DNA from: an uncultured beta proteobacterium | Lineage (GTDB): Bacteria; Pseudomonadota; Gammaproteobacteria; Burkholderiales; SHXO01 | Direction of reading: 5' to 3' | Assembly: GCA_963705615.1 (NCBI GenBank) | Contig: CAVPKE010000004.1 | Span: forward strand, 414,535-478,534 | DNA length: 64,000 nucleotides | Translations under genes and position numbers: made by a program | The notes under the pieces: model-generated | Seen by the model: only the letters and a program-made list of their open reading frames with translations | The model's database searches: none | Told to the model about the DNA's origin: nothing | Part shown: piece after piece, positions 1-64,000 of the stretch | Numbering within the stretch: the stretch's first letter is position 1 | Layout: each line of letters begins with the position of its first letter

Positions 1-52
1 ACGTTCGGCGTCACAACGCGCCATAACGACCCGACCATTCATGGTGTAACGC

Positions 53-472
53 ATGAGAGCACAAGCACACGAGCGCTTCTCGTCGGAGGTCACACTCACT
101 CCCGCGATAGTTGCCGAGTACGCGCATGCCGTCGGCGATACTAATCCGATTCACCATGACCCCGAGGTCGCGGCATCAAGTCGCTATGGCCGTCTCATCG
201 CTAGCGGAACACACACGACCGCCCTTCTGCTTGGACTGACCGCATCACACTTCTCAAAGAAAGGATCGATGCTCGGTCTGGAGTTCTGGGTTCGCTTTCG
301 CCGACCCGTCTTCGCGGACGAGAGGATCAAACTGGAGTGGCTGGTGATAAAGGTTACCCCTAACGCGAAGCTCAAGGGTGACGTCGTTGAGCTTCGAGGT
401 CGCATAAAGGGCGAGAACGGAGAAACTGCCTTAGGTGCCAAGGGGCGTGTCTTAGTTACGGAGCGGCTTTAG
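53..472 (+). CDS. MaoC-like (R)-hydratase / hotdog-fold protein (cassette 4-583)
   Basis: 139-aa ORF with ATG start. Hotdog/MaoC pattern (AHAVGDTNPIHHDPEVA...GRLIASG). Confidence 0.85.
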   Translation: MRAQAHERFSSEVTLTPAIVAEYAHAVGDTNPIHHDPEVAASSRYGRLIASGTHTTALLLGLTASHFSKKGSMLGLEFWVRFRRPVFADERIKLEWLVIKVTPNAKLKGDVVELRGRIKGENGETALGAKGRVLVTERL

Positions 473-493
473 CCGCACCTGTAGACACATGAC

Positions 494-589
494 GCCGAAC
501 CAGGCAATCGAGGGGAGTGCTGAACAGCGTTGCTGTTCAGTACCCTCGTCGCTTCGCTCCTTGGCGCCACCTCATTGCCGGCGTTAGGC
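494..589 (+). mobile_element. attC site (96 bp)
   Basis: GCCGAAC-CAGGC-AATCGAG ... CTCATTG-CCGGC-GTTAGGC, with central palindrome TGAACAGC/GCTGTTCA and an unpaired C in the left arm. The inverse core complements GTTCGGC at 3-9. Confidence 0.85.
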
Positions 590-596
590 TTCTGCT

Positions 597-1361
597 TTGG
601 ACCCACTAGCTCAGCAAACACTCACAGTTCTTGAGAATGCGTTTCGGCGACTTGAGCAACAGGTGCCGCCGCCACGAATCGTGAGCATTGACGGTCAGAT
701 GGCGGTCCGTTACGAGGAACAACTAATCGAGCAAGCCCTCATTCAGAAGCTTGCGCGATACATCAGTTCTCTTGATGCAACCTACGTGCTTCTTCAGCAC
801 GGATTCTTGCAAGAGCAAGGAGTACTTCAAAGAACCCTTGATGAAATTAGCGAAGACATAACGTTCTTGGCTGTCGCAATAACTAACGATGCACCCACCG
901 ATCTCCACAAACGCTACCTCAGCGCATTTTGGTCCGAGGAATTTGCGGACAGCGCCAATCCAGTTGAATCACTGATCGATCGCGACATGGTTCCGCGAAA
1001 GAAGATACGGGCGTATGTTTCTAGAATCTTGGAACCTACCCCAAATCCTTCACGCGATCTCGCCGTATCAAAGACAATAAGCAAAGCCTATTCTGGATTC
1101 GTTCACAGTGCCTCTCCGCATCTTATGGAAATGTGCATTGGCGACCCGCCGAAGTTTCGTGTGCGTGGAATGCTGGAAACACCAAGAGTGGAGGATCATG
1201 ACTTCGACGTCTGGAATTATTTCTATCGTGGCCTCGTTAGCGCCACTATCGTCGCGAAGGCGTTTGGGGATGCTTCCCTGGTTAAAGCGCTGCTCGAATA
1301 TAGTTTCAAGTTTCAGCAGCAATGCGGGAGGGAGTTTGGTGCTAAGCCACCCGAAGCCTAA
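597..1361 (+). CDS. Hypothetical protein (cassette 584-1446)
   Basis: 254-aa ORF fills the cassette. Its TAA stop lies inside inverse core GCCTAAC. No family recognised; the TTG start is uncertain. Confidence 0.6.
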   Translation: MDPLAQQTLTVLENAFRRLEQQVPPPRIVSIDGQMAVRYEEQLIEQALIQKLARYISSLDATYVLLQHGFLQEQGVLQRTLDEISEDITFLAVAITNDAPTDLHKRYLSAFWSEEFADSANPVESLIDRDMVPRKKIRAYVSRILEPTPNPSRDLAVSKTISKAYSGFVHSASPHLMEMCIGDPPKFRVRGMLETPRVEDHDFDVWNYFYRGLVSATIVAKAFGDASLVKALLEYSFKFQQQCGREFGAKPPEA

Positions 1362-1452
1362 CCCTCAGTTCCAGGTGAGCGCCGAGCGGCGGCGCCGCTC
1401 GGTGACCCGTCGCGCTTCGCGCACCGGCGCCCCCTGAACTGCGACGTTAGGC
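1356..1452 (+). mobile_element. attC site (97 bp)
   Basis: GCCTAAC-CCTCA-GTTCCAG ... CCTGAAC-TGCGAC-GTTAGGC with a GC-rich central palindrome. The inverse core complements GTTAGGC at 583-589. Confidence 0.85.
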
Positions 1453-1460
1453 GGCTTGAA

Positions 1461-1934
1461 ATGGGCGCTCTTGCGATCATCAAAGGATGGTGGAGGAACA
1501 CCAAGGACCTACCCTTTCCATTAGACATGCTTTGCCAGGGCGCAATGATCGCAGGGCCCATTCTGTTTGTGTTCCTGGTGCTACCGATCGTCGACTGGAC
1601 AATCAACGGTCGTCAAATGTCGTACGCTGAACTTTGGAAGTCGGGTGCTGGTCTTGCATTCGGACTATTTCTTTTCCTAATCATGATCGGCGCTTGGGGT
1701 TTGGCGGCGCGCAATCTCAGGAGCCGCTGGGCGCTCGTCGCTGCGCCAATCGCACCATACATCGCATCGGTACCATTCCTTAACTCCGGGCTGCTTTCGA
1801 CAGAAGACCTTTGGTTTGGCATCCTCGGCGGCTTGTTGATGGCCGCAATCACGTACGCATGCCTATTTCACGTACCTGCCGTTCGTCGCTATTTCGCTGG
1901 TGGCCCGGATGCTCATGACCGTCAATCCGCCTAA
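1461..1934 (+). CDS. Hypothetical multi-pass membrane protein (cassette 1447-2012)
   Basis: 157-aa ORF with ATG start and several hydrophobic segments. The stop lies inside inverse core GCCTAAC. Confidence 0.6.
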   Translation: MGALAIIKGWWRNTKDLPFPLDMLCQGAMIAGPILFVFLVLPIVDWTINGRQMSYAELWKSGAGLAFGLFLFLIMIGAWGLAARNLRSRWALVAAPIAPYIASVPFLNSGLLSTEDLWFGILGGLLMAAITYACLFHVPAVRRYFAGGPDAHDRQSA

Positions 1935-2018
1935 CAGCACGCCCCACCCGGACGCGCACGCGAGCGCCGCGCTGTGCCAGCGTTGGTGGGCGCGCGCCGG
2001 TGGGCGTGGACGTTGGGC
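1929..2018 (+). mobile_element. attC site (90 bp)
   Basis: GCCTAAC-AGCAC-GCCCCAC ... GTGGGC-GTGGAC-GTTGGGC. The flank CAATCCGCCTAAC matches the reverse complement of cassette start GTTAGGCGGCTTG at 12 of 13 positions. Confidence 0.85.
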
Positions 2019-2041
2019 GTACACTCCTCACAGGGAGATCA

Positions 2042-2662
2042 ATGCCGACCAATGATCAATTCAGCGAGGAAGTCGTCAGTCTTGCGGATGAGGAATTGAT
2101 TGACCGCTTGCGCTCAGGGAATCTGACGGAGGTGGCTGCAGACATCGTTCGTCAAGAACTCGCCGCGAGGGATATAGATGTAGCGAGTGCGCTGGCTCAG
2201 CCCGCTCAAGGCGCCCCTCCGCCTCTCCGCATTTCTGTCGCTACCCGAGGAAGATTCGTTGCTTTCTTGGGGCGTGCTTCGCGGTTTCCACTGCGGGCCG
2301 TCTTGGGCGCCGAACCGCTTTGGGCGGTCATCGTGTTCGGGGGAATACTTTTCTTTCTCCTGTTCAAGTTGATCGTGTACGGTCTCACGCAGTTGCTGGC
2401 CGTAAGGCCTATGCCGCCGTATGCACTTCCGCTCGCTTACGCTGCAATGGCTCTCATCGCGCTGGCGATGACTTGGTTTGCATTGGCGCTCTGGCGCAGC
2501 GCGAGGCGAGCGAAATCTTCTTTTTGGAAAATTGCAGTCCGCGTACTTGCGGTGCTAGTTGCGCTGAATGCTGTGTTCGGAACTCTGGGTGGAATGCGTG
2601 TAATGCAAAAGTATTTCAATTCCCCTCCGGCGAGCGTTATGGATTCCATTCCAAAACAGTGA
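2042..2662 (+). CDS. Hypothetical membrane protein with soluble N-terminal domain
   Basis: I took the ATG at 2042 as the start because the track start at 2000 lies inside attC. The C-terminal half is hydrophobic. Confidence 0.6.
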   Translation: MPTNDQFSEEVVSLADEELIDRLRSGNLTEVAADIVRQELAARDIDVASALAQPAQGAPPPLRISVATRGRFVAFLGRASRFPLRAVLGAEPLWAVIVFGGILFFLLFKLIVYGLTQLLAVRPMPPYALPLAYAAMALIALAMTWFALALWRSARRAKSSFWKIAVRVLAVLVALNAVFGTLGGMRVMQKYFNSPPASVMDSIPKQ

Positions 2663-2698
2663 AGGATCAGTGCTTTTGGCAGTAGTGGTACGTTGGGC
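2651..2698 (+). mobile_element. Atypical short attC-like element / extra core-site copy
   Basis: CCAAAAC ... GGTAC-GTTGGGC, only 48 bp. The core plus spacer resemble those at 2012 and 5000, but the left arm is poor. Confidence 0.35.
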
Positions 2699-2944
2699 AT
2701 CACGGATGTCTGTGAGCGCGGTGGAGACAGCCCAGGCTCTAAGGCTCGTACACTGATCGCCCGACGGAGTAGACTAGTTAGCGCGCCGCGATACAAGAAG
2801 GGATAGGGAATCAGCTGTTCGGCTGCTCCTACGCTGTACCTTTGGGCCGCAGGCCCGCTCTTTCGGTACCTACCTGTACCACTCTGCAAGCCAGTCAACG
2901 ACTCGTGCGCTGCACGCACTGACTGCCGTGCGCAGTTCATTTCT

Positions 2945-3415
2945 ATGGGGGAAGCCATGAAGCGATCGATTGTTGCGCTGCTCGCTTTGACTATTGGGGG
3001 ATTCGGTGGTGGGGTCTGGGCAGGACCCGCGGAGGAAGTTGCCCAGATCGCCACGCCGAGGTTGCAGGCCCTACAAGACGGAAACCTGGATGCGTATATG
3101 GCTGCGTTCGCCGATAACGCCGTGTTCCAGTCCGCGCTGTCGGCATTCCGCGTCGAGGGCAAGGAGGCAATACGAGCACATTTCACGGAATTGTTTGGTA
3201 TATACCCAAAGCGTCGCGTCCTGCCCCGGCAGTCGACCACGCGCGTGTACAACGATGATTTGGTGATTACGAACAGCTATTCGGTCCTCTACTTGACCAA
3301 CCAACAGGGGCAGGTGGTGACCTACCCGCTGCGAAGTAGCGTGGTTTGGGCAAAGATCGGAGGACGGTGGCAGATCGTCGATCAGCACGGCTCGCGGCTA
3401 CCGGTCGCACCGTAG
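2945..3415 (+). CDS. NTF2-like (SnoaL/DUF4440-type) protein with signal peptide
   Basis: 156-aa ORF. Signal-like N-terminus MKRSIVALLALTIGG..WA. NTF2-like pattern ending WAKIGGRWQIVDQH. Confidence 0.75.
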   Translation: MGEAMKRSIVALLALTIGGFGGGVWAGPAEEVAQIATPRLQALQDGNLDAYMAAFADNAVFQSALSAFRVEGKEAIRAHFTELFGIYPKRRVLPRQSTTRVYNDDLVITNSYSVLYLTNQQGQVVTYPLRSSVVWAKIGGRWQIVDQHGSRLPVAP

Positions 3416-3459
3416 GCCGACTCGGCACTCGGCGCTGTACCTCAGCCCGAACGCGTGCC

Positions 3460-3491
3460 GCCCAACAACCAGTTCCACCGGGGCGTTAGGT
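3460..3491 (+). mobile_element. Truncated attC (inverse core and core only 32 bp apart)
   Basis: GCCCAAC at 3460 complements the GTTGGGC cores at 2012 and 2692. GTTAGGT at 3485 opens the next cassette. The internal arms appear deleted. Confidence 0.4.
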
Positions 3492-3536
3492 GGCCCACCG
3501 CTGGGCCGTCCCACTGACCAAGCAGCGAGGAATGTA

Positions 3537-4184
3537 GTGTCGAAACTCCGCGTCCAAAGCTTCGCGATTTCCATCGACGGCTACGGTGCTGGGCCGAACC
3601 AAGATCTCCAGAATCCGCTCGGCGTCAGGGGCCCTGAGTTGATGGAGTGGTTCTTCCACACACGCGTATGGCGGAGGATGCACGGCCATGACGATGGAGA
3701 GACGGGAGTCGATAACGGAATTGCGGAGCAAGGCTTTGCCGGAATCGGTGCCTGGATTCTTGGGCGCAACATGTTCGGTCCTGTCCGAGGCCCGTGGCCG
3801 GACGACAGCTGGAAGGGCTGGTGGGGCGACGAGCCGCCGTATCACACGCCCGTCTTCGTGCTGACGCATCACCCGCGGGCGCCGCTTAGGATGGCGGGAG
3901 GTACGGAGTTTCGCTTTGTCACCGAAGGCATTCACGCCGCTTTGGAGCAGGCGACCGCTGCAGCGGGCGGCCGCGACGTCCGCCTCGGTGGCGGCGTATC
4001 CACTATTCGGCAGTATCTGCGCGCCGCCCTGATTGACGAGCTGCATCTCGCCATCCGACCTGTCTTACTCGGTTCCGGGGAGCATCTCTTGAACGACATC
4101 GATATGCGTGCTTTGGGCTATGAATGCGCGAAGTACGTCGCGGGCGAACGTGCGACCCACGTCTTTCTGCGCAAGCGCGCGTGA
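3537..4184 (+). CDS. RibD C-terminal domain / dihydrofolate-reductase-like family protein (cassette 3486-4293)
   Basis: 215-aa ORF with GTG start. Family pattern FAISIDGYGAGPNQ ... WILGRNMF ... VFVLTHH ... LGGG.STIRQYL. Confidence 0.8.
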   Translation: MSKLRVQSFAISIDGYGAGPNQDLQNPLGVRGPELMEWFFHTRVWRRMHGHDDGETGVDNGIAEQGFAGIGAWILGRNMFGPVRGPWPDDSWKGWWGDEPPYHTPVFVLTHHPRAPLRMAGGTEFRFVTEGIHAALEQATAAAGGRDVRLGGGVSTIRQYLRAALIDELHLAIRPVLLGSGEHLLNDIDMRALGYECAKYVAGERATHVFLRKRA

Positions 4185-4208
4185 CCCGTCCGGCTCGCTC
4201 GGTGGGCC

Positions 4209-4299
4209 ACCTAACCCCTCAATGCAGCGGACGGGCCGCAAGCGCCTCGCCTATTCGAGCGCTGTGCGGCCGGCCCGCCGCAGATTTCCGACGTTAGAC
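4209..4299 (+). mobile_element. attC site (91 bp)
   Basis: ACCTAAC ... CCGAC-GTTAGAC. GGTGGGCCACCTAAC (4201-4215) is the exact reverse complement of cassette start GTTAGGTGGCCCACC (3485-3499). Confidence 0.8.
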
Positions 4300-4337
4300 G
4301 GCTCGCCCGGCATTGCTCCGTGCAGTAGGCTCTACAC

Positions 4338-4934
4338 ATGAACCATCCATTGCGGTGCCAGTGCGGCACTTTGAGAGGCTACGTCAGCCACCCCGAGCGA
4401 GTGAACCGGGGCGTCTGCTACTGCAAAGACTGTCAAGCCTATGCGCACTTTCTAGGCAAAGCTGGTGACATTTTGGACGAGATGGGAGGAACGGACGTCG
4501 TCGCAACCCTTCCCAAGTACCTCACCTTCACCCAAGGATTGGAGGCCCTCGCTTGCATGTCCCTCACAGAAAATGGACTTCTGCGTTGGTATGCGAGTTG
4601 CTGCAACACTCCGATTGGCAACACCCGGCGCGATTTCAGGATCTCTTTTGTTGGCCTCGTTCACACCTGCCTGGAAGATCCATCGATCACCTTAGAAAGT
4701 TCTTTCGGCCCCGTCCGCATGCGGGTCAATACAAAGAACGCCAAGGGCAGGCCAAAGTCAATGCCGATAAGCACAATCGCAGCGGTTCTTCGGTTCATGA
4801 AATCACTGATCCGCGCGCGCCTGGATAACAGCTACAAGTGCACGCCGTTCTTTGCTCCGGATCGGGGAACCCCTGTTGTACCACCAAAGGTGCTCACCCG
4901 TAGCGAGCGAGATCGAGTGATGAATGCCGTCTAA
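4338..4934 (+). CDS. Cys-rich GFA/CENP-V-like (DUF6151-type) protein (cassette 4294-5000)
   Basis: 198-aa ORF with ATG start. Paired Cys motifs CQC...CYCKDC...CCNTPIG are typical of zinc-binding GFA-fold proteins. Confidence 0.6.
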   Translation: MNHPLRCQCGTLRGYVSHPERVNRGVCYCKDCQAYAHFLGKAGDILDEMGGTDVVATLPKYLTFTQGLEALACMSLTENGLLRWYASCCNTPIGNTRRDFRISFVGLVHTCLEDPSITLESSFGPVRMRVNTKNAKGRPKSMPISTIAAVLRFMKSLIRARLDNSYKCTPFFAPDRGTPVVPPKVLTRSERDRVMNAV

Positions 4935-5006
4935 CCCCTCCGTCGAGGCGAGGCCCAACGGCGGGCTTCGTCCACCGTCGGCCCCGCCTCACGTCGAACG
5001 TTGGGC
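4929..5006 (+). mobile_element. attC site (78 bp)
   Basis: GTCTAAC-CCCTC-CGTCGAG ... CTCACG-TCGAAC-GTTGGGC. The inverse core complements GTTAGAC at 4293, and the TAA stop lies inside the inverse core. Confidence 0.85.
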
Positions 5007-5042
5007 ATCGGGAACACAATTCGCCTATCGGAGCCATCGAAC

Positions 5043-5393
5043 GTGAATGCCATCAACCTTGCAGAGAAGCTCGCCACCTTCGCCGAGCACTGGCAGCCAA
5101 GAACCGTCGGCCAGTTCAACAAGCACGACCTCATGGTGGTCAAGGTCAAGGGTGAGTTCGTCTGGCACAAACATGACGACACTGATGATTTCTTCCTCGT
5201 GCTTAAGGGTCGGGTCACAATCCGGATGCGAGACCGAAACATCACCCTTGGTCCGGGCGAACTGTTCGTGGTGCCCAAGGGCGTAGAGCATTGTCCTGTC
5301 GCAGAGGAAGAGGCGCACTTGCTTCTGATCGAGCCAACAGGGACGCCAAATACCGGCAACACTGAAACCGCTGCTCCTCGACGTGTGATCTAG
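5043..5393 (+). CDS. Cupin-domain protein (last recognisable cassette, starts 5001)
   Basis: Cupin motifs GEFVWHKHDDTDDFF.VL.G and PKGVEHCP. GTG 5043 is preferred because the track start at 5001 lies in the attC core. Confidence 0.8.
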   Translation: MNAINLAEKLATFAEHWQPRTVGQFNKHDLMVVKVKGEFVWHKHDDTDDFFLVLKGRVTIRMRDRNITLGPGELFVVPKGVEHCPVAEEEAHLLLIEPTGTPNTGNTETAAPRRVI

Positions 5394-5397
5394 GACG

Positions 5398-5452
5398 ATG
5401 GCAACCACGACGCCGAACCCCACACTCGACTGGAGCGCTGAGGCGCTGCCAA
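5398..5452 (+). mobile_element. Half attC (left arm only) marking end or disruption of the array
   Basis: GATGGCAAC is a degraded complement of GTTGGGCATC at 5000. The left-arm motif ACGCCGAACC matches 492-501, and there is a central palindrome AGCGC-TGAG-GCGCT. No right arm or GTTRRRY core follows. Confidence 0.35.
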
Positions 5453-5512
5453 CCTGGTACTTGTATGTCCTGCGCTCGCTCACCTGGGTCGCGGGGTGAG
5501 CACTCGGACTCG

Positions 5513-6856
5513 ATGCGCCGTTTTCTCTTTGCAACTGCCGGCTCCCTGGGTGATCTACATCCATACATCGCCGTGGCTCGCGCGCTGGTCGAGCGCGGGC
5601 ATCGTGCGGTGATTGCTACGGCCGAGGACTATCGCCCCGATGTAGAGGGTGCCGGGATCGAGTTTGCGCCAGTGCGTCCCAGCTTGTCCGAAATGGGCGA
5701 CTACGAGGCGCTGCTGACGAAGCTTTTCGATGTTCGTCGCGGGCCGGAATACCTCGTGCGCGAATTGATCATGTCCAATTTGCGACCCGGTTACGAAGAT
5801 CTTCTGCAGGCCTCGGATGGCGCCGATTTGCTGATCTCTCATCCGTTGGCCGTGACGCTGCCATTGATTGCGCAGCGCCGTGCGTTGCCTTGGGTCGCCA
5901 GCGTGCTCACCCCAATGAGCTTCATGTCCTCCTACGATCCGCCACTTCTCGGTGTTGCGCCGTGGTTGCGAAAGCTGCGCGCCCTGGGGCCGGAGCCATA
6001 CCGGCTCGTGTTCAACATGTTCAAGCGTAGCGTGCGGGGATGGGAGGCGCCGCTGCGCGAGTTGCGCAAAGACCTCGGACTCCCGCCGTCGACGCGGATG
6101 GCAATGTTCGAAGGACAGTTTTCCCCGCTCCGCAATCTCGCGCTATTCGATCCGCACCTGGCCAAAGCGCAGCCAGACTGGCCGCGACATGTGCGCGTCT
6201 GTGGGGCCCCTGTCTATGATGGGGCGATGCCGGAGGGGGACATCGATAAGGAGCTGGGGGAGTTCCTGGCCGAGGGTGAAGCCCCCATCGTGTTCGCGCT
6301 CGGCTCCTCGGCGGTATGGGTGGCGGGAGATTTTTGGGACAAAGCTGTTGCAGCGGCGCGGCGATTGGGACGACGGGCTGTCCTGGTGACCGGTCCCGTG
6401 ACCGTCAAGAACTTGCCCAGAGAGGTGCGGGCGTTCCCTTACGTTCCCTACTCCAGGGTATTCCCACGTGCCGCAGCAGTCGTACACCAGGCCGGTATCG
6501 GCACACTCGCTCAGGCGATGCGTGCCGGCCGTCCGCAGCTGCTTGTGCCAGTGTCCTTCGACCAGCCAGACAATGCGCGGCGAGCGTCGGCCCTCGGTCT
6601 GGCACGCGCAATTCCATTCAAGAAGGCGACTGCTAGACTGCTTGCGTCCGAGCTCGCAGCCTTGCTCGCGCGACCCGAGTATGCTCACAACGCTGAGGAA
6701 GTCGCCCGAGCCTTGGCAAAAATTGACGGCGCTGCGCAGGCTGCAGATGAGCTGATCGCATGCGCTTATTCTGAGGGCGCCGCTGGCGAGCTGCGCACCT
6801 TTGCTTCGCATGCTAACGGGAAAGGTTATGGGGCTGACCACAGCACGTTTCCTTAG
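5513..6856 (+). CDS. GT1-family UDP-glycosyltransferase (MGT / sterol- or rhamnolipid-type)
   Basis: N-terminus MRRFLFATAGSLGDLHPYIAVARAL..RGH. C-terminal donor-binding region HQAGIGTLAQAMRAGRPQLLVPVSFDQPDNA. Confidence 0.85.
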   Translation: MRRFLFATAGSLGDLHPYIAVARALVERGHRAVIATAEDYRPDVEGAGIEFAPVRPSLSEMGDYEALLTKLFDVRRGPEYLVRELIMSNLRPGYEDLLQASDGADLLISHPLAVTLPLIAQRRALPWVASVLTPMSFMSSYDPPLLGVAPWLRKLRALGPEPYRLVFNMFKRSVRGWEAPLRELRKDLGLPPSTRMAMFEGQFSPLRNLALFDPHLAKAQPDWPRHVRVCGAPVYDGAMPEGDIDKELGEFLAEGEAPIVFALGSSAVWVAGDFWDKAVAAARRLGRRAVLVTGPVTVKNLPREVRAFPYVPYSRVFPRAAAVVHQAGIGTLAQAMRAGRPQLLVPVSFDQPDNARRASALGLARAIPFKKATARLLASELAALLARPEYAHNAEEVARALAKIDGAAQAADELIACAYSEGAAGELRTFASHANGKGYGADHSTFP

Positions 6857-7058
6857 CCTTCTATTCGTGGCATTGGCTTTGGCTCCTGCTCTTGCGCATT
6901 TGTTGGAGCTGCCCAACAAGATTGGCCTCTCTCACGACGATTACCTGACCGTTCAGCAAATCTATAGGGGCTGGGCGTTACTAGGGTTCGTCGTCGCTGG
7001 AGCGCTGTTTGTCAGTGCTCTGTTTCGCCGTCGTCGCACTTTTCATCGCAGCCAATAG
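6828..7058 (+). CDS. Small two-TM membrane protein, probably a truncated gene
   Basis: 76 aa from ATG 6828. Resembles only the N-terminal half of four-TM DUF1772-like proteins. Overlaps the glycosyltransferase stop. Confidence 0.4.
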   Translation: MGLTTARFLSLLFVALALAPALAHLLELPNKIGLSHDDYLTVQQIYRGWALLGFVVAGALFVSALFRRRRTFHRSQ

Positions 7059-7405
7059 TGGTGACGAGACGGAAGTCCCCATTCCTAGGGGTCTGGAGAA
7101 TCGTCGAGATGGAACAGTGGGCTCGCGACTATATTGATCTGGACGGGCCAGGATTCATCAAGTTCGAAAGAAACGGCGGCGGGACTCTTCGATTTGGGGC
7201 GGTGGAAGGCGATTTGGATTGCAGGATCGAAGACCGGAAGGACGAAGTGCGGATAGAGTTTTCATTTGAGGGCCACGACGATGCTGATCCGTGTTTTGGT
7301 CGTGGGTGGGCGGAGATTCGAGGTGAGGAGCTTCGTGGACAGTTATTCATGCACCGTGGGGACGCTTCATGGTTTAAGGCAGTTCGCCCGTCATTTGAGC
7401 CCTAA
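7058..7405 (+). CDS. Hypothetical protein
   Basis: 115-aa ORF. The stop is embedded in CCCTAAC. No family recognised. Confidence 0.5.
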   Translation: MVTRRKSPFLGVWRIVEMEQWARDYIDLDGPGFIKFERNGGGTLRFGAVEGDLDCRIEDRKDEVRIEFSFEGHDDADPCFGRGWAEIRGEELRGQLFMHRGDASWFKAVRPSFEP

Positions 7406-7539
7406 CATCGGCGTGAACCTGACCGCCTAACAGCAGTTGCTCGGCGAACTGGTCCAGCGCAAAGTCGATGTAATCGTGGTGGAGACTACGCCTCCAACCC
7501 AGGCGGTTGGTCAGCAGGATTGAAGCAAGAAAGGGCGCG

Positions 7540-8241
7540 ATGAATCGAACTATCTCCGGCGAAGGGGTAACGACGCTGCCGTCGGGCAAAGTGCCCGAGC
7601 GACGACCGATCGAAGGCAGCCGCGTCATATTGGAGCCGCTAGAGCCCGAGAACCACGCCGAGCTGCTTTACGCGGTATCACACGAGACGGCCGAAGCCAA
7701 AGAGATCTGGAACTTCCTCCCCGATGGTCCCTTCAAAGACCCGGCCAGCTTCAAGGCATGGGCTAGCGCCATGACTGTTGACGCCGACCGCGCCGTATTC
7801 GCGTTCCGCGACAAGGTCACCGACCGCGTTGCGGGAATGGCAACCTACCTGGACATTCGTCCAAGTCACGGCTCTATCGAGATGGGCTACATCTGGTTCG
7901 CGCCATTCTTGCAGCGTACGCCCCAATCGACAGAGGCGCTGTTCCTGATGCTGCGCTATGCGTTCGACGAACTTCAATATCGCCGGATGCAGTGGCGGTG
8001 CAACGCGCTGAATAAGAAGTCCCGGGCTACTGCCCTTAGGCTCGGCTTCACTTTCGAGGGCGTCTTCTACCAACACATGGTCGTAAAGGGTCACAACCGA
8101 GACACCGCTTGGTACTCGATCCTTGATAGCGAGTGGCCGCGCATCCGCGGGAACTTCGAAGCTTGGCTCGCCCCTAGCAACTTTGACGCACAGGGACGCC
8201 AGAGGCAATCGCTAAGGGCGTTGAATGAAAATGCAGCCTAA
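7540..8241 (+). CDS. GNAT N-acetyltransferase (RimJ/RimL-like)
   Basis: Pattern L.PL.P.NH..L...... then a GNAT core ending RLGFTFEGVFYQHMVVKGHNRDTAWYSILD. I took the ATG at 7540. Confidence 0.8.
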   Translation: MNRTISGEGVTTLPSGKVPERRPIEGSRVILEPLEPENHAELLYAVSHETAEAKEIWNFLPDGPFKDPASFKAWASAMTVDADRAVFAFRDKVTDRVAGMATYLDIRPSHGSIEMGYIWFAPFLQRTPQSTEALFLMLRYAFDELQYRRMQWRCNALNKKSRATALRLGFTFEGVFYQHMVVKGHNRDTAWYSILDSEWPRIRGNFEAWLAPSNFDAQGRQRQSLRALNENAA

Positions 8242-8352
8242 GATCCACGTGGAGCCGACCGTCGGCGCAAGCGTTCCTCGCCGATTCACTCGTCGCCCAA
8301 GGCGGTGAAAGGGGTCTGCTCGTTCGACCAACGGAACTGGGAGGGTACGCAC

Positions 8353-8823
8353 ATGTTTACTTGGCTCAAGTCGTGGTTCAGCGCCCCGAAACCTTCGGGC
8401 CCACCCGAGACGATTCGACTGTTCCGCACTACTGACGCGACGTTGACTCAAGGGGACGTCAGGATCGAGCAGGATAGCTGGGCGATCGATACGAAGACAG
8501 ATCAGACGATCCGTCTGTTCGAGGTTCCAAACCCGCAGGCCGAGCAATGCGTCCTCACCTACAGAGCAGGGATGAAGACCGATGGTTTGGCTGGTCGCGC
8601 GTTTCTGGAAATGTGGTGTCGGCTGCCAGGGCGTGGGGAGTTCTTCTCGAAGGGTGTGAACCAGGCGGTCAAGGGGACGACTAACTGGGCTTCCTATGAG
8701 ATCCCCTTTTATCTGAAGAAGGGGCAACGACCCGACCTGATCAAGCTGAATCTGGTCATCGAGGGAAGAGGCAAAGTGTGGATGAAAGACGTTCAACTGC
8801 TCAAGACGCCGTTGAGTTCTTGA
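8353..8823 (+). CDS. Hypothetical protein
   Basis: 156 aa from ATG 8353. No family recognised. Confidence 0.5.
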   Translation: MFTWLKSWFSAPKPSGPPETIRLFRTTDATLTQGDVRIEQDSWAIDTKTDQTIRLFEVPNPQAEQCVLTYRAGMKTDGLAGRAFLEMWCRLPGRGEFFSKGVNQAVKGTTNWASYEIPFYLKKGQRPDLIKLNLVIEGRGKVWMKDVQLLKTPLSS

Positions 8824-8931
8824 ACGCCGGGAGAGGACCCTGACGCCGACCCAGCGGCTGCCATGGACGCGGTAAGCCGCGCCGGGAAGCCGCGACGTTG
8901 TTGCGCCTGACCGAAAACCTCATGTCCGCGG

Positions 8932-9460
8932 ATGTCCATCAGCCACCGCACGGCCCGCAGAAGCGATCTACCGCAGATTGTCGAGATCTATAACTCGACG
9001 ATCCCAACGCGAATGGTGACCGCGGATACCGAGCCGGTCACAGTGGAGAGCCGTACTCGGTGGTTTGAGGAGCATACGCCGACTTTCCGCCCCCTCTGGG
9101 TCATTGAGAGCGAAGGCAGGATCGCCGCGTGGCTGAGCTTCTCTTCGTTCTACGGGCGCCCCGCGTACAACAAGACCGCGGAGCTGAGCGTCTACGTTCA
9201 CGAATCGTTTCGACGGCGAGGCCTGGGCACCTACCTTCTGACACAGGCCGTTGCTCAAGCGCCAGCGCTCGAAGGTGAATACGCTCCTAGGGTTCATCTT
9301 CGGGCACAATGAACCGAGCCTGCGTCTGTTTAGAAGACTTGGCTTTACTCGCTGGGGTGAGTTGCCGCAGGTTGCCGCACTGGATGGTGTCGAACGGGAT
9401 CTCGTCATCGTAGGTCGACGCGTGAAGGACGCCCAACCCAGCAACGCATCGGGCCCGTGA
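8932..9460 (+). CDS. Phosphinothricin-acetyltransferase-like GNAT, one frame break near 9275
   Basis: The N-terminal part (8932-9312) and C-terminal part (9251-9460) together give a PAT-like sequence: IVEIYN..I....T.....V....WF ... [19 protein letters not shown]. Confidence 0.75.
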
Positions 9461-9665
9461 TTGTGTGCGTTGAGCGTCATGAGGAAGCTTTCCTCGCCGT
9501 ACGCAACTGCTGGAACGCCGCTCGCCGAACACTATTGATTGCACCGAGGGGAACTTGAGCACCCACGTCATCTCGTTCGTCATCCTCGCGCTCCAGTGAG
9601 AGGAACAGAGCGACGGTGCAGATCCGTCTGCGCACTCCTTATCGACTGGACCCTCGAGAGGTGCC

Positions 9666-10602
9666 ATGACTCACAAACATACCGGCGTCGTCATCGCCAT
9701 GGCCTTGCTAATGATGGCGCCGCTCGTGACGGAGGCGCAGCAAGCGGCGAAGGTCGCCCGCATCGGTATCCTGCGCATCGGTTGCCGCCCGATCCCTTCG
9801 ACGAGGCGTTCCAGCAAGGCCTGCACGAGCTCGGTTACACAGAGGGGCGAAACATCAGCATCGAGTACCGCTGGGCCGAGGGACGACCCGAACGGCTCCC
9901 AACTCTCGCCGCCGAACTGGTCCGCCTCAAGGTAGACATTATCGTCGCGGGCGGCCCAGCGGTCGAGGCGGCGCGGCAAGCCACGCCTACAATTCCCATC
10001 GTCATGGCGGTCTTAAGCGATCTGTGAGGCTCGGCCTCGCGGCGAGCCTCGCCCGGCCAGGCGGAAACGTCACCGGGTTGACGATCCTAAGTGAAGAGTT
10101 GCCCGGCAAGTGGATGGAACTCCTGAAAGAAACCCTCCCCAGAGTCTCTCGCGTGGCTGTCCTCTCGGATCCTCAGTACACCGCAGACCAAGTGAGAGTT
10201 TCGGAGGCAGCGGCTCGATCTCTAGGGGTGCGCCTTCAAGTGCTGAACGTGAGCCGCCCGGACGAGTTCGAGACCGCGTTTGCCGAGGCAAAGAAGAATC
10301 GCGCTCAAGCCCTCATCGTCTTGTCGTCAGCATTGTTCTATGTGTACAGAGCCGACCTCGTAGCACTTGCGGCGAAACAGCGGCTACCGACGATCTACCA
10401 CCAGAAGGAGTTCGTCGTGGGTTCGGGTGGCCTCATGTCGTATGGGCCAGACTTCCATGACCTATTCCGGCGCGCCGCCGGCTACGTGGACAAGATCCTG
10501 AAAGGCGCGCAGCCCGGCGACCTCCCCATCGAGCAGCCGACGAAGTTCGAGCTGGTCAGTCAACCTCAGGACGGCGAAGGCGCTCGGACTGACGATCCCT
10601 GA
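9666..10602 (+). pseudogene. Decayed PF04392-type ABC substrate-binding protein (paralog of 11624-12622)
   Basis: Pieces in three frames align along the intact paralog. Frame breaks near 9770 and 10555, plus an in-frame TGA at 10025. Confidence 0.75.
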
Positions 10603-10672
10603 GCCGGTGCTGCATGCGGGCGGATCGAGGTGATCCGATGAAGCACAATCATTGATCACCCAAAGTTGCCAA

Positions 10673-11200
10673 ATGATCAAAGAAGTCGAATTCCCGTCGG
10701 AAGGTGCGACGCTTCGAGGATTGCTCTTTCTGCCGGAGACGCAGTCGAAGAAACTGCCGCTCGTGATCATGGCGCACGGAACGTCCGCAACGATCTACAT
10801 GGTTGCCGACAAGTACGCCGAGGTGTTCTGTCGCGCAGGCCTGGCAGTCCTGCTCTACGATCACCGCAACTTCGGAAGAAGCGGGGGTGAGCCGCGCCAG
10901 CAGATCAATCCGTGGATCCAGTGTCGGGGTTACCGGGATGCCATCGATTTCGCCGAACAGCTGGACGAGGTCGACCGCGACCGGATCGCACTATGGGGCG
11001 ATAGCTACGCAGGCGGGCAGGTCATCGTCGTTGGCGCGATTGACCCGCGAGTCAAGGCCATCGTAGCCCAGTGTCCTGTGTGCGGAGCGGAGCCGCCGGC
11101 GGTGGAGCCAAACGCGCGCCTGACCAGGACGTGCGCATCGAGTTGGGATACGATCGACTCGCGGATTGATCGTGCCCTCTCATCGAGATCGAGGAGCTGA
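10673..11200 (+). pseudogene. Alpha/beta hydrolase (dienelactone-hydrolase-like), C-terminally truncated
   Basis: The nucleophile elbow GDSYAG is present, but the Asp/His region is missing and the last ~30 aa look out of frame. The next gene starts at 11203. Confidence 0.55.
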
Positions 11201-11202
11201 CG

Positions 11203-11595
11203 ATGAATGAACGCCTCGAACGCAACAAGAAGGCCGTGGTGGCCTTCTACGATCTGATGTTCAACGAATGCCGGCCCGCAGAGGCGATCGCGAAGTACGC
11301 TGGTGAGGTGTATGTCCAGCACAACCCCCATGTGGCCGACGGCAAGGAGGCATTCATAGCGTACTTCGAAAAGATGGCCAACGAGTATCCCGGCAAACGC
11401 GTGCACTTCAAGAGAGTCTTTGCGGAAGGCAACTTCGTCATCCTGCATTGCCACCAGGTATGGCCCACCTACAAGGACAAGGATTGGGCAGGCATCGACA
11501 TCTTTCGACTCGACGACAACGGCAAGATCGTCGAGCACTGGGATGTGCTGCAGGTCGTGCCCCAAGCCTCGGCCAATGCCAATACGATGTTCTAA
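11203..11595 (+). CDS. SnoaL-like / NTF2-family protein
   Basis: 130-aa intact ORF. Pattern [14 protein letters not shown] ... YVQHNP ... [11 protein letters not shown]. Confidence 0.85.
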
Positions 11596-11623
11596 GGAGG
11601 GGTTGTGGTGTTGAGGAGATGCG

Positions 11624-12622
11624 ATGATGCGACGCTGGGTTGCGATTGTGCTCCACGCCGCGGCACTGTCATGGATGATCGGCGGCGATGGTCAGGCGGG
11701 GGCAGCCGACACAACTGGAAAGATCGCACGAATTGCCTTCGTGTCACCAAGCCCCGCTTCCGCCTTCGCGAGGAGTGTCGCGGTGTTCCGCGATCGCCTC
11801 GGGGAGCTGGGTTGGGTTGAAGGTCAGAATCTCGTCCTCGATCAATACTGGGGAGAGGGACATCTCGAGCGGCTCCCAGAGCTCATGGCTCAGGCGCTGG
11901 CCCGCAATCCGGACGTTCTGGTGACAGCGAGCACGCCGGGCGCTCTCGCGGCCAAGAAAGCGACCAGCACCGTCCCAATCGTGGTCGCCTCGATGGGCGA
12001 TCCGGTGCAGACGGGTGTGGTGTCGAACCTGGCTAGACCCGGAGGGAACCTCACTGCGCTCTCCACGGGCTACGTCGACGGCTTCGCGGGAAAGTGGCTC
12101 GAGCTGCTCCTTGAGGCGGTGCCGCAGGCAACCAAAGTGGCGGTAATCTGGAACCTGGGCAATCCGGTCACACGCGGCCAGGGTATCGACCTGGAAAAAG
12201 TCGCCGCGGCGCGCGGTGTGAGGTTACGGTTCATCGACGTGCGTGAACCGCGCAAGCTGGAGTCCGCCTTCCAGCAGGCGAAGCATGCTGCCCAGGCATC
12301 CGTGGTCATCTGCGAAAACCTGTTCATCGAGAACGGGCAGCAGGTCGTCGACCTCGCCGCCAAGTACCGGCTGCCAACCGTGTACTGCTTGTCGGGATTC
12401 GCCCGGGCAGGAGGCCTGATGGCCTATGGGACGGATCTGCAGGCGATGCACCGGCGCGCTGCGGAGTACGTCGACAAGGTCCTACGAGGCGCCAAAGTCG
12501 GCGATCTACCGGTAGAACAACCGACCAAGTTCGAGCTGGTGGTCAACCTCCGAACTGCGAAGGCGCTGGGAATAGCCATTCCGGAATCGATCTTGTTGCG
12601 TGCCGATGAGATCATTCGATGA
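11624..12622 (+). CDS. PF04392-type ABC transporter substrate-binding protein (orphan)
   Basis: 332-aa intact ORF with a signal peptide. Family pattern ...LARPGGNLT... LPVEQPTKFELVVNLRTAKALGI.IP.S.L.RADE.I. Confidence 0.85.
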   Translation: MMRRWVAIVLHAAALSWMIGGDGQAGAADTTGKIARIAFVSPSPASAFARSVAVFRDRLGELGWVEGQNLVLDQYWGEGHLERLPELMAQALARNPDVLVTASTPGALAAKKATSTVPIVVASMGDPVQTGVVSNLARPGGNLTALSTGYVDGFAGKWLELLLEAVPQATKVAVIWNLGNPVTRGQGIDLEKVAAARGVRLRFIDVREPRKLESAFQQAKHAAQASVVICENLFIENGQQVVDLAAKYRLPTVYCLSGFARAGGLMAYGTDLQAMHRRAAEYVDKVLRGAKVGDLPVEQPTKFELVVNLRTAKALGIAIPESILLRADEIIR

Positions 12623-12649
12623 GCCCTTCGAGCCGTCCCCCACCCTCGG

Positions 12650-12673
12650 CCCTCCCCCGCAAGCGAGGGAGGG
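12650..12673 (+). terminator. GC-rich stem-loop after binding-protein gene
   Basis: CCCTCCC-CCGCAAGCGA-GGGAGGG lies 28 nt after the stop. There is no T-tract, so it may be a REP-like element rather than an intrinsic terminator. Confidence 0.3.
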
Positions 12674-12750
12674 TTAGGGAAGGGTTGCGTGCCGATGGCG
12701 TGACTCGATGATCTTGTGCAGAGGCTGGCGCAGCGAGTAGTGCGAAAGAC

Positions 12751-13660
12751 ATGACTACGCCAGGCGTCAAGCAGCGATCCATGCTGGTGGGAGAAATGAA
12801 CATCGACACAGTTACCAAGACCGTCGAGATCAAGGGCGAGCGCTTCCCCGTGGTCGATATCGGCACCGGTCCTGCCGTCCTGCTCCTGCACGGCTTTCCC
12901 GACTCGCGGTTCCTCTGGCGGCATCAGATCCCCGCACTCACTGCGGCGGGCTTTCGCGTGCTCGCGCCCGATCTGCGCGGCTACGGGGACGCACCCAGGC
13001 CGACGGACTTGCGCCCCTATCGGCGCCCGTTCATCGCGGCCGACATTCTTGGCCTCCTGGACGCTCTTGCCGTGAAGCGCGCGCATCTCGTCGGTCACGA
13101 TTGGGGAGCCGCGATGACGTGGCGGCTGGCGGGTTCGTACCCCGAGAGATTCGATCGTGTTGTCGTCTTGTCGGTCGGAGCGCCAAGCAGTCCGGGCTGG
13201 GATACTATCGAGCAACGGGAGAAATCGTGGTACTTCGATTTCTTCATCAAGCCGGGCATCGCCGAAGAGGCGCTAAAGGCGGACAACTGGAAATTGTTTC
13301 GCGAATGGAGCCGCGGTCAAGGCGATCAGGACCGATATCTGCGAGACCTGGCTCGACCCGGAGCGCTGACGGCAGCGCTGAACTGGTATCGGGCTGCATT
13401 TACGCCTTTGGCCTCTGACGAAGCGCCTCTCCCTCGGTTGCCGCCCTGGGACCGCATCCGCATTCCCGTGCTCGGCGTATGGAGCGACCAAGATCCGTTC
13501 TTGCTCGAACCGCAGATGGCGCTGTCGGCCGGGTCGTAGAAGCGCCTTGGCGCTATGAAAAAATCAGGGGAGCAGGGCATTGGATGATGCTCGACAAGCC
13601 AGAGGAGCTGAACCGATTGCTCGTTGATTTCCTGAGCGTGCGTCGAACAGTCCGACGTAT
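12751..13660 (+). CDS. Alpha/beta hydrolase (epoxide-hydrolase/haloalkane-dehalogenase-like), frame break near 13510, 3' end uncertain
   Basis: LLLHGFPDS.FLWRHQIP.L...GFRVLAPDLRGYG.. and the nucleophile motif GHDWGA. The C-terminal GAGHWMMLDKPEELNRLLVDFL continues in another frame. Confidence 0.8.
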
Positions 13661-14007
13661 TGTGTCCTCGCCGAACGATGCCGCTATGAGCCAACTCAAG
13701 ACCTGTGCGGGGCGATCGCTCTCATCGCTCTCGACTCGCGACGGCGACGAGCCGCACCCAAATCGAACGAAGCGACGGCCATCCTGGTCTACGCGAAAAA
13801 TCCCGAAGACCGGGCTTACAACTGCTCATCTGGTATGTTTGGTCACACGAAGCTATCGGACGACGAGATGAAACGGTCAGCGAGACCGTCATGTTGCTCC
13901 CAAGTCAAACGGAGCGATCCACTCGCAACCGTGGCTTACATGTACGTGCAGATCGAGCAGGGCCGAAGATCGAGTGCAACTGACGGTCGGTGGCCCGATG
14001 GTACCCC

Positions 14008-15106
14008 ATGAAAATCACACGCATCCAATCGCAGATCGTTCGCTTGCCTTCCGAGGAGCCCCTTGCCGGCGGCCCCGCGTTCGGAGGACCCTTTCGCGAG
14101 TTCGTCACGCTCCAGGTCGAGACCGACGCAGGTATCGAGGGCATCGGGGTGACTTTCTTCGGCGCCGCGCTCACCGCCACGTTGAAGCACGCGGTCGAGC
14201 AACTCGGGGCACTGGCCGTGGGCGAGGATCCGCTGCGAGTCGAGGCCATCGGACACAAGCTGCGCGAGGCGGCGGCAGGCTCGGCAGGGCCCGGCGGGAT
14301 CTTCACGCTCGCGTTCTCCGCCATCGACATGGCGCTGTGGGATATCAAGGGCAAAGCGCTGAACCAGCCGCTCGCCACGCTGCTGGGCGGGCTGCGCGAG
14401 CGCGTGCCTACGTACGCGAGCGGCGCGCTCATGCGCACGTACCCGCTGGACCACGTCACCAAGGCGGCGCGCACGCTGGTGGACAAGGGCTTCAAGCAGA
14501 TGAAGATGCAGCTCGCGCTGCCGGGCGAAACGACGCCAGCGATCGAGGTGGAATCGCGCGCGCAGGATCCGTGAAGCGATCGGCCCGGACATCGACCTGA
14601 TGTGCGACATCAACCAGCGCTGGAGCGTGCACCAGGCCATCGACATCGGCCGTCGGCTCGAAGACGTCCACTTCTACTGGCTGGAGGACGTGACGACGCA
14701 CGACGACTTTCCGGGGCTCGCTCGGGTCGCCGATGCGCTGGCGACGCCGGTGGCCGGTGGTGAGTATGTTTACGGGATCGCGCCGTTCCGCCACATGCTC
14801 GAAGCGCGCTCTGTCGACATCGTCATGATCGATTTGCTGCGGGTGGGCGGGATCGCGAACTGGCTCAAAGTTGCCGGCATGGCGGAGGCGTTCAACCTCC
14901 CGGTGGTCAGCCATCTGCTGCCCGAGATCCACGTGCACCTGGTCGCGGCGGTCCCCAACGGGCTCACCGTCGAGTACATGCCTTGGACGCTGAAATTGTT
15001 CGAAGACGCACCGGTCGCGGTGAACGGGCAGCTCACGGTCCCCAACAGACCGGGGCTGGGGCTCACGTTCGACCGCGATTTCGTCAAGCGTCACGCGGTC
15101 GGGTGA
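14008..15106 (+). CDS. Mandelate racemase / muconate lactonizing enzyme family (enolase superfamily), frame break near 14565
   Basis: The N-terminal capping domain (14008-14574) and barrel domain (14600-15106) carry AIDMALWDIKGK, DINQRW, YWLED and VDIVMID motifs. Confidence 0.85.
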
Positions 15107-15114
15107 GGCGAGAG

Positions 15115-15930
15115 ATGAACCCCGATCCGGGATCTGGTTTCTTAGGTTTCGACGAGAACGAAGCGCGCCGCGTCGAGGCGATCTATCAGACGCCAGATGT
15201 CGTGGCGCAGCGCGAGCGCGTGCTCGATGCGCTGGCGTTACGGCCCGGGGAGCGCGTGGTAGACCTCGGCTGCGGGCCCGGCCTGCTGGCGCTGCAGATG
15301 GCCGAGCGGGTTGGACCCGGAGGCGAGATCCAGTGCATCGATGCGTCCGAGAGCATGATGGCGATCGCGCAGGCGCCGCTGCGCAGCGCTGAACGGGGTG
15401 CACCTGCGCGTGGGCGACGTCGCCGCGTTACCCTACGCGGATCACAGCTTCGACGCCGCCGTTTGCACGCAGGTTTACGAATACGTTCCCGACATCGACC
15501 GCGCTCTGGCGGAGCTGTATCGAGTGCTGAAGCCCGGCGCTCGTGCCGTGATCGTCGACACGGATTGGGAGTCCTGCGTGTGGCATTCGAGCGACCAGGC
15601 CCGCATGCGGCGCATGATCGAGGCCTGGGACCGGCACTGTCCGCACCCGCAGCTGCCGCGCACGCTTGGCGGCGCGACTGCGCTCAGCCGGGTTCGAGAA
15701 CCTGCGCGTAGATACGATAACGTCTGATCAACGATCGCTACCATCCCGACACGTACAGCTTCGGCGTGATCCCGCAGCTGGCGGCGTACGCAAGCAAGCA
15801 TGGGCTCGTGCCGCGCGAGGAAGCGGACGCATGGGTTGCGGACCTGCAGGAGCTGGGACAGCGCGGCGAATACTTCTTCAGTCTGAACCGCTACCTGTTC
15901 TTCGCGCGCCGGCCCCAGACAGACGATTAA
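15115..15930 (+). CDS. Class I SAM-dependent methyltransferase, about three frame breaks
   Basis: Motif I VVDLGCGPG and FDAAVCTQVYEYVPD. Pieces in three frames end at TAA 15928-15930. Confidence 0.8.
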
Positions 15931-15950
15931 CGTGCGTCAAGCCAAGCGCG

Positions 15951-16883
15951 TTACGGAACAAGCTGCCACTTGTCGGTAGGGTCATATGCGGTGATCGGGC
16001 CAAACACCTTCAATGTGTCGGGACCGAAGTCGCGCTCATACACATCGCCGTAGTGGTTCACGATGAACGTCTTGATTCCGGTTTCGCCGTAGCGTGCCGG
16101 GGCCGCGGCCATGGCGAAGCCTGCCACCATTCGCCCGTTGATGACGTAGCTATAAGCGCCGCCCGGCGCCGCAGCACCTTGGCGCGTCAAAATCTTGAAG
16201 TAGTAGCCGTTGTAGGGCTCGCCTGGTCTGCGCTTGTCCGGGTCGCGGATGAGCGGGCCGAACGGACTCATCTCATCTCCTTTTTCAGTATCGGCTGGCC
16301 AATACAGACCATCGCGCTTACCGGGCGAGCTCGCAACCTTGCGTGCGAACGCACGCACGCGAGTACCGTCCCTCGGCTTTGACGCATATTGACGCTGTGC
16401 GCTCACGTATGCGCGCAAGACCTCGATTGCGTCGAGTTCATTCCTGCCGATGCGGCGATTCAGCATTTCTTCGCTCCCCGCAGCGGCATCGAATTGCCAC
16501 CCCGCGCCGCGTCGCACGATCGGGATCGGCAAGGGCCAGGCTCCAAACCCAACTATGACGATGACCTTGTCGTTGCCGTCCCGCCGCAACACCAGGTATT
16601 CGGCAGCAGCGCGAGCAAACCTCTCGCGGTCTTCCTGATCGGCAACATGGTCGACGGTTGCAACGAGGCTGCGGTACTTTGCACCAAAGACATCGATCAG
16701 CGCACTTTCGTCGTCTGCCTTGGTGGCGTCGATCAACGCTTGCGCGGCGGCCTCCGGAGTTTCGAACGTACGTTGCGCGCACGCCACTTGGGCCCATGGC
16801 ATCGCAACGATGAAGGCCAACGCAGCTGAAGCTCGCACCGACCAACGCAAATATCGGGTCGCAATCATCGTCATTTTCCTCAT
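15951..16883 (-). CDS. DUF2950-family secreted protein
   Basis: 310-aa intact ORF with a signal peptide. Typical DUF2950 N-terminal pattern FETPEAAAQALIDA...DD..AL..VFG. ATGA overlap with the upstream DUF3300 gene. Confidence 0.8.
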   Translation of the reverse strand: MRKMTMIATRYLRWSVRASAALAFIVAMPWAQVACAQRTFETPEAAAQALIDATKADDESALIDVFGAKYRSLVATVDHVADQEDRERFARAAAEYLVLRRDGNDKVIVIVGFGAWPLPIPIVRRGAGWQFDAAAGSEEMLNRRIGRNELDAIEVLRAYVSAQRQYASKPRDGTRVRAFARKVASSPGKRDGLYWPADTEKGDEMSPFGPLIRDPDKRRPGEPYNGYYFKILTRQGAAAPGGAYSYVINGRMVAGFAMAAAPARYGETGIKTFIVNHYGDVYERDFGPDTLKVFGPITAYDPTDKWQLVP

Positions 16884-18151
16884 CGCCCGCGACCGCCGCC
16901 CCCACGCGCCCCGCCGCCAGCGCGTCCTCCGCCGCTAGCGCGCGCCCCACCGGACCGTCCACCTCCTCCCGAGGAGCTCGCGCGGCTGGACGCTCCGCGA
17001 TCGCTCGCGCGAGTTGCAGAGGAGCCGGAGCCGACTCCACCGAATGCATCCCCGCGCCCGCCGACGTCGCCTGCGGAGGGACGTCCTCCCGCGCCGGCTC
17101 CGCCGAGATTCTGTGCAGAAGGTTGACGCCCTCCCAGATCGCGGCCGCCGACATCGCCTGTGGTCGGGCGCCCGCCACCGACGTTGCCAGTGGAAGGACG
17201 TGGTGCACCGCCTTGCCTCCCGAACTGCGTGTCGCCCGGCCGTGCCGCTGGACGCGGTTGCGTCCTGCCGCTGCTCAGCTGTCCGGGTTGTTTGTCCGAG
17301 CGCCAGCTCTGACCCTCACGCGCGCCGGTAGCCTGTGGACGCTTGGCCCCCTCCTGTCGGGCTCGGTTTGCCGCATCCTGGTTTCGCGGATTGTCGCGAT
17401 TGATATTGATGTTGTCGGTCCGATTGATGTTGACGTTGTGCTCGATGTGCGCACTGTTCCAGTTGAACGCCCATGCCGTCATCGCCCCGAAGAACAGTCC
17501 TGTGGCGAACGCCGCCCCCGGTGGATAGGGATAGTAGTAGCAGGGGTAAGGCGTCGGGTAATAGATCGGTGGCGCGGACTGAACGACCACCGTGGTCGGT
17601 TCGTATTGCGGCACATAGATCACCTGCGGATCAGCCGGCACGACTTTGATCACTTCCTGCTCCGTGACGACGATCTGCTTGTCATCGGACTTGAGGCTGC
17701 CGGCTGCCGATGCTTTGCGCCGAAACGCCTGTATCGCATCCATCACAGCGGCTTGTTGACTCACGACCGCCTCGCCCAGCGCTTGCACCCAGTCGAGGTC
17801 GTCGTTCATTTTCTTGACCACATCCGGATAGTTCAAGAGATTGCGCACGGGTTCCGGAAGACTGGGGTCGGGCTTCAGGTTCGAGTCGGCCTTGTACTTC
17901 TCCAGAAAGCGCTGAGCTTTCACCACGTCGAGCGGGTAAGTGGAGGCGGGAAGGATGATCGCGAGCAAATCATCGGGATAGAGTGCGATCGGGCCGACGA
18001 GCTGCTCGAGCTCGTCGGCGGAGTACTGATCGCTCGCTGGCGCAGCCGCAGCAGCGGGAGAGGCTGGCTCCTGCGTCAATGCAATGCCGGGCGACAGCAG
18101 TCCAGTAGCAAGCGCAACAACCGCGCAGGTCGCCGCTCGCAACGCACTCAT
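16880..18151 (-). CDS. DUF3300-domain secreted protein with Gly/Arg/Ser-rich C-terminal tail
   Basis: Signal peptide. DUF3300 pattern LEQLVGPIALYPDDLLAIILPASTYPLDVV.A.RF. The last ~150 aa are low-complexity G/R/S. Confidence 0.8.
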   Translation of the reverse strand: MSALRAATCAVVALATGLLSPGIALTQEPASPAAAAAPASDQYSADELEQLVGPIALYPDDLLAIILPASTYPLDVVKAQRFLEKYKADSNLKPDPSLPEPVRNLLNYPDVVKKMNDDLDWVQALGEAVVSQQAAVMDAIQAFRRKASAAGSLKSDDKQIVVTEQEVIKVVPADPQVIYVPQYEPTTVVVQSAPPIYYPTPYPCYYYPYPPGAAFATGLFFGAMTAWAFNWNSAHIEHNVNINRTDNININRDNPRNQDAANRARQEGAKRPQATGAREGQSWRSDKQPGQLSSGRTQPRPAARPGDTQFGRQGGAPRPSTGNVGGGRPTTGDVGGRDLGGRQPSAQNLGGAGAGGRPSAGDVGGRGDAFGGVGSGSSATRASDRGASSRASSSGGGGRSGGARASGGGRAGGGARGGGGRGR

Positions 18152-18195
18152 CGCTTCCCTCCTCCCTGGATTTACCCGGCGGCCAGCGTCCAGCG

Positions 18196-18529
18196 GTGAT
18201 GAGCTGCCGGCCGGGGATGGGGTTACCGGGTACGCTTACTTTACCTCAGTTTTCCTTCCCGCTGCCAGATCAGTGGCGAACAGTCCGACCGTTAACGGTG
18301 TTGCAGGACGAGCGGCGCTTTCGAGGATCAGGGCGTTACGGTCTCGAGCGCAGATCAGTCTACCGGCATCATTCGCGGGCGTCGCGGCGGCATCGAATTG
18401 ACCGCGACCCTCCGCAGACAGTCAGACGGCAGCGTGCGGGTCCAGTTCAACACGACCGGTGCTACCGAGCAGGATCCCCAACTGATCAACCGCGTGTCAC
18501 GATCGTTCGATGTGCGAATGGGACGGTGA
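18196..18529 (+). pseudogene. Small DUF3568-like ORF remnant spread over frames
   Basis: The frame-2 tail AFEDQGVTVSSADQSTGIIRGRRGGIELTATLRRQSDGSVRVQFNTTG...INRVSRSFDVRMGR has no start codon. The upstream piece PLPDQWRTVRPLTVLQD is in another frame. Confidence 0.3.
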
Positions 18530-18534
18530 TCGAT

Positions 18535-19318
18535 TCAGGACTGGAAGCCGATCTCGACTGCGCCGATGCCCTCGACCGTGAATCGGTAGTGCTCCCCGGC
18601 CGCGGGGAAACGCGTCGTCACCAGGCTGCCGGTCGACACGATTTCTCCGGCATGCAGGGTCTGGCCCTGTTCCCGCAGATGGTTGGCAAGCCAACGCAGG
18701 GGCTCGAAGGGATGGCCGAGCACGTCGCGCCCGTGCCCCTCATCGATCTTTTCGCCGTTGCGCTCGACCGTTCCGCGCGCAGCAGCGAGATCGGGCCAGG
18801 AAGTCCGGTATTCTCCGGTCACGATGCCTTCGTTCCAGGCGTTGTCGGCGACCAGAGAGAGCAGATCGAGCGGATAAGCCGAGTTGCGGTCATCGATCAC
18901 TTCGAACGCCGGGCAGACCGCGTCCACTGCTTCGGCCACCTCGCGCATCTCGTAGGGCTTCTCGCGCGGCGCGAGCGAGCGGCCCACCCGCACGCAGATC
19001 TCGAACTCGATGCCGAGATGCACCAGATCGCCCAGCCGAAGGTCGACGCCGCTTGGAAGCAGACCGCTTCTGCAGCACTACGCCCGCGACCGGGTGGTCG
19101 ATGCTGCACATCTTCTGCATGCGCGCCGAAGTCAGGCCGATCTTGTAGCCGACGCGCGGCCCGTGCGTCGCGAGCATGCGCTCGACAAAGGCCGCCTGGA
19201 TCGCATAAGCGCCCGCCAGGTCCGTGGCTCCCCAAGCACGCGCGAAAGGCACGATATCGCGCTTCTGCGCATGATCGCGCATCAGTGTGGACGCCGCTTT
19301 TCCCAGATCGATTTGCAC
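18535..19318 (-). CDS. 2-keto-4-pentenoate hydratase / FAH-family hydratase-decarboxylase, frame break near 19040
   Basis: N-terminal AYAIQAAFVERML...GPRVGYKIGLTS and a C-terminal domain ending GEIVSTGSLV. The 784-nt span implies one indel. Confidence 0.75.
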
Positions 19319-19548
19319 GGAGATGCCCGAACGATGCCGGCAATGCGCTGCGCGACATGATACCGGCTTTGTCAGCTGGGGAAGGTATGTCGATGAAAGA
19401 CAAGCAGTAATCTCGTTGCGAAGCGGCATCAGCCACAGCCGTCTCATCATTTTCTTGCGCTAGATCAAAAGAAAACGGCCCCAAGGATCGGATAATGCGG
19501 TGCAGCAACCGTGTATAATGCGCCGCCGGATTCTTGAGGGACCGAGTT

Positions 19549-21869
19549 ATGACTGATCTGACCAAACAGCTGTCCAGAAGCCACGACATCTCTGCGAAAG
19601 TCGCGCAGGTTTTTCAGACGCGGGCGGGGCTCGCGCAGGAGCAATTCAGCGAGCGCGTCGAGAAGGCCTACAGCGCCTGCATGACTGAGTCGGCGACAAG
19701 CGCCGCATCGCCGTGGGATGTTTGGACCGATGGCGCGCGCTACGCAGTGGACCTTGCTCAGCGCTCGGTGCTGTTCTGGGACGCGCTGCGACAGCGCGGC
19801 AATAGCTTCGTCGAGCGGACACGCAAGGGGTTGCCGCCAGTGTTGCATTTTGACTACGAGACCGTGGTCGATGGGCGTTCGCTGGAGCGGCCGGTCAACT
19901 ACGCGCTGGTGCGGATCGTCCCGCCCGAGGGCGTGAAGGTGGATGCAACGCGGCGCCCTTACGTCATCATCGACCCGCGCGCCGGCCATGGCCCCGGCAT
20001 CGGCGGCTTCAAGGACGACTCGCAGGTGGGTGTGGCGTTGCGCGACGGGCACCCGGTGTATTTCGTGATCTTCTTTCCCGAGCCCGAACCCGGTCAAACG
20101 ATGCTGGATGTCTGCAGCGCGGAGCAGCAGTTCGTGCATCGTGTGCGCGAGCTGCACCCGGATGCGCCTAAGCCAGCCGTCGTCGGCAACTGTCAGGGCG
20201 GCTGGGCCGCGATGATGGTTGCCGCCGCCAATCCCGACGACACCGGGCCGATCGTCATCAACGGTGCGCCGATGTCCTACTGGGGTGGCGCCTGGAGCGA
20301 AGGCGAGGGCGACAACCCGATGCGCTACTCGGGCGGCCTGCTTGGGGGCACCTGGCTGGCGTCGCTGACTTCGGACCTGGGCGCGGGCAAGTTCGACGGC
20401 GCCTGGCTGGTGCAGAACTTCGAGAACCTGAATCCGGCGAACACTTTCTGGGACAAGTACTACCACGTGTTCGCCAACGTGGACACGGAACCACCCCGCT
20501 TCCTGGACTTCGAGCGCTGGTGGGGTGGGTTCTATCTGATGAACCGGGAAGAGATCGAATGGATCACGCAGAACCTCTTCGTCGGAAACAAGTTGTGGTC
20601 CGGCACGGTCAAGGCTGGCGACGGCGGTGTCTTCGATCTGCGCGAGATCAAGGTTCCCATTGTTCTGTTTGCGTCGATGGGCGACAACATCACGCCGCCC
20701 CAGCAAGCGTTCAACTGGGTGGCCGACGTGTACGGCAGCACCGATGAGATCAAGGCGCGCGGGCAGGTGATCGTCGGCTTGCTGCATCAGGATATCGGCC
20801 ACCTCGGGATCTTCGTGTCCGGCAAGGTGGCCAAGAAGGAGCACGCGCAGATCGTCTCGGTCATGGAATCGATCGAGGCGCTCCCGCCCGGGCTGTACGG
20901 CATGCAGATCGCCGAGCACAAGGGCGCCGACGGCAAACCCGTGTACGAAGTCAGCTTCGTCGAGCACCGGCTGGAGGATATCGCGGCCCGTCTGAATCGC
21001 TTCAAGCGCGCCGACGAGAAGCCCTTCGAAGCTGTGAGCGCCGTCTCCGAGTTCAACCAGCGCGCGTACGAGCTGTTCGCACAGCCTTTGATACAGGCCA
21101 TGTCCAACGACTACGGCGCAAAGCTCGCGCGTGAGTTTCACCCGCTGCGCTTCCAGCGCTGGGCCATATCCGATCTGAACCCCTGGCTCGGGTGGCTCGG
21201 ACCGGTTGCACAGGCGGTGAAGGCACAACGGCAGGCCGTGGGCCCCGACGATCTGCGGCGCAAGGCCGAGAGGATGGGGTCGGAGCTGATCAGCGCATCG
21301 CTGGACTACTACCGCGCTATGCGCGATGCGGTTAGCGAAGCCGCGTTCTTCGAACTGTACGGCAACCTGTTCTCGCTGTATCTGGCAGACAAGCGCGAAG
21401 CGACCGAGGAACACGCGGGTGACCGACCCGCGCGAGCTGCCCTTCGTCAAGGAGGCGCTGGCCTCGATCGACGAAGGCGGGTATGCGGAAGCGGCGGCGC
21501 GAGTAGCGTTCCTTCTGGCGCGCAAAGGCGAGCCGTTGCCGCTGTCCCGACTCCAGCTCAAGCAGGAGCTGATTGCCGATTATCGTGAGCTGCTGCCGGC
21601 CATCTCCTTGGATCAGGCACGCCGGATCCGAGGCGAGCAGGAGATCATCGTGCGCTACGAACCCGAGAAGGCGATCGAGACGCTGCCGGTGCTGTTGGGC
21701 GAACGCGCCGATCGCGACCGCCTGCTCACGTTGCTGGATCGGCTTCTTGCCGATGAACGCGTGCAGCGCGTCAAGCCGTCGGCCGAGCAGCTGGCGATGC
21801 TCGAGCGCATCCGCACCGTGCTCGGCTCCGCGGCGGCGCGGCGTCCACGAGTCGTCGTCGGCGAAGTGA
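19549..21869 (+). CDS. DUF3141-domain protein (PhaC-like alpha/beta-hydrolase family), frame breaks near 21418 and 21850
   Basis: ~770-aa reconstruction. TATAAT at 19514-19519 lies 30 nt upstream of the ATG. The stop is taken as TGA 21867-21869, which overlaps the pta ATG. Confidence 0.8.
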
Positions 21870-22830
21870 TGCAGCGCAGGCCGGAAGTGGAGCGCAAGCA
21901 CGAGAAGTACGAGCGCCTGCTGGCGCTTGCCAAAACGCTGCCGCCGCTGCCCACCGCGGTCGTCCATCCCTGCGACGAGTCTTCTCTGACGCGAGCGCCG
22001 TGGAGGCCGCGGAGATGGGGCTGATCGCGCCAATCCTGATCGGCCCTGCGGCGCGGATCAAGGCGGTGGCCCATAAGTACGGCCTCGATATTTCTCGATT
22101 CGAGATCGTGGACACGCCGCACAGCCATGCTTCCGCCGCCGAAGGCGTGCGGCTGGTCCGCGAGGGACGGGCCGAGTGCCTCATGAAAGGCAGCCTGCAC
22201 ACCGACGAGCTGATGGGCGCGGTGGTGGCGCGCGAAGGCGGGCTGCGCACGGCGCGGCGCATCAGCCACTGCTTCGTGATGGACGTGCCGACCTACTCGG
22301 AAGCGCTCATCGTCTCGGATGCAGCCGTGAACATCGCGCCCACGCTGGAGGAAAAGGTCGATATCGTGCAGAACGCGATCGATCTCGCGCACGCCCTCGG
22401 CGCTCGGGAAGTGCGGGTGGCGATCCTCTCGGCGATGGAGACGGTCAATCCCAAAGTTCCCTCGACGATCGAGGCGGCCGCACTGTGCAAGATGGCCGAC
22501 CGGGGACAGATTACCGGCGGCATACTGGACGGTCCGCTGGCGCTCGACAACGCGATCAATCTGCAGGCGGCGGAGATCAAGCACATCAAGTCGCCGGTGG
22601 CGGGCCGCGCCAACGTGCTGATCGTGCCGGACCTGGAAGCCGGGAACATGCTGGCCAAGAGCCTGTCTTTCCTGGCCGACGCCGATGCCGCCGGGATCGT
22701 GCTCGGTGCGCGTGTGCCGATCATCCTCACCAGCCGGGCCGACTCGGTCACCACGCGGCTCGCCTCCTGTGCGGTAGCCGCGCTCGTCGCCAAGGCTCGG
22801 CGCGAGACGCCCGCTCGGACCGTCGCCTGA
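21869..22830 (+). CDS. pta: Phosphate acetyl/butyryl-transferase (short Pta/Ptb type), frame break near 22000
   Basis: AVVHPCDE.SL.GA.EAA..GLI.PILIG, KGSLHTDELM, VSDAAVNI.P and VPDLEAGNMLAK are typical of the PTA_PTB family. Confidence 0.85.
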
Positions 22831-22875
22831 GCTTTCGCTTCGGCCTCGGTTAAGCAATCACGAGTCACTGCCCTC

Positions 22876-24067
22876 ATGGCTGACGCCATCGTCGTCCTGA
22901 ACGCAGGCTCTTCGAGCATCAAGTTCTCGCTCTTCCTGGTGCGAAAGGAGGAGCTCGAGCTGGAGCAGCGCGGCCAGATCGAAGGCATCTACACCGCGCC
23001 GCACTTCGTCGCGCAGGATCGGAGCGGCAAGCTGGCCGCCGAGAAATCCTGGGGCGAGGGCGCCGAGCTCGGTCACGCCGGCGCGCTCGAGTATCTGGTG
23101 GCGTATCTGCGCGAGGGGCTAGGCGGCGATCGCCTGAGTCGGCGTCGGCCATCGCGTCGTCCATGGTGGGCTCGAATACACGCAAGCCCGTGCGCCTGGA
23201 CTGCCGAGCGTGCTTGCAGGCGCTGGAGAAGTTCGTTCCGCTCGCCCCGCTGCATCAGCCGCACAACCTGGCGCCGATCCGGCTGCTGCTTGGAGCGCGC
23301 TACCGGATCTGCCGCAGGTCGCCTGCTTCGACACGTCGTTCCACCGCAGCAATCCGGAAATCGCGCAGATGTTCGCGCTGCCCGCCGAGCTGCACGCGCA
23401 GGGCGTGCGCCGCTACGGCTTCCATGGGCTGTCCTACGAGTACATCGCGTCTGTTCTGCCGAAGTTCGACCCGAAGGCTGCGGGCGGACGAACCGTCGTG
23501 CTGCACCTGGGCAACGGGTCGAGCATGTGCGCGATCCAGGCGGGCAAGAGCATGGCGAGCACGATGGGCTTTACCGCGGTGGAAGGCCTGCCCATGGGCA
23601 CGCGCAGCGGCTCGCTCGATCCGGGCGTGATCCTCTATCTCATGGATCAGCGCGGGATGGATGCGCGCGCGATCGAGAAGCTCATCTACAACCAGTCCGG
23701 CTTGCTCGGCGTATCGGGGATCTCGAGCGACATGCGCACGCTGCTGGCGAGCGATGATCCGCGCGCGAAGCTCGCGGTAGACCTGTACCTCTACCGTATC
23801 CGGCGCGAGCTGGGCTCGCTCGCCGCGGCACTGGGCGGGCTGGATGCGATCGTGTTCACCGCCGGCATCGGCGAGAACGCCGCGCTCATCCGCGAGCGCG
23901 TGTGTCGCGACGCAGCCTGGCTCGGAGTCGAGCTCGACGCAGCCGCGAACGCCAAGGGCGGCCCGCGCATCAGCGCCCCGGCCAGTCGCGTGTCCGCCTG
24001 GGTCATCCCCACCAACGAGGAGCTGATGATCGCGCGCCACACGCGGGCCCTGCTTCACGCCGTGTGA
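22876..24067 (+). CDS. ackA: Acetate kinase, three frame breaks (about 23135, 23185, 23295)
   Basis: VLNAGSSSIKF, GHRVVHGG, PLAPLHQPHNL, CFDTSFH, RYGFHGLSYEY, GNGSSMCA and VFTAGIGEN motifs are all present across frames. Confidence 0.9.
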
Positions 24068-24091
24068 TCGAGAGCACATCGGAACAGCAGC

Positions 24092-24610
24092 GTGGACCCG
24101 GCCCGATATTCGGCGACAGAGACGTTGCGCGACGGCCGCTCGATCGAGATCCGCGCATTGAAGCCCGCCGATCGCGACGAGCTGCTCAGCGCGGTCGGCC
24201 GCATGAGCGACCAGTCGATCTATCGTCGTTTCTTCTGACCCAAGCAAACCTTCACCGACGAGGAGGTCGCGTATTACACGAACGTCGACTTCGTCAATCA
24301 CGTCGCGCTGGTGGCAGTGCTCGAGGAGGATGGGCGCTCGGTCATCGTCGGCGGCACACGCTACATCGTTTCCGAACCCGGAGCGGCCGAGGTCGCCTTC
24401 GCTGTAGACGATGCTCACCAGGGGCAAGGCATTGGCGCGCTGCTGATGAAGCACCTTGCTGGGATCGCTCGTCGATCCGGGCTCAAGGAGCTGTTCGCTG
24501 AAGTGCTCCCGAACAACATGGCGATGCTGAAGGTGTTCGAGAAGAGCGGGCTCGGCGTGAGCACGAAGCGCGAGCAGGGCGTGGTTCACGTCACGATCAA
24601 AATTTCCTGA
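24092..24610 (+). CDS. Stand-alone Pat-type (protein lysine acetyltransferase-like) GNAT domain with in-frame TGA at 24236-24238
   Basis: IEIRALKPADRDELL...SIYRRFF[TGA]PK...FT.VDF..HVALVAV ... VDDAHQGQGIGALLMKHL. This matches the GNAT half of Pat/Acs-regulating acetyltransferases. Confidence 0.7.
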
Positions 24611-24645
24611 TTCTTCGCCTTCTTAACTCTTCAAGCCATTGACCT

Positions 24646-25431
24646 ATGACACTCGAAATTCCGCGCCCGGTCCTCAAGGGCAAGAAAGCGCTGGTGGTGG
24701 GCATCGCCAACGAGCATTCCATCGCGTACGGCTGTGCGTGCGGCCTTTCGCGAACTCGGAGCCGAGCTGGCGATCACCTACCTCAACGAGAAAGCGAAAG
24801 CCTACGTCGAGCCGCTGGCGCGCAAGCTGGAGGCGCCGATCTTCATGCCGCTCGACGTCTCGAAGCCGGGCGAGCTGGAGGCGGTGTTCGAGCGTGTCGC
24901 CAAGCACTGGGGGCAGCCTCGACATCCTGGTGCACTCGATCGCCTGGGCGCCGAAGGACGACCTGCAGGGCGGACTGCTCAACTGCAGCGCGGAAGGATT
25001 CGGCCGCGCGATGGACATCTCCTGCCACTCTTTCATCCGCATGGCGAAGCTGGCCGCGCCGTTGATGAGCGACGGAGGCAGCTTGTTCGCCATGAGCTAC
25101 TACGGCGCGCAGAAGGTCGTGCCCAACTACAACGTGATGGGCCCGATCAAAGCGGCGCTCGAGGCCGCTTGCCGCTATCTCGCGTACGAGCTGGGGCCGA
25201 AGGGCATCCGCGTTCACCCGATCTCGCCGGGCCCGCTCAAGACCCGTGCGGCATCGGGGCTCAAGGACTTCGACCTGCTGCTCAACGAGGCGGTGGGGAA
25301 AGCGCCGGTGGGCGAGCTGGTCGACATCATGGACGTGGGCTTCGCCTGCGCCTATCTGGCTACGCCCGTACGCCCGACGCATCACCGGCGGCACCGTGTA
25401 CGTCGACGGCGGCGTCAACATCATGGCTTGA
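24646..25431 (+). CDS. fabI: Enoyl-[acyl-carrier-protein] reductase (NADH), FabI type, three frame breaks (about 24735, 24915, 25370)
   Basis: GKKALVVGIANEHSIAYG, ILVHSIA.AP, MSYYGA.KV.PNYNVMG.KAALE and ITGG.VYVDGG motifs. Confidence 0.9.
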
Positions 25432-25780
25432 GTGTCCGCATCGAACGCTTACCTTCTCCTCCCGCCGCCCCCCGAGGGACGTGCTGGCGGCATTGGGCGT
25501 ACTGGCTGATGGGAGGCATGCGGCGGGCGCCTCGCCGGGCGGCGTGGTAGACGGCGGGGGAGTGCTGGGCGGTCCAACGTCAATCGAACCGCCGCCGTAC
25601 CAGTTGTTATATCCCCACGCGCTGCCGTAGTAGACGCCGTAGCCGTAGCTCACGCTCACGCCCACGCTGCTGGAACCGCCGCCGTCACTGGCGCAACCGC
25701 CTGCAACGACAACTGCGGCTGCCGCGACAAGGGCGAACGCGGCGCGCAGGGCGACTCTGGTGCGGCTCGCGCGGACTCAT
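25360..25780 (-). CDS. Possible small Gly/Tyr-rich lipoprotein (frame break just after start; 3' end uncertain)
   Basis: ATG 25780 overlaps the VOC stop (ATGA). After a shift it reads RVALRAAFALVAAAAVVVAGGCASDGGGSS.. (lipobox), then VSYGYGVYYGSAWGYNNWYGGG. Confidence 0.35.
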
Positions 25781-26703
25781 TGCGTCTCCGGCGTCACTTC
25801 GGCCAGGCCGAGCGCTGCACCCGTGGGATCGACGATCAGGGCGACGTGGCCGTCCCGGACTGCGGCATTCGGTGGTACCACGACGCGTGCGCCGGCCTGC
25901 TCGGCCCGCGTCGTCGCTGTCTTCACATCCTCCACCCGCAGGTAGGGCAGCCACGCCGGCGAAACAGCGGGCGAGGGCAAGGGGATGATGCTGCAGCGCG
26001 TATATCCGCCCGAGGCGAGGAAGTAGCCCAAGGTGCCGTCCGGCCTCTCCACCGGCGGTTCGAGCTCGTAGCCTGCGAGGCCGCTGTAGAAATCCGCCAT
26101 CGCCTTCGGGTTCTTGGCCCACAGCTCGATCCACACCCACTGCTTGTCTTCGGCCAGGTAATCGGGTGGATCTCCCGATGACGAGTGGATCACACCAAAC
26201 GGCGCACCCTCTGGATCCGCGAGAATGGCCACCTCGCCGCGCCCGTTGAGAAGCCGTGGCGGAACGACAACCTTGCCGCCGTGACCCGCCGCGTAGCGCG
26301 CCGCCGCCTTGACGTCCGGCACTGAGATCATGCCGAGCCAACGGCTTCCTGGCGTGTTGTCAAAAGTATGGTCGCGCTGAATGATGCCGCCGACCGGGTC
26401 GCCGTCGGAAACTGCCAGGATGTAGCCTGCGCCGCGCGGCGCCTCGAAGCTCTGGAACGCCCAGCCGAACGCCTGAGCGTAAAAGTGCGCTGCTGTCTTC
26501 GCATCCTCGCTGAACAGCTCTGCCCAGACCCATTTGCCGGGCACGTACTGGTGAGTGGGTGGCTCGGTGATCGGAGGCCATACCAGACCGTCGGCGAAGC
26601 ACGACGCGGTAGCGATGAGTGCGGTGGCGAGTCCGCTGACGAAAAGAACGGTTTTGCGCTGCAGCACGGCGATCCCCATCACCCGAGTCGAAAAGCGACG
26701 CAT
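25777..26703 (-). CDS. Secreted tandem VOC (glyoxalase/bleomycin-resistance fold) protein
   Basis: Signal peptide from ATG 26703. Two VOC repeats (VWAELFSEDAK.AA.FY...FGW and VWIELWAKNPKAMADFY..LAGY). Intact. Confidence 0.8.
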   Translation of the reverse strand: MRRFSTRVMGIAVLQRKTVLFVSGLATALIATASCFADGLVWPPITEPPTHQYVPGKWVWAELFSEDAKTAAHFYAQAFGWAFQSFEAPRGAGYILAVSDGDPVGGIIQRDHTFDNTPGSRWLGMISVPDVKAAARYAAGHGGKVVVPPRLLNGRGEVAILADPEGAPFGVIHSSSGDPPDYLAEDKQWVWIELWAKNPKAMADFYSGLAGYELEPPVERPDGTLGYFLASGGYTRCSIIPLPSPAVSPAWLPYLRVEDVKTATTRAEQAGARVVVPPNAAVRDGHVALIVDPTGAALGLAEVTPETQ

Positions 26704-26833
26704 ATTTGTAACCGCGTTGCAACAGAATAGCAAGTCGCAGTCAGTCGAGCTTTTCTCAACGCTTGACTTGCTACCTTACGTGAGGAGCTAGTAGCATTCA
26801 TTGAGAAAACTCGAACGCCAAAGAGCGCGTCCC

Positions 26834-26856
26834 ACGGTAGCAGCAGCTGCTACCGT
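26834..26856. promoter_or_regulatory. Perfect 10-bp inverted repeat between promoter region and RBS of the porin-decarboxylase-arc block
   Basis: ACGGTAGCAG-cag-CTGCTACCGT ends 7 nt before RBS AGGAGGA (26864-26870) and 23 nt before ATG 26880. Confidence 0.35.
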
Positions 26857-26879
26857 TGTATTCAGGAGGAGATCACCCC

Positions 26880-28303
26880 ATGAGGAAGCTGATCCTTGCT
26901 GTCGCGTTCGCGGTGGCCTGTCCGGTGACGTGCCAAGCCGACGAGCTGAGCGACCTGAAAGCCCAGCTCGATGCGGCGATGAAGTCGATCCAGGCAGTTG
27001 AAGCAACGCGTCGAAGCGCTCGAGGCGGAGAAGGCAAAAGCGCGGCCGGGTGCGGCACCAGCGCCGGCGGAGGCCAAGGCGGCCCCAGCGCCCGCAGCCG
27101 CGGAGGCAAAAGAGGCGGCCGCTCCGGCTCCTGCTGCTGCACCGACGATGGCCGCGGGAGCGCCGGTCGTCGCGCCCGACGCCACGCCGGAGAAGGGGGC
27201 ACCGGACTCGAACAAGGCGCGCTTGGAGATCAGCGGCAAGGTGCAGCTGGACCTCATCTACGACTTCAAGCGCATGAATCCGCACTGGAACGCCACGGAG
27301 CGGCCGTCGCAGATCCCGGTCACCTGTCCGGGCGATGCCGGTTGCGGCACAGGACGGCGAGACCATCTTCAGCGTCCGGCAGAGCGCGATCGCGTTCAAG
27401 GGCTACGTCCCGACCTCGGCTCGGCGAGCTCAAGACCGATCTGAGCTTCGACCTGTTCGGCACCGGCGGGGGCAACACGACAGATCCGCCTGCTCAACGC
27501 CTGGGCCGAGCTCGGGAAGTTCGGAGTGGGGCAGTACTACACCCTGTTCATGAACATCGACACCTTCCCGAACATCATCGACTACTGGGGACCCAGCGGC
27601 ATGACGTTCCTGCGCAATCCGCAGGTGCGCTATACGCCCATCGATCGCACCGGCATGAAGCTGGCGTTTTCGCTCGAGGCTCCCAACGCCGCCATCGATA
27701 CCGGGAAGGTATCCGACGTCGACCCGACGCTGGGCGTCGAGGGCTGGACCCCTTGGCCGGACTTCGTGGGCAATTTGACTCTCAACGGCGATTGGGGCGA
27801 ATTCCAGACCGGCGGGATCTTGCGCTCGGTCGGTTACCAGACAACCACCACCGCCAGCGGCAACCCGTCCGGCACGGTGACCGGATGGGGCATCAACGTC
27901 AACGGCTGGCTGAACACGTTCGGCAAGGACCGGATCACGGGGCAGCTCGTCTACGGCCACGCCATCGCGAGCTACATGAACGACGGCGGCGTCGATATCG
28001 CGCCGAATGCGAACCTGCAGGCGCAGGCGGTGCCGTCGATCGGCGGCTTCGTGTACTACGACCACTACTGGAGCGACAAGTGGAGCAGCTCGCTCGGCTT
28101 GAGCGCGCATCGTCAGGACAACACCGCCGGACAGCACGGCAACGCGTTCAAGCAAGGGCAGCTACGCCTCGACCAACCTGCTGTGGTATCCGGCGAAGAA
28201 CGTGCTGACGGGCGCCGAGCTGCTGTGGGGCAAGCTCGAGCAGTTCAACGGCGAGTCGGCCGACGACGTGCGCGTCCAGTTCTCCGGGCAGTTCAAGTTC
28301 TAG
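26880..28303 (+). CDS. DcaP-like outer-membrane porin (N-terminal coiled coil + Ala/Pro-rich linker + beta-barrel), about five frame breaks
   Basis: Signal peptide, then ELSDLKAQLDA...KQRVEALEAEKAK, AP-rich linker, barrel strands, and a C-terminal VRVQFSGQFKF stop at 28301-28303. Confidence 0.7.
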
Positions 28304-28322
28304 CCGCGCGGCGGAGGAATTC

Positions 28323-30586
28323 ATGCAATTCCTACAAGCGTTTCCCATCGCCATCATCGACGAGGACTACGAAGGCAAGCACGCCGCCGGGCGCGGCATG
28401 CGGCAGCTCGCAGCTGCGATCGAGAAGGAAGGATTTCGTGTGGTGGCCGGTCTCAGCTACGAAGACGCGCGGCGGCTGGTCAACGTCTTCAACAGCGAAT
28501 CGTGCTGGCTGGTCTCGGTGGACGGCGCGGAGGCCACCCCGAAGCAATGGCAGATCCTGGAGGAGGTGCTGGCCGCCAAGCGCAGCCGCAACGACCGGCT
28601 GCCGATCTTCCTGTTCGGCGACGAGCGCACGGCGGAAATGGTTCCGGCAAGCGTGCTCAAGCACGCGAACGCCTTCATGCGCCTGTTCGAGGACTCGGCC
28701 GAGTTCCTGGCCCGCGCGATCGCCCGCTCGGCGCAGCTCTACCTCGAGCGCCTGCCGCCGCCGATGTTCAAGGCGCTCATGGACTACACGCTGCACGCCA
28801 GCTACTCCTGGCACACGCCCGGTCACGGCGGCGGAACGGCGTTCCGCAAGAGCCCGGTGGGCCAGCTGTTCTACGAGTTCTTCGGCGAGAACACGTTGCG
28901 CTCCGACATTTCGGTGTCGGTGGGCCAGCTCGGCTCGCTGCTCGACCACACGGGGCCGATCGCCGAAGGCGAGCGCAACGCGGCGCGGATCTTCGGCGCG
29001 GACGAGACCCTGTTCGTGGTCGGCGGCACTTCGACCTCGAACAAGATCGTCTGGCACGGCACCGTTTCCCGCGGCGACCTCGTGCTGTGCGACCGCAACT
29101 GCCACAAATCGATCCTGCACTCGCTGGTCATGACCGGGGCCACGCCGATCTACCTCGTCCCCTCGCGCAACGGTCTGGGCATCATCGGACCGATCTCGCG
29201 GGAGCAGTTCACGCCCGAGTCGATTCGGCGAAAGATCGCCGCCAGCCCGTTCGCGAAGGAGACGAGCGGCAAGGTGCGTCTGATGGTGATGACCAACTCC
29301 ACCTACGACGGCCTGTGCTACAACGTCGACGCCATCAAGCAGACGCTCGGCGACGCGGTGGACGTGCTGCACTTCGACGAGGCCTGGTACGCCTACGCCA
29401 ATTTCCACGAGTTCTACGACGGCTATCACGCCATCTCGTCCGAGCGCCCGGCGCGCTCGCCGCACGCCATCACCTTCGCCACGCAGTCCACGCACAAGCT
29501 CCTGGCCGCGCTGTCGCAGGCGTCCATGATCCACGTTCAGCACGGCGAGACGCAGCGGCTGGACATGGCGCGCTTCAACGAGGCGTTCATGATGCACACC
29601 TCGACCTCGCCGCAGTACGGCATCATCGCGTCCTGCGACGTCGCCGCCGCCATGATGGAGCAGCCGGCCGGCCGGGCGCTGGTGCAGGAGACGATCGACG
29701 AGGCGCTGAGCTTCCGCCGCGCCATGACCGCGGTGAAAAAGCAGCTGAACGGCTCGTGGTGGTTCGACGTCTGGCAGCCCGACGCGATGGCCAAGCGGCC
29801 GACCGATGAGCAGTCCGCCTGGGTGCTGAAACCCGGCGACCGGTGGCACGGGTTCGAAGAGCCTGGCCGAGAACCACGTGCTGGTCGACCCGATCAAGGT
29901 CACCATCCTCACGCCCGGGTCTGTCTGCCGACGGCAACATGCAGGAGCACGGCATCCCCGCCGCCGTGGTCACGCGGTTCCTGTCCGCCCGCCGCATCGA
30001 GATCGAGAAGACCGGCCTGTACTCCTTCCTGGTGCTGTTCTCGATGGGCATCACCAAGGGCAAGTGGAGCACGCTCGTCACCGAGCTCATCAACTTCAAG
30101 GATCTGTACGACGCCAACGCGCCGCTCAAGCGCGTGCTGCCGGCATTGGCGGAGGCGCATCCGGACGCCTACGCGAAGATGGGACTCAAGGATCTCTGCG
30201 AGCAGATGCACCGGACCTACCGCGAGGACAATCTGCCCAAAGCGCAGAAGGACATGTACACCACGCTGCCCGAGATGGCGATGCGGCCGGCCGATGCTTA
30301 CGAATGCCTCGTGCGCGGGCGCGTGGAGAGCGTGGAGATCGACAACCTGATGGGCCGCACGCTGGGGGTGATGGTGGTGCCCTACCCGCCCGGCATTCCC
30401 GTGATCATGCCGGGCGAGCGCATCACGCCGGCGACCAAGTCGATTCAAGACTACCTGCTGTACGCGCGCGAGTTCGACCGGAAGTTCCCCGGCTTCGAGA
30501 CCGACATCCACGGGCTGCGCTTCGAGCCGACCGCCGGCGGCAGGCGCTATCTGGTGGACTGCATCACACAAGGAGCCGATCGATGA
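28323..30586 (+). CDS. ldcA: Orn/Lys/Arg decarboxylase, LdcA-type (wing domain + PLP fold I), frame breaks near 29865 and 29918
   Basis: Near-colinear with the remembered P. aeruginosa LdcA: YSWHTPGHGGG.A.RKSPVGQ.F..FFGENTLRSD.SVSV..LGSLLDHTGP, DRNCHKSILHS, STHK, LYSFLVLFSMGITKGKWSTLVTEL. Substrate not assignable from sequence alone. Confidence 0.9.
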
Positions 30587-32908
30587 TCCCACGCTCGGTC
30601 AAGTCGCCCACCATCCCGATCCCGTTCCACAAGCTGCTCAAGGTGGTCGCGATCGTCGATAGCGCCAACCCGCAGACCAAGCAGCTTCTCGACCACATCG
30701 CCGCGGAGAACTTCAAGGTCGAGGTGACCGACCGCTTCGAGCGCGACGTCTCCGAGGACGCCGCGGTCGGCGCGTACATCGCGTTGATCGACGGTGAGCG
30801 CCTCGAGCAAGCGCGCAAGATGGCGCTAGCGGTTCGCGCCATCGGCTTTCGCACGCCGCTCTGGGCGCTCGCGGACTCGCACCGCATCTCCGACATCGCC
30901 GTCGTCGGCGGGCTCGGCGAAGTGGACGGCTACATCTACCTCGGCCAGCAGACGCCCGCCTTCTATGCGAAGCAGGTCGTGGCGAGCCTCGTCAAGTATG
31001 GGAGAGAGCTGCTGCCGCCGTTCTTCGGCGGGCTCATGGCCTACGACGGCGAGGCCAACGTGGCGTTCGATTGCCCGGGCCACCAGGGCGGTCAGTTCTA
31101 CCGCAAGTCGCCGGCGGGTCAGCTCTTCTTCAAGCATTTCGGCGAGAGCGTGTTTCGCAACGACCTGTGCAACGCCGACGTGGACTTGGGCGATCTGCTC
31201 ATCCACGAAGGCCCCGCCGCGGAAGCGCAGCGCTACGCCGCAAAGGTGTTCGGCGCCGACAAGACCTATTTCGTCCTGAACGGCACGAGCACCTCCAACA
31301 AGGTGGTCACGAACGCGGTGCTGCGGCGCGGGGACCTGGTCCTCTTCGACCGCAACAACCACAAGTCCCTCCACCAGGGTGCCCTGGTAGGAGGCCGGCG
31401 CGATCCCGATCTTCCTGCCGACCTCACGCAATCCCTTCGGCATGATCGGTGCCGTCGACTGGGACGCCTGGGACGAAAAATATCTCCGGGAGCAGATACG
31501 GGCCAACCCGCTGGTGAAGGACCCGCAGCGGCACAAAGCCGAGCGCCCGTTCCGCCTCGCGTGCATCCAGCTCGCGACCTACGACGGCACGATCTACAAC
31601 GTCCGCAAGGTCCTGGAGAAGATCGGGCACCTGTGCGACTACGTGCTCTGGGACGAGGCGTGGATCGGCTACAACGCCTTCCATCCGCTGTTCGAGGACC
31701 ACAGCCCGATGCGGCTGGAGAAGCTGGCACCGGAGATGCCCGGGCTGTTCTCGACGCAATCCGTCCACAAGCAGGGCGCCGGTTTCTCGCAGGCTTCCCA
31801 GATCCACAAGCGCGACGAGCATATCCGCGGCCAGCGGCGCTTCATCGAGCACAAGCGCTTCAACGAGTCGTTCCTGATGCACGCGTCCACGTCGCCCTTT
31901 TATCCGCTGTTCGCCTCTCTGGACGTGAACGCCAAGGTTCACGAGGGCAAGGCCGGTGAGATGCTGTGGGACCGGTGCATCGAGCTGGGCATCGAGGCCC
32001 GCAAGAAGATCCGCGAGTTCTGCCGCTACTTCGCGCGCACCGGGCAGAGCGACCAGGAGAAATGGTTCTTCGATCCGTTCGTGCCCGATGTGGTGACGAT
32101 CCGGGGCTCGAAGTTCACCGCGGATGCGACTGACCTTCCCTGGGAGGACCTCCCCACGGAGGTGATCAAGCGCGAGCAGCAGTGCTGGAACTTCCATCCC
32201 AACAGCCGCTGGCACGGGTACTCTGGCTACGCCGACGGCTACGCGATGGTGGACCCCAACAAGCTCACGCTGCTCACACCAGGAATCGAGCGCAAGACCG
32301 GCGAGTACCTCGACTTCGGGGTGCCCGCCACGGTGGTCGCCAATTACCTGCGCGAGCAGCGCGTAGTCCCGGAGAAGTGCGATCTCAACAGCATCCTGTT
32401 CCTGATGACGCCGGCGGAGGACGAGAGCAAGCTCAACACGCTGATCGCGAAGCTCGTCAAGTTCAAGAATCTCTGGGATCGCGACGCACCGCTGCCCGAG
32501 GTCCTGCCAACCCTGTATGCGGCGCACAGCGAGCGCTACGCGGGCTACACGCTGCGCCAGGTCTGCAACGAGATGCACGACTTCTATCGCAAGGCGAACG
32601 TCAAGGATCTGCAGCGGCGCTGCTTCCGGGCGGCGAGCTTCCCGGAGCTCGCGATGTCACCTAAGGACGCCTACGAGGCCCTGGTCGCGAACGATGTCGA
32701 CTACGTGCCTCTGGAGAGCATCAAGGGTCGCATCTCCGCCACTCTCGCATTGATCTACCCGCCCGGCATCGGTGTCGTGGTCCCCGGCGAGCGCTGGGAC
32801 GAGCGCGCGCAGCCGATGCTCGACTACTTCCTGGCCTTTCAGGAGTCGTTCAACCGCTTCCCGGGCTTCAACTACGAGGTCCAGGGCGTGTTCCAGGAAC
32901 GCGAGTAG
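30583..32908 (+). CDS. speF: Ornithine decarboxylase, SpeF/SpeC type, frame break near 31392
   Basis: AFDCPGHQGG.F, ADKTYFVLNGTS.SNKVV, LFDRNNHKS, RPFRLA.IQL.TYDGTIYN, KIGHLCDY, TQSVHKQ.AGFSQ.SQIHK, FGVPATVVANYLRE..VVPEKCDLNSILFL.TPAED. ATGA overlap with ldcA. Confidence 0.9.
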
Positions 32909-32980
32909 CGGCCGCATCAAGTTCCACACGTACGTGGTCCGCGAGTGAGCGTCGCGAAGGGGAATGAAGGAGGAGGCACT

Positions 32981-34317
32981 ATGCAAGAAGCGAAGAAGAT
33001 GAATCTCACCCAGCTGACGTTCCTCGTCGCCGTGAACATGATGGGCTCCGGCATCATCATGCTGCCGACGAACATGGCGCAGGTCGGCGCGATCTCGCTC
33101 CTGTCCTGGATCGTGACGGCGCTGGGCTCGATGGCCATTGCCTACGGGTTCGCGCAGGCCGGCATCTTCAATCAACGCGAGGGAGGCCTGGCCGCCTATG
33201 CCGAGGACGCCTACGGCAAAGCGGGCTACTTTCAGGTGTTCTTTCTGTATTTCCTGTCGCTGGCGATCGCCAACGTCGCGGTTGCGATTTCGGCCGTAGG
33301 ATATCTGACCGCGTTCATCCCCTGGCTCTCGTCGACGCCGATCGCCACCTGCGTCGGGGTGATCGCGCTGCTCTGGCTGACCACGGTCGCGAACTTCGGA
33401 GGTCCCAGCCTGACGGGGCGCATCGGCGCGGTGACGGTATGGGGTGTCATCTTGCCGGTGGGGTTGATCTCGATCATCGGCTGGTTCTGGTTCAAGGGCG
33501 GCACGTTCGCGGCGGCCTGGAACCCTCAAGGACTCAGCCTGGCGGAAGGCATGGGCTCGAGCATATCGCTCACCCTGTGGGCTTTCCTGGGCATGGAGTC
33601 GGCAGCGCAGAACTCGGCCGCGGTAGAGAATCCAAAGCGCAATGTCCCGCTCGCTTGCATGTTAGGCACTCTGGGCGCCGCTGCGATCTACATCCTGTCG
33701 ACGACGGTGATTCAGGGCATCGTGCCGAACGCCGAGCTGGCGAAATCGACGGGCCCGTTCGGCCTGGCCTACGCCCAGATGTTCAACCCGACGGTTGGCT
33801 CCATCGTCATGGCCCTTGCGGTCATGGCCTGCCTCGGCTCGCTGCTCGGCTGGCAGTTCACGCTCGCCCAGACTGCGAAGGCGGCGGCGGACGAGCGCAT
33901 GTTTCCTGCCTTCTTCGCGAAAGTGACCTCGATGGGCGCACCGATCATCGGCATGGTCATCATGGGCGTCGTCCAGTCCCTGATGGCGTTGTCGACGATT
34001 TCGCCCGATCTCAGCAAGCAGTTCAGCGCCCTGGTGAACCTCGCCGTGGTCACCAACGTCCTTCCCTACATCATCGCTCTCTCCGCGTTGACGGTGATCA
34101 TGCAGGCGGCGGGCGTCACCGGATCGACGTACCGGCGCAACTACGGTGGTCGCGCTGGTCGCGATGCTCTACAGCGTCTACGCCCTGTATGCCTCCGGCA
34201 AGGACGCAGTGCTCGGCGGCATGCTGGTGATGGGCGATCGGTTTCGTGATCTGGGGTTTCATTGCACCCCGCTTCGCATCGGGGCAGCCGGCTGCCGCGC
34301 TGGCCAAAGGGGCCTGA
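32981..34317 (+). CDS. potE: Putrescine:ornithine antiporter PotE (APA family), frame breaks near 34140 and 34235
   Basis: Colinear with E. coli PotE: VNMMGSGIIMLPT, ANVA.AISAVGY, TVANFGG, ITVWGVI.P, WAFLG.ES, VENP.RNVP, GSLLGWQFT.AQ, LVNLAVVTN..PYI. Confidence 0.9.
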
Positions 34318-34352
34318 CCGTGAGCGGACGGACGGTTGAGAGGAGACAGAAC

Positions 34353-35298
34353 ATGCAAAGCGCACGATCGGGAAGCCCTCGGGGCCGTCGAGCTCGGATC
34401 GCGATCTTCGCGATCGCAATCGTCGCGGCGCTGCTCCCGCCGCTCGCGCAGGCGGCCGGGACCCGCCGGCACCTTGGAGCGGGTGCGGCAAACAGGCAAG
34501 CTCACGCTCGGCTATCGAGCCGACGCGCGGCCATTTTCCTATCGGGACGAGTCGGGCAACCCGGCCGGCTATTCGGTCGCGCTGTGCTCGCGTATCGCCG
34601 AGCAGGTGAAAGCCGAGCTTGGGCTCTCCACGCTGGCCGTGGAGTGGATGCCAGTCACGCTCGAGGATCGCTTCCGCGCCGTGCAGGAGGGCAAGATCGA
34701 CCTGCTGTGCGGCGCGGCTACCGCGTCGCTGTCGAGAATGAAAGAAGTCTCCTTCTCGATCGCGATCTTCCCGGGCGGGATCGGGGCGCTTCTGCGTGCG
34801 GACTCTTCTCCCGCGCTGCGCGACGTCCTGTCCCGGAAGCCGCCGTCGGGACCGTTCTGGCGTGCGCACCCGGCGCGGATCCTGGAGGGCAAGACCTTCT
34901 CGGTCGTCGGCGGCACGACAAGCGAGCGCTGGTTGGCCGGTCGGCTCGACACGTTCCAGCTCACCGCGAAGGTCGTTCCTGTCGACGGCTACGAGGCTGG
35001 CATCCGGCGGGTGCTCGACCGCAGCTCCGACGTCTTCTTCGGAGAGCGCGCCATCCTTCTGGACATCGCCAAGCGCGGCCCGTCAACGCGCGATTTGACC
35101 GTCCTCGATCGCCAGTTCACGTACGAGCCCATAGCCCTCGCATTCGCTCGCGGCGACGAGGACTTTCGTCTGGTCGTGGATCGAACCTTGAGCCGGCTGT
35201 TCGGCTCCAAGGAGTTCGGCGACTTGTACGCGAAGTGGTTCGGGAAGCCCGACGAGGACGCGCGCAACTTCTTCCGCTGGACGGCGCTGCCGGACTGA
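34353..35298 (+). CDS. Periplasmic amino-acid-binding protein (family 3 SBP), orphan, frame break near 34460
   Basis: Signal peptide ...[21 protein letters not shown], then [36 protein letters not shown]. No permease or ATPase genes nearby. Confidence 0.8.
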
Positions 35299-35320
35299 GA
35301 CTCGAGTGAGGAGCAAAACG

Positions 35321-36548
35321 ATGCAGAAATTCGGAGTTCACAGCGAAGTCGGCAAGCTCAGAACCGTGCTGGTATGCCGCCCGGGGCTGGCCCATCAACG
35401 GCTGACGCCGGGCAACGCCGGCGATCTGTTGTTCGACGATGTGCTCTGGGTGCAGGAAGCGCAGAAGGACCACTACGATTTCGTGCTCAAGATGCGCGAG
35501 CGCGGCATCGAGGTGCTCGACCTGCACGAGCTGCTGGCCGAGACGCTGAAAGACAAGGCGGCGCGTGCCTGGGTGCTGGACCGCCGCATCACCGTCAACG
35601 ACGTCGGTCTGGGCGCCTCCCGTTTCGTGCGCCCCTGGCTCGACGAGATGCCGGCGGAGAAGCTCGCCGAGCATCTGATCGGCGGCATCGCGATCCTGGA
35701 CGTTCCCAAGAGCGAATGGGCGACGATGCTGGCCGACGCCTATCGGCGGCACCGACTTCATCATCCCGCCGGTGCCCAACACGCTGTTCCAGCGCGACCC
35801 GTCCTGCTGGATCTACAACGGCGTCACCTGCAATCCGATGTACTGGCCCGCGCGCAAGCCCGAGACGCTGCTGCAGCGCGCGGTCTACAAGTTCCATCCG
35901 CGCTTCAAGGGCGGTGAGTTCAACATCTGGTGGGGCGATTCGGACGAGTACTTCGGCGGATCCTGCATGGAGGGCGGCGATGTCATGCCCATCGGCAAGG
36001 GCGTGGTGCTGATCGGAATGGGCGAGCGCACCACCCGTCAGGCCGTGTTCCAGGTCGCGGATCGGCTGTTCAAGCAGAAGGCGGCCACGCGCGTGATCGG
36101 CTGCCTGATGCCGAAGAGCCGCGCCGCCATGCACCTCGACACCGTGTTCAGCTTCTGCGACCGCGACCTGTGCACGGCGTTCCGCGAGGTCGTAGACCAG
36201 GTCCGTTGCTACAGCGCGCGCCCGACAGGGGACGGCGGGTTGGAGGTTCACCCCGACCAGGGACACCTGTTCGACGTCGTCAAGGAAGCGCTAGGGCTGA
36301 AAGAGCTGCGCGTCGTGGAGACCGGCGGTAACGCCTGGCAGGCGCAGCGCGAACAGTGGGACGACGGCAATAACGTGGTCGCGCTCGAGCCCGGTGTAGT
36401 GGTCGCATACGATCGCAACACATACACCAACACGCTGCTGCGCAAGGCCGGGGTCGAGGTGATTACGGTGCGCGGCTCGGAGCTGGGCCGCGGCCGCGGG
36501 GGCGGCCACTGCATGACGTGCCCGATCTCGCGCGACCCAGCGTATTGA
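35321..36548 (+). CDS. arcA: Arginine deiminase, frame break near 35745
   Basis: Colinear with P. aeruginosa ArcA: [23 protein letters not shown]...[105 protein letters not shown]. Confidence 0.95.
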
Positions 36549-36626
36549 GGACCGAGCGCGTTCTGAAAGCGTGTGCGAGTCGCAATAGACTGCCGAGCTT
36601 AGTCACCATTATGTAAGGAGAGCATC

Positions 36627-37631
36627 ATGAGCTTCAATCTGCGCAATCGCTCGCTGCTGACGGTGCAGGATTACACCCAGCGCGAGTTTCGTTACCTGCT
36701 CGACCTCGCGCGCGATCTGAAGCGCGCCAAGTACGCGCGCACCGAGCAGAAGCACCTCGACGACAAGGAGATCTGCCTGATCTTCGAGAAGACCTCGACC
36801 CGCACCCGCTGCGCCTTCGAGGTCGCCTGCTACGACCAGGGCGCGAACGTGACCTACCTCGATCCGGCGGGCTCGCAGATCGGCCACAAGGAGTCGTTCA
36901 AGGACACCGCGCGCGTGCTCGGGCGGATGTACGACGCCATCGAGTACCGCGGCGCCAGCCAGCACGGCGTCGAGACGCTTGCCAAGTACGCCGGCGTGCC
37001 GGTGTTCAACGGGCTGACCGACGAGTACCACCCGACCCAGATGATCGCCGACGTGATGACCATGCGCGAGCACAGCGACAAGCCGATATCCGAGATCAAG
37101 TACGCCTTCCTCGGCGACACGCGCAACAACATGGGACACTCGCTGATGATCGTCGGCTGCCTCATGGGGATGGACGTGCGCCTGTGCGGGCCGAAGAAGC
37201 TGTGGCCTTCGGACGAATTCGTGACGATTGCCCGCGACTTGGAGAAGAAGTACGGCGGGAAGCTCACCATCACCGACGACGCCAAGCAGGGGGTCAAGGG
37301 CGTGGACTTCATTCACACCGACGTCTGGGTCTCGATGGGCGAGCCGAAAGAAGTGTGGAAAGAGCGTATCGACCTGCTGCTCCCGTATCAGGTCAACGTG
37401 GATCTGATGAAGGCGAGCGGCAACCCGCACGTCAAGTTCATGCACTGCCTGCCCGCATTCCACGACACGGAGACCGTCCTGGGCAAACAGATCGCCGAGA
37501 CCTACGGCATCTCCAACGGGCTGGAGGTCACCAACGACGTGTTCGAGTCGGAGTACAACATCGCTTTCGAGCAGGCGGAGAACCGCATGCACACCATCAA
37601 GGCGATCCTGGTCGCCACGCTGGGCGAGTGA
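36627..37631 (+). CDS. arcB: Ornithine carbamoyltransferase, catabolic type
   Basis: Intact, 334 aa. [65 protein letters not shown]. Very close to the remembered ArcB. Confidence 0.95.
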
Positions 37632-37666
37632 CGCCATGCGCGTAGCTCCGTGCGCGAACGGCTGAG

Positions 37667-38996
37667 ATGGCGGCGACGCCGAACGCGGCCAAGAGCCTGG
37701 GCCTCGCCGCCTGTACCGCGGTGGTGGTGGGCAACATGGTGGGCTCGGGCTTCTATCTGTCGCCCTCCGCCGTGGCGCCCTACGGCGTGCTCGCGATCCT
37801 CGCGTGGATCGTGATGGGCATCGGTGCCATCTGCCTCGGGCTCACCTTCGCGCGCCTGGCGCGGATCGCGCCGGCGACCGGCGGCCCGTACGCCTACACG
37901 CGCATGGCCTACGGCGACTTCGCCGGTTTCCTCGTCGGCTGGGGCTACTGGATTTCCATCTGGGCATCGCTGCCGGCGATCGCGTTCGCCTTCGCCGGCG
38001 CGGTCATGAACCTCGCGCCCGAGCACCTGTTCAACAAGCCCGTGGCGTTGATCCTGACGCTCGGCGCCATCTGGTTCGTGGTGCTGATCAACCTGCGCGG
38101 CGTGAAGACTGCCGGCATCTTCGCGGAGGTGACGACATACACCAAGCTCGTGCCTTTCGCCGCCATCGCCCTGGTCGGATTGTTCTACGTTCGCCGAGAG
38201 AACCTGTCTGAGTTCAATCCCAGCGGAGAATCGCTGCTCGCCTCGTTCGCGGCGCTCGCGCCGCTGACGATGTTCGCCTACCTCGGCCTCGAGTCGGCGA
38301 CGGTGCCGGCCGGCGACGTGCGCGACCCTCAGCGCACCATTCCCCGCTCGACCATCATCGGCATCAGCGTCGCCGCGCTGCTCTACGTGCTCGGGACCGT
38401 GGTCGTGTTCGGCGTCGTGCCGCGGCAAGCAGCTCGTGAATTCGGTGGCCCCGTTCAGCGATGCAGCGCGCCTCATGTGGGGCGCCTGGGGGGCGGGCGC
38501 GGTCGCGATCGCCGTGATCATCTCGTCGATCGGCGCGCTCAACGGCTGGACCCTGATGATGGGCCAGGTGCCCATGGCCGCCGCGCAGGACGGCGTGTTT
38601 CCGTCCGCATTCGGTCGATTGTCCGGGCGCGGCGTTCCGGCCGTCGGCATCGTGCTCTCGGCCGTGCTCGCCACCGGCCTGGTGGCTTTCCAGGCAATGG
38701 GCTCGCCCGGCGTGCGTGCCTTCTACAACCTCGTGGTCAGCTTGAGCACCATGGCGGCGGTCATTCCCTACGCGTTTTGCGCGCTGGCGGTCGGCCTGGT
38801 CGCAGCGCGCACGGCCGGCAGCGGCGGGAAGGTGCCGCGGGTCACCGTGATCGAAGGGATCGCGTTCGTCTTCTCGATCTTCACGGTCTACGGCTGCGGC
38901 GCGACGGCCGTCCTGTACGGCCTGCTCCTGCTCTTGCTTGGAATTCCGGTGTACGTGTGGCAGCGCCACCGCACGCTCTCATCGACTGCACCTTAG
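37667..38996 (+). CDS. APA/APC-family amino-acid (basic amino acid/polyamine-type) permease, frame break near 38430
   Basis: 12-TM APC pattern: [53 protein letters not shown]. It occupies the slot that arcD holds in arcDABC operons. Confidence 0.85.
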
Positions 38997-39009
38997 GAGA
39001 GATCGCACC

Positions 39010-39951
39010 ATGCTCGTCGTCACAGCCCTGGGCGGCAACGCCCTTCTGCGGCGGGGAGAGCCGATGACCGCCGAGAATCAGCGCCGCAACATCCGGATCG
39101 CCGCCGAAGCGCTCGCGCCGGTGGCGAGCGCGCATCAGCTGGTCGTGGGCCACGGCAACGGGCCCCAGGTCGGTCTGCTGGCGTTGCAAGGCGCCGCCTA
39201 CAGCAAGGTGGAAACCTATCCGCTCGATGTGCTGGGCGCGGAGACCGAGGGCATGATCGGCTACATGATCGAGCAGGAGCTGGGCAACCTGCTGCCGTTC
39301 GAGCGGCCCTTCGCCACCCTGCTGACCATGATCGAAGTCGATCCGGGCGATCCGGCGTTCAAGAACCCGACCAAGTTCATCGGGCCGGTCTACGCGAAAG
39401 AGGAAGCCGATCGCATCGCCAAGGAGAAGGGCTGGGTGTTCAAGCAGGACGGCGACAAGTGGCGGCGCGTCGTGGCCTCGCCGGAGCCCAAGCGCATCTT
39501 CGAGCTGCGCCCGATCAAGTGGCTGCTCGAGCGCAACACCATCGTGATCGCGGCGGGCGGCGGCGGCATCCCGACCATCTACGAGCCGGGTGCGCACCGC
39601 AAGCTGGTCGGCGTCGAGTGCGTGATCGACAAGGATCTGGCGTCGGAGTTGTTGGCGCGCGAGCTGGACGCGGATCTGTTCGTGATGCTGACCGACGCCG
39701 ATGCGGTCTACGTCGACTGGGGCAAACCTACGCAGAAGGCGATCCGGCGCGGCTCGCCGGCGGCGCTGGGAGCCATGCAGTTCGCTGCCGGCTCCATGGG
39801 GCCGAAGGTCGAGGCGGCGTGCCGGTTCGTCTCGGCCACAGGCAAACGAGCCGCGATCGGCGCGCTTGCGGACCTCGGCAAGATCATCGCCGGGGAGGCG
39901 GGGACGACCGTGTCGTCCAAAGAAAGCGGGATCGTCTACGCTGTGCAATGA
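39010..39951 (+). CDS. arcC: Carbamate kinase
   Basis: Intact, 313 aa. [41 protein letters not shown].....TD...VY..WG. Confidence 0.95.
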
Positions 39952-39960
39952 GCTGCACCT

Positions 39961-39982
39961 GGGATGCCCCGCTGGGCATTCC
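39961..39982. terminator. Stem-loop between convergent arcC and STAS-like genes
   Basis: GGGATGCCC-cgct-GGGCATTCC lies 10 nt after the arcC stop. A second palindrome CACCGCGGTG sits at 39994-40003. No clear T-tract. Confidence 0.35.
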
Positions 39983-40011
39983 TGAATTGACAGCACCGCG
40001 GTGCGGTCTGG

Positions 40012-40377
40012 TCACCCGGCCTCGAGCCACGCGAGTGCCGCAGCGCGACTAGCGGCATCGAAAGTACGCAGCTGCGCGCTCACGAAGTGGCTCGCGATCT
40101 TTGGCGCCGCAGCAAGCAACGAGCTGTCCGTGACCACAGCGATGCGCCGGATCTGGCGATGGTGATCACGCACGAAGCGCAGATGAGACAGCAGCGCCGC
40201 GAAATTCTCCCAGCCTGGAAACGACGGTGCCTCGATCATCAGACCGTTGAGTTTGCCGTTCTGCTCGATGTAAGGATCGACGGCGGCCGCGAGCGCGGTG
40301 AAGTCTTCGGCCCGAAGCGCCCGGTCGGGTTTGAGGATCAAGATCCCTCGGTCGCGCAGGAGCTCGTGTTGGATCAT
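40012..40377 (-). CDS. STAS/SpoIIAA-like (DUF3478-type) small protein
   Basis: 121-aa intact ORF. Pattern ...GILILKP...L...DF..L...VDPYIE..G.L.GL.I....FPGWENF.AL..H.RFV..HH..I.RIAVVTD. Confidence 0.7.
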   Translation of the reverse strand: MIQHELLRDRGILILKPDRALRAEDFTALAAAVDPYIEQNGKLNGLMIEAPSFPGWENFAALLSHLRFVRDHHRQIRRIAVVTDSSLLAAAPKIASHFVSAQLRTFDAASRAAALAWLEAG

Positions 40378-40642
40378 GGCTCATGTCTCCAGATTGGTCC
40401 GCCGCGTCTGTAGCGATCGTCAAGCCAGCCTGCGCGGGGCGGAGGCGCGTACGCCTGGGGCGATTCTAGACACCAATGCGACAACCGGCAAGGCCGCGCC
40501 GTAGTCGTTATTTGATGTTGATCTATGTCGGGGCACCTGGTGTAACCGGAGAGTATAGTTCTTCAATCACGATCGCTGTCTGAGTCGCACCCGCCAGACG
40601 ATTCGCGCGGGCGAAGCGCTTTAACGTTCAAGGAGGTGTCTC

Positions 40643-43058
40643 ATGACGCCAAGTACTCACGCAACCGGGGCGCCGAAGACCGCTGTGGCCGGCACCCGAC
40701 CACTCAACGCCGACGAGCTGCGACTGATCGACGCCTGGTGGCGCGCGTGCAATTACCTCTCCGTCGGCATGATCTATCTGAAGGACAACCCGCTGCTCAA
40801 GGAGCCGCTGCAGTCGGAGCACGTCAAGCATCGCCTGCTCGGCCACTGGGGCGCCAGCCCGGCGCTGTCCTTCGTGTGGGCGCACCTTAACCGGGTCATC
40901 AAGCGTGACGACCTGGACATGATCTTCATGGCCGGGCCGGGGCACGGCGCGCCCGGCGTGCTCGGTCCCACCTATCTCGAGGGCACCTACTCGGAGATCT
41001 ATCCGGACAAGAGCGAGGACTCAGGAGGGGATGCAGAAGTTCTTCAAACAGTTCTCCTTCCCCGGCCACATCGGCTCGCACGTCACACCGGAGACGCCGG
41101 GCTCGATCCACGAGGGCGGGGAGCTCGGCTACAGCCTGTCGCACGCGTACGGGGCGGCGCTCGACAATCCCGATCTCATCGTGACGTGCGTAGTCGGCGA
41201 CGGCGAGGCGGAGACCGGGCCTCTCGCCACGGCCTGGCACTCCAACAAGTTCATCAATCCGATTCGCGACGGCGCCGTGCTGCCGATCCTCAATCTCAAC
41301 GGCTACAAGATCGCCAATCCAACCATTCTCGCGCGCATCAGCCACGAGGAGCTGGAGGCGCTGTTTGTGGGTTACGGATACAAGCCCTATTTCGTCGAAG
41401 GCTCCGAGCCGAGCGAGATGCATCAGAAGATGGCCGCCACGCTCGATGCGATCGTCGCCGAGATCCGCGCCATCCAGAAGAAAGCGCGCGACAGCGGCAA
41501 GGCCGAGCGGCCGCGCTGGCCGATGATCGTGCTGCGCGCGCCGAAGGGATGGACCGGACCCAAGGAGATAGCAGGCCACAAGGTCGAAGGCTCGTGGCGC
41601 TCGCATCAAGTGCCGTTCTCGGACGTGCGCGGCAATCCCGCCAACCTGCAGCTGCTCGAGAGCTGGATGCGAAGCTACAAGCCCGAGGCGTTGTTCGACG
41701 CAGGCGGCCGATTGCTGCCCGAGCTCAGAGCGCTGGCACCGGTAGGAGCGCGGCGCATGAGCGCGAATCTGCATGCCAATGGCGGCCTGCTGCGCAAAGA
41801 GTTGAAGCTTCCGGATTTTCGCGGCTACGCGGTGGACGTGGCGCAGGCGGGGAGAGTGCTGCACGAGAACACCAAGCCCCTGGGTGAATTCCTGCGCGAT
41901 GTGATGCGCGCGAACATGACGAGCTTCCGCGTGTTCGGCCCCGACGAAACCGCCTCCAACCGCCTGCAGTCGATCTACGAGGTGAGCAAGAAGACGTGGA
42001 TGGCCGATCTGCTGCCGGAGGATGCGGACGGCGGGGAGTTGACGCGCGACGGACGGGTGATGGAGATGCTCTCGGAGCACACGCTGGTGGGATGGCTCGA
42101 AGGCTACCTGCTGAGCGGGCGCCACGGCTTCTTCCATACCTACGAAGCCTTCGCCCATGTGGTGGATTCGATGTTCAACCAGCACGCCAAGTGGCTGGAC
42201 ATCTGCAAGAACCACGTGCCGTGGCGCGCCTCGGTGTCGTCGCAGAATATTCTGCTGTCGTCCACCGTCTGGCGCCAGGATCACAACGGCTTCTCGCATC
42301 AGGACCCGGGCTTCATCGATCTGGTGACCAACAAGAGCCCGACGGTCACTCGCGTCTATCTCCCGCCGGATGCGAACACGCTGCTCGCCGTGGCCGATCA
42401 GTGTCTGCGCTCGACCGACTGCATCAACGTCATCGTCGCCGACAAGCAGAAGCACCTGCAGTTCACCACCATCGAGGAGGCCATCGTGCACTGCGCCAAG
42501 GGCATCGGCATCTGGGCCCGGGCGAGCAGCGACGAAGGCGAGGAGCCGGATGTGGTGATGGCCTCCTGCGGCGACGTGGCCACGCAGGAGGCGCTCGCCG
42601 CCACAGCGATCCTGCGCGAGCATCTGCCCGATCTCAAGTTGCGCTTCGTGAACGTCGTGGATCTGTTCAAGATGCAGCCCGCGGCCGAGCATCCTCACGG
42701 CTCGACCGAGCGCGAATTCGACAGCCTGTTCACCGTCGACAAGCCGATCATCTTCAACTTCCATGGCTACCCCTGGCTGATCCACAAGCTCGCCTACCGC
42801 TTCCGCAACCACGACAACCTGCACGTGCGGGGCTACAAGGAGAAGGGCAACATCAACACACCGCTCGAGCTCGCCATTCTCAACCAGGTGGACCGCTTCA
42901 ACCTGGTGATCGATGTAATCGACCGTGTGCCGCGCCTGCAGAGCAAAGCCGCGCATCTCAAGGACAGCATGAAGAACGAGATCATTCGCAACTTGAGTTA
43001 CGCGCGCGAGCAAGGCACGGATCGTACCGAGATCACCAACTGGACCTGGCCGGCGTGA
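40643..43058 (+). CDS. xfp: Phosphoketolase (xylulose-5-P/fructose-6-P), frame break near 41025
   Basis: [78 protein letters not shown] precedes the ATG. Confidence 0.95.
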
Positions 43059-43077
43059 GTTGGTGCCCTCTGGACCT

Positions 43078-43944
43078 CTACATTGCTGAGCTGCTTGCTT
43101 GCCGACTCGACGGGGCGGGGAAGTCAATCGGGTCGACCTTGAGCGGCGACACGCCTGCCGGCGATGCTTCGTAGAGGCGAAGCGGAGAGGACCCGTCGAC
43201 CACGGCCTCTGCTGAAAACACGCGGGGCGCTTCACCCGGGCACAGGGCCCGGTTCGCTTCGTGGTGCGTGTGACCGTGCATGACGTGAAGGTGAGGACAG
43301 CGGTTGAAGAGGTCCAAGAGCACGCTGTGCTCGCTCAGGCCGTCGATCCATTGCAGCAGCGGGATGAACAGGCAGCCGGGGGCATGGTGCTGTGCGAAGA
43401 CCAGCGGTCGTCCATCGAGGCGCGGGTCCTTTGCGATGCCCGCGAGAGACTCGAGCTCGGACGGGGCGATCGCTCCCGCCGAGCGCAGAGGCGATTGGTG
43501 GAAGGCCGTCGACACGGGGACGATCGTCACGTCGCGAAAACGCAGCGCCGTGCCGATCGAGCTCGTGGCCGCATAGGGCTGGAGCGGCCCTTTCATCGCT
43601 TCGGCGAAGGCGCCGCCGTCGATGTAGGCATCGTGGTTGCCCGGCACGAGGGTGATGCGTTCGGCCGGGATGCGCGACTCGCTCAACAGCTCGGCGAGCA
43701 CCTCGAACTGCTCGAGGTGGCCGTCCTCGGTCAGATCGCCCGTGATGAGCAGATGATCGACGCTCCTCGCCTGGACTTCCTCCAGGGCGTCAGCGGCCCG
43801 CTTTCTTCGCTCGTCCGGATCGAGGCGTCTGCCGAAGCTCAAATATGAAAGTCGGGCGCGCGGCCCGAACGGCCGAGTCGCATAGCTATCCTCGAGGAGA
43901 TGCAGGTCCGTGAGCTGTGCGATCGTGGCCATGTCCGGCTTCAT
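43078..43944 (-). CDS. Metallophosphoesterase (calcineurin-like)
   Basis: Intact, 288 aa. Motifs QLTDLHL, ITGDLTEDG, VPGNHD, HHAP and GHTH. Confidence 0.8.
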   Translation of the reverse strand: MKPDMATIAQLTDLHLLEDSYATRPFGPRARLSYLSFGRRLDPDERRKRAADALEEVQARSVDHLLITGDLTEDGHLEQFEVLAELLSESRIPAERITLVPGNHDAYIDGGAFAEAMKGPLQPYAATSSIGTALRFRDVTIVPVSTAFHQSPLRSAGAIAPSELESLAGIAKDPRLDGRPLVFAQHHAPGCLFIPLLQWIDGLSEHSVLLDLFNRCPHLHVMHGHTHHEANRALCPGEAPRVFSAEAVVDGSSPLRLYEASPAGVSPLKVDPIDFPAPSSRQASSSAM

Positions 43945-43974
43945 CCGGGCAGGGGGACGGGAGGGCGACGAAGG

Positions 43975-45158
43975 TCATGCGCGCACCGTGCCGCGGACGC
44001 GGCCGCGAATTCTCGGTTCGGCTGGAACGATCGCGGAGTCGCGGACAAGCTCGACCTGGTGACCGCGCCAGGTGACGCGCCGGCTGCTACACGCCCTGAG
44101 CCAACAGAAGAACAAGAGGTAAGATCGCACGATCTCGAGCGGCGCCCAGTACCAGCGCAGCGCGACGCCGCGAAGCGTGCGGGTCGTGACTATGGCGCAT
44201 GCGTCTGGACGACCGCCGCAGACAGGAGAGCGAGGCCGAACAGTCTGCGTCGGTGAGGCCACACACGCCAAGGTGGTGATCACGACGGGCGACAGGGCCG
44301 GCTCGATCGCGAACGCCAGCGGGCGCGAGAGCGCGCCTGGTCTGCGCCCAGCGCGTGTGGCGCGCGATCGTTCGCTCGAGCGAGCAGTCCACGTTCCGGT
44401 TCTCCACCGGCCAGAGCGACACGCGCACCTGGTAGCCGGCCCGCGCGAATGCCCTTCCCAGCATGTGATCGTCGGACAGAACATGCGCGACGCGCGCGAA
44501 GCCGCCGATGCTCTGGAGCGGCTCGCGCCACATCGCCATCGACTTGCCGAGCGTGATGGTCCTGCCTAACACGAAAGCCGAGGCGGCGATTCCGGGCGCG
44601 ATGATCGCGCCGAGTTGCAGGTTCTCCATGGCTGCGCCGAGCGTTCGCTCTCCGGTGCCCGCGACCAGGTTGGACACGGCGCCGACGCCCGGGAACGACA
44701 GCTCGGCGAGGAGCGGATCGAGGTAGCGGGGCGTGACGCGCACGTTCGAATCGGAGACCACGACGACCTCGCCGCTTGCGGCCCGCTCGAGCGCGAGCAG
44801 CTGCGCCACCTTCGGGTTGGTGGCAGCGTCCGGATCGGTCACGATTAGGCGGACCCGCTCATGGCCCACCCGTCTCGACGAACTGGCGCGCCACAGGGTA
44901 GGCGTCATCGTCGACGGACGCCACGCCTAGAATGATCTCGTAGTCCGGGTAGTCGAGCGTCGCAAACGACGAAAGGTTCTCGTCCAGCTCGTCGTCAATG
45001 CCCGCCAGGGGCTTCAAGATCGAGACGCGCGGAGTGTTCTGTGGCGCTCGAGCCGGTGTCCGGCGGCGCATCGCGACGAGGAAACCCGAGACCATCGTCA
45101 GATAGAGCGCCGCCGAAGCCGCCTCGAGCGCGAGAAGGGCGCCCTGCACGGCATCCAT
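43975..45158 (-). CDS. GT2/GT21 glycosyltransferase (ceramide-glucosyltransferase / HpnI-like), several frame breaks
   Basis: PRVSILKPLAG.DDEL..NL.SF..LDYP.YEI.LGV, SDSNVRV.P.YL and an HTRW motif. The C-terminal TM region is spread over frames down to 43975. Confidence 0.7.
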
Positions 45159-45373
45159 GGGCGCGCAGCTTGACCTGCCAAGGTGACAAATTCCGGACAA
45201 ACATGTGAACCTTTTTCTTGACTACCAGGAAGCTCAGCCGAACAACTCCTTCCCTGGCTTGCGGGGACAACACGCCGCAGGGCGGCTTGTTGCGGCGGAC
45301 ACTAACCTTCAGGTTACGTGGTAGCCAAAGGCGGGGATGGGCGAAAGAGGCTCTCCCCCGCGGCCGTCCATCA

Positions 45374-46598
45374 TCAATGCGCTGGAGCGGCCTTTTTCGC
45401 GTTGCCGGCGGCTGCATACAGGACAACGTAGCCTGCGAGCGCGCAGATGAGCGAGCCGCCCAATACACCAATGCGCACAGCATCGCTGTATTCCGGCGCC
45501 TGGAAAGCGAGAGTGCCGATGAACAGGCTCATGGTAAATCCGATGCCGGTCAACAGCGCCATGCCGTAGAACTGGGACCACGTGGCCCCTGCTGGTGGGC
45601 TGCCGAGGCCCAGTCGTACGGCGAACCACGTCGAGCCCATGACGCCGATCTGTTTGCCCAGAAAAAGTCCCAGTGCGATGCCCAGCGTCACGGGGTCGAG
45701 AATACTGCTCAGCGACAAGCCCGCGAGCGATACGCCCGCGTTGGCGAAAGCAAAGACCGGCAGGATTCCGTAGGTGACCCACGGGTGAAGCATGTGCTCC
45801 AGGTGGCGCAGCGGCGAGTCGCCGTCGCCCTTCGTGCCGCGCAGCGGGACAGCGAAGCCGAGTGCGACCCCCGCAAGCGTGGCGTGCACGCCCGACTTGA
45901 GCACGCAGACCCAAAGAAAGATGCCGACCAGTACGTAGGGCGCGATGCGTCTGACGCCGGCGAGATTCAGGACGATCAGCGCCACAACGCCCGCCGCCGC
46001 CAGGCCCAGCGACAACAGCGAGAGGTCGCCCGCATAGAAGACTGCGATGATGACGATAGCGCCAAGGTCGTCGATGATTGCCAGAGCCAGCAGGAAGATC
46101 TTTAGACTGCTCGGAGCGCGCTCCCCCAGAAGGGCCAGCACACCGAGCGAGAAGGCGATGTCCGTCGCAGCCGGGATCGCCCAGCCGTGCATCGTCACCG
46201 GGTCGCCCCAGTTGATCGCCGAGTACACGAGCGCCGGACCGAGCATACCGCCCACCGCGGCGATGCATGGCAGTGCAGCCTGCCGTATGCTGGACAACTC
46301 GCCCTGCAGAACCTCGCGCTTGATTTCGAGAGCGACGAGCAGGAAAAATACCGCCATGAGCGCGTCGTTGATCCACAGGAGCAGTGGCTTGTCGAGCGCC
46401 AGGGTTCCCGACGTGAACTCCGACGTGCAAGCCGAGCAAGTCGCTATACAACAAACGCCACGGTGAGTTGGCCCAGATGAGCGCAACGATCGCAGCAACA
46501 ACCAGCACAATGCCGCCGGCAGCCTGCAGGCGAAAGAACTCTTCGATGAGTGTCAGTGCGCCAGATTGGCGCTGCGGTGATTGCGTCTTGTCGCCCAC
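45374..46598 (-). CDS. nhaA: Na+/H+ antiporter NhaA, frame break near 46450
   Basis: [19 protein letters not shown]...[21 protein letters not shown] and IDDLGAI.IIA.FY, typical of NhaA. Confidence 0.9.
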
Positions 46599-46641
46599 GG
46601 CTGCTCCAAGATACGGTCCATCTACGACATCGGCGCCATAG

Positions 46642-46782
46642 AATACCGGCTTTCCCGAATGCGGAAGGTCGCATCAACTGCTGGACACGCCCGAAGGCCA
46701 GGCCCGGATGGCGGAAGGGGTCATGAAGCTCGTTGGGGCGATCTACGAACTGAAGACCGGCCGCGTGCGGTTCCTGCCCTGA
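46642..46782 (+). pseudogene. Possible 3'-terminal remnant of a beta-carbonic-anhydrase gene
   Basis: A start-less 46-codon ORF ending ...RMAEGVMKLVGAIYELKTGRVRFLP* resembles beta-CA C-termini (..L.V.G..Y.L..G.V). It sits alone on the + strand between minus-strand genes. Confidence 0.3.
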
Positions 46783-46834
46783 AAGGCCGCCGGCCGTCGT
46801 GCCGGGCGTGGACGCGCAACGATGCTCGCCTGCG

Positions 46835-47684
46835 CTAGAACTTCTCGGGGATGTACTTGAACGGATAGTCCGGCTCGCGATAGCCGCCGGGCTTCTGCCG
46901 GTCCGGCAGCTTCACCTTCTCGCGCGGCGCCTCCTTGTACGGGATCTTGCTGAGGAGGTGGGTGATGATGTTGAGGCGGGCGCGTTTCTTGTCGTTCGAG
47001 ACGGCTACGTACCACGGCGCCCACGGCGTGTCGGTCGCCTCGAACATCTCGTCGCGCGCCCTGGAGTAGTCGTACCAGCGGCTGTAGGATTTCAGGTCCA
47101 TCGGCGAGAGCTTCCAGATCTTGCGCCCGTCGTCGATGCGCGCCGCGAGGCGGCGAGTCTGCTCTTCCATGCTCACTTCCAACCAGTACTTGATCAGGAT
47201 GATGCCGGATTCGATCATCAACTTCTCGAAGGCCGGGATCGCCCTGCAGAAAGCGCTTCGCCGTCTCTTCCGAGCAAAATCCCATCACCCGCTCGACGCC
47301 AGCGCGGTTGTACCAGCTGCGATCCCAGATCACCACTTCACCCGCCGCCGGCAGGTGCGGCAGGTAGCGCTGCGCGTACATCTGGCTTTTCTCGCGATCG
47401 CTCGGTGCCGGTAACGCAACGACGCGGAATATGCGCGGGCTCACGCGGTCGATGATCGCCTTGATGGTGCCGCCCTTGCCGGCGCCGTCGCGGCCCTCGA
47501 ACACGATGCACACCTTGAGGCCTTTGTGCACCACCCACTCCTGCAGCTTGACGAGCTCGGCATGCAGCCGGGCAAGCTCTTTGTCATAGTCCTTTCGATT
47601 CAACTTTTCCTTCGGCTGCGAGGCGGCCGGCTTCGTGGCCGTCCTGGTTCTGGCAGCCCTGGTTTTGCCTGCTTTGGTTTTCAT
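46835..47684 (-). CDS. ppk2: Polyphosphate kinase 2 (single-domain PPK2), frame break near 47230
   Basis: LQEWVVHKGLKV.IVFEGRDGAGKGGTIK.I......R..RVVALP.P..RE..Q.Y.QRY..HLPA.GE.V..DRSWYNRAGVE.VMGF and KYWLEVS.EEQ.RR motifs. Confidence 0.9.
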
Positions 47685-47734
47685 GGCTTCATCTCCGCTC
47701 TTCCTTGTTTGCCCCGACTGTACTGCGCCTCGGC

Positions 47735-49428
47735 TCAGCCGCCGCCTTCGGACGCCTGCTCGTACTTCTTCACCGCCATCTGCAGGTTGAAGAACATCCG
47801 CTCCCGGCCCAGGGTCTTGCCGATTCTCGAACGGTTGACGACCGCGAGCACGTCCGGGTTGAGAGCCGCAAGCCACAGCTGTGATGCCATCGCTCCGCAG
47901 CCTCTCTTCCGCCTCGGCGAGCATCTTGAGCGCAGTGTATTCGATATCGAACACGGCGCTGAAGTCGATCAAGACGACGGATGGCTTGGTCTGCTCGACC
48001 AGCGGCCACATCTTGTCCCCAATGCGTTGGGCGTTGGCAAAGAAGATCCGCCCCTCGGTTCGCAGTATCAGCAGGCCGGGCCAGGTCTCGTCCTCCGGAT
48101 GCTCCTCCGACAGCGGTCTGAAGACATCTGTTCCGCGTTTGCGGCCGAGCACGTATACGGGCGGGTTGTACGCCTGATATGCAAGCGCAAGCAGCGAGGC
48201 GATCACGGCGACCACAATCCCCTTCAGCGTGCCCAGGAGGGCGACGCCGGCGAAGGCGATGACGGCCCAATAGAATTCTGTCGTGCGCACTCGGGCGATA
48301 TCGCGAAACTCCGCGGGCCTGATCAGACCGACCGAGTAGACCACGACCACTGCTGCCAGCACCGCATTCGGCATGAGCGAGATGAGCGGGGCCAGAAGCA
48401 GCAGCGTCGCGAGTGCGGCTGCCGCGGTGACGATTTCGGCCATCTGCGAGCGCGCGCCGGCAATACGATTGACCGCCGTTTGCGACGTGCCGCCGCCTGC
48501 AGGCATGGCACCGAAGAAGCCGCCGGCGACGTTCGCCACGCCGACGCGCCAGCAGCTCCTGGTTCGGCAGTGGACGCGACTCGCCGGGTTTCGCGAACGC
48601 GCGCGCGGCGGCGATGCTCTCGGTGAAGCTCATCAAAGCGATGCCGATGGCGGCGGGCCACATCTGCGCGACAAGGTCGAGCTGCGGCCAGACCAAGGTC
48701 GGAAGGTCGCGCGGAATGTTTCCCACCGTTTCCACGCCGGCGTGCGGCAGACCCAGGAGGCCGCAGGCGGCAATCCCCACTGCGACGGCGATGAGCGGGG
48801 CCGGCGCCCGCGGCATGAAGCGCTCCAAGCCGAACATCAGCACGAGCATGACCAGGCCAGCGCCAGCCGCGGTCGGCGAGGTCTGGGGCAGGTGCTGAAC
48901 GATGGCCAGGATATCCCTGAAGAACCCCGTCTTCTCGATGTGGAACCCGAGCAGCTTCGGGATCTGATCCACGACGATCACCAACCCGATGCCCGATTTG
49001 AAGCCGGCCAGCACGGGCTCGGAGATGAAGTTGGCGACGAAGCCGAGCCGCAGCAGCGAAGCCAGCACCAGCATGGCGCCCACCAGGATTGCCAAGGTGG
49101 CGCCCGCGATCGCCAGTTCCGCGGCCCCGCCATTGGGGACCGCCTCACCGAGCTCGGCCGCAGCCAGAATGGCAATCGTTGTCGTGGTGCTGACGCTGAG
49201 CGGCCGCGATGTGCCGAGCAGAGCGTAGACGACCATCGGCACGAACACCGTGTACAAGCCGACCTGTACCGGCAGGCCCGCGATGGTGGCAAACGCCATC
49301 GCCTTGGGAATGACCACCGCAGCCGCTATCAAGCCGGCGGTGACATCGGCGCGCAGCCATCGCTTCGGATAGCCGCGCAGCCATGCCAAACCCGGAATGA
49401 GTCCCGGCTGATTGGTTTTGCTATTCAT
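47735..49428 (-). CDS. SulP-family anion transporter with C-terminal STAS domain, frame breaks near 47880 and 48550
   Basis: D..AG...A...IP.AMAFA.IAGLP...GLY, NQELLA.G.AN and a STAS tail ...LWLAALNPDVLAVVNRSRIGKTLGRERMFFNLQMAVKKYEQ, with the stop at 47735. Confidence 0.85.
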
Positions 49429-49504
49429 CTTGGTGGACTCGGAGACCGTGGCCCGCATTGGGCCGCGGCACGCGCGAGCAGCGCGCCGTCGCCCGTGCGC
49501 ACGA

Positions 49505-49925
49505 TCAGGCCGCGTCTGGTGTTGGCGCCGCGGGCGCGGTCAAGGTCCGCATCGCCACCACGAACTCACTGGCCTCAGCCGCCATGCTCGCGGCTTCTTC
49601 TGCCTGGGTCTCGGTCAGCGCAAGGTAATCGGCGCGCTGGCGGGCATCGAAGAGGCGGTCGAAAATGCGACCGAAACGCGGGTCGAGCAGGCCTGGTTTC
49701 ACGAGCGTCTGGTGAATCGCCGCACGGACACCTGTGTGCTTCACGAAATGCCGGCCATGGGCCAGCAAGACCGCACTCGCTGAATAGAAGGCGGCGTAGT
49801 ACGCGCGGTTCGACCGCAAAGTCGTGCCTGCCGGCCCGCAACTCGGACTGAGCGGACTCCAGCGCATCGGCAGACTTGCGCAACCAATGTTGGACTGCCC
49901 GGTCTCGCGCCTCTTCCTCGGTCAC
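49505..49925 (-). CDS. HEPN-domain protein (toxin of HEPN/MNT pair), frame break near 49815
   Basis: WLRKSADALESA..EL..G....A.NRAYYAAFY.A.A.L...G...KH.G........LV ... FD.R.RADY. The GTG start overlaps the MNT stop (GTGA at 49922-49925). Confidence 0.75.
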
Positions 49926-50266
49926 GCAGCGATCCCGTCTCGTTCGATCTCGCGGTGCAAAGGCAACACCGAGTACAGACCTGCCTCCCACTCTGTCGTG
50001 GGCACGACCAGCGGACTGAGCAGCACGTCGTAGCGAAGCTGGGTGTCATACAACGCGCCGACCACTGCCTCGCGCTCTCGCCAGGTGAGCTCCCGCGAAG
50101 TCAATACCAGCAGGTCGATATCGGACTCCGCATCGTCGGTTCCCCGCGCCTTGGAGCCGAACAGGATCACGCGCTCGACGGGGAATCGCGTGAAGAGTAT
50201 GTGCCGCGCGGCCTTGATAGCTGTTTCGTCGTTGGGCGATAGACCAAGCTGCTCCAGCGTTCTCAT
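49922..50266 (-). CDS. Minimal nucleotidyltransferase (MNT antitoxin-type)
   Basis: 114 aa from ATG 50266. NTase motif ILFGSKARGTDDAESDIDLLVL. Confidence 0.8.
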   Translation of the reverse strand: MRTLEQLGLSPNDETAIKAARHILFTRFPVERVILFGSKARGTDDAESDIDLLVLTSRELTWREREAVVGALYDTQLRYDVLLSPLVVPTTEWEAGLYSVLPLHREIERDGIAA

Positions 50267-50424
50267 GTGTCGTCCTGTCGAGCCGTGCTCAGCGCCCTTC
50301 GTTCGGTGCGGCCCCACACCACCGCTGCGATGTGTCGGGGGGGCGGCCAATGCGATTCTACCATCCCGCTCGCGCACCTCATAAGTCGTGCCGGATCATC
50401 TCGGCCGCCTTCTCGCGACCTGGC

Positions 50425-51950
50425 TCACCATTTGACCACGAACTGGAACTGGAACACCACGGCAGGTCCGGGATCGGGATTGAATGCGGGGTTCCACACG
50501 ATCTGCAGGTCGGGCTGCACGACGCTGGTGGGCGAGAGCTGCAGCGTGTAGAAGGTCTCGAACACGTACTCGTTGTCGTGGTACACGGTCTTCGTCGTCG
50601 CGGAGGGCTGGCTCCAGACGAAGCCCACGCCGAGCAGGTCGTTGGTCAGCCGCGGGACCCATCCGGCGTATTTCAGCGGCGCGTTCATGACGAAGCCGGT
50701 GCCGACCTGCGCCTTGGCGCCGCCGGAGACTTGCGAGCCGCCGACGCCGAAGCGCCCGAACCATCCGAACGGCGAGCCGGGGCCGAGCTGCTGCTCCAGG
50801 TTGAAGCCTATCCCGCCCTGCACAGGTCCATCGGCGCGGGCCAGGAACGGCTGGACGCGATAGACGCCCCGGCCGAGACCGAAGAAGTCGCTTGTCATGT
50901 AGCCGATTTCCCATTCCAGCGACCACGCGTCCCAGCTGAAATTCGTTCCCGGCGTCTGGCCGGCGGTAGCGTTGCCGACCGAATAGCCGAGCATGCCGTA
51001 CCAGTCGTTGCTCGGCTGCCACTGCAGGTTCAGAGCGTAGTCGTAGGACGGCAATGGAAGCACCATGCTGTTGACTAGCGCCGAGTTGATGAACTGCCCG
51101 CGGCCGGAGTTGGCATAACCGTTGACATCGAGATAGTTGCCCTGGTTGATCACACCCGCGAGCGCGACCCATCGCCCGGCGTCGAACGACTGCTGCCACG
51201 CCAGTTCCGGCACGCGCCAGCCGCTGTGACTGGAACGGAACTGCAACGGATTGGTCAGGGAGCCGATGTTGGCCTGGACGCTCTGCTCCTGCCCGGCACC
51301 GCCCAGCGCGGTCTGATATTCGATCTGCGTGCTGAGCCAGCCCGCAGTGCTATGGTCCCCGCGACGATCGAACACCGCCCACTTGGCTGCGAGATCGAGG
51401 TTGTAGTTGCCCAGGTCGTTGTCGCCTTGCATCACATCGGTCATGCCGGAGTAGGTGAACGTCTGCGCGAGGGAGTAGCGCAACCCCCGGCCGGATAGCC
51501 AAGTCTTGCTTCCCTGCACCAGTGGTTCCAGCGGGACGTCGTCGACAAGCGGCCCAGGCCGAGCGACCGTGTTGCCGAACTCGTCCTGACTGTACAGGTA
51601 GGGCATCAGAAGCGGCGGCGCCGCCGGCAACCACTCGAACGCCGGCAGGCTCTCCCGCATCGACTGTTGCTTCTCCTGCACTTCGGGCGACAGCTTGACG
51701 CCCTTTTGCGGCATCGGCATCTGGTATTTCAACTCGGTCTGGGAGCGGGGCCGCAAGCCCTGAGGCATGCTCTCCATCGGCGTGGGGACGGGTCGCCCCA
51801 GGTTGTCGAGTAGCAGCACGTCGCCCGAGGCGGGTTCGGGGAGCGTCTGTTCCGCAGCCCAGAGGCTCGGGGTCCCGGCGATGAACAGCGCTCCTATCAG
51901 TGCTTGCGGGTTGCTTCTTATTCGACTTCTCCAGCCGCAGTGACGGATTC
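50425..51950 (-). CDS. OprB-family carbohydrate-selective porin (start uncertain)
   Basis: The C-terminal two thirds match the OprB pattern, ending ...ETFY.LQL.P...VQPDLQ.V.NPA.NP....AVVF.FQF...W. The signal peptide QALIGALFIAGTPSLWA is readable, but no in-frame start was found. Confidence 0.75.
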
Positions 51951-52045
51951 ACTCGTTCCCAGACGAGCTGCATCCTCCCGCGCAGCGGCCGCGTGCTGCT
52001 GGGCTGCGGCCGACTCACCAAAGAATATGCAGCGTGCGCCGGCCC

Positions 52046-52877
52046 TCAGAACCTGAACGACGCGCCCAGGGCGGGTCCGGTCATGCGCAGGTCGAGTTGG
52101 CTGTTGTCGTGTGAAGTTGTACGAGAGGCTGCGCACCACGAACACCACGTCGCCCCAGGCGAAACGGTAGCCCACGCCCAGCAGCGCCTGCCAGGTCGAG
52201 TTGCTCGAACCCGCGCCGATGTCGGCGTAGTAGGGCATGAACCATTTGCTTTCGCCGAAGCGCACCTCGCCTTTCAGGCCTACGATCCCGTCCCATTCGT
52301 TCATCGTCTGCGAGACATTGCCCGATTGCGCCAGCGCACCGGTCGGCCCGCTGAAGCTCCAGCTGAGCGAGGTGGAGAGGCTCAGCAGGCGCGTCCCGGC
52401 GAACAGATCGAGAGATACGTCCGGCTTGTGCAAAACCGTGTAGCCTCCGGCCAGTGTCCATATGTTCCCGACAATGTTCGTCGAGCCGCCCGTGTTGATC
52501 GGCTCCGTCACGATTCCACCTGGGCCGGTGACCGATTTGACCGCCGACTCGTGGCCGCCCAGGTGAAGATACATGTAGTCGGTGAACACCAGCCAATTGT
52601 CCTTGCGCCCCTCGGCGGTGAACATGGCCGCGAAGTCGAGCGACTCGAGATAGCTGCTGGGGTCGACCTGCGAGGTGACGCTCCCGCCGGCGCCGGCCGG
52701 ATTGGTGTACGTGACCGTTCCACTGATGTCCGGCAGCCACAGGTAGGGCGTGACGGTGAAATGCCACTTTCCGTCGGACTTGTCCTCCTCGGCGCCGACC
52801 GGCGCCGCGGCCGCGACGGCGATTGTCGCGAAAAGCGTAACGGCCAAGCATCTCTTGACTTCGACGGCTCGAATCAT
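52046..52877 (-). CDS. Outer-membrane beta-barrel protein, frame break near 52110
   Basis: Signal peptide. Alternating beta-strand pattern. After frame correction the C-terminus reads ...LDLRMTGPALGASFRF, with a terminal aromatic. Confidence 0.7.
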
Positions 52878-53085
52878 GTCATCCTCCTTCGTATCTACTG
52901 CGCTGTCATCGATTGAGGTCTTGCATCAGCTGACCGCACTCGTTATCGGAAACAGCCGGCGCTGCAGGTCGAACCATACAGCGTCCCGCACCAGCTTGTC
53001 AGCTCCTCGGCGCCTATCTCTGCGCGCATTCACGGCTTCGCCGTCACGAAGCACCACGTGACACGCAGCGCGCGTTGCACCGCAG

Positions 53086-54033
53086 TCAAAGCCCCGCTCC
53101 CCAGTGGTGCTGCCAGGCGAGGCCGACGGTGGTGAAGTTGGTTCCGGTCCGTGCGTACAGTCCGGAGTTGAGGTAGAGCTTGATGGAGTTGTGAACGTCC
53201 AGCGACTGCGCGAGTGTGGCACCCCAGCGCGTGTTCGACTGCAGGTCGTCCTTCAGGGTGCCGTTCACGGAGGTACGACCACCGAAGTAGTAGGTCCAGT
53301 CGAGCGCGCCCCAGAGCTTGGGATTGAAGTTGTAGATCGCGTGCACCTGCACCGCATACAGCGGCTCCTGCTGGCGAACGTTGTTGCCGAGAAACTCGTT
53401 GTTGTCGGTGTAGAACGTGACGCTGGCGGCCCCCTCCAGAATCCATTGCCCCAGCGCCTTGGACACACCGACCTCGGGCTTGAAGGACCAGCGGTTGGTG
53501 CCGACGTTGACCAGCTTGGTGGAATCGTATTGCCCGGTGGGCGCCGTCACCAGAAGGCTCACGCCGACGATGGTGTCCTGCCGGTAGTCGCGGAACTCAG
53601 GCAGCGAGAGCGCCGGGGCGCCGAGCAAGTTGACCGACAGCCGCAGGCCGAGGTCGGCGAACCCCGAGCGCTCGACGCTCTTAGCCTGTCCCTCGACCTG
53701 GCCGCTGGCCGAGATCCACGCGTAGGGAAGCACGACCGCCAGCGTTCCCGACTCGCCCCAGAAGTCGAGGACGCGGCTGTAGCCCAGAGCAACGGTATTG
53801 ACCTTGGCGTCGGCGTTCTTGATCGGCAGCGACGGATCGGTCAGCACATCGCCCCAGGAGTATTGGTAGGCGGCGAGCAGGAAGTTGAGCCCGATCGGCT
53901 GGTTCGAGTAGGAGCGCGGTTCCAGCTGCTGAGCGCGCGCACCGGGCAGTGCGGCAAGGCTAAGCGTCACCGCCAAGAGCGCCGTGCATGGGAGCGTGGC
54001 GAACGGAGAAGAGCGGGGGAGCAGGACGCGCAC
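53086..54033 (-). CDS. Outer-membrane transporter of the MetA-pathway/phenol-degradation-like family (PF13557-type)
   Basis: Intact, 315 aa, with signal peptide. Pattern QQLEPRSYSN.P.G.NFL...Y.YS.G ... G.NRWSFKPE.G.S. Confidence 0.75.
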   Translation of the reverse strand: MRVLLPRSSPFATLPCTALLAVTLSLAALPGARAQQLEPRSYSNQPIGLNFLLAAYQYSWGDVLTDPSLPIKNADAKVNTVALGYSRVLDFWGESGTLAVVLPYAWISASGQVEGQAKSVERSGFADLGLRLSVNLLGAPALSLPEFRDYRQDTIVGVSLLVTAPTGQYDSTKLVNVGTNRWSFKPEVGVSKALGQWILEGAASVTFYTDNNEFLGNNVRQQEPLYAVQVHAIYNFNPKLWGALDWTYYFGGRTSVNGTLKDDLQSNTRWGATLAQSLDVHNSIKLYLNSGLYARTGTNFTTVGLAWQHHWGAGL

Positions 54034-54114
54034 CGTTCATCCGTCGCTTCGTCGAGGTTTCGCCCGCGCTTTGCGCAGTGGATCGCGGCGCCGGCAGGCG
54101 CGGCGAATTCCGGG

Positions 54115-54280
54115 CTACGGTTTGTAGGTGCAGTTCTTCTGGTTGTTCGCCTCGAAGCAGGCGTTGTAGGTGTTCTCCAGATCGTCCTGGGTAACATGCC
54201 CGAGGCCGTTGATCACACCCATGCCGAGATGCCATCATCGAAGCCGATGGAATCTCGTTTGACCAAAGTCGGCATTGGCC
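54115..54280 (-). pseudogene. Decayed third copy of the 54285/55192 paralog family (C-terminal ~35-55 codons only)
   Basis: Reads ...GVINGLGHVTQDDLENTYNACFEANNQKNCTYKP*, matching the C-termini IAHITQDDFGNTYDRAGGAYSNFRP* and LAWVTQDEFLNTYQGCGYDAACNYVP*. Confidence 0.4.
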
Positions 54281-54284
54281 GCCA

Positions 54285-55067
54285 CTACGGGCGGAAATTG
54301 CTGTAGGCGCCGCCCGCGCGGTCGTAGGTGTTGCCGAAGTCGTCCTGTGTAATGTGCGCGATGCCGTTGTCCGGCGTGAGGACCAGATCCTGCTCGAGGA
54401 CCGGGGCCCGGAACTTCCAGCCCGGGGGAAGTTTCAGACGGCTGCCGAGGTTCCCGAGTTCATCGAACTTCTGATCGGGAAAGGTGATGAGGCTCATTGA
54501 CTTCATGACCCACGGGTTGCCCTCCGGATCTTCAAGGACGAATACCTGCTTGCCCTTGTCGAAACCGAACTTGGTGTGACGCCCGACGGTGATGTTCTTG
54601 TAGTCTGCTTCACCCGGCTTCAGGCTGAGACCCTTCAGATCCAGCCAATTCACCCAGCGTGCTTTCATGCCGCCGAAGTCCAGCTCCTTGCCCATCTCGA
54701 CATCGATCCAGTCCAGCGTCCATAAGCGGGGGCCGTTCTTGAACGCGGCGAGCACGTGGTACTGGTCCTTCAGCTCATTGACATCGACCTTGTCCAGCAG
54801 CGCCGCGGGACATGAATCCCCGGTGGTCGCGCCGCCGTTGAGGCCCGAGGTGTTGTAGACGTTCGCAGAGAGATCCTTGGTGATCGCGTTCCCGCCGATG
54901 AGGAACATCTCGGTGTAGCGTTGCCCGCGCACGTCCTTGAAGGTGAACGGCTTCGCGTCAGCGCCGTCGTTCGGCAAGGTCACGACCAACCTGGGATACA
55001 GGACGATGGCCGCGACGACGATGAGAGCGGCGACGATGCCGAGCGCCCACTTGATGTTCTTGCTCAT
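54285..55067 (-). CDS. Membrane-anchored exported protein of unknown family (paralog A)
   Basis: 260 aa from ATG 55067 with an N-terminal TM anchor. Shares the C-terminal motif LPPGWKFR..VL..DL......TQD.F.NTY with 55192-55986. Confidence 0.65.
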   Translation of the reverse strand: MSKNIKWALGIVAALIVVAAIVLYPRLVVTLPNDGADAKPFTFKDVRGQRYTEMFLIGGNAITKDLSANVYNTSGLNGGATTGDSCPAALLDKVDVNELKDQYHVLAAFKNGPRLWTLDWIDVEMGKELDFGGMKARWVNWLDLKGLSLKPGEADYKNITVGRHTKFGFDKGKQVFVLEDPEGNPWVMKSMSLITFPDQKFDELGNLGSRLKLPPGWKFRAPVLEQDLVLTPDNGIAHITQDDFGNTYDRAGGAYSNFRP

Positions 55068-55191
55068 GTCTGGTTCTCTCCTTGTGTCAGTGTCAGAAAG
55101 CCATTGCAGCAAAGCTTGATGTCGCGTTCACCATCTTTCTTCATCGACCTGTCGGCCGAAAGGGCCGACGCTGTTGCGACGCTGATTCAGC

Positions 55192-55986
55192 CTACGGCAC
55201 GTAGTTGCAGGCCGCGTCGTAGCCGCAGCCCTGGTACGTGTTCAGGAACTCGTCCTGTGTCACCCACGCCAGGTGGTTCGGCGGCGGCGGCTGGATGGTC
55301 AGGTCGCGGTCGAGCACCTTCGTCCGGAACTTCCAGCCCGGCGGCAGCTGCTTGAACTGGCTGCCCAGGTCCTTGAGGTTGTCTGCCGTCTCGCCCTTGT
55401 TGACGTAGTTGGTCCAGGACTGCATGACCAGGACCTTCCCGTCGGGCATGTCGAGCAGATAAACCGTGGTCCCCGTCTTGTATAGGTACTTGTTGCTGCG
55501 ATTGATCTGGCCGGGATGGTAGTGGCCCATGCCGACCGCCTTTTTCATCACTGCCACGGGCACGACACCCATGTAGACCATCTTGACCGGTCCGAATTGG
55601 CGCTCGTCGCCTACCTCATAGACCCAGAATTCGTCCCACGTCCAATGACGGCTAGGGTTCAGGAAAACCTCCCTTGCGCCCATTTCCTTGATGATCTTCT
55701 CTTTGTCCTTTTCGATCTGTGCGAACTGTTCCGGGCTGCAGTGGTCGATGCCGGTCGGGTTGTAGAAGTCGGCGACCGCGTTCGCCTTCGACGTGCCGTA
55801 GATCGGCGCAACCTCGCAGAACTCATAGTTGGGCCCGTTCGCGTGGAGTTGCTTGCCGGGGATGATGTGCAGCTTGCTCTGCTCGGCCATGTTCTGCTCG
55901 ACGGTGGCGCAACCGGCGACGAAGAGGGCACTCGAAACGGCCGCCAGCCACGCAAACTTCTGAACTGTCCTTCCAACGAATTTCAT
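55192..55986 (-). CDS. Lipoprotein of unknown family (paralog B)
   Basis: 264 aa from ATG 55986. Lipobox LFVAGC. Homologous along its length to 54285-55067. Confidence 0.7.
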   Translation of the reverse strand: MKFVGRTVQKFAWLAAVSSALFVAGCATVEQNMAEQSKLHIIPGKQLHANGPNYEFCEVAPIYGTSKANAVADFYNPTGIDHCSPEQFAQIEKDKEKIIKEMGAREVFLNPSRHWTWDEFWVYEVGDERQFGPVKMVYMGVVPVAVMKKAVGMGHYHPGQINRSNKYLYKTGTTVYLLDMPDGKVLVMQSWTNYVNKGETADNLKDLGSQFKQLPPGWKFRTKVLDRDLTIQPPPPNHLAWVTQDEFLNTYQGCGYDAACNYVP

Positions 55987-56140
55987 CTGATTCTCCTTCT
56001 GTGCAAGAGACACCGAAAAGATTAGGAACGGTCTGCTAGCAGGTGCGGGGATCTGCTTCCTTCTCCTCCGGCAGGCCTTGCTTGCAACAAGCGACAGGGT
56101 AATCGCCGCGTTGCCGACAGAGCCTTGACGCACGTCAAGC

Positions 56141-57571
56141 TCATTGCACCCTTCTTACCGGCGGGAGCTTGTAGGTACCGTCGAGCACCGCTTCCGTCGG
56201 CCAGTAGATGCGCACCGTGAGGTTGAACGGCCCGCTCGCCGGCGCCGGCAGCCAGTTGGCCTCCTTGTCCGCGCCCGGCGAGCCGGCCTGGATGTACATG
56301 TCGAGCGAGCCGTCGGGGTTGTACTTGAGCGGCATCCACATGGCCAGGTTGTACCGGTTGATGGCGTTGGGCACGTAGTAGCCCTGCGGGTCGTACATCG
56401 ACATCGACCAGGTGGCATTGGTGGGCGGCGTCGTGCCCTTGTCGAAATGCAGGACATACCGGTTGGCGGCGTCCAGCGGTTTGTTGTCGCCGTCGTCGAA
56501 CGCCGTCGGGTACACCACGTCGTGCGGCAGGATTCCGCCGAGCCCGATCAGAGCAATGCCGGCGCGTGTGGTGTAGTCGGTGCCGTAGTTGGCGAAGTCC
56601 TTCGGAATCACGATCCAGCCGTTATCGGTCTTCAGCATCTTCACGCCCTTCTCGAGAAGCGCGAAGCCATCCATCGCCCGCTGCAAGCCATGGCGGGTGC
56701 CAGGGTCCAGCGCGGCGAGGTCGAAGTCCTGCCCCGGCACGATGCCGATCTCCTTCAGCTTGGCAACCATCGGGGCGTCCGCGGCGGCGGGCGGATTGTC
56801 TTTCATCAGCCGCGCCAGCCCGCCGAAGTAGGCTGCAGCGTCCAGCTTGTGCACCTGTGCGGTGGGTGGCGTTTTCGTGTCGACACCGGGCGTCACGGGC
56901 ACCTCAGCCGGCGGCGTATAGGTCTGGCCCCAAGCCGACAGCGGCGTCAGCTTGTACTGCTTCTGCAGCGCGTTGACGACAGCGTAGTCCGCCGGACCAT
57001 TGCAGAGCATCTGGCCGTTCACCCAGACGAAGCGCGTCGGTGATCGATAGACCTGCTTGACGTCCGCCGGTGGTGTGCCCTGCCAGCGTGGTCCCGCGAT
57101 CAGGAAGCTTTGCGCCGCGGTCCCGGTGGTCCGCTTACCGATCGATGCGAAGACATTGCTCCACATGTCGAACAGCGCGATCACGTAGTAGCGTCCGCCG
57201 GTATCGGGCACCGACAGCACCAGCGGCTCGCGGTCGAGATCGGCCCAGGCCACCGCGAACAGCGTGTCCAGCCCGGTGCGCGGCACCGCGCGGAACGATG
57301 CGTCCGGGTACCTCGTCATGACTGCAAACTGATTGATCGGCGCGGTGATCTCACCGCCCGTGGCCACCGCGGTACCCTGGCTCTTGGTGAGATCCATCAC
57401 GATCAGCGGAAAGCCATACACATAGGCTTCCACGCCGTACAGCCAGGCGCGGCCTTCCTTGTGCCAGAACCAGCCACCGCCGACCGCGAGGGCGGCGACG
57501 ATCGCCAGCGCGATCAGCCAGCCGCGCCTGCGGCCTTTGCGTCTTGAAGTGTCCGTAGCCGTCATCGTCAC
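56141..57571 (-). CDS. DUF1254 + DUF1214 domain protein (N-terminal signal anchor)
   Basis: Intact, 476 aa. AYVYGFPL. ... NQF...YPDA.FR.V..... DTLF..AW.DL..EP.VLSVPD..GRYY. C-terminal ...DKEANWLPAP.G.F.L..R.YWP. Confidence 0.85.
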   Translation of the reverse strand: MTMTATDTSRRKGRRRGWLIALAIVAALAVGGGWFWHKEGRAWLYGVEAYVYGFPLIVMDLTKSQGTAVATGGEITAPINQFAVMTRYPDASFRAVPRTGLDTLFAVAWADLDREPLVLSVPDTGGRYYVIALFDMWSNVFASIGKRTTGTAAQSFLIAGPRWQGTPPADVKQVYRSPTRFVWVNGQMLCNGPADYAVVNALQKQYKLTPLSAWGQTYTPPAEVPVTPGVDTKTPPTAQVHKLDAAAYFGGLARLMKDNPPAAADAPMVAKLKEIGIVPGQDFDLAALDPGTRHGLQRAMDGFALLEKGVKMLKTDNGWIVIPKDFANYGTDYTTRAGIALIGLGGILPHDVVYPTAFDDGDNKPLDAANRYVLHFDKGTTPPTNATWSMSMYDPQGYYVPNAINRYNLAMWMPLKYNPDGSLDMYIQAGSPGADKEANWLPAPASGPFNLTVRIYWPTEAVLDGTYKLPPVRRVQ

Positions 57572-57586
57572 GAGGTGCTACCTCCA

Positions 57587-59020
57587 TCAGGGGACGCGGT
57601 TCACCGGCGGCGGCGTCCAGGTGCCGTCGAGAATCGAAGGCGGCGTTGTCCTGGGCGAGTAGATTCGCAGCACGAGGTTGAACTTCCCCTTCGGAGCCGG
57701 CAACCAGTTCGCCTCCTTGTCCTTCCCCGGTGATTCCGCCTGGAGGTAGAGATCCACGGAGCCGTCCGGGTTGGTGATGAGCCGGTTACGCTGGCTCAGC
57801 TCGTACCGATCGATCGGATTCGGCGCGAAGAAGAAATCGGTGTCGTACATCGTGAGCGACCAGAAGGCTTCGGCCGGCGGCATCTGGCCCTTCTCGAACC
57901 GCATCACGTAGTTGTGCTCGCCGTTGTATTCGTCACCCTTCGCATCCTTCTGCGAGAGCGGATACACGGCGTCCTGCGGACGGTTCCAGCCGGGACCGAG
58001 GAGATTGGCCATGCCCCGCAGCCGATAGTCGGTGCCGAAGTTGCCCACGCCCTGGGTGAAGTACAGCCACCCGTCGGTCGTCTTCTGCTTCTTCAGGAGC
58101 AGTCCCATGTCCAGGAGCGCCAGCTTGGGAACGAGCTTGATCGCCTCCCGATCGAGGAACCCGAGTTTGCTCGGGTCGAAGTCCTGCCCCGGGACCAATC
58201 CGATCCTGGCCATCCGCGCGACGATCTCTGCATCCTGCGCGGTCGGCGGGTTAGTCTTCATCAGTTTTGCGAGGGTCTCGAAATAGGTGTCGATGTCCAG
58301 CGCGTTCACCTGCTTGCGCACCGCCGTCTTCATGTCGATGCTCGGATCGACGACACCCGGCGGCGGCGTGTACGGCTTGCGATAGGCGCTGAGCGGAACG
58401 ACCGAGAACTTGTCCTGCAGCGCATGCACTGCCTTGTAGTCTTCGGGCGTGCCGGTGCTGTAGATGCGCCCGAGGATCCACACCATCCCGGTGGGCGACT
58501 TGACTTGCGTCACGCCTTGCGGGAGCGCGCCCGACCAGCCTGGCCCGGTGATGGCGTACGTCTGGGGCTTGCCGCCATTCGTGCGCGAGCTTGCCACCTC
58601 GACAACCTCCGACCAGCCGTCCAGCATCGGCATGATGTAGTACCGGTCCCCCATGTCGGGAATGCTGAAGACCCACGGCTCATTGGAAACGTCGAGCCAG
58701 ACGATGGTGTACAGCGTGTCGGCATTGGGCGCGGCACAGCAGTGGTTGTCGACGGCCGGATAGGTCCGCATCTTGATCACCTGGCCCATCGGGGCATGCT
58801 CGGCATCCGGCCTGGCAACGTTGGTCTGCTGCCTGCGGACCATGTCGAAGGTGACCAACGGGTAGCCGTAGACGTATGCGTCGACGGCGATGCTGACCGC
58901 CTCCACCACGCCCAGCGACTCGGCTTCGTCCGCGCCGGCTGCGAGCGGACATGCAGCCATGGCCCCAAGGCACAGGGCCCCAAGGCAAAATGCCTTAGCT
59001 GCGCGTTTGATCGATTGCAT
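57587..59020 (-). CDS. DUF1254 + DUF1214 domain protein (cleavable signal peptide), tandem paralog
   Basis: 477 aa from ATG 59020. Same architecture as 56141-57571, with a 15-nt gap to that downstream paralog. Confidence 0.85.
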   Translation of the reverse strand: MQSIKRAAKAFCLGALCLGAMAACPLAAGADEAESLGVVEAVSIAVDAYVYGYPLVTFDMVRRQQTNVARPDAEHAPMGQVIKMRTYPAVDNHCCAAPNADTLYTIVWLDVSNEPWVFSIPDMGDRYYIMPMLDGWSEVVEVASSRTNGGKPQTYAITGPGWSGALPQGVTQVKSPTGMVWILGRIYSTGTPEDYKAVHALQDKFSVVPLSAYRKPYTPPPGVVDPSIDMKTAVRKQVNALDIDTYFETLAKLMKTNPPTAQDAEIVARMARIGLVPGQDFDPSKLGFLDREAIKLVPKLALLDMGLLLKKQKTTDGWLYFTQGVGNFGTDYRLRGMANLLGPGWNRPQDAVYPLSQKDAKGDEYNGEHNYVMRFEKGQMPPAEAFWSLTMYDTDFFFAPNPIDRYELSQRNRLITNPDGSVDLYLQAESPGKDKEANWLPAPKGKFNLVLRIYSPRTTPPSILDGTWTPPPVNRVP

Positions 59021-59124
59021 TGGTGTCCTCTGAACTGTTTTTGGCATCCGTGCGCGATCGCAGGCGGCTTTTGACCCGCGCTCTTCGACGGGTCCCGAAC
59101 GAATCGCGAGGTCTCGCCCTGCCG

Positions 59125-59986
59125 CTACTTCGGGAACATGAACTGCACCTGCACGCGCAGCTGCCAGGTCGGGCCGTTGTCGGGCCTGACGATGTTGTAG
59201 TACGCGCCGATCTGCGTGTTCATCGGCAGCGGCCCGAGGTGAAAGATGTGGCCGACACCCCGCACCCAGCGGCACGGTCCACTGGTTGCCGCTGCTGGCT
59301 TTCCAGTTGGCGGTGATCATCGGAACGCTGTTGATGTAAGTGCCGCCCGGGAGGTTGTAGTTCACGAACGGCTCGAATAAGAGGTTGTTGTAGGCGGGCG
59401 CTCCGCTGCTGGTGCCGAGCGACCACACGTTGTTGATCAGCATCCCGTAGACCCACGGGTTGTCCTTTTCCAGCCGCAGAACGACCGCAGTCGGGCCCAG
59501 CCCCCAGTTGTTGTTACCCAGCTCGCTGTCGCTATGCGTCGGCAGCTGGGCGATCGCTCCCACACCCCAGATCAAGCCCGCCGCGTTGGCGGGAGACAAG
59601 AACGCCGAGAACTGCATGTCGCCGAGGCCGAAAGCGTTGCTCTCACCCTGGACAACCGGCGGCTGCCAGATCAACGGAAGGATGGTGCGGGTGATCAGGT
59701 TCCAGTCGCTGTTGAGCGTGACCGGGACGACGGGCTGGATGTTGAGGATGTTCTGCGTGCCGCCCTGGGGACCGTAGTTGAAGTTGGTGTTGTTCTCGAA
59801 CGGGACGCTGATGAGGTTGGCCACAGGGTTCTGCGACAGCTTCGCCAGCTCCTCCTTGCTCAACTCCGCGCGCGCGGACGAGGCCAGGGCAACGGCGAGC
59901 GTGAGCAGCGCAAGCGCAAGAAGTCGAGTTGTTTTCCGCGCACGCACCGCTCGTGTTTGCCCCGACAGGGATGCGTTTACTTTCAT
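59125..59986 (-). CDS. Outer-membrane beta-barrel protein of unknown family, frame break near 59260
   Basis: Signal peptide. NPVANLISVPFENN.NF..GP. The corrected C-terminus reads ...GPTWQLRVQVQFMFPK*. The track merges it with the next gene into an 823-aa ORF. Confidence 0.7.
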
Positions 59987-60098
59987 CTTCTTTGGTCTCC
60001 GCCTTTTTTTTGGTCTCGACTCAAGCTGACGGGAGCCCGACCGGCACGGCGCAGGCACCGGAGCGTACCGGGCTTCCGTCGCTACCGCTGCGAACCAC

Positions 60099-60584
60099 TC
60101 ACGGCTGCGCCGTCACGTACACCAGGTTGTTGCCCTGGAACACCGCGCGGTAGAAATTGCCGCCGCAGTAGAAGTAGTCGATGCCGCCGACTGGCGTCGA
60201 GGTGCAGCCCGCGGGAAGAGTGGCAACAACCGTCCCGAGAGGCAACGGCTTGCCGGCGGCCACGGGCGGAGGCGGAGGCACTGCGGCGGCGGCTGCGGGC
60301 GGAGGTGCCGCGGCGGCCGGATGTGGGGCCGCGGCCGCGGGTGGAGGCGCAGCGGCGGCGGGCGGAGGCGCAGCAGCATGCGCGGCAGCCGCGCTCGCCG
60401 TGGCTGCCGTAGCCGCGCTTGCCCCGATGACCGCGCCCCTGCGGAAAGCGCGGCGCCGCACGCCGAAGATCGCGTGCGCTTCCGGAACCAGCTGGACTTG
60501 CAGCGGAACTTCAGGCGGCACATCGACGAGAAACAACAGGATGAGGGCAGGGGTGAGTATCGCAATCTTGAGGATCGTCTTCAC
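60099..60584 (-). CDS. Small anchored protein with Ala/Pro repeat linker and Cys-containing C-terminal domain
   Basis: The GTG start overlaps the DUF2092 stop (GTGA). N-terminal TM, then (A4-5 P3) repeats, then LPAGCTSTPVGGIDYFYCGGNFYRAVFQGNNLVYV. Confidence 0.55.
   Translation of the reverse strand: MKTILKIAILTPALILLFLVDVPPEVPLQVQLVPEAHAIFGVRRRAFRRGAVIGASAATAATASAAAAHAAAPPPAAAAPPPAAAAPHPAAAAPPPAAAAAVPPPPPVAAGKPLPLGTVVATLPAGCTSTPVGGIDYFYCGGNFYRAVFQGNNLVYVTAQP
60240..60420. repeat. GC-rich coding tandem repeat (about 24-nt unit, encodes PPPAAAAA)
   Basis: Iterated GCGGCGGC.GG.GGAGG.GC units on the + strand, inside ORF 60099-60584. Confidence 0.5.
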
Positions 60585-61387
60585 TTGTTTTCTCCCGTCG
60601 GGGTGAGCACGTAAACGGTAGACCAGCTATCGGGCGGCATGAACTCGGTCTTCTTGGCGCTCGGCGGCGGCGTAAAGGTGAACATGGCATCGCTCGTCTT
60701 TGGCGCGACGTTCCAGTTGCTCATCAACGTTATGGTCTCCACGAGCTCAGGTGCGCCGGTGTCGGTGACCATGTACTTGCGCGGCAGCGGTTGGCCCGCC
60801 TCTGGCACCCAGATCTGGAAGTCCACGCCCGGGCGGCTGAAGAGCACGTGATCGCACTTGACCCCGCCGACGAACGCTTTACCGATCACTGCTGCAAAGG
60901 TCACGTCCTGCATCAGCAACGGAAAGGCGTTGCGGTAGACGAGATCGCTTGCGGGGATGATCAAGCCGAGGGAATCGCGCGCGTAGTGCAGCGTCTCCTC
61001 GATGGTCCCCGGCGCTGGCTCGGAGGCGTAGTAGTTCACCGAGGAGTTATACAGAGCCAGCGTCTTTCCGTCGTAGTACCAGGACTGGTTGATGAGATCG
61101 CCTCTGCGCTCTGCGCGCAGCTTGTTGGGCCGTTGCAGAACGACGCTGGCTGCGACGCTGACCTGGATCTTCTGGCCGGAGTCGAGCACTTCCTCGAGGA
61201 GGTTGAGCGTGTCCACGCTGAACTGCTGCAGGCCGCTGAGGTAGTCTGTCGTTTTCTTCAGGATCTGCACGGCAGCCGGATCTACTGCCGGTTCCTGCGC
61301 TCGCGCTGTCGTGGAGACGCTCGCCGATACCGCGAGCGCTCCGAAAGTGAGCCATGCTGCCCACATCCTGCTATTTGCTATTGCCAT
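60581..61387 (-). CDS. DUF2092-family periplasmic protein (LolA-like fold family)
   Basis: Intact, 268 aa, with signal peptide. Pattern A..IL.....YL..L..FS......... then RPNKLRAE..GD........YDGKT..LY. Confidence 0.75.
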   Translation of the reverse strand: MAIANSRMWAAWLTFGALAVSASVSTTARAQEPAVDPAAVQILKKTTDYLSGLQQFSVDTLNLLEEVLDSGQKIQVSVAASVVLQRPNKLRAERRGDLINQSWYYDGKTLALYNSSVNYYASEPAPGTIEETLHYARDSLGLIIPASDLVYRNAFPLLMQDVTFAAVIGKAFVGGVKCDHVLFSRPGVDFQIWVPEAGQPLPRKYMVTDTGAPELVETITLMSNWNVAPKTSDAMFTFTPPPSAKKTEFMPPDSWSTVYVLTPTGENK

Positions 61388-61439
61388 CCTGGTCTCCTGT
61401 TAGTCAAGTTGCTTCAACTGGCCTGGGGTGCAGTCGTCT

Positions 61440-61985
61440 CTACCGCCAGCCAACGCCGCGACCACCGACGCCTACGCCGTGAAAGCCGGGACCCACCCCA
61501 CCGCCTACGCCGATCCAATCGATGAACAATGCAGTCGCGCCACCGGTTTTAGGCATCGTGCCCTCGATCAGCTTATAGCTATAGACCAAGTCCTTCCCAT
61601 CGATGACCGGACGGCTGATCTCGACCACGGTGAGCGTGTTGTCGTTGCGCCCCGGCGCATAGACCGACAGCGTGGCGTTGGGTGGGTCGCTACTGAAATT
61701 GTTCGGGCCTTCCGCCGCTTTCCACTCATCCAGATAGGCAGGCATAGTCATGTGCCCGGCGATACGCACCGGCCGGTCCGAGAAATACAGAGTCTGCTGG
61801 CTGACATTGACGAGCCGCAAGGTCTTGCCGTCGGCCTTTAGAGCCTCGGCAGTCTGCACGAACATCAGTTGGGTCTTGTTCTCATCCGCTCTTGCGAAGG
61901 GCAGAACGGAAAGAGCGACCAGCAGAATGAACAGCAGATGTTTATACACGGTCCTTCCTCCGAAATTAGCATAACGGTTGTACAT
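61440..61985 (-). CDS. Secreted protein of unknown family with Gly-rich C-terminus
   Basis: Signal peptide KHLLFILLVALSVLPFARA (the likely start is GTG near 61950). The tail is GVGGGVGPGFHGVGVGGRGVGW. Confidence 0.55.
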   Translation of the reverse strand: MYNRYANFGGRTVYKHLLFILLVALSVLPFARADENKTQLMFVQTAEALKADGKTLRLVNVSQQTLYFSDRPVRIAGHMTMPAYLDEWKAAEGPNNFSSDPPNATLSVYAPGRNDNTLTVVEISRPVIDGKDLVYSYKLIEGTMPKTGGATALFIDWIGVGGGVGPGFHGVGVGGRGVGWR

Positions 61986-62273
61986 GACGTCTATGTTTCC
62001 TAAGACTTCTCCACGAGAATCGCGACAGCCTCAGGAAGCTGCGCGGTGACGCCATCGCCGGGGCTGACCCCACAAACGGCGCTCACTCCGCCTCGCCGAG
62101 CGGCCTGCACCATACCTCATCTTTTTAGACGCTCTTACGATCTTTGTCCTTGCGATCCCGTCCGACGGCCAAGCATACGCAGCGCCTCATTCGGGTCTTT
62201 GACTTAGATCAAGTCGGCCAGTGCGCCCGCATGGATGATATACGAACACCGCCGTGGAACGACATTGGGCGGC

Positions 62274-62429
62274 CTACGCACCGGCGGATGTTTGTGCTCC
62301 TTGATGACTCGCGAATTCAGCGCCCGACGCAAAAGCCTCCGTCGCAAAGCCGGCGGACGACAGCAATCGCATCAGCACGATACGGACTTCGGAGTCGTCG
62401 TCCACGACGGCCACCAGCTCGCTCGGCAT
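62274..62429 (-). pseudogene. Response-regulator receiver-domain fragment (FixJ/NarL-like N-terminus), decayed downstream
   Basis: MPSELVAVVDDDSEVRIVLMRLLSSAGFATEAFASGAEF, then a stop. Receiver-like scraps continue in other frames down to ~62100. Confidence 0.55.
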
Positions 62430-62458
62430 GGAATTTCTGCCTCGCAAGCCGGACTGCG
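62408..62458. repeat. Direct repeat copy A (27-nt identical core + 24 nt at about 83%)
   Basis: CGGCCACCAGCTCGCTCGGCATGGAAT is identical to 63904-63930. The flanks TTCTGCCTCGCAAGCCGGACTGCG and GTATGCTCGCAAGCCGGGCTGCG are similar. Confidence 0.7.
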
Positions 62459-62607
62459 TGCTCGGCTGGACCTTGGTCCAGCGTCCCGGGAACCAGTGTC
62501 GCGGGTGACTGCTGGCTGTCACGGATGCGCTCGCGCTGGCGTCGAGTTGCGCCGGGGACAGGAGCCGGGCAGGGCGAGCGTATCAGTTAGTTGTCAACAC
62601 ATACGTA

Positions 62608-63138
62608 TTGACGATTACCCATGTCTCGCGCTATTCTAAACGCGTGCGCACCACAGCCAAGTCCGATCAGCTTCAGATTCGCGTGTCACCGGCCGAGAAG
62701 GCCGCCATTCAGCGCGCGGCGCGGCGGGCCGGTATGGACATGTCGGCTTATGTACTCGCTCGGGTGCTGCCCGCTGCGGCGCGCCGTTTTCGGGATCTCA
62801 CCGAGGCCTGCCGAGATCCACAGGGCGCGCGTTTCGCGCTGGCCGAGCTGAACTCTTGGCTGGCCAGCCTCAATGCGGGCGAGCTCCGGGAAGCGGTGCT
62901 GTCGCCGCCCGCGGAGCTCACGCCCCATCTCGCCAACTATGTCGCCGCGATGGTGGAATATGCATGCGGGCGACAGGGCGTCGTGCCGCCGGCGTGGACC
63001 CACGCGATTGCTCCGCTGACGGAGCCGGTATTCGGCTCCACCCTCATGAGCCTGCGCCTGCATCTGCTCAGTCATTCGCCGCCGCCCTTCCGGCGGCGCA
63101 ATATCTTCATCGACGCCTCGGTTGGCTCCCGGGTTTGA
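62608..63138 (+). CDS. Ribbon-helix-helix (CopG/MobC-like) protein with ~120-aa helical C-terminal domain
   Basis: LQIRVSPAEKAAIQRAARRAGMDMSAYVLARVL is a typical RHH motif. The start is TTG 62608 or GTG 62644. An AT-richer upstream region contains the palindrome ATACGTAT. Confidence 0.65.
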   Translation: MTITHVSRYSKRVRTTAKSDQLQIRVSPAEKAAIQRAARRAGMDMSAYVLARVLPAAARRFRDLTEACRDPQGARFALAELNSWLASLNAGELREAVLSPPAELTPHLANYVAAMVEYACGRQGVVPPAWTHAIAPLTEPVFGSTLMSLRLHLLSHSPPPFRRRNIFIDASVGSRV

Positions 63139-63150
63139 GCTACGCGCAAG

Positions 63151-63687
63151 ATGGCGGCGCTCAGTGACACCGACATTCGCAGGCTCTTCGAGCTGCTGAA
63201 CGAGGAGCTACGCCGGTCAGATACGCAGGGGGAGCTGTTCCTGGTTGGCGGGGCCGTGATGTGCCTGGCCTATGCCGCCCGCCCCTCTACCGAGGATGTG
63301 GATGGCCTGTTCCGCCCCGCCCGCCAGGTTCGGGAAGCGGCCGCGCGCGTCGCGGTGCAGGCGGGCCTGCAGGCCGACTGGCTCAACGATGGCGTGAAAG
63401 GATTCTTGAGTGAGCACGGGGAGTACGCCACGTTCCTCGAGCTGGACCATCTGCGCGTGATGGTGGCGCAGCCGGCCTACCTGCTGGCCATGAAATGCCT
63501 GTCACTGCGGATCGGCGCGGAGTTCCACGACGAGGACGACATCCGCTATTTGCTCCGCCATCTCGATATCAGCAGCTACGAGCAAGCGGTGGCCGTTATC
63601 ACGCACTACTATCCGTTGGAGCGCTTTCCGCAGAAAACGCTGTACGCACTGGGAGAGTTGTTGCCAAAGCCAAAGAGAACGCGCTGA
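63151..63687 (+). CDS. Minimal nucleotidyltransferase-fold protein (DUF6036-like)
   Basis: 178-aa intact ORF, 12 nt after the RHH gene. NTase motif LVGGAVMCLAYAARPSTEDVDGLF (GG-x14-DxD). Confidence 0.7.
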   Translation: MAALSDTDIRRLFELLNEELRRSDTQGELFLVGGAVMCLAYAARPSTEDVDGLFRPARQVREAAARVAVQAGLQADWLNDGVKGFLSEHGEYATFLELDHLRVMVAQPAYLLAMKCLSLRIGAEFHDEDDIRYLLRHLDISSYEQAVAVITHYYPLERFPQKTLYALGELLPKPKRTR

Positions 63688-63739
63688 CGCTCGGCTTCGA
63701 GTGCGTCGGCGATGACTCGGAGCCGGCTGCTCTGGCTCG

Positions 63740-64000
63740 CTAGTGGTGATACGGGCCCGGGGGAGCCACGCCGGCCCGCTCCGCCAGCCTGACCAGATCG
63801 GCGACCGAGCGCACGCCGAGCTTTCTCATCAAGTTCCCGCGATGGAACTCGATGGTCTTCTCTCCGGTGCCGAGATCGGCTGCGATCTGCTTGTTCAGCC
63901 GCCCGGCCACCAGCTCGCTCGGCATGGAATGTATGCTCGCAAGCCGGGCTGCGCGCTTGCGCAAAATGACCGCGTACTCGTCCGGGACGGCCGCCCGCAT
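63740..64000 (-). CDS. LuxR/FixJ-type HTH domain (either the C-terminus of a regulator running off the window, or a 61-aa HTH-only protein starting at ATG 63922)
   Basis: GRLNKQIAADLGTGEKTIEFHRGNLMRKLGVRSVADLVRLA is a LuxR-type HTH. The segment before it (SMPSELVA) is the repeated sequence. Confidence 0.7.
   Translation of the reverse strand: MRAAVPDEYAVILRKRAARLASIHSMPSELVAGRLNKQIAADLGTGEKTIEFHRGNLMRKLGVRSVADLVRLAERAGVAPPGPYHH
63904..63953. repeat. Direct repeat copy B
   Basis: See 62408-62458. The copies are 1496 bp apart in the same orientation. Confidence 0.7.

Follow-up and report, generated by a model that had tools for sequence, protein, structure and literature searches.

Positions 1–5450 of the DNA analysed here, a stretch of 64,000 nucleotides (hereafter, the window), are in all likelihood (probability of about 0.93) the distal portion of an array of integron gene cassettes carried on the chromosome of an uncultured soil member of the Burkholderiales. 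The recombination system is already well known, so that the first 5.4 kb are a fresh example of it, with nothing new in mechanism. The array comprises five intact attC sites within 4.5 kb, all on one strand, with the largest gap of 2.2 kb, along with two broken sites (3460–3491 and 5411–5432); every ORF is on the + strand, and the G+C content is 0.58, compared to 0.64 in the remainder of the window. The first-pass annotation, which called the cargo typical of a chromosomal integron, had located the five intact sites correctly, as well as all quoted motifs but one (CAATCCGCCTAAC begins at 1923, not 1922). The contig is indeed chromosomal, and no integrase is seen in the window.

The sites were scored with two covariance models: R2, trained on only eight class 1 attC sites (estX, psp, aadA2, cmlA1, aadA1, qacL, dfrA1, and gcu) from two plasmids and run over the whole 64-kb window on both strands with filters off, and R3, the training set of which included the site at 494–589. 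In the attC alignment, the variable centre was masked with N to keep the boxes in register. Folding of the bottom strand is given as a z-score relative to dinucleotide shuffles. The sites are as follows:

1..9, + strand: attC end of the preceding cassette, with R' = GTTCGGC at 3–9; the window edge cuts the site
494..589, + strand: attC site 1, 96 bp, canonical register; z = -3.4; R2 only 9.7 bits, R3 44.6 bits (training-set member)
1356..1452, + strand: attC site 2, 97 bp; R2 16.7 bits, rank 4 in the window; z = -4.9
1929..2018, + strand: attC site 3, 90 bp, 78% G+C; R2 17.5 bits, rank 3; z = -0.6
3460..3491, + strand: internally deleted attC, with R'' GCCCAAC, AACCA, L'' GTTCCAC, then CGGGGC and R' GTTAGGT, without VTS and L'
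4209..4299, + strand: attC, 91 bp, with two bulges (G, position 16; A, position 23); R2 20.0 bits, best in the window; z = -4.4
4929..5006, + strand: attC, 78 bp; R2 18.2 bits, rank 2; z = -2.7

All five intact sites share one register, which consists of R'' (7 nt), a 5-nt spacer, L'' (3+1+3), a variable loop, L' (3+3), a 6-nt spacer, and R' (7 nt). The geometry originally proposed, with a 5-nt spacer and a single unpaired base in the left arm, applies to 5 of 5 sites, and the measured lengths agree with the 78–97 bp claimed. The extrahelical base, located on the R''-L'' arm in keeping with the definition of attC features (PMC5027507), occupies position 16 of the left arm in each site and is C in four sites and G in the 4209 site (on the bottom strand, G in four and C in one). 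The claimed core consensus was largely accurate: the AAC and GTT triplets are present and R' fits GTTRRRY in all five sites, and R'' fits RYYYAAC in four, with GCCGAAC (494) deviating at position 4. This deviation is mirrored by GTTCGGC at 3–9, so that the pair is compensatory. The mean pairwise identity between the sites is 0.62.

An attC-model search had been proposed as a check on these sites, and the top four R2 matches in the window are the sites at 4209–4299, 4929–5006, 1929–2018, and 1356–1452, with exact ends and on the + strand (16.7–20.0 bits, E = 0.02–0.13); all other matches in the window are at or below 13.4 bits. Bottom-strand folding, also suggested as a check, sets four sites apart from shuffled sequence but not the G+C-rich 1929 site. 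The bottom strand is more stable than the top strand in 3 of 5 sites, and the GC skew of the top strand, reported to be negative for attC sites (PMC5027507), is negative in four of the five and also in both sites of L001, a near-identical contig discussed below. A hand-written attC scanner proved too crude, recovering three of the five sites with two false ones under strict settings and yielding 1–2 matches per 10 kb per strand everywhere under loose ones. A shorter model, R1 (44 positions, centre removed), was too short for sites of 78–97 nt; it found none, which does not count as evidence. No Rfam family matched anywhere in the window at the gathering threshold.

The bases that open each cassette are the complement of the inverse core that closes the same cassette: 48 of 49 positions match over seven cassettes (7/7 in six and 6/7 in the last one). 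When starts were permuted against ends, as the first-pass annotation had advised, this total was reached in 8 of 5040 permutations (P = 0.0016), and these eight only exchange identical motifs. The same comparison of R'' with R' of its own site matches 34 of 42 positions; pairing inside one site at only 5–7 of 7 positions is what is expected with crossover at G/TT. The claimed 15-of-15 complementarity between 3485–3499 and 4201–4215 was borne out, and for cassette 3, start and end are complementary at 12 of 13 positions. The cassettes delimited by these junctions are the following:

4..583, + strand: cassette 1, MaoC-like hotdog dehydratase, ORF 53–472 (PF01575, E = 1e-18); GTTCGGC vs R'' GCCGAAC, 7/7
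584..1446, + strand: cassette 2, 254-aa protein of no family, ORF 597 or 637 to 1361, TAA stop within R''; start vs R'', 7/7
1447..2012, + strand: cassette 3, 157-aa hydrophobic protein, ORF 1461–1934, stop within R''
2013..3485, + strand: composite cassette, membrane protein ORF 2042–2662 and secreted SnoaL/SgcJ-like ORF 2945 or 2957 to 3415
3486..4293, + strand: RibD_C-type reductase cassette, ORF 3537–4184 (PF01872, E = 1e-16)
4294..5000, + strand: DUF6151/GFA-like Cys-rich cassette, ORF 4338–4934 (PF19648, E = 4e-29), stop within R''; start vs R'', 7/7
5001..5450, + strand: last cassette, cupin ORF 5043–5393 (PF07883), with truncated attC

This cargo agrees with the initial assignments: MaoC, three proteins without a family, a SnoaL/SgcJ-like protein, RibD_C, DUF6151 (with a weak GFA match), and a cupin. 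Searches of Pfam, NCBIfam, and PADLOC gave no above-threshold match for the cassette 2 protein, and no cassette protein matched a defence family in PADLOC. The start of the composite cassette, GTTGGGC (2012), is complementary to GCCCAAC (3460) at 7 of 7 positions. Its two ORFs are separated by a 282-nt spacer that contains the conserved leader described below; no attC was found between the ORF ending at 2662 and the one starting at 2945 with either R2 or R3, filters off. Absent from the earlier description were this attC-free gap (2662–2945), the deleted attC at 3460–3491, the truncation of the last attC after ~5432, and the possibly eroded cassettes further to the right.

The MaoC cassette is found again in other arrays, in one case adjoining an intI gene. 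In a metagenome contig (L116), an intI, encoded on the opposite strand and 55–70% identical to IntI1, is followed by the junction GTTAGGCGTCA, MaoC as the first cassette, and an attC scoring 28.3 bits. L116, L001, and the window have an identical cassette boundary, and the window and L116 carry compensatory variants, GTTCGGC/GCCGAAC in the former vs GTTAGGC/GCCTAAC in the latter; homology to other genomes ends at cassette boundaries. L001 contains the complete preceding attC at 1243–1320 (R3 57.2 bits) and extends leftward with two more cassettes; it lacks the protein of cassette 2 (the 584–1446 unit). A deletion with end points other than G/TT has removed 1 kb from L001. The two L001 sites are in the same register as the five window sites and the aadA1 attC. 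Across 163 other loci, 75 of 78 R3 matches are on the MaoC strand, and attC directly flanks MaoC in 16 of 168 MaoC-bearing loci (a tally that includes the window and L001). The RibD_C protein has a homologue in another locus (L013), placed differently relative to MaoC, and the closest MaoC relatives (94%) occur in a comparable stretch of small genes without any attC, adjoining alaS-recX-recA.

Several features bear on the present state of the array. The deleted attC at 3460–3491 scores 12 bits with R2 and 15.7 bits with R3 (E = 0.075), the top match in the window outside the training set. The last attC retains R'' GCCGAAC at 5411, the spacer CCCAC, L'' ACTCGAC, and a small hairpin, without L' or R', its 3' half being missing; it produced no covariance-model match and no fold signal (z = +0.5). 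Given the loss of VTS and L' from the former and of the 3' half from the latter, these junctions are probably frozen. Past 5452, no model match above noise indicated an intact continuation of the array, and the density of R-box motifs between 5.4 and 12.7 kb exceeds the background only slightly. Two weak candidates lie there:

7425..7512, + strand: possible eroded attC, weak, after a 115-aa ORF; R3 7.4 bits, E = 0.71 (4.3-kb search); 7 of 9 L-box pairs by hand
9431..9475, + strand: possible deleted attC, weak, where a frameshifted GNAT gene ends; R3 13.2 bits, E = 0.022 (4.3-kb search) or 0.33 (whole window)

These signs of decay raise the question of whether the region is an orphan array or the dead tail of what was once an integron, unserviced by a nearby integrase, eroding by ordinary deletions, and with its genes becoming fixed as chromosomal ones. 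Such clusters of attC sites lacking an integrase, known as CALIN and recognized by IntegronFinder as at least two same-strand attC separated by less than 4 kb (PMC4889954), are roughly as frequent as complete integrons (PMC4889954). The array resembles them in the spacing and common strand of its sites, in cassettes unrelated to the clinical ones, and in having no intI in the visible neighbourhood: a tblastn search with IntI1, for which the positive control worked, found none in the 64-kb window, including the 58 kb to the right of the array, or in L001. The two defective sites (2 of 7) and the imprecise L001 deletion indicate decay rather than active shuffling; furthermore, small + strand genes (two GNATs and two unknowns) at 6.8–9.5 kb precede the weak attC-like remnants, and the nearest MaoC relatives lie in the attC-free run beside alaS-recX-recA. 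However, the structure of five sites is intact, and mobilisation in trans is still available to orphan arrays (PMC4889954). Unlike in a typical CALIN, the window edge cuts this array, on the left, where the integrase is expected, so that the lack of an intI applies to the visible part of the array; given the at least two further intact cassettes leftward in L001, an integrase may be situated beyond them or at another place in the genome. We consider an orphan or dying array a serious possibility, with odds somewhat short of even. The other alternative takes the palindromes for REP/BIME-like generic intergenic repeats or transcription terminators that resemble attC by chance. In its favour, they are imperfect, G+C-rich hairpins that follow stop codons in the manner of terminators, and one is no stabler than shuffled sequence. 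This reading is nevertheless effectively refuted and highly improbable given that no T runs follow the palindromes, that these are only ~62% alike, that a model of clinical attC sites matches them with exact ends on a single strand, that a start/end complementarity specific to each cassette is meaningless for terminators, and that a homologous cassette adjoins an intI.

As an integron cassette array, the region shares features with both mobile and sedentary systems. With the mobile class 1 attC sites (aadA1, aadA2, and cmlA1; the aadA1 reference sequence was confirmed in 2515 plasmids), it shares the identical register, the bulge at position 16, and the AAC/GTT triplets, and the L001 site at 1243–1320 has GCTGCAGCCGACC...CTGAGCTCA..CGTTA in common with attC cmlA1. 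The sites described here are longer (78–97 bp vs 60–70 bp), their spacers are rich in C instead of A, and the array is situated in a chromosome and carries cargo other than antibiotic resistance. The chromosomal location, the small cassettes in a common orientation, most of them with an unknown or accessory role, and the G+C content below that of the backbone are typical of sedentary chromosomal integrons (the Vibrio superintegron and the Xanthomonas and betaproteobacterial arrays), although an integrase was not observed here and signs of decay are present; moreover, the attC sites are heterogeneous, whereas the repeats of large sedentary arrays are more than 80% alike.

In integrons, the single-stranded bottom strand of attC folds into a hairpin that consists of the R box, an unpaired spacer, the L box with its extrahelical base, and a variable loop. 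Each unit of the array would combine a + strand ORF lacking its own promoter with a downstream attC (no excess of sigma-70-like promoters was found); attC x attC recombination would free a circular cassette, and recombination of the circle with attI would return it to a position beside the promoter. By this established mechanism, we infer that the cassettes may recombine and be expressed from an upstream Pc and that an integrase may be located to the left. Being flanked by two intact sites in the window, four units look excisable: 584–1446, 1447–2012, 2013–4293, and 4294–5000. The unit 2013–4293, in which three ORFs are locked together, appears from its sites to be excisable only as a block, and excision of the MaoC unit (4–583) would need the upstream site that is cut by the window edge.

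The sole unusual item of the array is a conserved noncoding leader within the composite cassette:

2756..2922, + strand: conserved noncoding leader, 150 nt; matched in six other lineages with nhmmer (E = 1e-16 to 1e-53)

In other Burkholderiales, the leader also precedes GYD-domain genes; it has no match in Rfam and none in viral contigs. A protein-coding origin was considered and rejected because every frame is broken by indels. In the proposed fold of five helices, 94.9% of cells pair, and covariation is weak. It is conceivable, but rather unlikely, that the leader is an undescribed structured cis-regulatory RNA of the Burkholderiales, which would ordinarily stand first in a leader-GYD-(catalase)-MaoC-DUF488 operon and was captured here in a cassette before a different gene.

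Because gene callers do not mark attC sites, arrays of this kind stay unannotated in metagenome-assembled genomes; annotation of the present one accounts for a low-G+C block of small genes and shows which genes can travel as units. Beyond that, the array provides clean cases of attC decay, namely, internal deletion with retention of R'' and L'' and of R', and 3' truncation at the array end, along with a MaoC cassette gene known with and without attC in close relatives and a conserved noncoding leader within a cassette. If the leader is indeed such an RNA, then, together with the MaoC cassette, it would show parts of a single chromosomal operon in two forms, with attC and without, at 79–86% identity; this would be a rare before/after pair for the unsolved question of cassette formation and an example of a cassette with its own regulatory RNA.

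An integron cassette array occupies the first 5.4 kb of the window (positions 1–5452), and its attC sites are canonical, in agreement with the interpretation offered in the first-pass annotation. The G+C content of this block is 58% vs 64% in the remaining window, which carries ordinary metabolic genes, and all plausible ORFs of the block lie on the plus strand. Family searches of these ORFs agree with the gene families initially guessed, yielding MaoC, SnoaL/SgcJ-like, RibD_C, DUF6151 (weak GFA match) and cupin proteins, along with three proteins without a family; none of the cassette proteins matches known defence proteins. On reading positions 1–6600, the quoted motifs were all found in place except for CAATCCGCCTAAC, which starts at 1923 instead.

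No Rfam family matches the window. For an independent test, we built our own attC covariance model; the first version, from which the centre was removed, was unable to span long sites. Training of the second (R2) was limited to eight attC sites of class 1 integrons, found on plasmids NZ_CP020493.1 and CP080283.1; masking of the variable centre by N let the model learn its length and none of its sequence. Searching all 64 kb on both strands, with the filters off, produced the following top matches.

Best-scoring attC matches of the class 1-trained model R2
4209–4299, plus strand, best match, 20.0 bits
4929–5006, plus strand, second match, 18.2 bits
1929–2018, plus strand, third match, 17.5 bits
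1356–1452, plus strand, fourth match, 16.7 bits

The ends of all four are exactly those of four of the five sites listed in the first-pass annotation. The fifth-ranked match anywhere in the window scored 13.4 bits, and the chance of four random matches all falling inside the block (4% of the search space) is about 3e-6. The remaining site, 494–589, is weak in this search (9.7 bits). On the attC side, the refuting outcome named in the first-pass annotation, an absence of model matches at the listed coordinates, did not occur.

Cut at fixed offsets, the five window sites and two sites of the near-identical sister contig L001 (636–731 and 1243–1320) share a common register: inverse core R'' (7 nt), spacer (5), L'' (3, one bulged base, 3), variable centre, L' (3+3), spacer (6) and core R' (7). 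The same register is found in the class 1 attC aadA1, whose sequence was read in two annotated class 1 integrons and confirmed in 2515 plasmids. The bulge lies at position 16, that of the described extrahelical G16 (PMC5027507); the bulged bottom-strand base is a C in the 4209 site, where a base at position 23 is bulged as well, and a G in the other four window sites. Folded as single-stranded DNA, the bottom strands of four of the five sites are more stable than shuffles (z = -2.7 to -4.9); that of the 1929 site (78% G+C) is no better. The L001 1243–1320 site has its L boxes and stem base in common with attC of the clinical cmlA1 cassette (GCTGCAGCCGACC ... CTGAGCTCA..CGTTA).

The proposed relationship between each cassette start and its own inverse core is real: across seven cassettes, 48 of the 49 positions in the first seven bases are complementary, and only 8 of the 5040 possible start-end pairings are as good, merely swapping identical motifs. 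Within one site, R'' matches R' less well (34/42), as the G/TT crossover predicts, because the last six R' bases belong to the next cassette. One position of GCCGAAC (494) does not fit the RYYYAAC consensus, a change matched in the first bases of the same cassette (GTTCGGC, 3–9); the pair covaries across genomes, with GTTAGGC/GCCTAAC in the MaoC-bearing locus L116.

The five sites initially recognized stand; further features were missed at that stage. The stretch 3460–3491 consists of R'' GCCCAAC, spacer AACCA and L'' GTTCCAC followed immediately by the 3' spacer and R' GTTAGGT, that is, an attC minus the loop and L'; it is the best non-training match (15.7 bits) of R3, a model trained on class 1 and local sites. 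Neither R2 nor R3 found an attC between the ORF ending at 2662 and the ORF starting at 2945, where GTTGGGC at 2692 has no partner. Downstream of the cupin gene, there is just the 5' half of an attC (5411–5432) with a small hairpin, after which the array abuts a GT1 glycosyltransferase gene. Given the defective and absent sites, 2013–4293 is probably a single locked unit of three genes, and the cupin cassette would not be excisable at its right end, where the last site is truncated.

L001, a 12-kb contig (97.7–99.8% identity to the window), carries two more cassettes to the left of the array and lacks window 474–1477, a loss that takes in attC 1, cassette 2, attC 2 and 31 nt from the start of cassette 3. 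The junction (L001 1784 vs window 473/1478; ..GCTTTAGC|ATCAAAGG..) is imprecise and not at G/TT, so that an integrase event was rejected; judging from this junction, the segment was lost by ordinary deletion or is missing through assembly collapse. Mean identity among the attC sites is 0.62 (heterogeneous). Because of the defective sites, the imprecise L001 deletion and this heterogeneity, we lean towards a poorly maintained array.

Decay possibly extends to the right, where a run of small plus-strand genes (6.8–9.5 kb) is trailed by weak attC-like remnants.

Features of the 6.8–9.5 kb run
within 6800–9500, plus strand, 85-aa and 115-aa unknown proteins
within 6800–9500, plus strand, 156–172-aa unknown protein
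7425–7512, weak attC-like remnant, 7.4 bits
7541–8241, plus strand, GNAT
8932–9459, plus strand, frameshifted GNAT
9431–9475, weak attC-like remnant, 13.2 bits

Stops in this run lie within or beside R''-like motifs (CCCTAAC 7399, GCCTAAC 7425, GCCTAAG 8235, GCCGACC ~8846, GCCCAAC 9431), GTT motifs stand before the next gene, and one of the GNATs neighbours MaoC in other genomes; the run is a possible eroded continuation of the array. Apparent pseudogenes of the window (regions 9539–10602, 10652–11200 and 28323–32908) include an ABC_sub_bind gene interrupted by a stop (intact paralogue at 11624–12622) and an alpha/beta hydrolase that is truncated, along with two overlapping fragments of an Orn/Lys/Arg decarboxylase. 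L001 and the window differ by ~1.4 kb at 10158–11614.

MaoC protein scans gave 160 loci from many phyla, and DNA homology to the window ends at the edges of single cassettes. Over the MaoC loci, R3 produced 78 matches, 75 on the MaoC strand; attC directly flanks MaoC in 16 of 168 MaoC-bearing loci (window and L001 included). L116 shows the order intI, junction GTTAGGCGTCA, MaoC, attC, with intI on the opposite strand and 55–70% identical to IntI1; on this gene order, it is a complete integron with the MaoC cassette in first position. In L131, an intI C-terminal fragment precedes MaoC (92% identity) together with five attC sites. This short fragment (9222–9353, 75% identical) and that of L092 (2835–2927, 68% identical), aligned to IntI1 residues ~287–330, lie on the cassette strand 0.65–2.3 kb upstream of MaoC cassettes; they resemble remnants of integrase genes, unusually oriented. 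The nearest relatives of MaoC (94%) are in L164 8646–13104 (ENA ERZ27256612 k141_1732967; same locus in L002 and L086–L088), where small genes share one orientation in a cassette-like series (GNAT, metallo-beta-lactamase fold, MaoC, glyoxalases, GFA, GNAT) between opuAC and alaS-recX-recA; no attC was detectable in this series, possibly an array that has since become fully domesticated.

A tblastn search with IntI1 found no intI in the 64-kb window or L001 and recovered the plasmid controls. Given the array orientation, any intI is expected to the left, beyond the window edge. Under the IntegronFinder definitions (PMC4889954), the visible part is an attC cluster without an integrase, the left flank lying outside the window; the element as a whole may be either a complete integron or a CALIN.

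The composite cassette (2013–3485) also contains a conserved noncoding leader of ~150 nt (2756–2922, plus strand), which matches sequence from other Burkholderiales at 79% identity. Among fetched GYD-gene neighbourhoods, six further Burkholderiales lineages have it upstream of a GYD gene, at a distance of 55–180 nt.

Leader copies upstream of GYD genes
L017, 8139–8303
L100, 3876–4039
L175, 2292–2444
L179, 2184–2353
L182, 2316–2438
L185, 2292–2443

In some lineages, the leader heads the operon GYD-(catalase)-MaoC-DUF488; in the window, it precedes the SnoaL-like cassette ORF rather than a GYD gene. It has no Rfam match, and a protein-coding reading was rejected, since every frame is broken by indels. 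A predicted fold of the leader has a closing helix and four hairpins, with 94.9% of cells pairing and long invariant stretches left single-stranded (UAGACU, CUCUUUC, UGCAAGC); covariation is weak, with double changes at only two pairs. On these features, which are suggestive only, regulatory RNA and protein-binding leader are the candidate readings of the element.

Backbone proteins of the 484-kb source contig cluster at 90% or above with Variovorax and Burkholderiaceae proteins. Integrons are common in this host taxon. The array is one more example of a well-known system, and nothing in it goes beyond routine annotation apart from the signs of decay and the leader.

What the first reader, a model, noticed from the sequence alone, without database searches (positions are those of the whole stretch)
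19549..25431. DUF3141 (PhaC-like) - pta - ackA - GNAT - fabI cluster: candidate acyl-thioester to ATP module
Five co-directional genes form this cluster:
- a ~770-aa DUF3141 protein from a PhaC-like alpha/beta-hydrolase family
- a short-type phosphate acetyl/butyryl-transferase, whose ATG overlaps the upstream stop (GTGATG at 21866-21871)
- an acetate/short-chain-acid kinase
- a Pat-type GNAT
- a FabI-type enoyl reductase

Established knowledge: Pta and AckA interconvert acyl-CoA, acyl-phosphate and ATP, and FabI reduces enoyl thioesters with NADH.

Inference: together these genes could convert polymer-bound or CoA-bound 3-hydroxyacyl or enoyl units into a saturated acid plus ATP. That would be a fermentative use of a PHA-like reserve. 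The GNAT could serve as a regulator responsive to acetyl-CoA.

I know of no experimentally defined role for DUF3141. A near-consensus -10 box (TATAAT, 19514-19519) sits 30 nt upstream of its ATG.
Basis: inference. Interest (0 to 1): 0.55.

Follow-up and report, generated by a model that had tools for sequence, protein, structure and literature searches.

The report
Low-oxygen PhaC-like, Pta, AckA, FabI operon
This is one more copy of a widespread operon, first described in 1999, that joins an uncharacterised relative of the bioplastic (PHB) synthase to ATP-yielding acyl-phosphate enzymes; this copy sits behind a low-oxygen (FNR-type) promoter, and its genes look broken only because the assembly carries many one-base insertion errors.

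Summary
All five genes are present, co-directional and at the stated coordinates. None is an intact ORF as assembled. There are ten frameshifting insertions (DUF3141 2, pta 1, ackA 4, fabI 3) and one in-frame TGA in the GNAT.

I read these breaks as assembly errors (about 0.9):
- A 93.5%-identical relative has every gene open.
- dN/dS is 0.035-0.21.
- About 1,700 such frame switches, 78% of them +1, are scattered over the whole genome, including ccoN.

DUF3141 passes the triad test. Cys215, Asp379 and His418 are near-invariant. The model has pLDDT 91.5, and PHA synthases are its closest solved folds (Z 23-25).

The order DUF3141-pta-ack-fabI holds in 57 of 67 related loci and on a Sinorhizobium meliloti megaplasmid. 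It is the published orfA-pta-ackA-fabI operon type.

Points tested here:
- An FNR-type box with class II spacing to a -10 lies upstream in 33 of 73 loci. The same motif precedes ccoN and hemN in this genome.
- Canonical PhaC replaces DUF3141 in otherwise identical clusters.
- Every DUF3141 genome checked also has canonical PhaC (8 of 8, against a base rate of about 22%).

The GNAT is specific to this genus. The chemistry is untested. This scan has already reported the same operon type in at least 16 other genomes.

The parts
19455..19468 (.). FNR/CRP-family binding box TTGCGCTAGATCAA
   Evidence: The motif class occurs in 33 of 73 upstream regions of related DUF3141 genes, against 0.005 expected per 250 nt. 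The same motif lies upstream of ccoN and hemN in this genome. 65 of 105 genomic sites are intergenic, against 16% non-coding DNA.
19491..19496 (+). -10-like hexamer GATAAT, 29.5 nt from the centre of the box (class II, -41.5 geometry)
   Evidence: A (g/c)ATAAT hexamer recurs at offset 36-41 from the start of the box in the aligned upstream regions. The function is inferred.
19496..19504 (.). TGCGGTGCA, a TGC-N3-GCA palindrome (PhaR/PhbF-type operator candidate)
   Evidence: TGC-N3-GCA occurs in 25 of 73 upstream regions, against 0.085 expected per 200 nt. The motif definition comes from PMC3206438. A PhaR gene is present in the genome. This is suggestive only.
19514..19519 (+).
   Evidence: It is present. 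No -35 partner was found. It is not at the conserved spacing, and ATAATGCG occurs twice, 23 nt apart, where the relative L023 has one copy.
19549..21869 (+). DUF3141 gene (PhaC-like Cys-Asp-His alpha/beta hydrolase, about 772 aa once corrected); two +1 frame breaks at about 21408 and 21860
   Evidence: PF11339 scores 853 bits. Frame map; indels. Model and fold.
21869..22830 (+). Phosphotransacylase gene (PRK11890 subfamily, related to Ptb). Start is ATG 21869 overlapping the TGA, or GTG 21887. A 2-base insertion lies at about 21988.
   Evidence: NF008852 scores 483.8 bits on the window fragment, with a cut-off of 413. map the frame and the insertion.
22876..24067 (+). Acetate/propionate-family kinase gene; four +1 frame breaks between 23138 and 23302
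   Evidence: PF00871 and TIGR00016/NF005462. Frame breaks.
24092..24610 (+). Stand-alone GNAT (similar to the Pat GNAT domain) with an in-frame TGA at 24236-24238
   Evidence: The relative has TCA at that codon. The GNAT lies between ack and fabI in only 4 of 80 loci, all of the same genus.
24646..25431 (+). FabI-type NADH enoyl reductase paralog; three +1 frame breaks (24739, about 24912, 25368)
   Evidence: NF005717: 455 bits for the ortholog and 275 bits for the window fragment. map the breaks. A second FabI-like gene lies on C12.

Best explanation
The region is a five-gene operon of an uncultured soil Burkholderiales bacterium. Its genes are a DUF3141 protein, a Ptb-related phosphotransacylase, an acetate/propionate-family kinase, a Pat-like GNAT and a second FabI-type enoyl reductase.

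Shown here:
- The gene identities.
- The conserved order.
- The PhaC-like fold and Cys-Asp-His triad of DUF3141.
- The frame breaks are specific to this assembly and belong to a genome-wide pattern of insertion errors.

Inferred with good support: the operon is transcribed from an FNR-type class II promoter, so it is switched on when oxygen is scarce.

Inferred mechanism: Pta and AckA turn acyl-CoA into acyl-phosphate and then into acid plus ATP, which is substrate-level phosphorylation. DUF3141 works at the PHA granule, most likely releasing (R)-3-hydroxyacyl-CoA from stored PHA by CoA-dependent cleavage through its cysteine. An (R)-hydratase, fused to Pta in other genomes, and the FabI paralog then convert it to a saturated acyl-CoA while re-oxidising NADH. 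In this reading stored PHA yields both ATP and an electron sink without respiration.

The GNAT is a later, genus-specific addition. It possibly acetylates acetyl-CoA synthetase to prevent a futile cycle (speculative).

My odds:
- Genes and operon real: 0.95.
- Breaks artefactual: 0.9.
- FNR control: 0.7.
- Pta-Ack working towards ATP: 0.6.
- DUF3141 mobilising PHA: 0.35.
For: Gene identities.

Artefactual breaks:
- All coding indels against G002 (93.5% nt identity, all ORFs open) are insertions in the window.
- dN/dS is 0.035, 0.105, 0.207 and 0.050 for pta, ack, GNAT and fabI, and 0.12-0.30 against G024.
- About 1,701 frame-switch candidates occur genome-wide. The window's rate equals the genome average, and the +1 to -1 ratio is 1333:368.
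- ccoN is split into four pieces while rpoB and rpoC are intact, so the errors are patchy.
- Other low-contig, low-completeness MAGs of the genus also show split genes.

Conservation:
- pta follows DUF3141 in 71 of 73 loci, ack in 65 of 69, fabI in 57 of 67, and the full order holds in 57 of 67.
- The same order is seen on a S. meliloti megaplasmid and a Rhodobacter plasmid.

PhaC likeness:
- C215, D379 and H418 are at least 90% conserved.
- The Asp and His motifs align with those of PhaC.
- The model places Cys215 at the strand-turn-helix elbow, Asp after the next-to-last core strand and His after the last.
- The top PDB matches are all PhaC (Z 23.2-25.0).

PHA link:
- Canonical PhaC occupies the same slot before MaoC-Pta, Ack and FabI in Paraburkholderia and Sphingobium.
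- 8 of 8 DUF3141 genomes tested carry PhaC_N, against 22 of 100 in a class-wide draw. One of the eight, G077, is unpublished; without it the count is 7 of 7.
- BdhA and CoA-transferase genes lie inside some clusters.

Low-oxygen control:
-.
- In Herbaspirillum the PhaC2 gene, which sits in an operon with pta-ackA (PMC8222739), drops 100-fold in an fnr triple mutant (PMC5862806).
- This genome has no other pta or ack and has two canonical PhaC genes.
Against: - No enzyme of this operon type has been assayed with C4 substrates.
- The transferase scores as PRK11890 'phosphate acetyltransferase' and falls below the cut-off of the butyryltransferase models. The kinase is far from butyrate kinases.
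- In S. meliloti the operon is reported to be induced by phosphate starvation through PhoB (Summers 1999, as cited in PMC8231600). That fits carbon overflow as well as it fits mobilisation.
- Low oxygen and low phosphate are classic conditions for making PHA, not degrading it.
- This cluster has no hydratase gene of its own.
- More distant DUF3141 genes (39-49% identity) mostly lack pta-ack neighbours, so DUF3141 does not depend on them.
- The closest solved folds are synthases, but no Cys-type intracellular depolymerase has a solved structure for comparison.
- Relatives are not independent, so the enrichment figures overstate.
- The raw reads were not seen, so real frameshifts cannot be formally excluded.
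Confidence: 0.5

Rival explanations
1. DUF3141 is a conditional PHA synthase, and AckA-Pta run in the opposite direction. They would activate acetate or other short acids to CoA esters that are stored as PHA when oxygen or phosphate is limiting. This would be a storage module like that of polyphosphate-accumulating organisms.
For: - The closest folds are synthases.
- Low oxygen and low phosphate are PHA-accumulating conditions.
- A PPK2 gene lies next to the cluster in 16 related loci.
- From established knowledge: clostridial Ptb and Buk can load hydroxy acids onto CoA in vitro.
Against: - FabI has no role in this direction, because NADH-dependent enoyl reduction is effectively irreversible.
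- No thiolase or acetoacetyl-CoA reductase is found in the clusters.
- Every carrier tested already has canonical PhaC.
Confidence: 0.15
2. The operon is an acetyl-phosphate or acetate-overflow and lipid module unrelated to PHA. Pta-AckA would handle only acetyl units, for ATP, acetyl-phosphate signalling or phosphate economy. FabI would be a genuine second enoyl-ACP reductase. DUF3141 would be an acyltransferase or hydrolase for some other ester or thioester.
For: - The NCBIfam names are phosphate acetyltransferase, acetate/propionate kinase and enoyl-ACP reductase FabI.
- S. meliloti enzyme activities were measured as acetate kinase and phosphotransacetylase under PhoB control (from my memory of the abstract; the operon and its regulation are cited).
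- Distant DUF3141 genes sit in unrelated contexts such as metal islands.
Against: - Canonical PhaC takes the DUF3141 slot in some genomes.
- An (R)-specific hydratase is fused to Pta.
- BdhA and CoA transferase lie inside some clusters.
- DUF3141 strictly co-occurs with canonical PhaC in the genomes tested.
- A TGC-N3-GCA PhaR-type motif is enriched upstream.
Confidence: 0.2
3. The frameshifts and the stop codon are real, and this organism carries a decaying, non-functional copy of the operon.
For: - Ten frame breaks and one nonsense codon lie in 5.9 kb.
- The local density is about twice the detected genome average.
- rpoB and rpoC are intact.
Against: - dN/dS is 0.035-0.21 against a 93.5%-identical relative with intact genes.
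- Every coding indel is an insertion, whereas bacterial gene decay is biased towards deletion (established knowledge).
- The same +1-biased breaks occur about 1,700 times across the genome, including in ccoN.
- Codon-position GC bias is fully preserved in every frame segment.
Confidence: 0.08

Closest known systems
Sinorhizobium meliloti orfA-pta-ackA-fabI operon (Summers, Denton and McDermott 1999, J Bacteriol 181:2217; known here through PMC8231600, since the paper itself was not held)
   Same: It has the same four core genes in the same order. A S. meliloti megaplasmid record carries DUF3141 (48% identity), pta (71%), ack (52%) and fabI (62%) consecutively.
   Different: The published regulation is phosphate starvation through PhoB. 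This window has no convincing Pho box and has an FNR-type box instead. The window adds a GNAT between ack and fabI. Its ORFs are broken in the assembly.
PhaC (group D / PhaC2-type)-(PhaJ-)pta-ackA-fabI clusters of Burkholderia sensu lato and Herbaspirillum seropedicae (PMC8231600, PMC8222739, PMC5862806)
   Same: The downstream genes and the layout are the same. In Herbaspirillum the PhaC2 gene, which sits in an operon with pta-ackA, depends on Fnr, in line with the FNR-type box found here.
   Different: The first gene there is a canonical PhaC with PHBC_N, PhaC_N and Abhydrolase_1 domains. Here it is DUF3141, which lacks PhaC_N and has its own long N-terminal helices and a C-terminal helical domain.
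Class I PHA synthase catalytic domain (PDB 5hz2, 5t6o, 5xav, 9knj)
   Same: The alpha/beta-hydrolase core matches (Z 23-25, rmsd 3.3-4.3 A over about 300-317 residues). DUF3141 has a GxCxGG nucleophile box and the Asp and His motifs.
   Different: Sequence identity is only 13-17%. There is no PhaC_N domain. It scores far below the curated PhaC models (TIGR01836 34.5 bits against a cut-off of 365). Activity is unknown.
Cys-type intracellular PHB depolymerase PhaZa1 of Cupriavidus necator, which cleaves PHB thiolytically to 3HB-CoA (from established knowledge; the C-D-H triad is noted in PMC11878206)
   Same: It is an alpha/beta hydrolase with a Cys-Asp-His triad that acts at PHB granules. It supplies the chemical precedent for the proposed step.
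   Different: No detectable sequence match here (no PhaZ model was hit at 1e-5). The resemblance is one of mechanism only.

Membership tests
Pfam DUF3141 (PF11339) | Match to the family HMM above the gathering score | tested here: met
   853.2 bits against a cut-off of 29.7, covering profile positions 1-555 of 582.
PHA synthase PhaC (classes I-IV) | Alpha/beta-hydrolase core closest to solved PhaC structures | tested here: met
   Foldseek's top 14 matches are all PhaC. VIA-align gives Z 23.2-25.0 for seven PhaC entries, above lipases at Z 20-22. The model has pLDDT 91.5.
PHA synthase PhaC (classes I-IV) | Lipase-box Cys plus Asp and His catalytic residues | tested here: met
   C215 (in GNCQGG), D379 (in GDNITPP) and H418 (in GHLGIF) are at least 90% conserved in 39 diverse members. 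Asp and His align with the PhaC motifs. Their positions fit the elbow, the strand before last and the last strand. Side-chain distances were not measured because no coordinates were available.
PHA synthase PhaC (classes I-IV) | PhaC_N domain, or a score above the curated PhaC models | tested here: not met
   Pfam finds only DUF3141. TIGR01836 scores 34.5 bits against a cut-off of 365.3.
PHA synthase PhaC (classes I-IV) | Polymerisation of hydroxyacyl-CoA | not testable with these tools
   This needs an enzyme assay.
Phosphate acetyltransferase, PRK11890 subfamily (NF008852) | Score above the curated cut-off | tested here: met
   The window fragment scores 483.8 bits and the ortholog 540.6, against a cut-off of 413.
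Phosphate butyryltransferase (TIGR02706) | Score above the curated cut-off | tested here: not met
   304-320 bits against a cut-off of 410.5. This is still much closer than classical Pta TIGR00651, at 83-86 bits against 311.
Acetate/propionate kinase family (TIGR00016) | Score above the curated cut-off | tested here: met
   The intact ortholog scores 366.2 bits against 293.4. The longest window fragment scores 279 bits, as expected for a fragment. Butyrate kinase TIGR02707 scores only 45 bits against 289.
Enoyl-ACP reductase FabI (NF005717) | Score above the curated cut-off | tested here: met
   The ortholog scores 455.1 bits against 337. The 151-aa window fragment scores 275 bits. ACP versus CoA preference is not testable here.
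Protein acetyltransferase Pat (NF058543) | Full-length match, including the regulatory domain, above the cut-off | tested here: not met
   101.9 bits against 460. Only the GNAT part of the model is matched (positions 133-276 of 317).
S. meliloti-type orfA-pta-ackA-fabI operon | Gene order DUF3141, pta, ackA, fabI on one strand | tested here: met
S. meliloti-type orfA-pta-ackA-fabI operon | Pho box upstream (PhoB control) | tested here: inconclusive
   The best match is 10 of 14 positions and overlaps the start codon on the opposite strand. Similar scores occur in most relatives. There is no experimental test.
FNR/CRP-dependent class II promoter | TTGAT-N4-ATCAA-like palindrome centred about 41.5 nt upstream of the start site, that is 29.5 nt before the -10 | tested here: met
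   The box is at 19455-19468 (8 of 10 matches). GATAAT lies at 19491-19496. The spacing is conserved among relatives. The same motif precedes ccoN and hemN. Dependence on FNR is not testable here.

The most novel reading that the evidence does not exclude
DUF3141 is a CoA-dependent (thiolytic) PHA depolymerase. Together with an (R)-hydratase, the FabI paralog, the Ptb-like transferase and the kinase, it would form an oxygen-regulated 'PHB fermentation'. Each stored monomer would yield an acyl-phosphate and then ATP, and crotonyl-CoA reduction would serve as an internal electron sink. That would be an energy-conserving alternative to hydrolytic PHB breakdown.
Probability: 0.3. Interest if true: 0.7.

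Novelty: new member of a known kind. Interest (0 to 1): 0.3.

Why it matters
PHB is a major bacterial carbon and energy store, yet how cells draw energy from it without oxygen is poorly understood. DUF3141 is a large family without a tested function: 758 clusters at 50% identity match at E <= 1e-30. This operon type gives a concrete hypothesis that can be tested in cultured carriers such as Cupriavidus, Ramlibacter, Azotobacter and Sinorhizobium.

This particular copy adds three things:
- One more carrier lineage.
- A genus-specific Pat-like GNAT.
- A position beside an arginine deiminase cluster, which is a second oxygen-independent ATP source.

It also shows that this assembly cannot be read gene by gene without frame correction.

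Tried and rejected
1. A single-sequence search of solved structures with DUF3141 gave only chance hits. The profile search was needed.
2. The sigma-70 consensus scan found no full promoter between 19300 and 25850, and no terminator after fabI.
3. The Pho-box search gave nothing convincing.
4. The 1999 S. meliloti paper (PMC93636) is not held. I rely on its citation in PMC8231600 and on my memory of the abstract.
5. dN/dS against G009 was invalid for pta, ack and fabI, because G009 has frame breaks of its own. I used G024 and G002 instead.
6. Neighbours of distant DUF3141 genes gave no functional lead. They include ThrRS, GH44, succinyl-CoA ligase, PLD and HD domains, and copper-related genes.
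7. hhalign against one canonical PhaC gave low probability (7%), although the Asp and His motifs aligned. I use it only as corroboration.
8. The S. meliloti FabI1/FabI2 paper concerns two chromosomal genes, not the operon's fabI.
9. I considered programmed frameshifting or an alternative genetic code for the breaks. I rejected both, because the breaks are scattered, mostly outside homopolymers, specific to this assembly and found genome-wide.
10. I did not run a complex prediction, because no binding claim is made.

Full report
**What is in the sequence**

Between 19549 and 25431 the + strand carries coding sequence homologous to five proteins, in this order (Pfam; tblastn with the intact orthologs of relative G024):
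- a DUF3141 protein;
- a PTA_PTB phosphotransacylase;
- an acetate-kinase-family enzyme;
- a GNAT;
- a FabI-type reductase.

GTGATG lies at 21866-21871. TATAAT lies at 19514-19519, 30 nt before the ATG at 19549.

None of the five is an intact ORF as assembled. A codon-position GC plot shows the coding frame jumping inside each gene. Alignment with three relatives and with the 93.5%-identical relative G002 places extra bases in the window:
- DUF3141: about 21408 and 21860;
- pta: two bases at about 21988;
- ackA: 23138, about 23183, about 23289 and about 23300;
- fabI: 24739, about 24912 and 25368.

The GNAT has an in-frame TGA at 24236-24238, where G002 has TCA. The '~770-aa' DUF3141 whose TGA overlaps the pta ATG exists only after two +1 corrections. 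Relative G009 has the same GTGATG junction with an open 772-codon frame.

**Are the breaks real?**

I think not (about 0.9), for these reasons.
- Every indel inside coding sequence, compared with G002, is an insertion in the window. G002 has pta, ack, GNAT and fabI each in one open frame.
- With the extra bases set aside, dN/dS against G002 is 0.035 (pta), 0.105 (ack), 0.207 (GNAT) and 0.050 (fabI). Against G024 it is 0.12-0.30. Ten independent inactivating events could hardly accumulate while only three amino-acid changes arose in pta.
- A six-frame codon-usage Viterbi scan of the whole 4.54-Mb, 19-contig, 84.8%-complete genome finds 1,701 frame switches without a stop codon nearby, which is 0.37 per kb. 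They are patchy, and the window has 24 in 64 kb, the genome average. This scan detected only four of the ten breaks in the cluster, so it undercounts.
- 1,333 of the switches are +1 and 368 are -1. That is an error signature, not the deletion bias of natural gene decay (established knowledge).
- ccoN is in four pieces, whereas rpoB and rpoC are whole.
- Other low-contig, low-completeness MAGs of the genus show the same problem.
- The nearest named relatives are long-read soil MAGs of uncultured Burkholderiales.

**What the proteins are**

DUF3141 scores 853 bits on PF11339. The family is large: 758 representatives at 50% identity match at E <= 1e-30. In 39 diverse members, Cys215 (GNCQGG), Asp379 (GDNITPP) and His418 (GHLGIF) are at least 90% conserved. 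A profile of these members hits a solved PHA synthase across the stretch that ends in the catalytic Asp motif. hhalign against this genome's own canonical PhaC aligns the Asp and His motifs.

An AlphaFold model (pLDDT 91.5, pTM 0.90) places Cys215 between a strand and a helix (the nucleophile elbow). Asp379 follows strand 371-376 and His418 follows strand 407-413. The closest solved folds are all PHA synthases (Z 23.2-25.0, rmsd 3.3-4.3 A over about 300-317 residues, ahead of lipases at Z 20-22). DUF3141 lacks PhaC_N and scores far below the curated PhaC models. It is therefore PhaC-like but not a PhaC family member.

The other four genes:
- The transferase belongs to NCBIfam PRK11890. It is much nearer to butyryltransferases (about 310 bits) than to classical Pta (about 85 bits).
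- The kinase is of the acetate/propionate family.
- The reductase matches a FabI equivalog model.
- The GNAT resembles only the GNAT half of mycobacterial Pat.
- This genome has no other pta or ack. It has a further FabI-like gene, two canonical PhaC genes and PhaR.

**Conservation**

Counts are for the 80 closest loci from species-representative genomes.

| Gene after DUF3141 | Loci with the gene / loci with enough flanking DNA |
|---|---|
| pta | 71 of 73 |
| ack | 65 of 69 |
| fabI | 57 of 67 |
| full order | 57 of 67 |

Further points on the neighbourhood:
- The GNAT lies between ack and fabI only in the four loci of the window's own genus. Related GNATs sit elsewhere near the cluster in other loci; 23 loci hold a homolog.
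- Eleven loci have a long Pta that is an (R)-specific MaoC hydratase fused to Pta (NF006045 at 661 bits; Pfam MaoC plus PTA_PTB).
- Some clusters carry a 3-hydroxybutyrate-dehydrogenase-like SDR and both CoA-transferase subunits between ack and fabI. Others carry pyruvate formate-lyase. Sixteen have PPK2 nearby.
- The same four-gene order is present on a S. meliloti megaplasmid and a Rhodobacter plasmid.
- This is the orfA-pta-ackA-fabI operon that Summers et al. described in 1999 as PhoB-controlled (cited in PMC8231600).
- More distant DUF3141 genes (39-49% identity) mostly lack these neighbours.

**Evidence bearing on function**

*Promoter.* A palindrome of the FNR/CRP type, TTGCGCTAGATCAA, lies at 19455-19468.
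- The motif class occurs in 33 of 73 upstream regions of related DUF3141 genes, against 0.005 expected per 250 nt in the rest of the same loci.
- Aligned on the box, the regions show an ATAAT-like hexamer 29.5 nt from the centre of the box, which is the class II (-41.5) geometry. In the window this hexamer is GATAAT at 19491-19496.
- In this genome the same motif precedes ccoN and hemN, two textbook FNR targets. 65 of 105 genomic sites are intergenic although only 16% of the genome is non-coding.

*Slot exchange.* In Paraburkholderia and Sphingobium plasmids a canonical PhaC (PHBC_N, PhaC_N, Abhydrolase_1) sits exactly where DUF3141 sits, before MaoC-Pta, Ack and FabI. Two distant branches of the PhaC superfamily thus occupy the same slot.

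*Co-occurrence.* All eight DUF3141 genomes tested, from eight families, carry canonical PhaC. In a class-wide draw the rate is 22 of 100. G077, one of the eight, is unpublished; the count without it is 7 of 7.

*PhaR-type motif.* A TGC-N3-GCA palindrome abuts the -10 (19496-19504). The motif is enriched about fourfold upstream of related genes (motif definition from PMC3206438).

*Published work.*
- In Herbaspirillum, phaC2 lies in an operon with pta-ackA (PMC8222739). [quoted passage not shown]
- The Bradyrhizobium PhaC2 is a FixK2 target (PMC10888616) and is described as inactive (PMC5996035).

*Genomic setting.* An arginine deiminase cluster, another oxygen-independent ATP source, lies next door (earlier finding e1-2305545, not re-tested).

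**Most likely mechanism**

The parts fit one linear route that uses every conserved member:
- DUF3141 releases (R)-3-hydroxyacyl-CoA from PHA through its cysteine.
- An (R)-hydratase makes the enoyl-CoA.
- The FabI paralog reduces it with NADH.
- The Ptb-like transferase makes the acyl-phosphate.
- The kinase makes ATP.

Acetyl-CoA from the oxidative branch would take the same last two steps. This would give ATP and an electron sink when respiration fails.

What is shown is the set of parts, their conservation, the triad and the promoter motif. The direction of flux, the substrates and the role of DUF3141 are inferred. The main rival reverses the flow, with acids activated and stored as PHA. 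It leaves FabI without a role.

A third reading denies the PHA link. The slot exchange with canonical PhaC, the hydratase fusion and the co-occurrence argue against it.

**Novelty**

The operon type, its PhaC likeness and the Cys-Asp-His triad are already in print. This scan has reported the same operon type in at least 16 other genomes, including an FNR/FixK-type site and a PhaR site. I re-derived the FNR point independently here. This copy is a new member of a known kind, carried by an error-prone assembly. Its chemistry remains untested and is the only part of real interest.

Noticed in passing
window 15951-18151 (minus strand); L107: A DUF3300-DUF2950 secreted pair lies upstream of DUF3141 here, in about ten of the 80 related loci and on a Rhodobacter sp. 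CZR27 plasmid. This adjacency recurs across alpha- and betaproteobacteria and has no known meaning.
   Followed up: partly
window 46835-47570; L024 5813-6745: A PPK2 (polyphosphate kinase 2) gene sits next to the cluster in 16 related loci. In this window its homolog is 27 kb away, so the flanks have been rearranged.
   Followed up: partly
whole genome G000, e.g. C8:235330-236712 (ccoN): The assembly carries about 1,700 or more frame switches, 78% of them +1, and they are patchy. ccoN is in four pieces while rpoB and rpoC are whole. Any gene-level reading of this genome needs frame correction.
   Followed up: yes
window 19492-19522: ATAATGCG occurs twice, 23 nt apart (19492-19499 and 19515-19522), where relative L023 has a single copy.
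   Followed up: no
L129 (G002:C200), between pta and ack; corresponds to window 22851-22867: The closest relative has about 111 extra bases, G/C-rich and self-complementary, in the pta-ack spacer. This looks like a REP-like insertion and is absent from the window.
   Followed up: no
window 62199-62212 and 26880-39951: A further intergenic FNR-type box (TTGACTTAGATCAA) lies at 62199. An arginine deiminase and decarboxylase cluster lies just downstream of this operon (earlier finding). The region may collect low-oxygen energy genes.
   Followed up: no
window 18535-19450 (minus strand): The divergent upstream gene, an FAA-hydrolase / 2-keto-4-pentenoate-hydratase-like protein, is also split between two frames.
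   Followed up: partly
L127 (Azospirillum brasilense p2) 4485-4961: Between DUF3141 and Pta lies a separate 158-aa ORF with no Pfam hit, at the place where other genomes have the MaoC domain fused to Pta. Its Pta is nonetheless annotated as bifunctional.
   Followed up: no

Follow-up and report, generated by a model that had tools for sequence, protein, structure and literature searches.

The speF-potE operon of E. coli encodes an acid-inducible ornithine decarboxylase and a putrescine/ornithine antiporter, and arcDABC of P. aeruginosa serves anaerobic arginine fermentation. In Weissella, an arginine/putrescine exchanger was reportedly suggested in a 2009 abstract. Among lactic acid bacteria, the succession of arginine deiminase (ADI) and ornithine decarboxylase (ODC), leading from arginine to putrescine, has been demonstrated physiologically in L. 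rossiae D87 (PMC5838238), whose odc-potE cluster was sequenced by itself, and is ascribed to Weissella halotolerans W22 in a citing passage of PMC6351943. In L. saerimneri 30a, lysine and ornithine decarboxylases share one promiscuous amino acid/amine antiporter (PMC5838238, PMC6257575). The closest relatives in cultured bacteria are found in S. meliloti, where a list of symbiosis genes includes SMa0678, SMa0680, SMa0682, SMa0684 and arcA, and arcABC is discussed as part of acid tolerance (PMC7268258); for the decarboxylase/antiporter region, acid resistance has only been proposed and the transporters are uncharacterised (PMC10385936).

The window, by which we mean the whole stretch of 64,000 nucleotides analysed here, probably from an uncultured soil member of the Burkholderiales, contains a nine-gene cluster (Table 1). 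We consider it likely that this cluster is an intact basic-amino-acid catabolism unit, probably one operon, which would break down arginine and lysine with ammonia, ATP and exported diamines as products. As in E. coli speF-potE, the ornithine decarboxylase directly 5' of PotE is of the wing-domain family. Unlike in the E. coli operon, potE is followed by a binding-protein gene, the pair shares its block with ldcA, arcABC and a porin gene, and a leader peptide has no room because the speF-type gene overlaps ldcA. The order of ArcA, ArcB and ArcC matches that of P. aeruginosa, but an arcD-family gene is absent, an APA-family permease lies between arcB and arcC, and arcA, just 22 nt from the gene before it, lacks a separate promoter region. 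The two decarboxylases (probably lysine, and ornithine) recall the three-component system of L. saerimneri 30a; the lactic acid bacteria are Gram-positive, so that their systems have neither an outer membrane with a porin nor a binding protein in a periplasm.

Table 1. Genes of the cluster in the window, with the one-nucleotide insertions that interrupt them
Feature	Position	Strand	Size and family	Insertions
DcaP-family outer-membrane porin	26880..28303	+	~474 aa after repair; PF19577	five frame-breaking; three further (27035, 27041, 27047) jointly adding one codon
LdcA-subfamily wing-domain PLP decarboxylase	28323..30586	+	~753 aa; PDB 6Q6I similarity	two, ~29860 and ~29913
SpeF/SpeC-type (OdcI-like) ornithine decarboxylase	30583..32948	+	~787 aa; NF010092	~31390 and ~32903
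PotE-type putrescine/ornithine (basic amino acid/diamine) antiporter	32981..34317	+	~444 aa; NF007938	34142 and ~34235
Periplasmic SBP_bac_3 binding protein	34353..35298	+	314 aa; PF00497	one, 34456
Arginine deiminase ArcA	35321..36548	+	408 aa; NF002381	one, 35744
Catabolic-type ornithine carbamoyltransferase ArcB	36627..37631	+	334 aa, intact; NF002470	
APA-family basic amino acid/polyamine antiporter	37667..38996	+	442 aa; APA family only	one, 38430
Carbamate kinase ArcC	39010..39951	+	313 aa, intact; NF009008	

Integrity and layout of the block

In the window as given, single-base insertions break seven of the nine genes (all except arcB and arcC), 14 of them frame-breaking in total. Frame repair, which the original prediction had called for, recovered nine intact genes. 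This agrees with the metagenome contig L161, which is 96.2-96.6% identical, has the same flanks and carries all nine genes intact. Over the 17.6 kb compared, the two differ by 28 indels, every one of them an insertion on the side of the window and not one a deletion. Because L161 has the genes intact and the differences run in this one direction, the broken frames are, on this comparison, insertions made in sequencing or assembly, artefacts that require no biological explanation. A decaying pseudogene cluster, in which the 14 frameshifts are genuine mutations, would also leave seven genes interrupted, but it is extremely improbable: beyond the lack of deletions, insertions relative to L161 also strike the flanking genes, including an adh_short/FabI-like gene and xfp, and frame switches are not confined to the block but run along the entire window. 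Furthermore, two related contigs of metagenome-assembled genomes (L005, L013) carry 7-15 such insertions per gene at sites that differ from those of the window, and orthologues match at 80-95% protein identity both before and after each shift.

In the repaired window, the nine + strand genes were re-found in the order and at the coordinates originally proposed, from the porin ATG, preceded by an AGGAGG ribosome-binding site, to the arcC stop. The intergenic gaps, from porin to arcC, are 19, -4, 32, 35, 22, 78, 35 and 13 nt, the same range (-4 to +78 nt) as predicted, and the anticipated ATGA overlap of the two decarboxylase genes was read directly in the sequence at 30583-30586. An AGGAG-like ribosome-binding site lies 5' of eight of the nine genes; the exception is the permease gene, whose 20 upstream nt show no evident site. 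This packing and the shared direction suggest that the nine genes are probably co-transcribed as one operon. Internal promoters or terminators, named with the prediction as what might split the block, were sought with shuffled sequence as control: 7 terminator-like sites (8.4 expected) and 3 promoter-like sites (1.7 expected) were observed, a frequency judged not above that of shuffled sequence, and the scan found no promoter-like site on the + strand inside the block. Two negative results count against the proposed unit: no FNR/ANR-type box with up to two mismatches was found upstream of the block, a difference from P. aeruginosa arcDABC, and no regulator gene was found inside or adjoining it. 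The block is flanked by a DUF3141-pta-ackA operon on one side and a phosphoketolase gene on the other.

Gene assignments and the proposed pathway

The ornithine decarboxylase, PotE, ArcA, ArcB and ArcC all pass curated family cut-offs, and the original gene labels proved correct throughout. The SpeF-type enzyme reaches 944 bits against NF010092 (cut-off 794) and, unlike E. coli SpeF, stays below the enterobacterial SpeF-specific model TIGR04301 (925 vs 1310). PotE, with 12 TM helices, scores above both PotE equivalog models (NF007938, 671 bits vs 409; TIGR04299, 564 vs 560), a likeness to E. coli PotE. ArcA carries the catalytic-cysteine motif GGGHCMTCP and reaches 573 bits with NF002381 (cut-off 414), with 487.8 vs 489.1 for TIGR01078; ArcC reaches 503 vs 361 with NF009008 and 401.5 vs 358 with TIGR00746. 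For ArcB (NF002470, 572 bits vs 545), the top PDB matches are 1DXH and 1ORT, which we take for the catabolic enzyme of P. aeruginosa, at 555 bits, with the E. coli enzymes at 429; these matches point to a catabolic type. The repaired porin scores 55 bits with PF19577 (cut-off 27); it is made up of a signal peptide, a coiled-coil-like segment at the N-terminal side, a linker rich in Ala and Pro, and a beta-barrel with an FKF end. Its intact 471-aa orthologue in L161 likewise belongs to PF19577.

The first decarboxylase contains the PLP-lysine motif STHK and falls under every NCBIfam cut-off. Its LdcA-type label is borne out by 976 bits to PDB 6Q6I (P. aeruginosa LdcA) over residues 6-750, compared with ~620 bits for AdiA and 580-608 bits for LdcI/LdcC. 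From this similarity it is probably a lysine decarboxylase, and SMa0682, its probable counterpart in S. meliloti, has no ODC or ADC activity.

The second antiporter is assigned to the APA family only. Its closest family model is AdiC (278 bits vs a cut-off of 574), it scores 179 vs 591 with TIGR03810, and it matches AdiC structures at ~225 bits. We favour an ArcD-like exchange of arginine for ornithine, with lysine:cadaverine as the alternative pair. A second exchanger had been predicted, and the permease is indeed present, but its place between arcB and arcC is limited to this lineage (the window and L161) and L138: most relatives have no such permease or carry it 3' of arcC, as L143, L157 and L158 do, and in L001 and L002 it adjoins ldcA. 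The permease sequence itself gives no reading of the substrates, a point that counts against the proposed unit.

Each step of the following mechanism is drawn from family membership and gene linkage. The DcaP-like porin would let arginine, ornithine and lysine across the outer membrane, and the periplasmic binding protein would capture the incoming amino acid and hand it to PotE, which would swap it for a cytoplasmic diamine; the permease encoded within the arc genes would most likely exchange arginine for ornithine. In the cytoplasm, ArcA, ArcB and ArcC would convert arginine into ornithine, two NH3 and CO2 with the gain of one ATP, the SpeF-type enzyme would decarboxylate ornithine to putrescine with consumption of one proton, and the LdcA-type enzyme would likewise consume a proton in turning lysine into cadaverine. 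Export of a divalent diamine against uptake of a monovalent amino acid would add membrane potential. For each arginine, the cell would on balance gain one ATP, neutralise about three protons and export charge, which would help in acid surroundings or under limited respiration.

Experiments on relatives give the scheme some support: S. meliloti Odc1, which is probably SMa0680, is ornithine-specific (PMC10385936), and the S. meliloti symbiosis-gene list and the ADI and ODC route of L. rossiae point the same way. Several observations count against the scheme. Since E. coli PotE is a putrescine/ornithine exchanger, flux from arginine to putrescine would need ornithine recycling or a broader specificity. 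In S. meliloti, the activity of Odc1 is low, and the odc1 mutant at pH 5.5 grows like wild type (PMC10385936).

PotE and its proposed binding-protein partner

The original prediction had treated the binding protein (SBP_bac_3, PF00497, 84 bits; cleavable signal peptide) as a bystander. It turned out to be a constant companion of PotE: PotE lies directly upstream of it in 85 of 90 informative loci, and its gene begins 35 nt past the potE stop, a spacer length kept in five diverged loci. PotE and SBP are fused in frame in 8 of the 85 loci, and such fusions make up at least 120 protein clusters. These proteins are full-length, with an extra (13th) membrane helix linking PotE to the binding domain that would set this domain in the periplasm, and on a rough tree of that domain they appear in at least seven separate places. 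Together, the linkage and the fusions point to the binding protein as a cognate PotE partner, that is, to a binding-protein-assisted APC-family antiporter.

This argument resembles that for TAXI-GltS of Bordetella pertussis, which relied on tight gene linkage and natural fusion proteins (PMC12344293); here, too, a binding protein and a secondary transporter are genetically linked, with natural fusions elsewhere. Unlike TRAP, TTT and TAXI-GltS, the window pair would combine an APC-superfamily antiporter, an exchanger rather than a symporter, with a binding protein of the SBP_bac_3 class, the usual partner of ABC importers.

It is quite improbable that the binding protein is unrelated to PotE, as a stray ABC-importer component or a periplasmic sensor or chaperone. 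Annotation pipelines do call it 'amino acid ABC transporter substrate-binding protein', and to our knowledge all APC-family transporters function without a binding protein. In addition, an AlphaFold2 model of one fusion (pTM 0.49) has no confident inter-domain packing, and in an S. meliloti TnSeq screen the binding-protein gene SMa0677 was not significant (p = 0.16), whereas the PotE-like SMa0678 was. However, in none of the loci inspected does the binding-protein gene adjoin a gene for an ABC permease or ATPase, and the constant PotE neighbour and spacer and the recurrent 13th-helix fusions also speak against this reading. The TnSeq result counts against the proposed unit too, as does the binding protein's closest relative of solved structure, which, at low identity, binds glutamate/aspartate.

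In the literature, we found no description of a binding-protein-assisted APC-family antiporter, nor of the S. meliloti binding protein as a component of the system. The binding protein thus appears undescribed as a PotE partner, and in this it would be what is newest about the locus. The original prediction knew of no description of the combined architecture; this is only half right, as rhizobial relatives of the gene set are known and discussed.

Linkage of the two modules in other genomes

The same genes occur together on S. meliloti pSymA-type plasmids (SMa0677-SMa0697), on R. leguminosarum pRL12 and on plasmid 1 of P. caribensis, at 55-85% amino-acid identity, and in dozens of soil metagenome contigs. 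The locus on plasmid pB of S. meliloti strain LMB1, whose genes were matched to the 1021 locus tags by gene order, size and product names rather than by sequence comparison, has homologues of eight of the nine window genes: LdcA-type (80% amino-acid identity), SpeF-type (79%), PotE (76%), binding protein (55%), permease (69%), ArcA (70%), ArcB (85%) and ArcC (67%). It shares the order ldcA-speF-potE-SBP and the decarboxylase gene overlap. Unlike the window block, it is not co-directional throughout: DUF2950 and DUF3300 genes on the opposite strand separate the binding-protein gene from arcA (22 nt apart in the window), the permease gene is upstream and divergent, and there is no porin. A search for the window's gene order elsewhere found all nine genes so arranged in L161, but most relatives differ at the permease.

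The arrangement recurs in many independent contigs and in cultured rhizobia and is not chance. It is one form of a modular family that is widespread: PotE and the binding protein make up the core, and the add-ons are decarboxylases (SpeF-, LdcA- or AdiA-like), arcABC, a further antiporter and a porin. The pairing of ADI with ODC/PotE is found in several gene orders (for example L155, L138 and L175) and in several reported phyla or classes; arcA comes directly after the binding-protein gene in 25 of 88 informative loci, 19 of the 37 loci that have long flanks contain arc genes, and L173 has the same cluster with PotE and the binding protein fused. Such linkage across lineages suggests selection and makes the predicted route from arginine through ornithine to putrescine plausible.

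Alternatively, the modules may merely adjoin on a shared accessory island without metabolic coupling, the decarboxylases, PotE and binding protein serving polyamine supply or lysine/ornithine turnover and arcABC with the permease a separate arginine fermentation. We regard this as unlikely, although it is a real possibility. The modules lie apart in many loci: 3' of the binding-protein gene, arcA follows directly in only those 25 loci, another decarboxylase in 34 and something else in 20; they are split by the two opposite-strand genes in LMB1 and divergent in P. caribensis, and even the arcA-arcB spacer is inconstant (78 vs 143 nt). About half of the loci with long flanks have the part made up of PotE, binding protein and decarboxylase but no arc genes, so the two modules also work apart, which counts against the proposed unit. 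Against uncoupled modules stand the 22-nt SBP-arcA junction of the window, in which no promoter-like site was found, the repeated origin of the pairing in several orders and groups, and the fact that one module yields what the other consumes; moreover, conversion of arginine into putrescine by ADI and ODC is documented in other bacteria (PMC5838238). Coupled catabolism is thus the reading that we prefer. In four further contigs (L162-165), the block lies near genes for a glutaminase, an asparaginase and a Lyase_1/FumaraseC_C-type (aspartase- or fumarase-class) protein.

Gene order and frame repair

In the window (G+C ~65%), the ORF listing and third-position G+C showed a + strand coding run at ~26.9-40.0 kb with frame switches within most of its genes. 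Profile searches on the fragments gave the gene order as a DcaP-like porin, two wing-domain Orn/Lys/Arg decarboxylases, PotE and a periplasmic SBP_bac_3 binding protein, followed by arginine deiminase, ornithine carbamoyltransferase, an APA-family permease and carbamate kinase. Frame repair, called for by the original prediction, was performed by frameshift-aware alignment to intact orthologues and recovered all nine genes, eight of which have a ribosome-binding site. The intergenic gaps are, in order, 19, -4, 32, 35, 22, 78, 35 and 13 nt; the two decarboxylase genes visibly share an ATGA at 30583-30586. The repaired limits, the gaps and the visible overlap therefore showed that the prediction, made from the sequence alone, had given the nine-gene order, its limits, the gaps of -4 to +78 nt and the ATGA overlap correctly to the base. 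Rfam and tRNA scans of the whole window returned no matches, and an exact look-up of the window's ArcB sequence matched no record.

Positions of the repaired genes and of neighbouring features in the window
Feature	Position	Strand	Remark
Glycosyltransferase-type gene	5465-6856		
DUF2950/DUF3300 pair	15951-18151	-	
FNR-like box	19455-19468		upstream of block
DUF3141-pta-ackA-FabI-like operon	19534-25630	+	upstream of block
Leader inverted repeat	26836-26854		
DcaP-like porin	26880-28303	+	frame-repaired
LdcA-type decarboxylase	28323-30586	+	frame-repaired
SpeF-type ornithine decarboxylase	30583-32948	+	frame-repaired
potE	32981-34317	+	frame-repaired
potE-binding protein spacer	34318-34352		
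SBP_bac_3 binding protein	34353-35298	+	frame-repaired
arcA	35321-36548	+	frame-repaired
arcA-arcB spacer	36549-36626		
arcB	36627-37631	+	frame-repaired set
APA-family permease	37667-38996	+	frame-repaired
arcC	39010-39951	+	frame-repaired set
Small gene, SpoIIAA-like in L161	40012-40377	-	
FNR-like box	40512-40525		downstream of block
Phosphoketolase	40643-43058	+	downstream of block
SulP-STAS permease and polyphosphate kinase 2	46743-49458	-	
OprB-family porin	50425-51819		
Two DUF1254/DUF1214 proteins beside MetA-pathway-type outer-membrane proteins	53086-60058	-	

The nature of the frame breaks was judged against L161, an ENA metagenome contig that aligns to 24327-41917 of the window at 96.2-96.6% nucleotide identity and encodes a binding protein 94% identical to the window's. 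In L161 all nine genes are intact (471, 753, 787, 443, 314, 408, 334, 442 and 313 aa), and the flanking genes also match. All 28 indels between the two sequences are insertions in the window, mostly of a single G or C, with no deletions, and they also hit the flanking adh_short/FabI-like and phosphoketolase genes. Frame switches inside genes were found across the whole window. Two related MAG contigs, L005 and L013, showed the same insertion-only pattern (7-15 per gene, at different positions), and protein identity to orthologues was high on either side of every shift. Real pseudogenisation of the broken genes was rejected, given that the indels relative to L161 are insertions only and that the same type of error occurs elsewhere in L005 and L013. 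On these comparisons, the frameshifts of the block are best read as artefacts and the locus as functional. The insertion pattern was shown for 24327-41917 and probably applies to the whole window, where gene calls need frame repair.

Enzymes, porin and leader of the block

The three arginine deiminase pathway genes could be assigned from profile scores. ArcA scored 573 bits on NF002381 (cut-off 414) and carries the GGGHCMTCP motif; on TIGR01078 it was borderline (487.8 vs 489.1). ArcC reached 503 bits on NF009008 (vs 361) and 401.5 on TIGR00746 (vs 358). ArcB scored 572 bits on NF002470 (vs 545) and only 281 on the putrescine carbamoyltransferase model TIGR04384 (vs 500). Its best PDB matches, 1DXH and 1ORT, which we take to be the catabolic ornithine carbamoyltransferase of P. 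aeruginosa, gave 555 bits, and the E. coli enzymes gave 429. An agmatine deiminase pathway, the other reading considered for these genes, was excluded because ArcB scores as an ornithine and not as a putrescine carbamoyltransferase; ArcA, for its part, is a PF02274/NF002381 protein. The permease encoded among the arc genes can be placed at the level of the APA family only, with AdiC as its top match (278 vs 574) and 179 vs 591 on the arginine-ornithine antiporter model; its residues at the AdiC site gave no decisive pointer to a substrate. Its location between arcB and arcC, shared with L161 and the homologous locus L138, is a local variation; in most relatives the two arc genes are adjacent. 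The arcA-arcB spacer is 78 nt long in the window and 143 nt in L161 (12195-12337); the additional L161 sequence includes an inverted repeat rich in G+C (CCCTCCCCC...GGGAGGGGG) and may represent an attenuator or a small inserted repeat element. Folding of the arcA-arcB spacer revealed nothing special (z = -0.09).

The SpeF-type enzyme scored 944 bits on NF010092, a model for wing-domain AAT-fold ornithine decarboxylase (vs 794), and fell below the enterobacterial SpeF equivalog TIGR04301 (925 vs 1310). For the first decarboxylase, NCBIfam scores were ambiguous, and comparison with PDB entries was more informative: P. aeruginosa LdcA (6Q6I) matched over the full length with 976 bits, compared with 606-622 for AdiA-type enzymes, 578-608 for LdcI/LdcC and at most 351 for Odc. 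This comparison groups the enzyme with LdcA instead of with arginine decarboxylases, and by sequence it is assigned to the LdcA subfamily. Of the 'lysine or arginine decarboxylase' originally predicted, the LdcA-type label thus held (976 bits to 6Q6I) and the arginine option was dropped (AdiA at ~620). The LdcA subfamily is ancestral in Betaproteobacteria, and its gene neighbourhood is not conserved (Carriel et al., PMC6257575). The repaired porin belongs to the DcaP family (PF19577, 55 bits vs 27). Its sequence reads as a heptad-like N-terminal segment, which we infer to be a coiled-coil, before the barrel, and ends in FKF. Other porin families occupy related loci, namely Alginate_exp in L170 and L172 and Porin_4 in L173.

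The block is preceded by a 146-nt leader. The strongest hairpin in this leader (fold z = -2.1) comes from a near-perfect inverted repeat with 9-bp arms, GGTAGCAGC-A-GCTGCTACC, situated 25 nt ahead of the porin start codon. This repeat is kept only in the near-identical L161 and may act as an operator or as a structure in the 5'-UTR. The FNR-like motif TTGAT-N4-ATCAA (≤2 mismatches) had no match in 26734-26879 or before arcA, and no regulator gene was found in or beside the block. The original prediction had named internal promoters and terminators as features that would split the block into independently regulated units; a sigma-70 and terminator scan gave nothing above shuffled expectation.

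PotE and its adjacent binding protein

PotE passed both equivalog models, NF007938 with 671 bits (vs 409) and TIGR04299 with 564 bits (vs 560), and potE starts directly downstream of the SpeF-type gene. The feature of the block most worth following up is the pairing of this exchanger with the binding protein encoded after it. A PotE orthologue lies immediately upstream of the binding-protein gene, on the same strand, in 85 of the 90 loci whose upstream sequence was long enough. In five loci (the window, L161, L162, L166 and L170), exactly 35 nt separate the potE stop from the binding-protein start, with an AGGAGA ribosome-binding site at a fixed distance inside this spacer, and the binding proteins of these loci share as little as ~60-70% identity with the window's. 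None of the loci examined has an ABC permease or ATPase gene beside the binding-protein gene.

Some homologues in the protein searches were longer than expected, and these proved to be PotE C-termini continuing in frame into the binding protein. Complete fusions of ~735-760 aa occur in 8 of 85 loci. Their layout is the last PotE helix (TM12), a short linker with basic residues, a segment of strong hydrophobicity that corresponds to the split form's signal peptide, and the binding domain; as a 13th helix, the hydrophobic segment would place the binding domain in the periplasm. A database search with one fusion returned at least 120 clusters, and all those listed (570-776 aa, 63-92% identity) carry AA_permease_2 and SBP_bac_3; they include MAG proteins labelled Sphingomonadaceae and Burkholderiales. 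On L173, a 3.9-Mb contig, the fusion lies within the same cluster, in the order LdcA-SpeF-[PotE::SBP]-ArcABC. In a rough neighbour-joining tree of binding domains, drawn with no support values, the fused forms fall at at least seven separate positions among the split forms. The transporter pair is thus split in the window and fused in many relatives. An AlphaFold2 model of a fusion (pTM 0.49) folded both domains, with a low-confidence linker and docking not resolved. The nearest solved relative of the binding protein is the Glu/Asp-binding protein 2VHA, by a weak alignment (E = 3e-20).

According to a 2025 paper, TRAP and TTT were the only transporters known to employ a soluble binding protein until TAXI-GltS, and this use has been tied to elevator-type mechanisms (PMC12344293). 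TAXI-GltS was itself proposed as a new binding-protein-dependent class on the same type of evidence (PMC12344293). The membrane partner here is AA_permease_2/APC and not of the TRAP or TTT type, so that PotE with its binding protein, if real, would be a different class. We give roughly even odds that PotE and the adjacent binding protein represent a new class of binding-protein-assisted secondary transporter, which would be the first in the APC (LeuT-fold) superfamily and the first antiporter. Such a partnership between a binding protein and a LeuT-fold antiporter would, if true, break the TRAP/TTT elevator-type pattern. Our literature searches found no report of an APC transporter with a binding protein or of the Pfam pair, which is absence of evidence only.

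In such a system, the binding protein would catch scarce basic amino acids in the periplasm and hand them to the exchanger. It might also widen import to arginine or lysine, and a single PotE would then serve arginine deiminase, ornithine decarboxylase and lysine decarboxylase chemistry; the widened import would give a net exchange of arginine in for putrescine out. S. meliloti has the split form (SMa0677/SMa0678), and the idea is thus testable in a tractable organism.

In current databases, JGI labels many stand-alone binding proteins of ~315 aa 'putrescine:ornithine antiporter', and NCBI labels the ~740-aa fusions plain 'putrescine-ornithine antiporter', so that the fusion architecture is hidden by annotation. 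The proposed function, if true, would correct the present names of both.

Recurrence, cultured relatives and gene neighbourhood

The original prediction had proposed a search for the same gene order in other genomes, and indeed the cluster recurs in independent assemblies. Species-representative genomes were searched with the binding protein as the central anchor, and metagenomes were then searched with its alignment; 104 loci were classified, including ones added by exact look-ups and some near-duplicates. Among the 88 informative loci, the gene after the binding-protein gene was arcA in 25, another decarboxylase in 34 on the same strand and in 3 divergently, an APA permease in 6 and something else in 20. 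Six of these other decarboxylases, from four loci, were scanned: four were AdiA-like (1024-1101 bits vs a cut-off of 1167), and the remaining two, both in L173, were one LdcA-like and one SpeF-like. The arc genes were present in 19 of 37 loci with long flanks. Complete porin-decarboxylase-SpeF-PotE-SBP-ArcABC clusters were found in several independent assemblies (homologous loci L003, L117, L162-165 and L166-169), with binding proteins 60-89% identical to the window's, and the arginine deiminase and ornithine decarboxylase/PotE modules were linked in other orders in L155 and L138. Record titles of the genome matches name Alpha- and Betaproteobacteria and Gemmatimonadota and Acidobacteriota MAGs. 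This recurrence in soil metagenomes and in MAGs labelled Proteobacteria, Gemmatimonadota and Acidobacteriota suggests a common, mobile use of arginine and lysine by soil bacteria, which would serve pH control and ATP supply.

Searching the proteins of plasmid records gave binding-protein orthologues from Sinorhizobium, Rhizobium and Paraburkholderia caribensis, which are 50-57% identical; numerous matches in Ralstonia, at 25-31% identity, were set aside as generic binding proteins. Plasmid pB of S. meliloti LMB1 (locus L174) carries a divergent permease (69%) and a cation transporter, then the LdcA-type (80%) and SpeF-type (79%) enzymes, PotE (76%) and the binding protein (55%), and finally arcA (70%), arcB (85%) and arcC (67%). 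Unlike in the window, opposite-strand DUF2950 and DUF3300 genes lie between the binding-protein and arc genes. In P. caribensis, arcCBA is divergent from SpeF-PotE-SBP, and on R. leguminosarum pRL12, arcB-arcC precedes the decarboxylase-SBP set by a few kb. The counterparts in S. meliloti 1021, matched on gene order, size and names, are SMa0677 (binding protein), SMa0678 (PotE-like), SMa0680, SMa0682, SMa0684 (permease) and SMa0693/0695/0697 (arcABC).

Several of these genes have been studied. SMa0678, SMa0680, SMa0682, SMa0684 and arcA are listed as symbiosis genes, and the arginine transporters and arcABC are discussed under acid tolerance (Flores-Tinoco et al., PMC7268258). In the tables of the same work SMa0677 was not significant in TnSeq (p = 0.16), and purified SMa0682, the probable LdcA-type counterpart, was inactive on ornithine and arginine, the substrates assayed (PMC7268258). 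Acid resistance has been proposed as the role of the rhizobial locus, and such transporters are described as essentially uncharacterised (Dunn and Becerra-Rivera, PMC10385936). S. meliloti Odc1, the probable SpeF-type counterpart, is ornithine-specific and weak, and an odc1 mutant grew normally at pH 5.5 (PMC10385936). In lactic acid bacteria, arginine deiminase and ornithine decarboxylase convert arginine to putrescine (PMC5838238), and PMC6351943 and PMC8928434 cite work on this conversion in Weissella.

Given the rhizobial locus and the lactic acid bacterial conversion, both the concept and a looser form of the locus have already been described. The claim that the combined architecture had not been described therefore survives for the single co-directional nine-gene form and not for the concept. 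This form, with its porin and embedded permease, is a variant of the known looser locus. As a whole, the locus is a new form, more tightly arranged, of a gene set that is known from rhizobia and soil bacteria and poorly characterised there. In model rhizobia, the locus of which the block is a condensed version has been tentatively linked to acid tolerance in symbiosis. The proposed route from arginine through ornithine to putrescine is plausible, and as a concept it is not new.

The block lies downstream of the DUF3141-pta-ackA-FabI-like operon and upstream of phosphoketolase, each with an FNR-like box; such boxes (TTGAT-N4-ATCAA, ≤2 mismatches) number 22 across the window vs 10 expected. In the homologous locus L092, phosphoketolase likewise follows arcC. 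Together, carbamate kinase and the flanking genes resemble a neighbourhood for substrate-level phosphorylation at low oxygen. In L162-165, the neighbours of the homologous cluster are genes for glutaminase, asparaginase and a Lyase_1/FumaraseC_C-type protein of the aspartase or fumarase class. Either setting would be compatible with a function in controlling pH or in supplying ATP at the substrate level.

Further genes around the block also recur. The DUF2950/DUF3300 pair and the SulP-STAS permease, the latter with polyphosphate kinase 2, flank it at a distance of 9-10 kb. DUF2950 and SulP genes recur beside the cassette on the S. meliloti and R. leguminosarum plasmids, DUF3300 being confined to the former and ppk2 to the latter, and three distant metagenome loci also have SulP-STAS; in all, the recurrence of these genes spans L170, L172, L173, L174 and L176 and suggests a larger shared accessory island. 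Bicarbonate can be a substrate of SulP proteins, which may suit a pathway that releases CO2. The small gene between arcC and phosphoketolase corresponds to a 121-aa SpoIIAA-like (PF11964) gene in L161, and L162 and L163 also have a gene of this family downstream of their version of the cluster. Farther away, two consecutive DUF1254/DUF1214 proteins are encoded beside MetA-pathway-type outer-membrane proteins, with an OprB-family porin nearby; these genes are unrelated to the block finding. Window positions 1-11000, which include a glycosyltransferase-type gene, have a G+C content of 56-60% vs ~65% elsewhere and a weak third-position signal, and may be of different origin.

Follow-up and report, generated by a model that had tools for sequence, protein, structure and literature searches.

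Genes and features of the locus

The window, i.e., the whole 64,000-nt stretch of DNA that was analyzed, carries at its right end a compact two-gene cassette on the plus strand, bracketed by direct repeats and by remnants of signaling genes on the minus strand. The first gene encodes an RHH protein with a C-terminal domain (CTD), and the second a minimal nucleotidyltransferase (NTase). As a first-pass annotation of the same DNA had stated, the two genes lie 12 nt apart. The following features were assigned:

62274–62429, minus strand: receiver-gene remnant, 51 codons followed by a stop, with receiver homology up to about codon 40 only
62408–62462, minus strand: left repeat, consisting of the native leader (~33 nt) and first seven codons of a single-domain receiver gene
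62466–62481, no strand: palindrome CTGGACCTTGGTCCAG, lying ~40 nt ahead of the start codon of the receiver gene
62593–62612, plus strand: putative 20-bp palindromic operator GTCAACAC-ATAC-GTATTGAC, at the left edge of the conserved cassette
62608–62637, plus strand: predicted sigma-70-type promoter (TTGACG, 18-nt spacer, TATTCT; promoter scan)
62644–63138, plus strand: RHH-CTD gene, 164 aa, GTG start (Pfam, alignments, AF2)
63151–63687, plus strand: NTase gene, 178 aa, DUF6036-type minimal nucleotidyltransferase, putative toxin
63740–63903, minus strand: 3' remnant of a FixJ-type regulator, HTH helices 2–4 and stop codon
63904–63957, minus strand: right repeat, 54 nt copied ectopically from the receiver leader and seven codons, at a deletion junction inside a chimeric ORF
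63958–64000, minus strand: tail end of a sensor-kinase N-terminal remnant of ~70 codons in all, mostly beyond the window

Limits and conservation of the cassette

Comparison with ~85 related loci placed the conserved unit at 62593–63702, well inside the repeats. Measured against the individual loci L001, L002, L003, and L085, the left edge fell at 62586–62593 and the right edge at 63666–63702, and both ends lie 130–200 nt inside the repeats. The unit comprises the 20-bp palindrome over the -35 box, the RHH-CTD gene, and the NTase gene. The two genes occurred together in 81 of 83 loci, the exceptions being a contig that stops just upstream of the NTase gene (L048) and a locus that was left out (L072). 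Clustering at 90% identity yielded more than 7,600 clusters for the NTase and more than 5,400 for the partner protein. Carriers were MAGs labeled Beta- and Gammaproteobacteria and Acidobacteriota, across which the NTase was 65–97% identical (tblastn), while dS to the window was ~0.8 in a betaproteobacterial MAG and in an acidobacterial MAG alike. Both genes are under purifying selection with an overall dN/dS of 0.06–0.22, i.e., 0.11–0.22 for the RHH-CTD gene and 0.06–0.13 for the NTase gene.

Close relatives of the cassette were found in five distinct genomic contexts. The 138 flanking genes from ~75 genomes matched 151 Pfam families; integrases and transposases were absent from the 25 most frequent of these, and none of the 138 genes was a conserved neighbor indicating a pathway. 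PIN toxin domains occurred in five of the flanking genes, and on a mycobacterial plasmid a DUF6036 pair adjoins RES-Xre and PIN modules. Patchy distribution and variable context, the signs of mobility expected of type II TA modules, are both present.

The palindrome GTCAACACATACGTATTGAC at the left edge contains at its center ATACGTAT, which the first-pass annotation had reported ahead of the RHH gene and which proved to be the core of the longer 20-bp sequence. It is single-copy within the window. Each of 62 related loci contains a single exact copy of the family consensus, GTCAATAC-N4-GTATTGAC, in every case immediately upstream of the RHH gene. Homology with the four loci named above begins at the operator, and an alignment of ~80 upstream regions showed no conservation upstream of it, while the promoter/operator layout was kept throughout. 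The -35 box lies within the right arm of the operator. The RHH start codon begins only 6 nt past the -10 box, which suggests, from the predicted transcription start, that the mRNA is leaderless or nearly so. Two small co-oriented genes with the DNA-binding one first and a palindrome at the promoter correspond to the general layout of type II TA modules, and the description of the locus as a TA-like RHH and minimal NTase pair lacking an established name is supported.

The RHH-CTD protein

The first gene product joins an N-terminal RHH domain of the NikA/TacA (DUF1778) type to a helical CTD of ~110 aa. Pfam matches above threshold covered residues 6–47 only, with NikA-like at 7e-9 (36.1 bits, cutoff 27) and TacA1 at 2e-7 (31.2 bits, cutoff 21), and the assignment to DUF1778/TacA-like RHH antitoxins applies to these residues. 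A PDB profile search returned weak matches to DUF1778/KacA/TacA antitoxins (E 0.006–0.09), likewise over the RHH domain only. The AF2 model of the protein reached a pLDDT of 82.6, and a Foldseek search of the PDB with it matched only the Arc repressor, over the RHH domain, with no fold match for the CTD. The CTD had no Pfam family, and the isolated domain gave noise only. Alignments revealed a conserved CTD motif, SPxPFRxRNxFxD, and in 410 clusters the CTD was always accompanied by a ~50-aa DNA-binding head. The protein is a putative autorepressor and antitoxin, or NTase partner.

The first-pass annotation had raised a HEPN-like C-domain as a possibility, which would allow the polarity of the pair to be reversed as in type VII HepT/MntA, with the CTD as a HEPN-like RNase toxin, the NTase as a nucleotidylating antitoxin, and RNIFID or RLHLLSH as a degenerate Rx4-6H motif. 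MNT-HEPN pairs are the commonest NTase-containing TA-like modules and RHH-HEPN fusions are known (PMC2701414), and the helical CTD does have a conserved R..RN motif close to its C-terminal end. However, the four-helix fold and conserved Rx4-6H motif of HEPN domains were not recovered: the confident AF2 model had no HEPN match in the PDB, eight CTD sequences had no HEPN Pfam match at E up to 10, the position after RN where the HEPN histidine is expected holds an invariant Asp, and H144 of RLHLLSH is only ~90% conserved, with Q, R, or S in some members. The gene order is also opposite to mntA-hepT, and the autoregulatory DNA-binding domain would sit on the toxin, which is atypical. A reversed polarity is improbable on this evidence.

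The nucleotidyltransferase

The NTase carries the motifs LVGGAVMCLAY..STxDVD (pol-beta GG...DxD) and YLLAMKCLAxRIGAEFHDEDDxRYLL. The pol-beta minimal-NTase motif hG[GS]-x9-13-Dh[DE]h is present as LVGGAVMCLAYAARPSTEDVD, and among 30 diverse family members G33 and G34 were invariant while D49 and D51 were conserved in at least 90%. These 30 members matched DUF6036 in 29 cases (best E 1.1e-5), DUF2204 in eight, and AbiEii in two. The window NTase itself scored 19.6 bits against DUF6036 (PF19502; E 8.7e-4) over profile positions 4–62 only, below the cutoff of 23.6 bits. Plasmid proteins annotated as DUF6036 were 32–41% identical to it over ~80% of its length (tblastn).

Links to AbiEii were weak and consistent. 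A weak PADLOC AbiEii match was obtained for 27 of the 30 family members, and for the window NTase it had an E of 0.01 and covered the N-terminal 27 residues only. Pfam AbiEii (PF08843) did not match the window NTase, and two of the 30 orthologues reached 6e-4. A Tessaracoccus homologue (41.5% identical) exceeded the Pfam thresholds of both DUF6036 and AbiEii, and in these profile comparisons the window NTase is linked to AbiEii transitively through it. Members of the AbiEii/MenT (DUF1814) family carry the C-terminal motifs III and IV, which are specific to DUF1814 (PMC7450476); the window NTase, shorter by about 100 residues, has a K115 ... D127–D130 pattern that is analogous and may be equivalent to them. 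Judged by its sequence, the NTase probably belongs to the DUF6036 branch of the pol-beta superfamily, with the AbiEii/MenT toxins as distant relatives.

With a pLDDT of 60.7, from an MSA of sequences only 81–97% identical, the AF2 model of the NTase was too poor for use, and PDB sequence-profile searches with two NTase alignments returned no match. The literature searched contained no mention of DUF6036 and nothing relevant on DUF2204 or on NetFlax together with nucleotidyltransferase.

The direct repeats and their flanks

The repeats are direct, ~55 nt long, and spaced by 1,496 nt, with an exact 27-nt core; the first-pass annotation had given their length as ~50 bp with the same core. They align in two blocks, 62408–62440 with 63904–63936 (33 nt, 94%) and 62441–62462 with 63936–63957 (22 nt, 91%), separated by a 1-nt indel. 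The 64-kb window has exactly two occurrences of a 26-nt core, which was matched in 0 of 100 shuffles. Both copies read ATG CCG AGC GAG CTG GTG GCC on the minus strand, as had been noted.

At the left copy, this ATG (62429–62427, minus strand) is the start codon of a receiver gene whose N-terminus was correctly described as decaying, with a stop after 51 codons. The remnant is 69% identical to residues 6–47 of an intact 121-aa receiver in L085 and to nothing beyond (tblastn), and Pfam Response_reg covers positions 1–36 only. The palindrome CTGGACCTTGGTCCAG upstream is kept in L085 and L089 and missing from the right repeat copy (alignments).

The right copy runs into a LuxR-type HTH (GerE, 9.6e-14), as proposed earlier, but its ATG is no start codon. 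Its flanks are of unrelated origin, with a kinase N-terminus upstream and helix 2 of the regulator HTH downstream. Helix 1 is missing from this HTH, with a Pfam GerE match covering profile positions 13–57 of 57, and the right-hand ORF has neither the receiver nor the complete four-helix GerE HTH of a FixJ/NarL-type regulator. The ORF stays open as far as the end of the window, and the kinase remnant is fused in frame to the copied patch and the HTH. By this arrangement, the right-hand ORF is a chimera or pseudogene. The alternative of a complete FixJ regulator whose helix 1 has diverged, suggested by an NCBIfam FixJ alignment almost free of gaps, was rejected, as L084 and L089 show a kinase N-terminus upstream.

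Relatives that resolve the ancestry

A metagenome contig (L084) that is 99.5% identical to the right end of the window extended it by 953 nt. The earlier annotation had asked whether a receiver precedes the HTH beyond position 64000; in L084 the ORF continues instead into a sensor-kinase N-terminus (MMGWIDIAW...) without a receiver. A tblastn search of plasmids with this kinase N-terminal fragment found nothing, and a metagenome scan then yielded L089, which encodes an intact 739-aa kinase whose N-terminus is 78% identical to that of L084 and whose native sequence continues ...TLRWAHVPLFF. L089 lacks the cassette and holds, in order, the intact kinase, a FixJ-type regulator, a 125-nt spacer, a single receiver gene, and the operon; it is the relative with an uninterrupted regulator that had been called for. 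In L085, too, regulator and receiver are two separate genes.

The fragments in the window are orthologous to these genes. Receiver leader homology crosses both ends of the repeat, with window 62494–62271 aligning to L085 1706–1935 and window 62479–62312 to L089 3372–3543. The regulator remnant has 86.5% nucleotide identity to the L085 regulator (1393–1562) and 81.6% to the L089 regulator (3123–3285). The cassette occupies the regulator/receiver spacer, and the two neighbors of the right copy, kinase N-terminus and HTH helix 2, lie 2.5 kb apart in L089. In a three-way alignment, the switch point falls within a microhomology of 7 nt, GTGGCCG / GTCGCCG (GTSGCCG).

Origin of the repeats

The first-pass annotation had suggested one split FixJ/NarL-type regulator, which is contradicted by the orthology of the fragments to two genes, the receiver gene and the upstream FixJ-type regulator. 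It had also offered attL/attR of a tiny element, which would make the repeats the ends of a ~1.5-kb miniature integrative element inserted in a FixJ-type regulator gene. Direct repeats with a 27-nt identical core do bracket the module at a spacing of 1,496 nt. However, the conserved cassette stops short of them at both ends, and the repeat core was absent from 87 other loci, the only exception being L084, the near-identical copy of the right end of the window. No recombinase lies between the repeats, and an integrase is absent. The fragments derive from two different genes and stand in the wrong order for an insertion, with the HTH upstream of the cassette and the receiver downstream on the coding strand, and the right copy has a kinase N-terminus on one side and HTH helix 2 on the other. 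The locus has none of the marks of an integrative element, i.e., repeats at the transferred ends that recur and a recombinase. We regard att sites as very improbable, and a simple cassette insertion into one regulator was likewise rejected, the fragment order being wrong.

The possibility that two paralogous regulators evolve independently and that the repeat is no more than the 5' region conserved between them, which the earlier annotation had named as a finding that would count against it, is scarcely credible. Both neighboring genes encode receiver domains in relatives, and there is weak receiver similarity between window 62430–62344 and L085 946–1032 (65.9%). However, the regulators of L085 and L089 start with MPRPIVYLVDDD or MTSLVQTPIVYIVDDD and have a leader unlike that of the receiver gene, and the copy in the window replaces HTH helix 1 and is not at a gene start.

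The evidence instead supports reading the repeats, by comparison with these relatives, as a local duplication-deletion scar in the neighboring signaling operon and not as mobile-element ends. Because no other cassette locus carries the repeat, the att reading was rejected and the duplication-deletion alternative of the first-pass annotation, in which a 5' end was duplicated, was retained; L089, L085, and the three-way alignment agree with the latter. The ancestral order, as in L089, was sensor kinase, FixJ-type regulator, 125-nt spacer, receiver gene, and operon, and the cassette now sits in the spacer. The left repeat is the native leader and first seven codons of the receiver gene, and the right repeat is a copy filling a deletion of ~2.5 kb, in which most of the kinase, the receiver domain of the regulator, and HTH helix 1 were lost. 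The junction order, with codon 7 of the receiver fused to HTH helix 2 at GTSGCCG, is the one expected when an unequal exchange makes a 1,496-nt tandem duplication; a further deletion, running from kinase codon ~70 up to the first leader copy, would then have taken away the other unit. Alternatively, one replication template-switching event could have given the same product. We infer the order of these steps from the end product, and no intermediate with two cassette copies was found among the loci.

The peptide RKRAARLAS at the right copy was considered as a native regulator linker (cf. RQDRAARAS of L085) and rejected. It was assigned to the copied patch because its DNA is closer to the receiver leader, matching it at 20 of 22 positions, including a CTT absent from the linker. 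Uneven identity, with no mismatch in the 27-nt core but five in the 28 nt next to it, speaks against a simple recent duplication and fits a single copying event of recent date only marginally.

The scar presumably belongs to microhomology-mediated tandem duplication/deletion or template switching (FoSTeS/MMBIR-type). Like such scars, it shows a short templated copy of nearby sequence at the deletion junction, the 7-nt microhomology GTSGCCG, and direct copies 1.5 kb apart. It differs from them in nothing unusual, the mechanism being read from the end product in the window.

Proposed function of the cassette

The locus is probably best explained by an autonomous, autoregulated TA-type cassette and unrelated rearrangement repeats superimposed at one place. 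The RHH domain would bind the 20-bp palindrome over the -35 box, and repression of the operon would follow from this binding. The ~110-aa CTD would bind and restrain the downstream NTase, and its conserved Arg-rich tail, SPxPFRxRNxFxD, may sit as a plug in the acidic DxD site of the enzyme. The freed NTase would arrest growth by nucleotidylating a cellular target, which by analogy with MenT may be tRNA 3' ends.

Pairing of CTD and NTase recurs on actinobacterial plasmids, sometimes as one fused protein. The Tessaracoccus partner protein has the CTD with the SPPAFRRRGIFI tail in common with the window protein (hhalign probability 92.6%, E 4e-7), a fused CTD-NTase polypeptide of 344 aa was found (P0368), and plasmids of Mycobacterium intracellulare encode a 359-aa HTH-CTD-NTase fusion. 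Physical association of the two proteins is implied by the fused forms. We tentatively propose that the RHH-CTD and DUF6036 pair may constitute a new, very abundant NTase TA/abortive-infection family in soil bacteria, in which a partner domain of undescribed fold would control the NTase by its Arg-rich C-terminal tail, and whose pairing reaches actinobacterial plasmids and can fuse as one autoinhibited polypeptide.

Several findings speak against a TA role. The window NTase stays below the Pfam thresholds of DUF6036 and AbiEii, NTase identity of 65–97% across the labeled groups is unusually high for a TA module, and single polypeptides of DNA-binding domain, CTD, and NTase exist, which suit an enzyme built of two parts no less than a TA pair. 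Both proteins could be subunits of one non-toxic enzyme modifying a small molecule or protein, with a merely autoregulatory RHH domain and the CTD as the substrate-binding or regulatory half, comparable to the helical domain of kanamycin nucleotidyltransferase or to MNT-HEPN-like pairs. The strong purifying selection on both genes, the high conservation across phyla, and a CTD never found without its DNA-binding head are in line with such an enzyme. However, no conserved neighbor gene points to a pathway, the layout, in which a DNA-binding protein is encoded first, the operator overlaps the -35 box, and the genes are closely spaced, is classic for TA modules, the module adjoins other TA modules in some loci, and the nearest characterized relatives, AbiEii and MenT, are toxins (PMC7450476). 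An enzyme of this kind appears rather unlikely to us.

If the NTase of this TA-type cassette is a toxin, a compact and very widespread branch is added to the AbiE/MenT-type NTase TA systems, with a partner that combines RHH with a domain without Pfam or PDB match in these searches. The strictly conserved 20-bp operator and the natural fusions make the module easy to test. The locus also advises caution, as direct repeats around a small module may be an illegitimate-recombination scar in a decaying operon and not att sites; one intact relative sufficed here to decide between the two.

Comparison with known systems

AbiEii and MenT are toxins with DUF1814 NTases (PMC7450476). The cassette resembles AbiE (AbiEi/AbiEii) and MenA/MenT in its two-gene operon, its upstream gene product that joins an N-terminal DNA-binding domain to a C-terminal one, and its downstream NTase of the pol-beta type, in which GG...DxD precedes a Lys-containing helix and an acidic motif, and the PADLOC and Pfam matches described above add weak but consistent sequence links. 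It differs in the size of the NTase (~175 aa vs. ~280–300 aa), which probably belongs to DUF6036 and not DUF1814, and in that its toxicity is putative. AbiEi/COG5340 proteins have a winged HTH where the cassette has RHH, and the CTD shows no detectable similarity to AbiEi domains.

The N-terminal ~45 residues of the first protein match the DUF1778/TacA RHH antitoxins of TacAT, KacAT, and AtaRT, with which the cassette RHH probably shares the role of an operator-binding autorepressor. The partner in those systems is a GNAT acetyltransferase, whereas the cassette has an NTase, and the short toxin-wrapping helix of TacA contrasts with a folded 110-aa C-terminal domain. Like MNT-HEPN or MntA-HepT (type VII) modules, the cassette is a mobile two-gene unit that pairs a minimal NTase with a small protein of helical structure. 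It differs from them in its reversed gene order, in a partner without detected HEPN fold or Rx4-6H motif, and in the DNA-binding domain that this helical partner bears.

Gene content and distribution of the cassette

Between the two copies of a direct repeat, two genes are encoded:

62644-63138, plus strand: RHH protein gene, 164 aa, GTG start, between the repeat copies
63151-63687, plus strand: nucleotidyltransferase (NTase) gene, 178 aa, 12 nt after the RHH gene

DNA comparison with the closest relatives (L001, L002, L003, and L085) placed the left edge of their common unit at 62586-62593 and its right edge at 63666-63702, leaving 130 nt to the left repeat and 200 nt to the right one. An RHH-type gene lay ahead of the NTase gene in 81 of 83 related loci (3 found by exact protein look-up and 80 from species-representative genomes, L072 being left out of the gene-order reading), and in one of the other two, L048, the contig end falls just upstream of the NTase gene. 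At 90% identity, over 7,600 NTase clusters were found, the best 120 of which were all at least 81% identical, and a profile search for the partner protein returned over 5,400 clusters. Purifying selection acts on both genes (dN/dS 0.06-0.22, seven relatives compared).

The genomic context of the cassette is variable. It adjoins an alcohol dehydrogenase gene in L002 and L003 and abuts a histidine-kinase remnant in L085; in L001, at the far end of the DUF2092 operon, its neighbours are a further NTase gene and SNF2 helicase fragments. The 138 nearest flanking genes from about 75 genomes yielded 151 Pfam families; five PIN toxin domains were found among these genes, and neither integrase nor transposase was among the 25 most frequent families.

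The second NTase gene of L001, immediately ahead of the cassette at 8600-9190 (minus strand), is unrelated and encodes a MarR-like wHTH fused to NTP_transf_2/Polbeta; together with the helicase fragments it may form a small defence or toxin-antitoxin island. L009 and L010, from MAGs labelled Acidobacteriota and Vicinamibacterales, carry NTase proteins 83-86% identical to that of the window, and dS between L009 and the window was about 0.8, the same value as for L004 from a MAG labelled beta proteobacterium. This points to transfer between phyla or else to mis-binning. The catalytic DxD motif is substituted in L021 (QAVDAV) and L033 (EDVGAL), and in L008, L015, and L023 tblastn matched the partner gene as two separate segments, possibly frameshifts or just gapped alignment. 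Substitutions and split matches suggest that cassette copies are occasionally inactivated.

Two further minus-strand ORFs were observed in the window:

57587-60058, minus strand: 823-aa ORF with a ~400-aa N-terminal part (weak Phenol_MetA_deg match), DUF1254, and DUF1214; separate gene calls in the corresponding region of L001; a gene fusion, a frameshift, or an ORF called too long may be behind this
60099-60584, minus strand: 161-aa ORF inside the DUF2092 operon with a long Ala/Pro-rich repeat (…AAAPPPAAAAPPPAAAAP…) and a weak C-terminal DUF6515 match

Operator and promoter

The left cassette edge is formed by a 20-bp palindrome with the consensus GTCAATAC-N4-GTATTGAC. In 62 loci the exact consensus was found once, each time immediately ahead of the RHH gene; further upstream, no conservation was found across the related loci. 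The window copy (62593-62612) has one arm mismatch, and within its right arm lies the -35 box of a sigma-70-like promoter (TTGACG, 18 nt, TATTCT). Since the RHH start codon follows only 6 nt after the -10 box, the cassette mRNA is probably leaderless. A distance of about 5-9 nt between -10 box and start codon was seen in nearly all of about 80 loci (window 62632-62646).

Protein families of the cassette

Conserved blocks of the NTase are the pol-beta signature LVGGAVMCLAY..STxDVD, YLLAMKCLAxRIGAEFHDEDDxRYLL, and the C-terminal YPLERFPQKTLYAL. The window protein matched DUF6036 below the Pfam threshold, while among 30 diverse members DUF6036, DUF2204, and AbiEii were matched by 29, 8, and 2, respectively, and the PADLOC AbiEii model weakly by 27. 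Searches with tblastn returned 32 actinobacterial plasmid records at 32-41% identity, annotated as "DUF6036 family nucleotidyltransferase". Because the homologue on a Tessaracoccus plasmid exceeds both the DUF6036 (36 bits) and the AbiEii threshold (28.1 bits, cutoff 22.5), the family is a compact relative of the AbiEii/MenT toxins, placed outside DUF1814. The latter is defined by four motifs and by toxicity dependent on catalytic residues (PMC7450476).

Residues 6-47 of the partner protein matched the Pfam RHH families NikA-like (7e-9) and TacA1 (2e-7). The remainder, here called the CTD, is predicted to be all-helical (confident AF2 model, pLDDT 82.6, pTM 0.71), and no Pfam family was found for it in isolation. 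Conservation in it is concentrated in ANYVAAMVE, in P..W, and most strongly in SLRLxLLxxSPxPFRxRNxFxD, close to the C-terminus. The first-pass annotation had pointed out the Rx5H-compatible stretch RLHLLSH in this domain but did not call it HEPN; the histidine of that stretch is not invariant, and the Foldseek search of the model against the PDB gave no HEPN match, only Arc repressor through the RHH part, with nothing reaching E 0.001.

A full HMMER scan of 1.84 billion representatives assigned 410 clusters to the CTD, nearly all of about 160-168 aa with the CTD after a ~50-aa RHH. The CTD also accompanies the NTase well outside the clade of the window. In the Tessaracoccus plasmid, the NTase is preceded by a gene for a 161-aa protein, of which the C-terminal 80 residues align to the CTD, including ...SPPAFRRRGIFI... 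(hhalign probability 92.6%, E 4e-7). A single 359-aa protein on Mycobacterium intracellulare plasmid pFLAC0070_2 (L086 1862-2941) combines HTH, CTD (…TPASFRRRGIYL…), and NTase, and the database protein P0368 is a 344-aa RHH-CTD-NTase fusion. In these two polypeptides a putative antitoxin and toxin may have become fused naturally; alternatively, they may point to two subunits of one enzyme. Another mycobacterial plasmid carries the pair between RES-Xre and PIN modules.

Direct repeats and the surrounding signalling locus

The repeat search resolved two blocks shifted by one base relative to each other, with a copy spacing of 1,496 nt:

62408-62440 and 63904-63936: 33 nt, 94% identity
62441-62462 and 63936-63957: 22 nt, 91% identity

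Within the window, the 26-nt core has exactly two occurrences and no third copy, and 0 of 100 shuffles gave any match. Outside the window it was found only in L084, a near-identical copy of the right end, and not in the 87 other loci fetched by that point. On the minus strand both copies read ATG CCG AGC GAG CTG GTG GCC, the right one continuing into a GerE/LuxR HTH (Pfam 9.6e-14, profile positions 13-57 only) and the left one into a receiver domain (Pfam, first 36 positions) with a stop after 51 codons. The repeats, the two plus-strand genes 12 nt apart, and the minus-strand reading described in the first-pass annotation were thus confirmed by repeat search, ORFs, and Pfam.

The closest database relative of the right-hand ORF is P0121 (99% identical), encoded on L084; this contig overlaps the end of the window with 99.5% identity and runs 953 nt further. 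There the ORF has its beginning (MMGWIDIAWPMIGATSLTLGLIYLLVWVRQ...), not at the repeat. The metagenome contig L089 carries the signalling locus intact and without the cassette, in this order:

739-aa sensor kinase
212-aa FixJ-type regulator
125-nt spacer
123-aa single-domain receiver

The kinase N-terminus of L089 is 78% identical to the N-terminal fragment of the right-hand ORF. In L085, the cassette abuts a 42-aa C-terminal kinase remnant (HATPase_c); next come a regulator with a frameshift and then, ahead of the DUF2092 operon, a receiver gene that is intact (121 aa). Three window blocks map onto these relatives, ordered as in L089:

L084:788 to window 63975, minus strand: kinase codons 1 to ~70 (L089 433-624)
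63915-63753, minus strand: regulator HTH helices 2-4 (L089 3123-3285; L085 1393-1562 at 86.5%)
62479-62312, minus strand: receiver leader and codons 1 to ~40 (L089 3372-3543; as window 62494-62271, L085 1706-1935)

Two genes, regulator and single receiver, are therefore involved together with a kinase, rather than one split regulator as originally read, and the cassette appears to sit in the regulator/receiver spacer. The receiver gene is cut off after about codon 40, and L002, the closest syntenic relative, lacks 62265-62593 altogether; from both, the whole signalling locus is decaying in the lineage of the window while the cassette is kept intact.

A perfect 16-bp palindrome, CTGGACCAAGGTCCAG (5'->3' on the receiver coding strand, window minus), was located about 40 nt upstream of the single-receiver gene at window 62466-62481, L085 1721-1736, and L089 ~3375-3390. 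It is kept across these three loci, which are otherwise diverged (69-73% nucleotide identity in its surroundings), and could be the binding site of the adjacent FixJ-type regulator.

Orthologue homology runs past both sides of the left repeat, this palindrome included, which argues that the left copy is the native 5' end of the receiver gene. The right copy, from which the palindrome is absent, appears as a 54-nt island with the kinase N-terminus on one side and HTH helix 2 on the other, points 2.5 kb apart in L089. At the junction, intact relatives read ...LTARERQVLAQIVAGRLNKQ and the window ...SMPSELVAGRLNKQ, with the switch point within GTGGCCG / GTCGCCG.

The first-pass annotation had offered attL/attR of a tiny integrative element or duplication of a 5' end by duplication-deletion. 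The former was rejected because the shared unit ends 130-200 nt inside the repeats and the core is absent from the 87 other loci; the latter holds, with the left copy native and the right copy at a deletion junction. Unequal exchange making a tandem duplication joins the left half of the downstream site to the right half of the upstream site. The proposed unit would comprise HTH helices 2-4, stop, cassette, spacer, leader, and codons 1-7, a length identical to the 1,496-nt spacing of the repeats. If a deletion then ran from kinase codon ~70 into the first of the leader copies, the present structure would result; alternatively, one replication template-switching event would give the same product. 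An oddity for the rearrangement account is the uneven repeat identity, with no differences in a 27-nt core and five in the neighbouring 28 nt.

Proposed function of the cassette

The initial view of a toxin-antitoxin-like pair held up: the module is real, widespread, and uncharacterised, and we infer that it belongs to the kind with a DNA-binding antitoxin and an NTase toxin. The RHH-CTD protein would act as repressor and antitoxin in one and the NTase as toxin; speculatively, the basic, invariant CTD tail could occupy the acidic NTase active site. A two-part enzyme made of both proteins, with which the fused polypeptides and the unusually high conservation agree, is considered possible at a clearly lower probability, and a type VII-like reversed polarity is unlikely. 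An autoregulated toxin-antitoxin module is ranked first because the layout matches AbiE and MenAT: as in these systems, the first gene is DNA-binding, the operator lies over the -35 box, the genes are tightly spaced, the second gene encodes an AbiEii-related NTase, the context is variable, and toxin-antitoxin neighbours are occasional.
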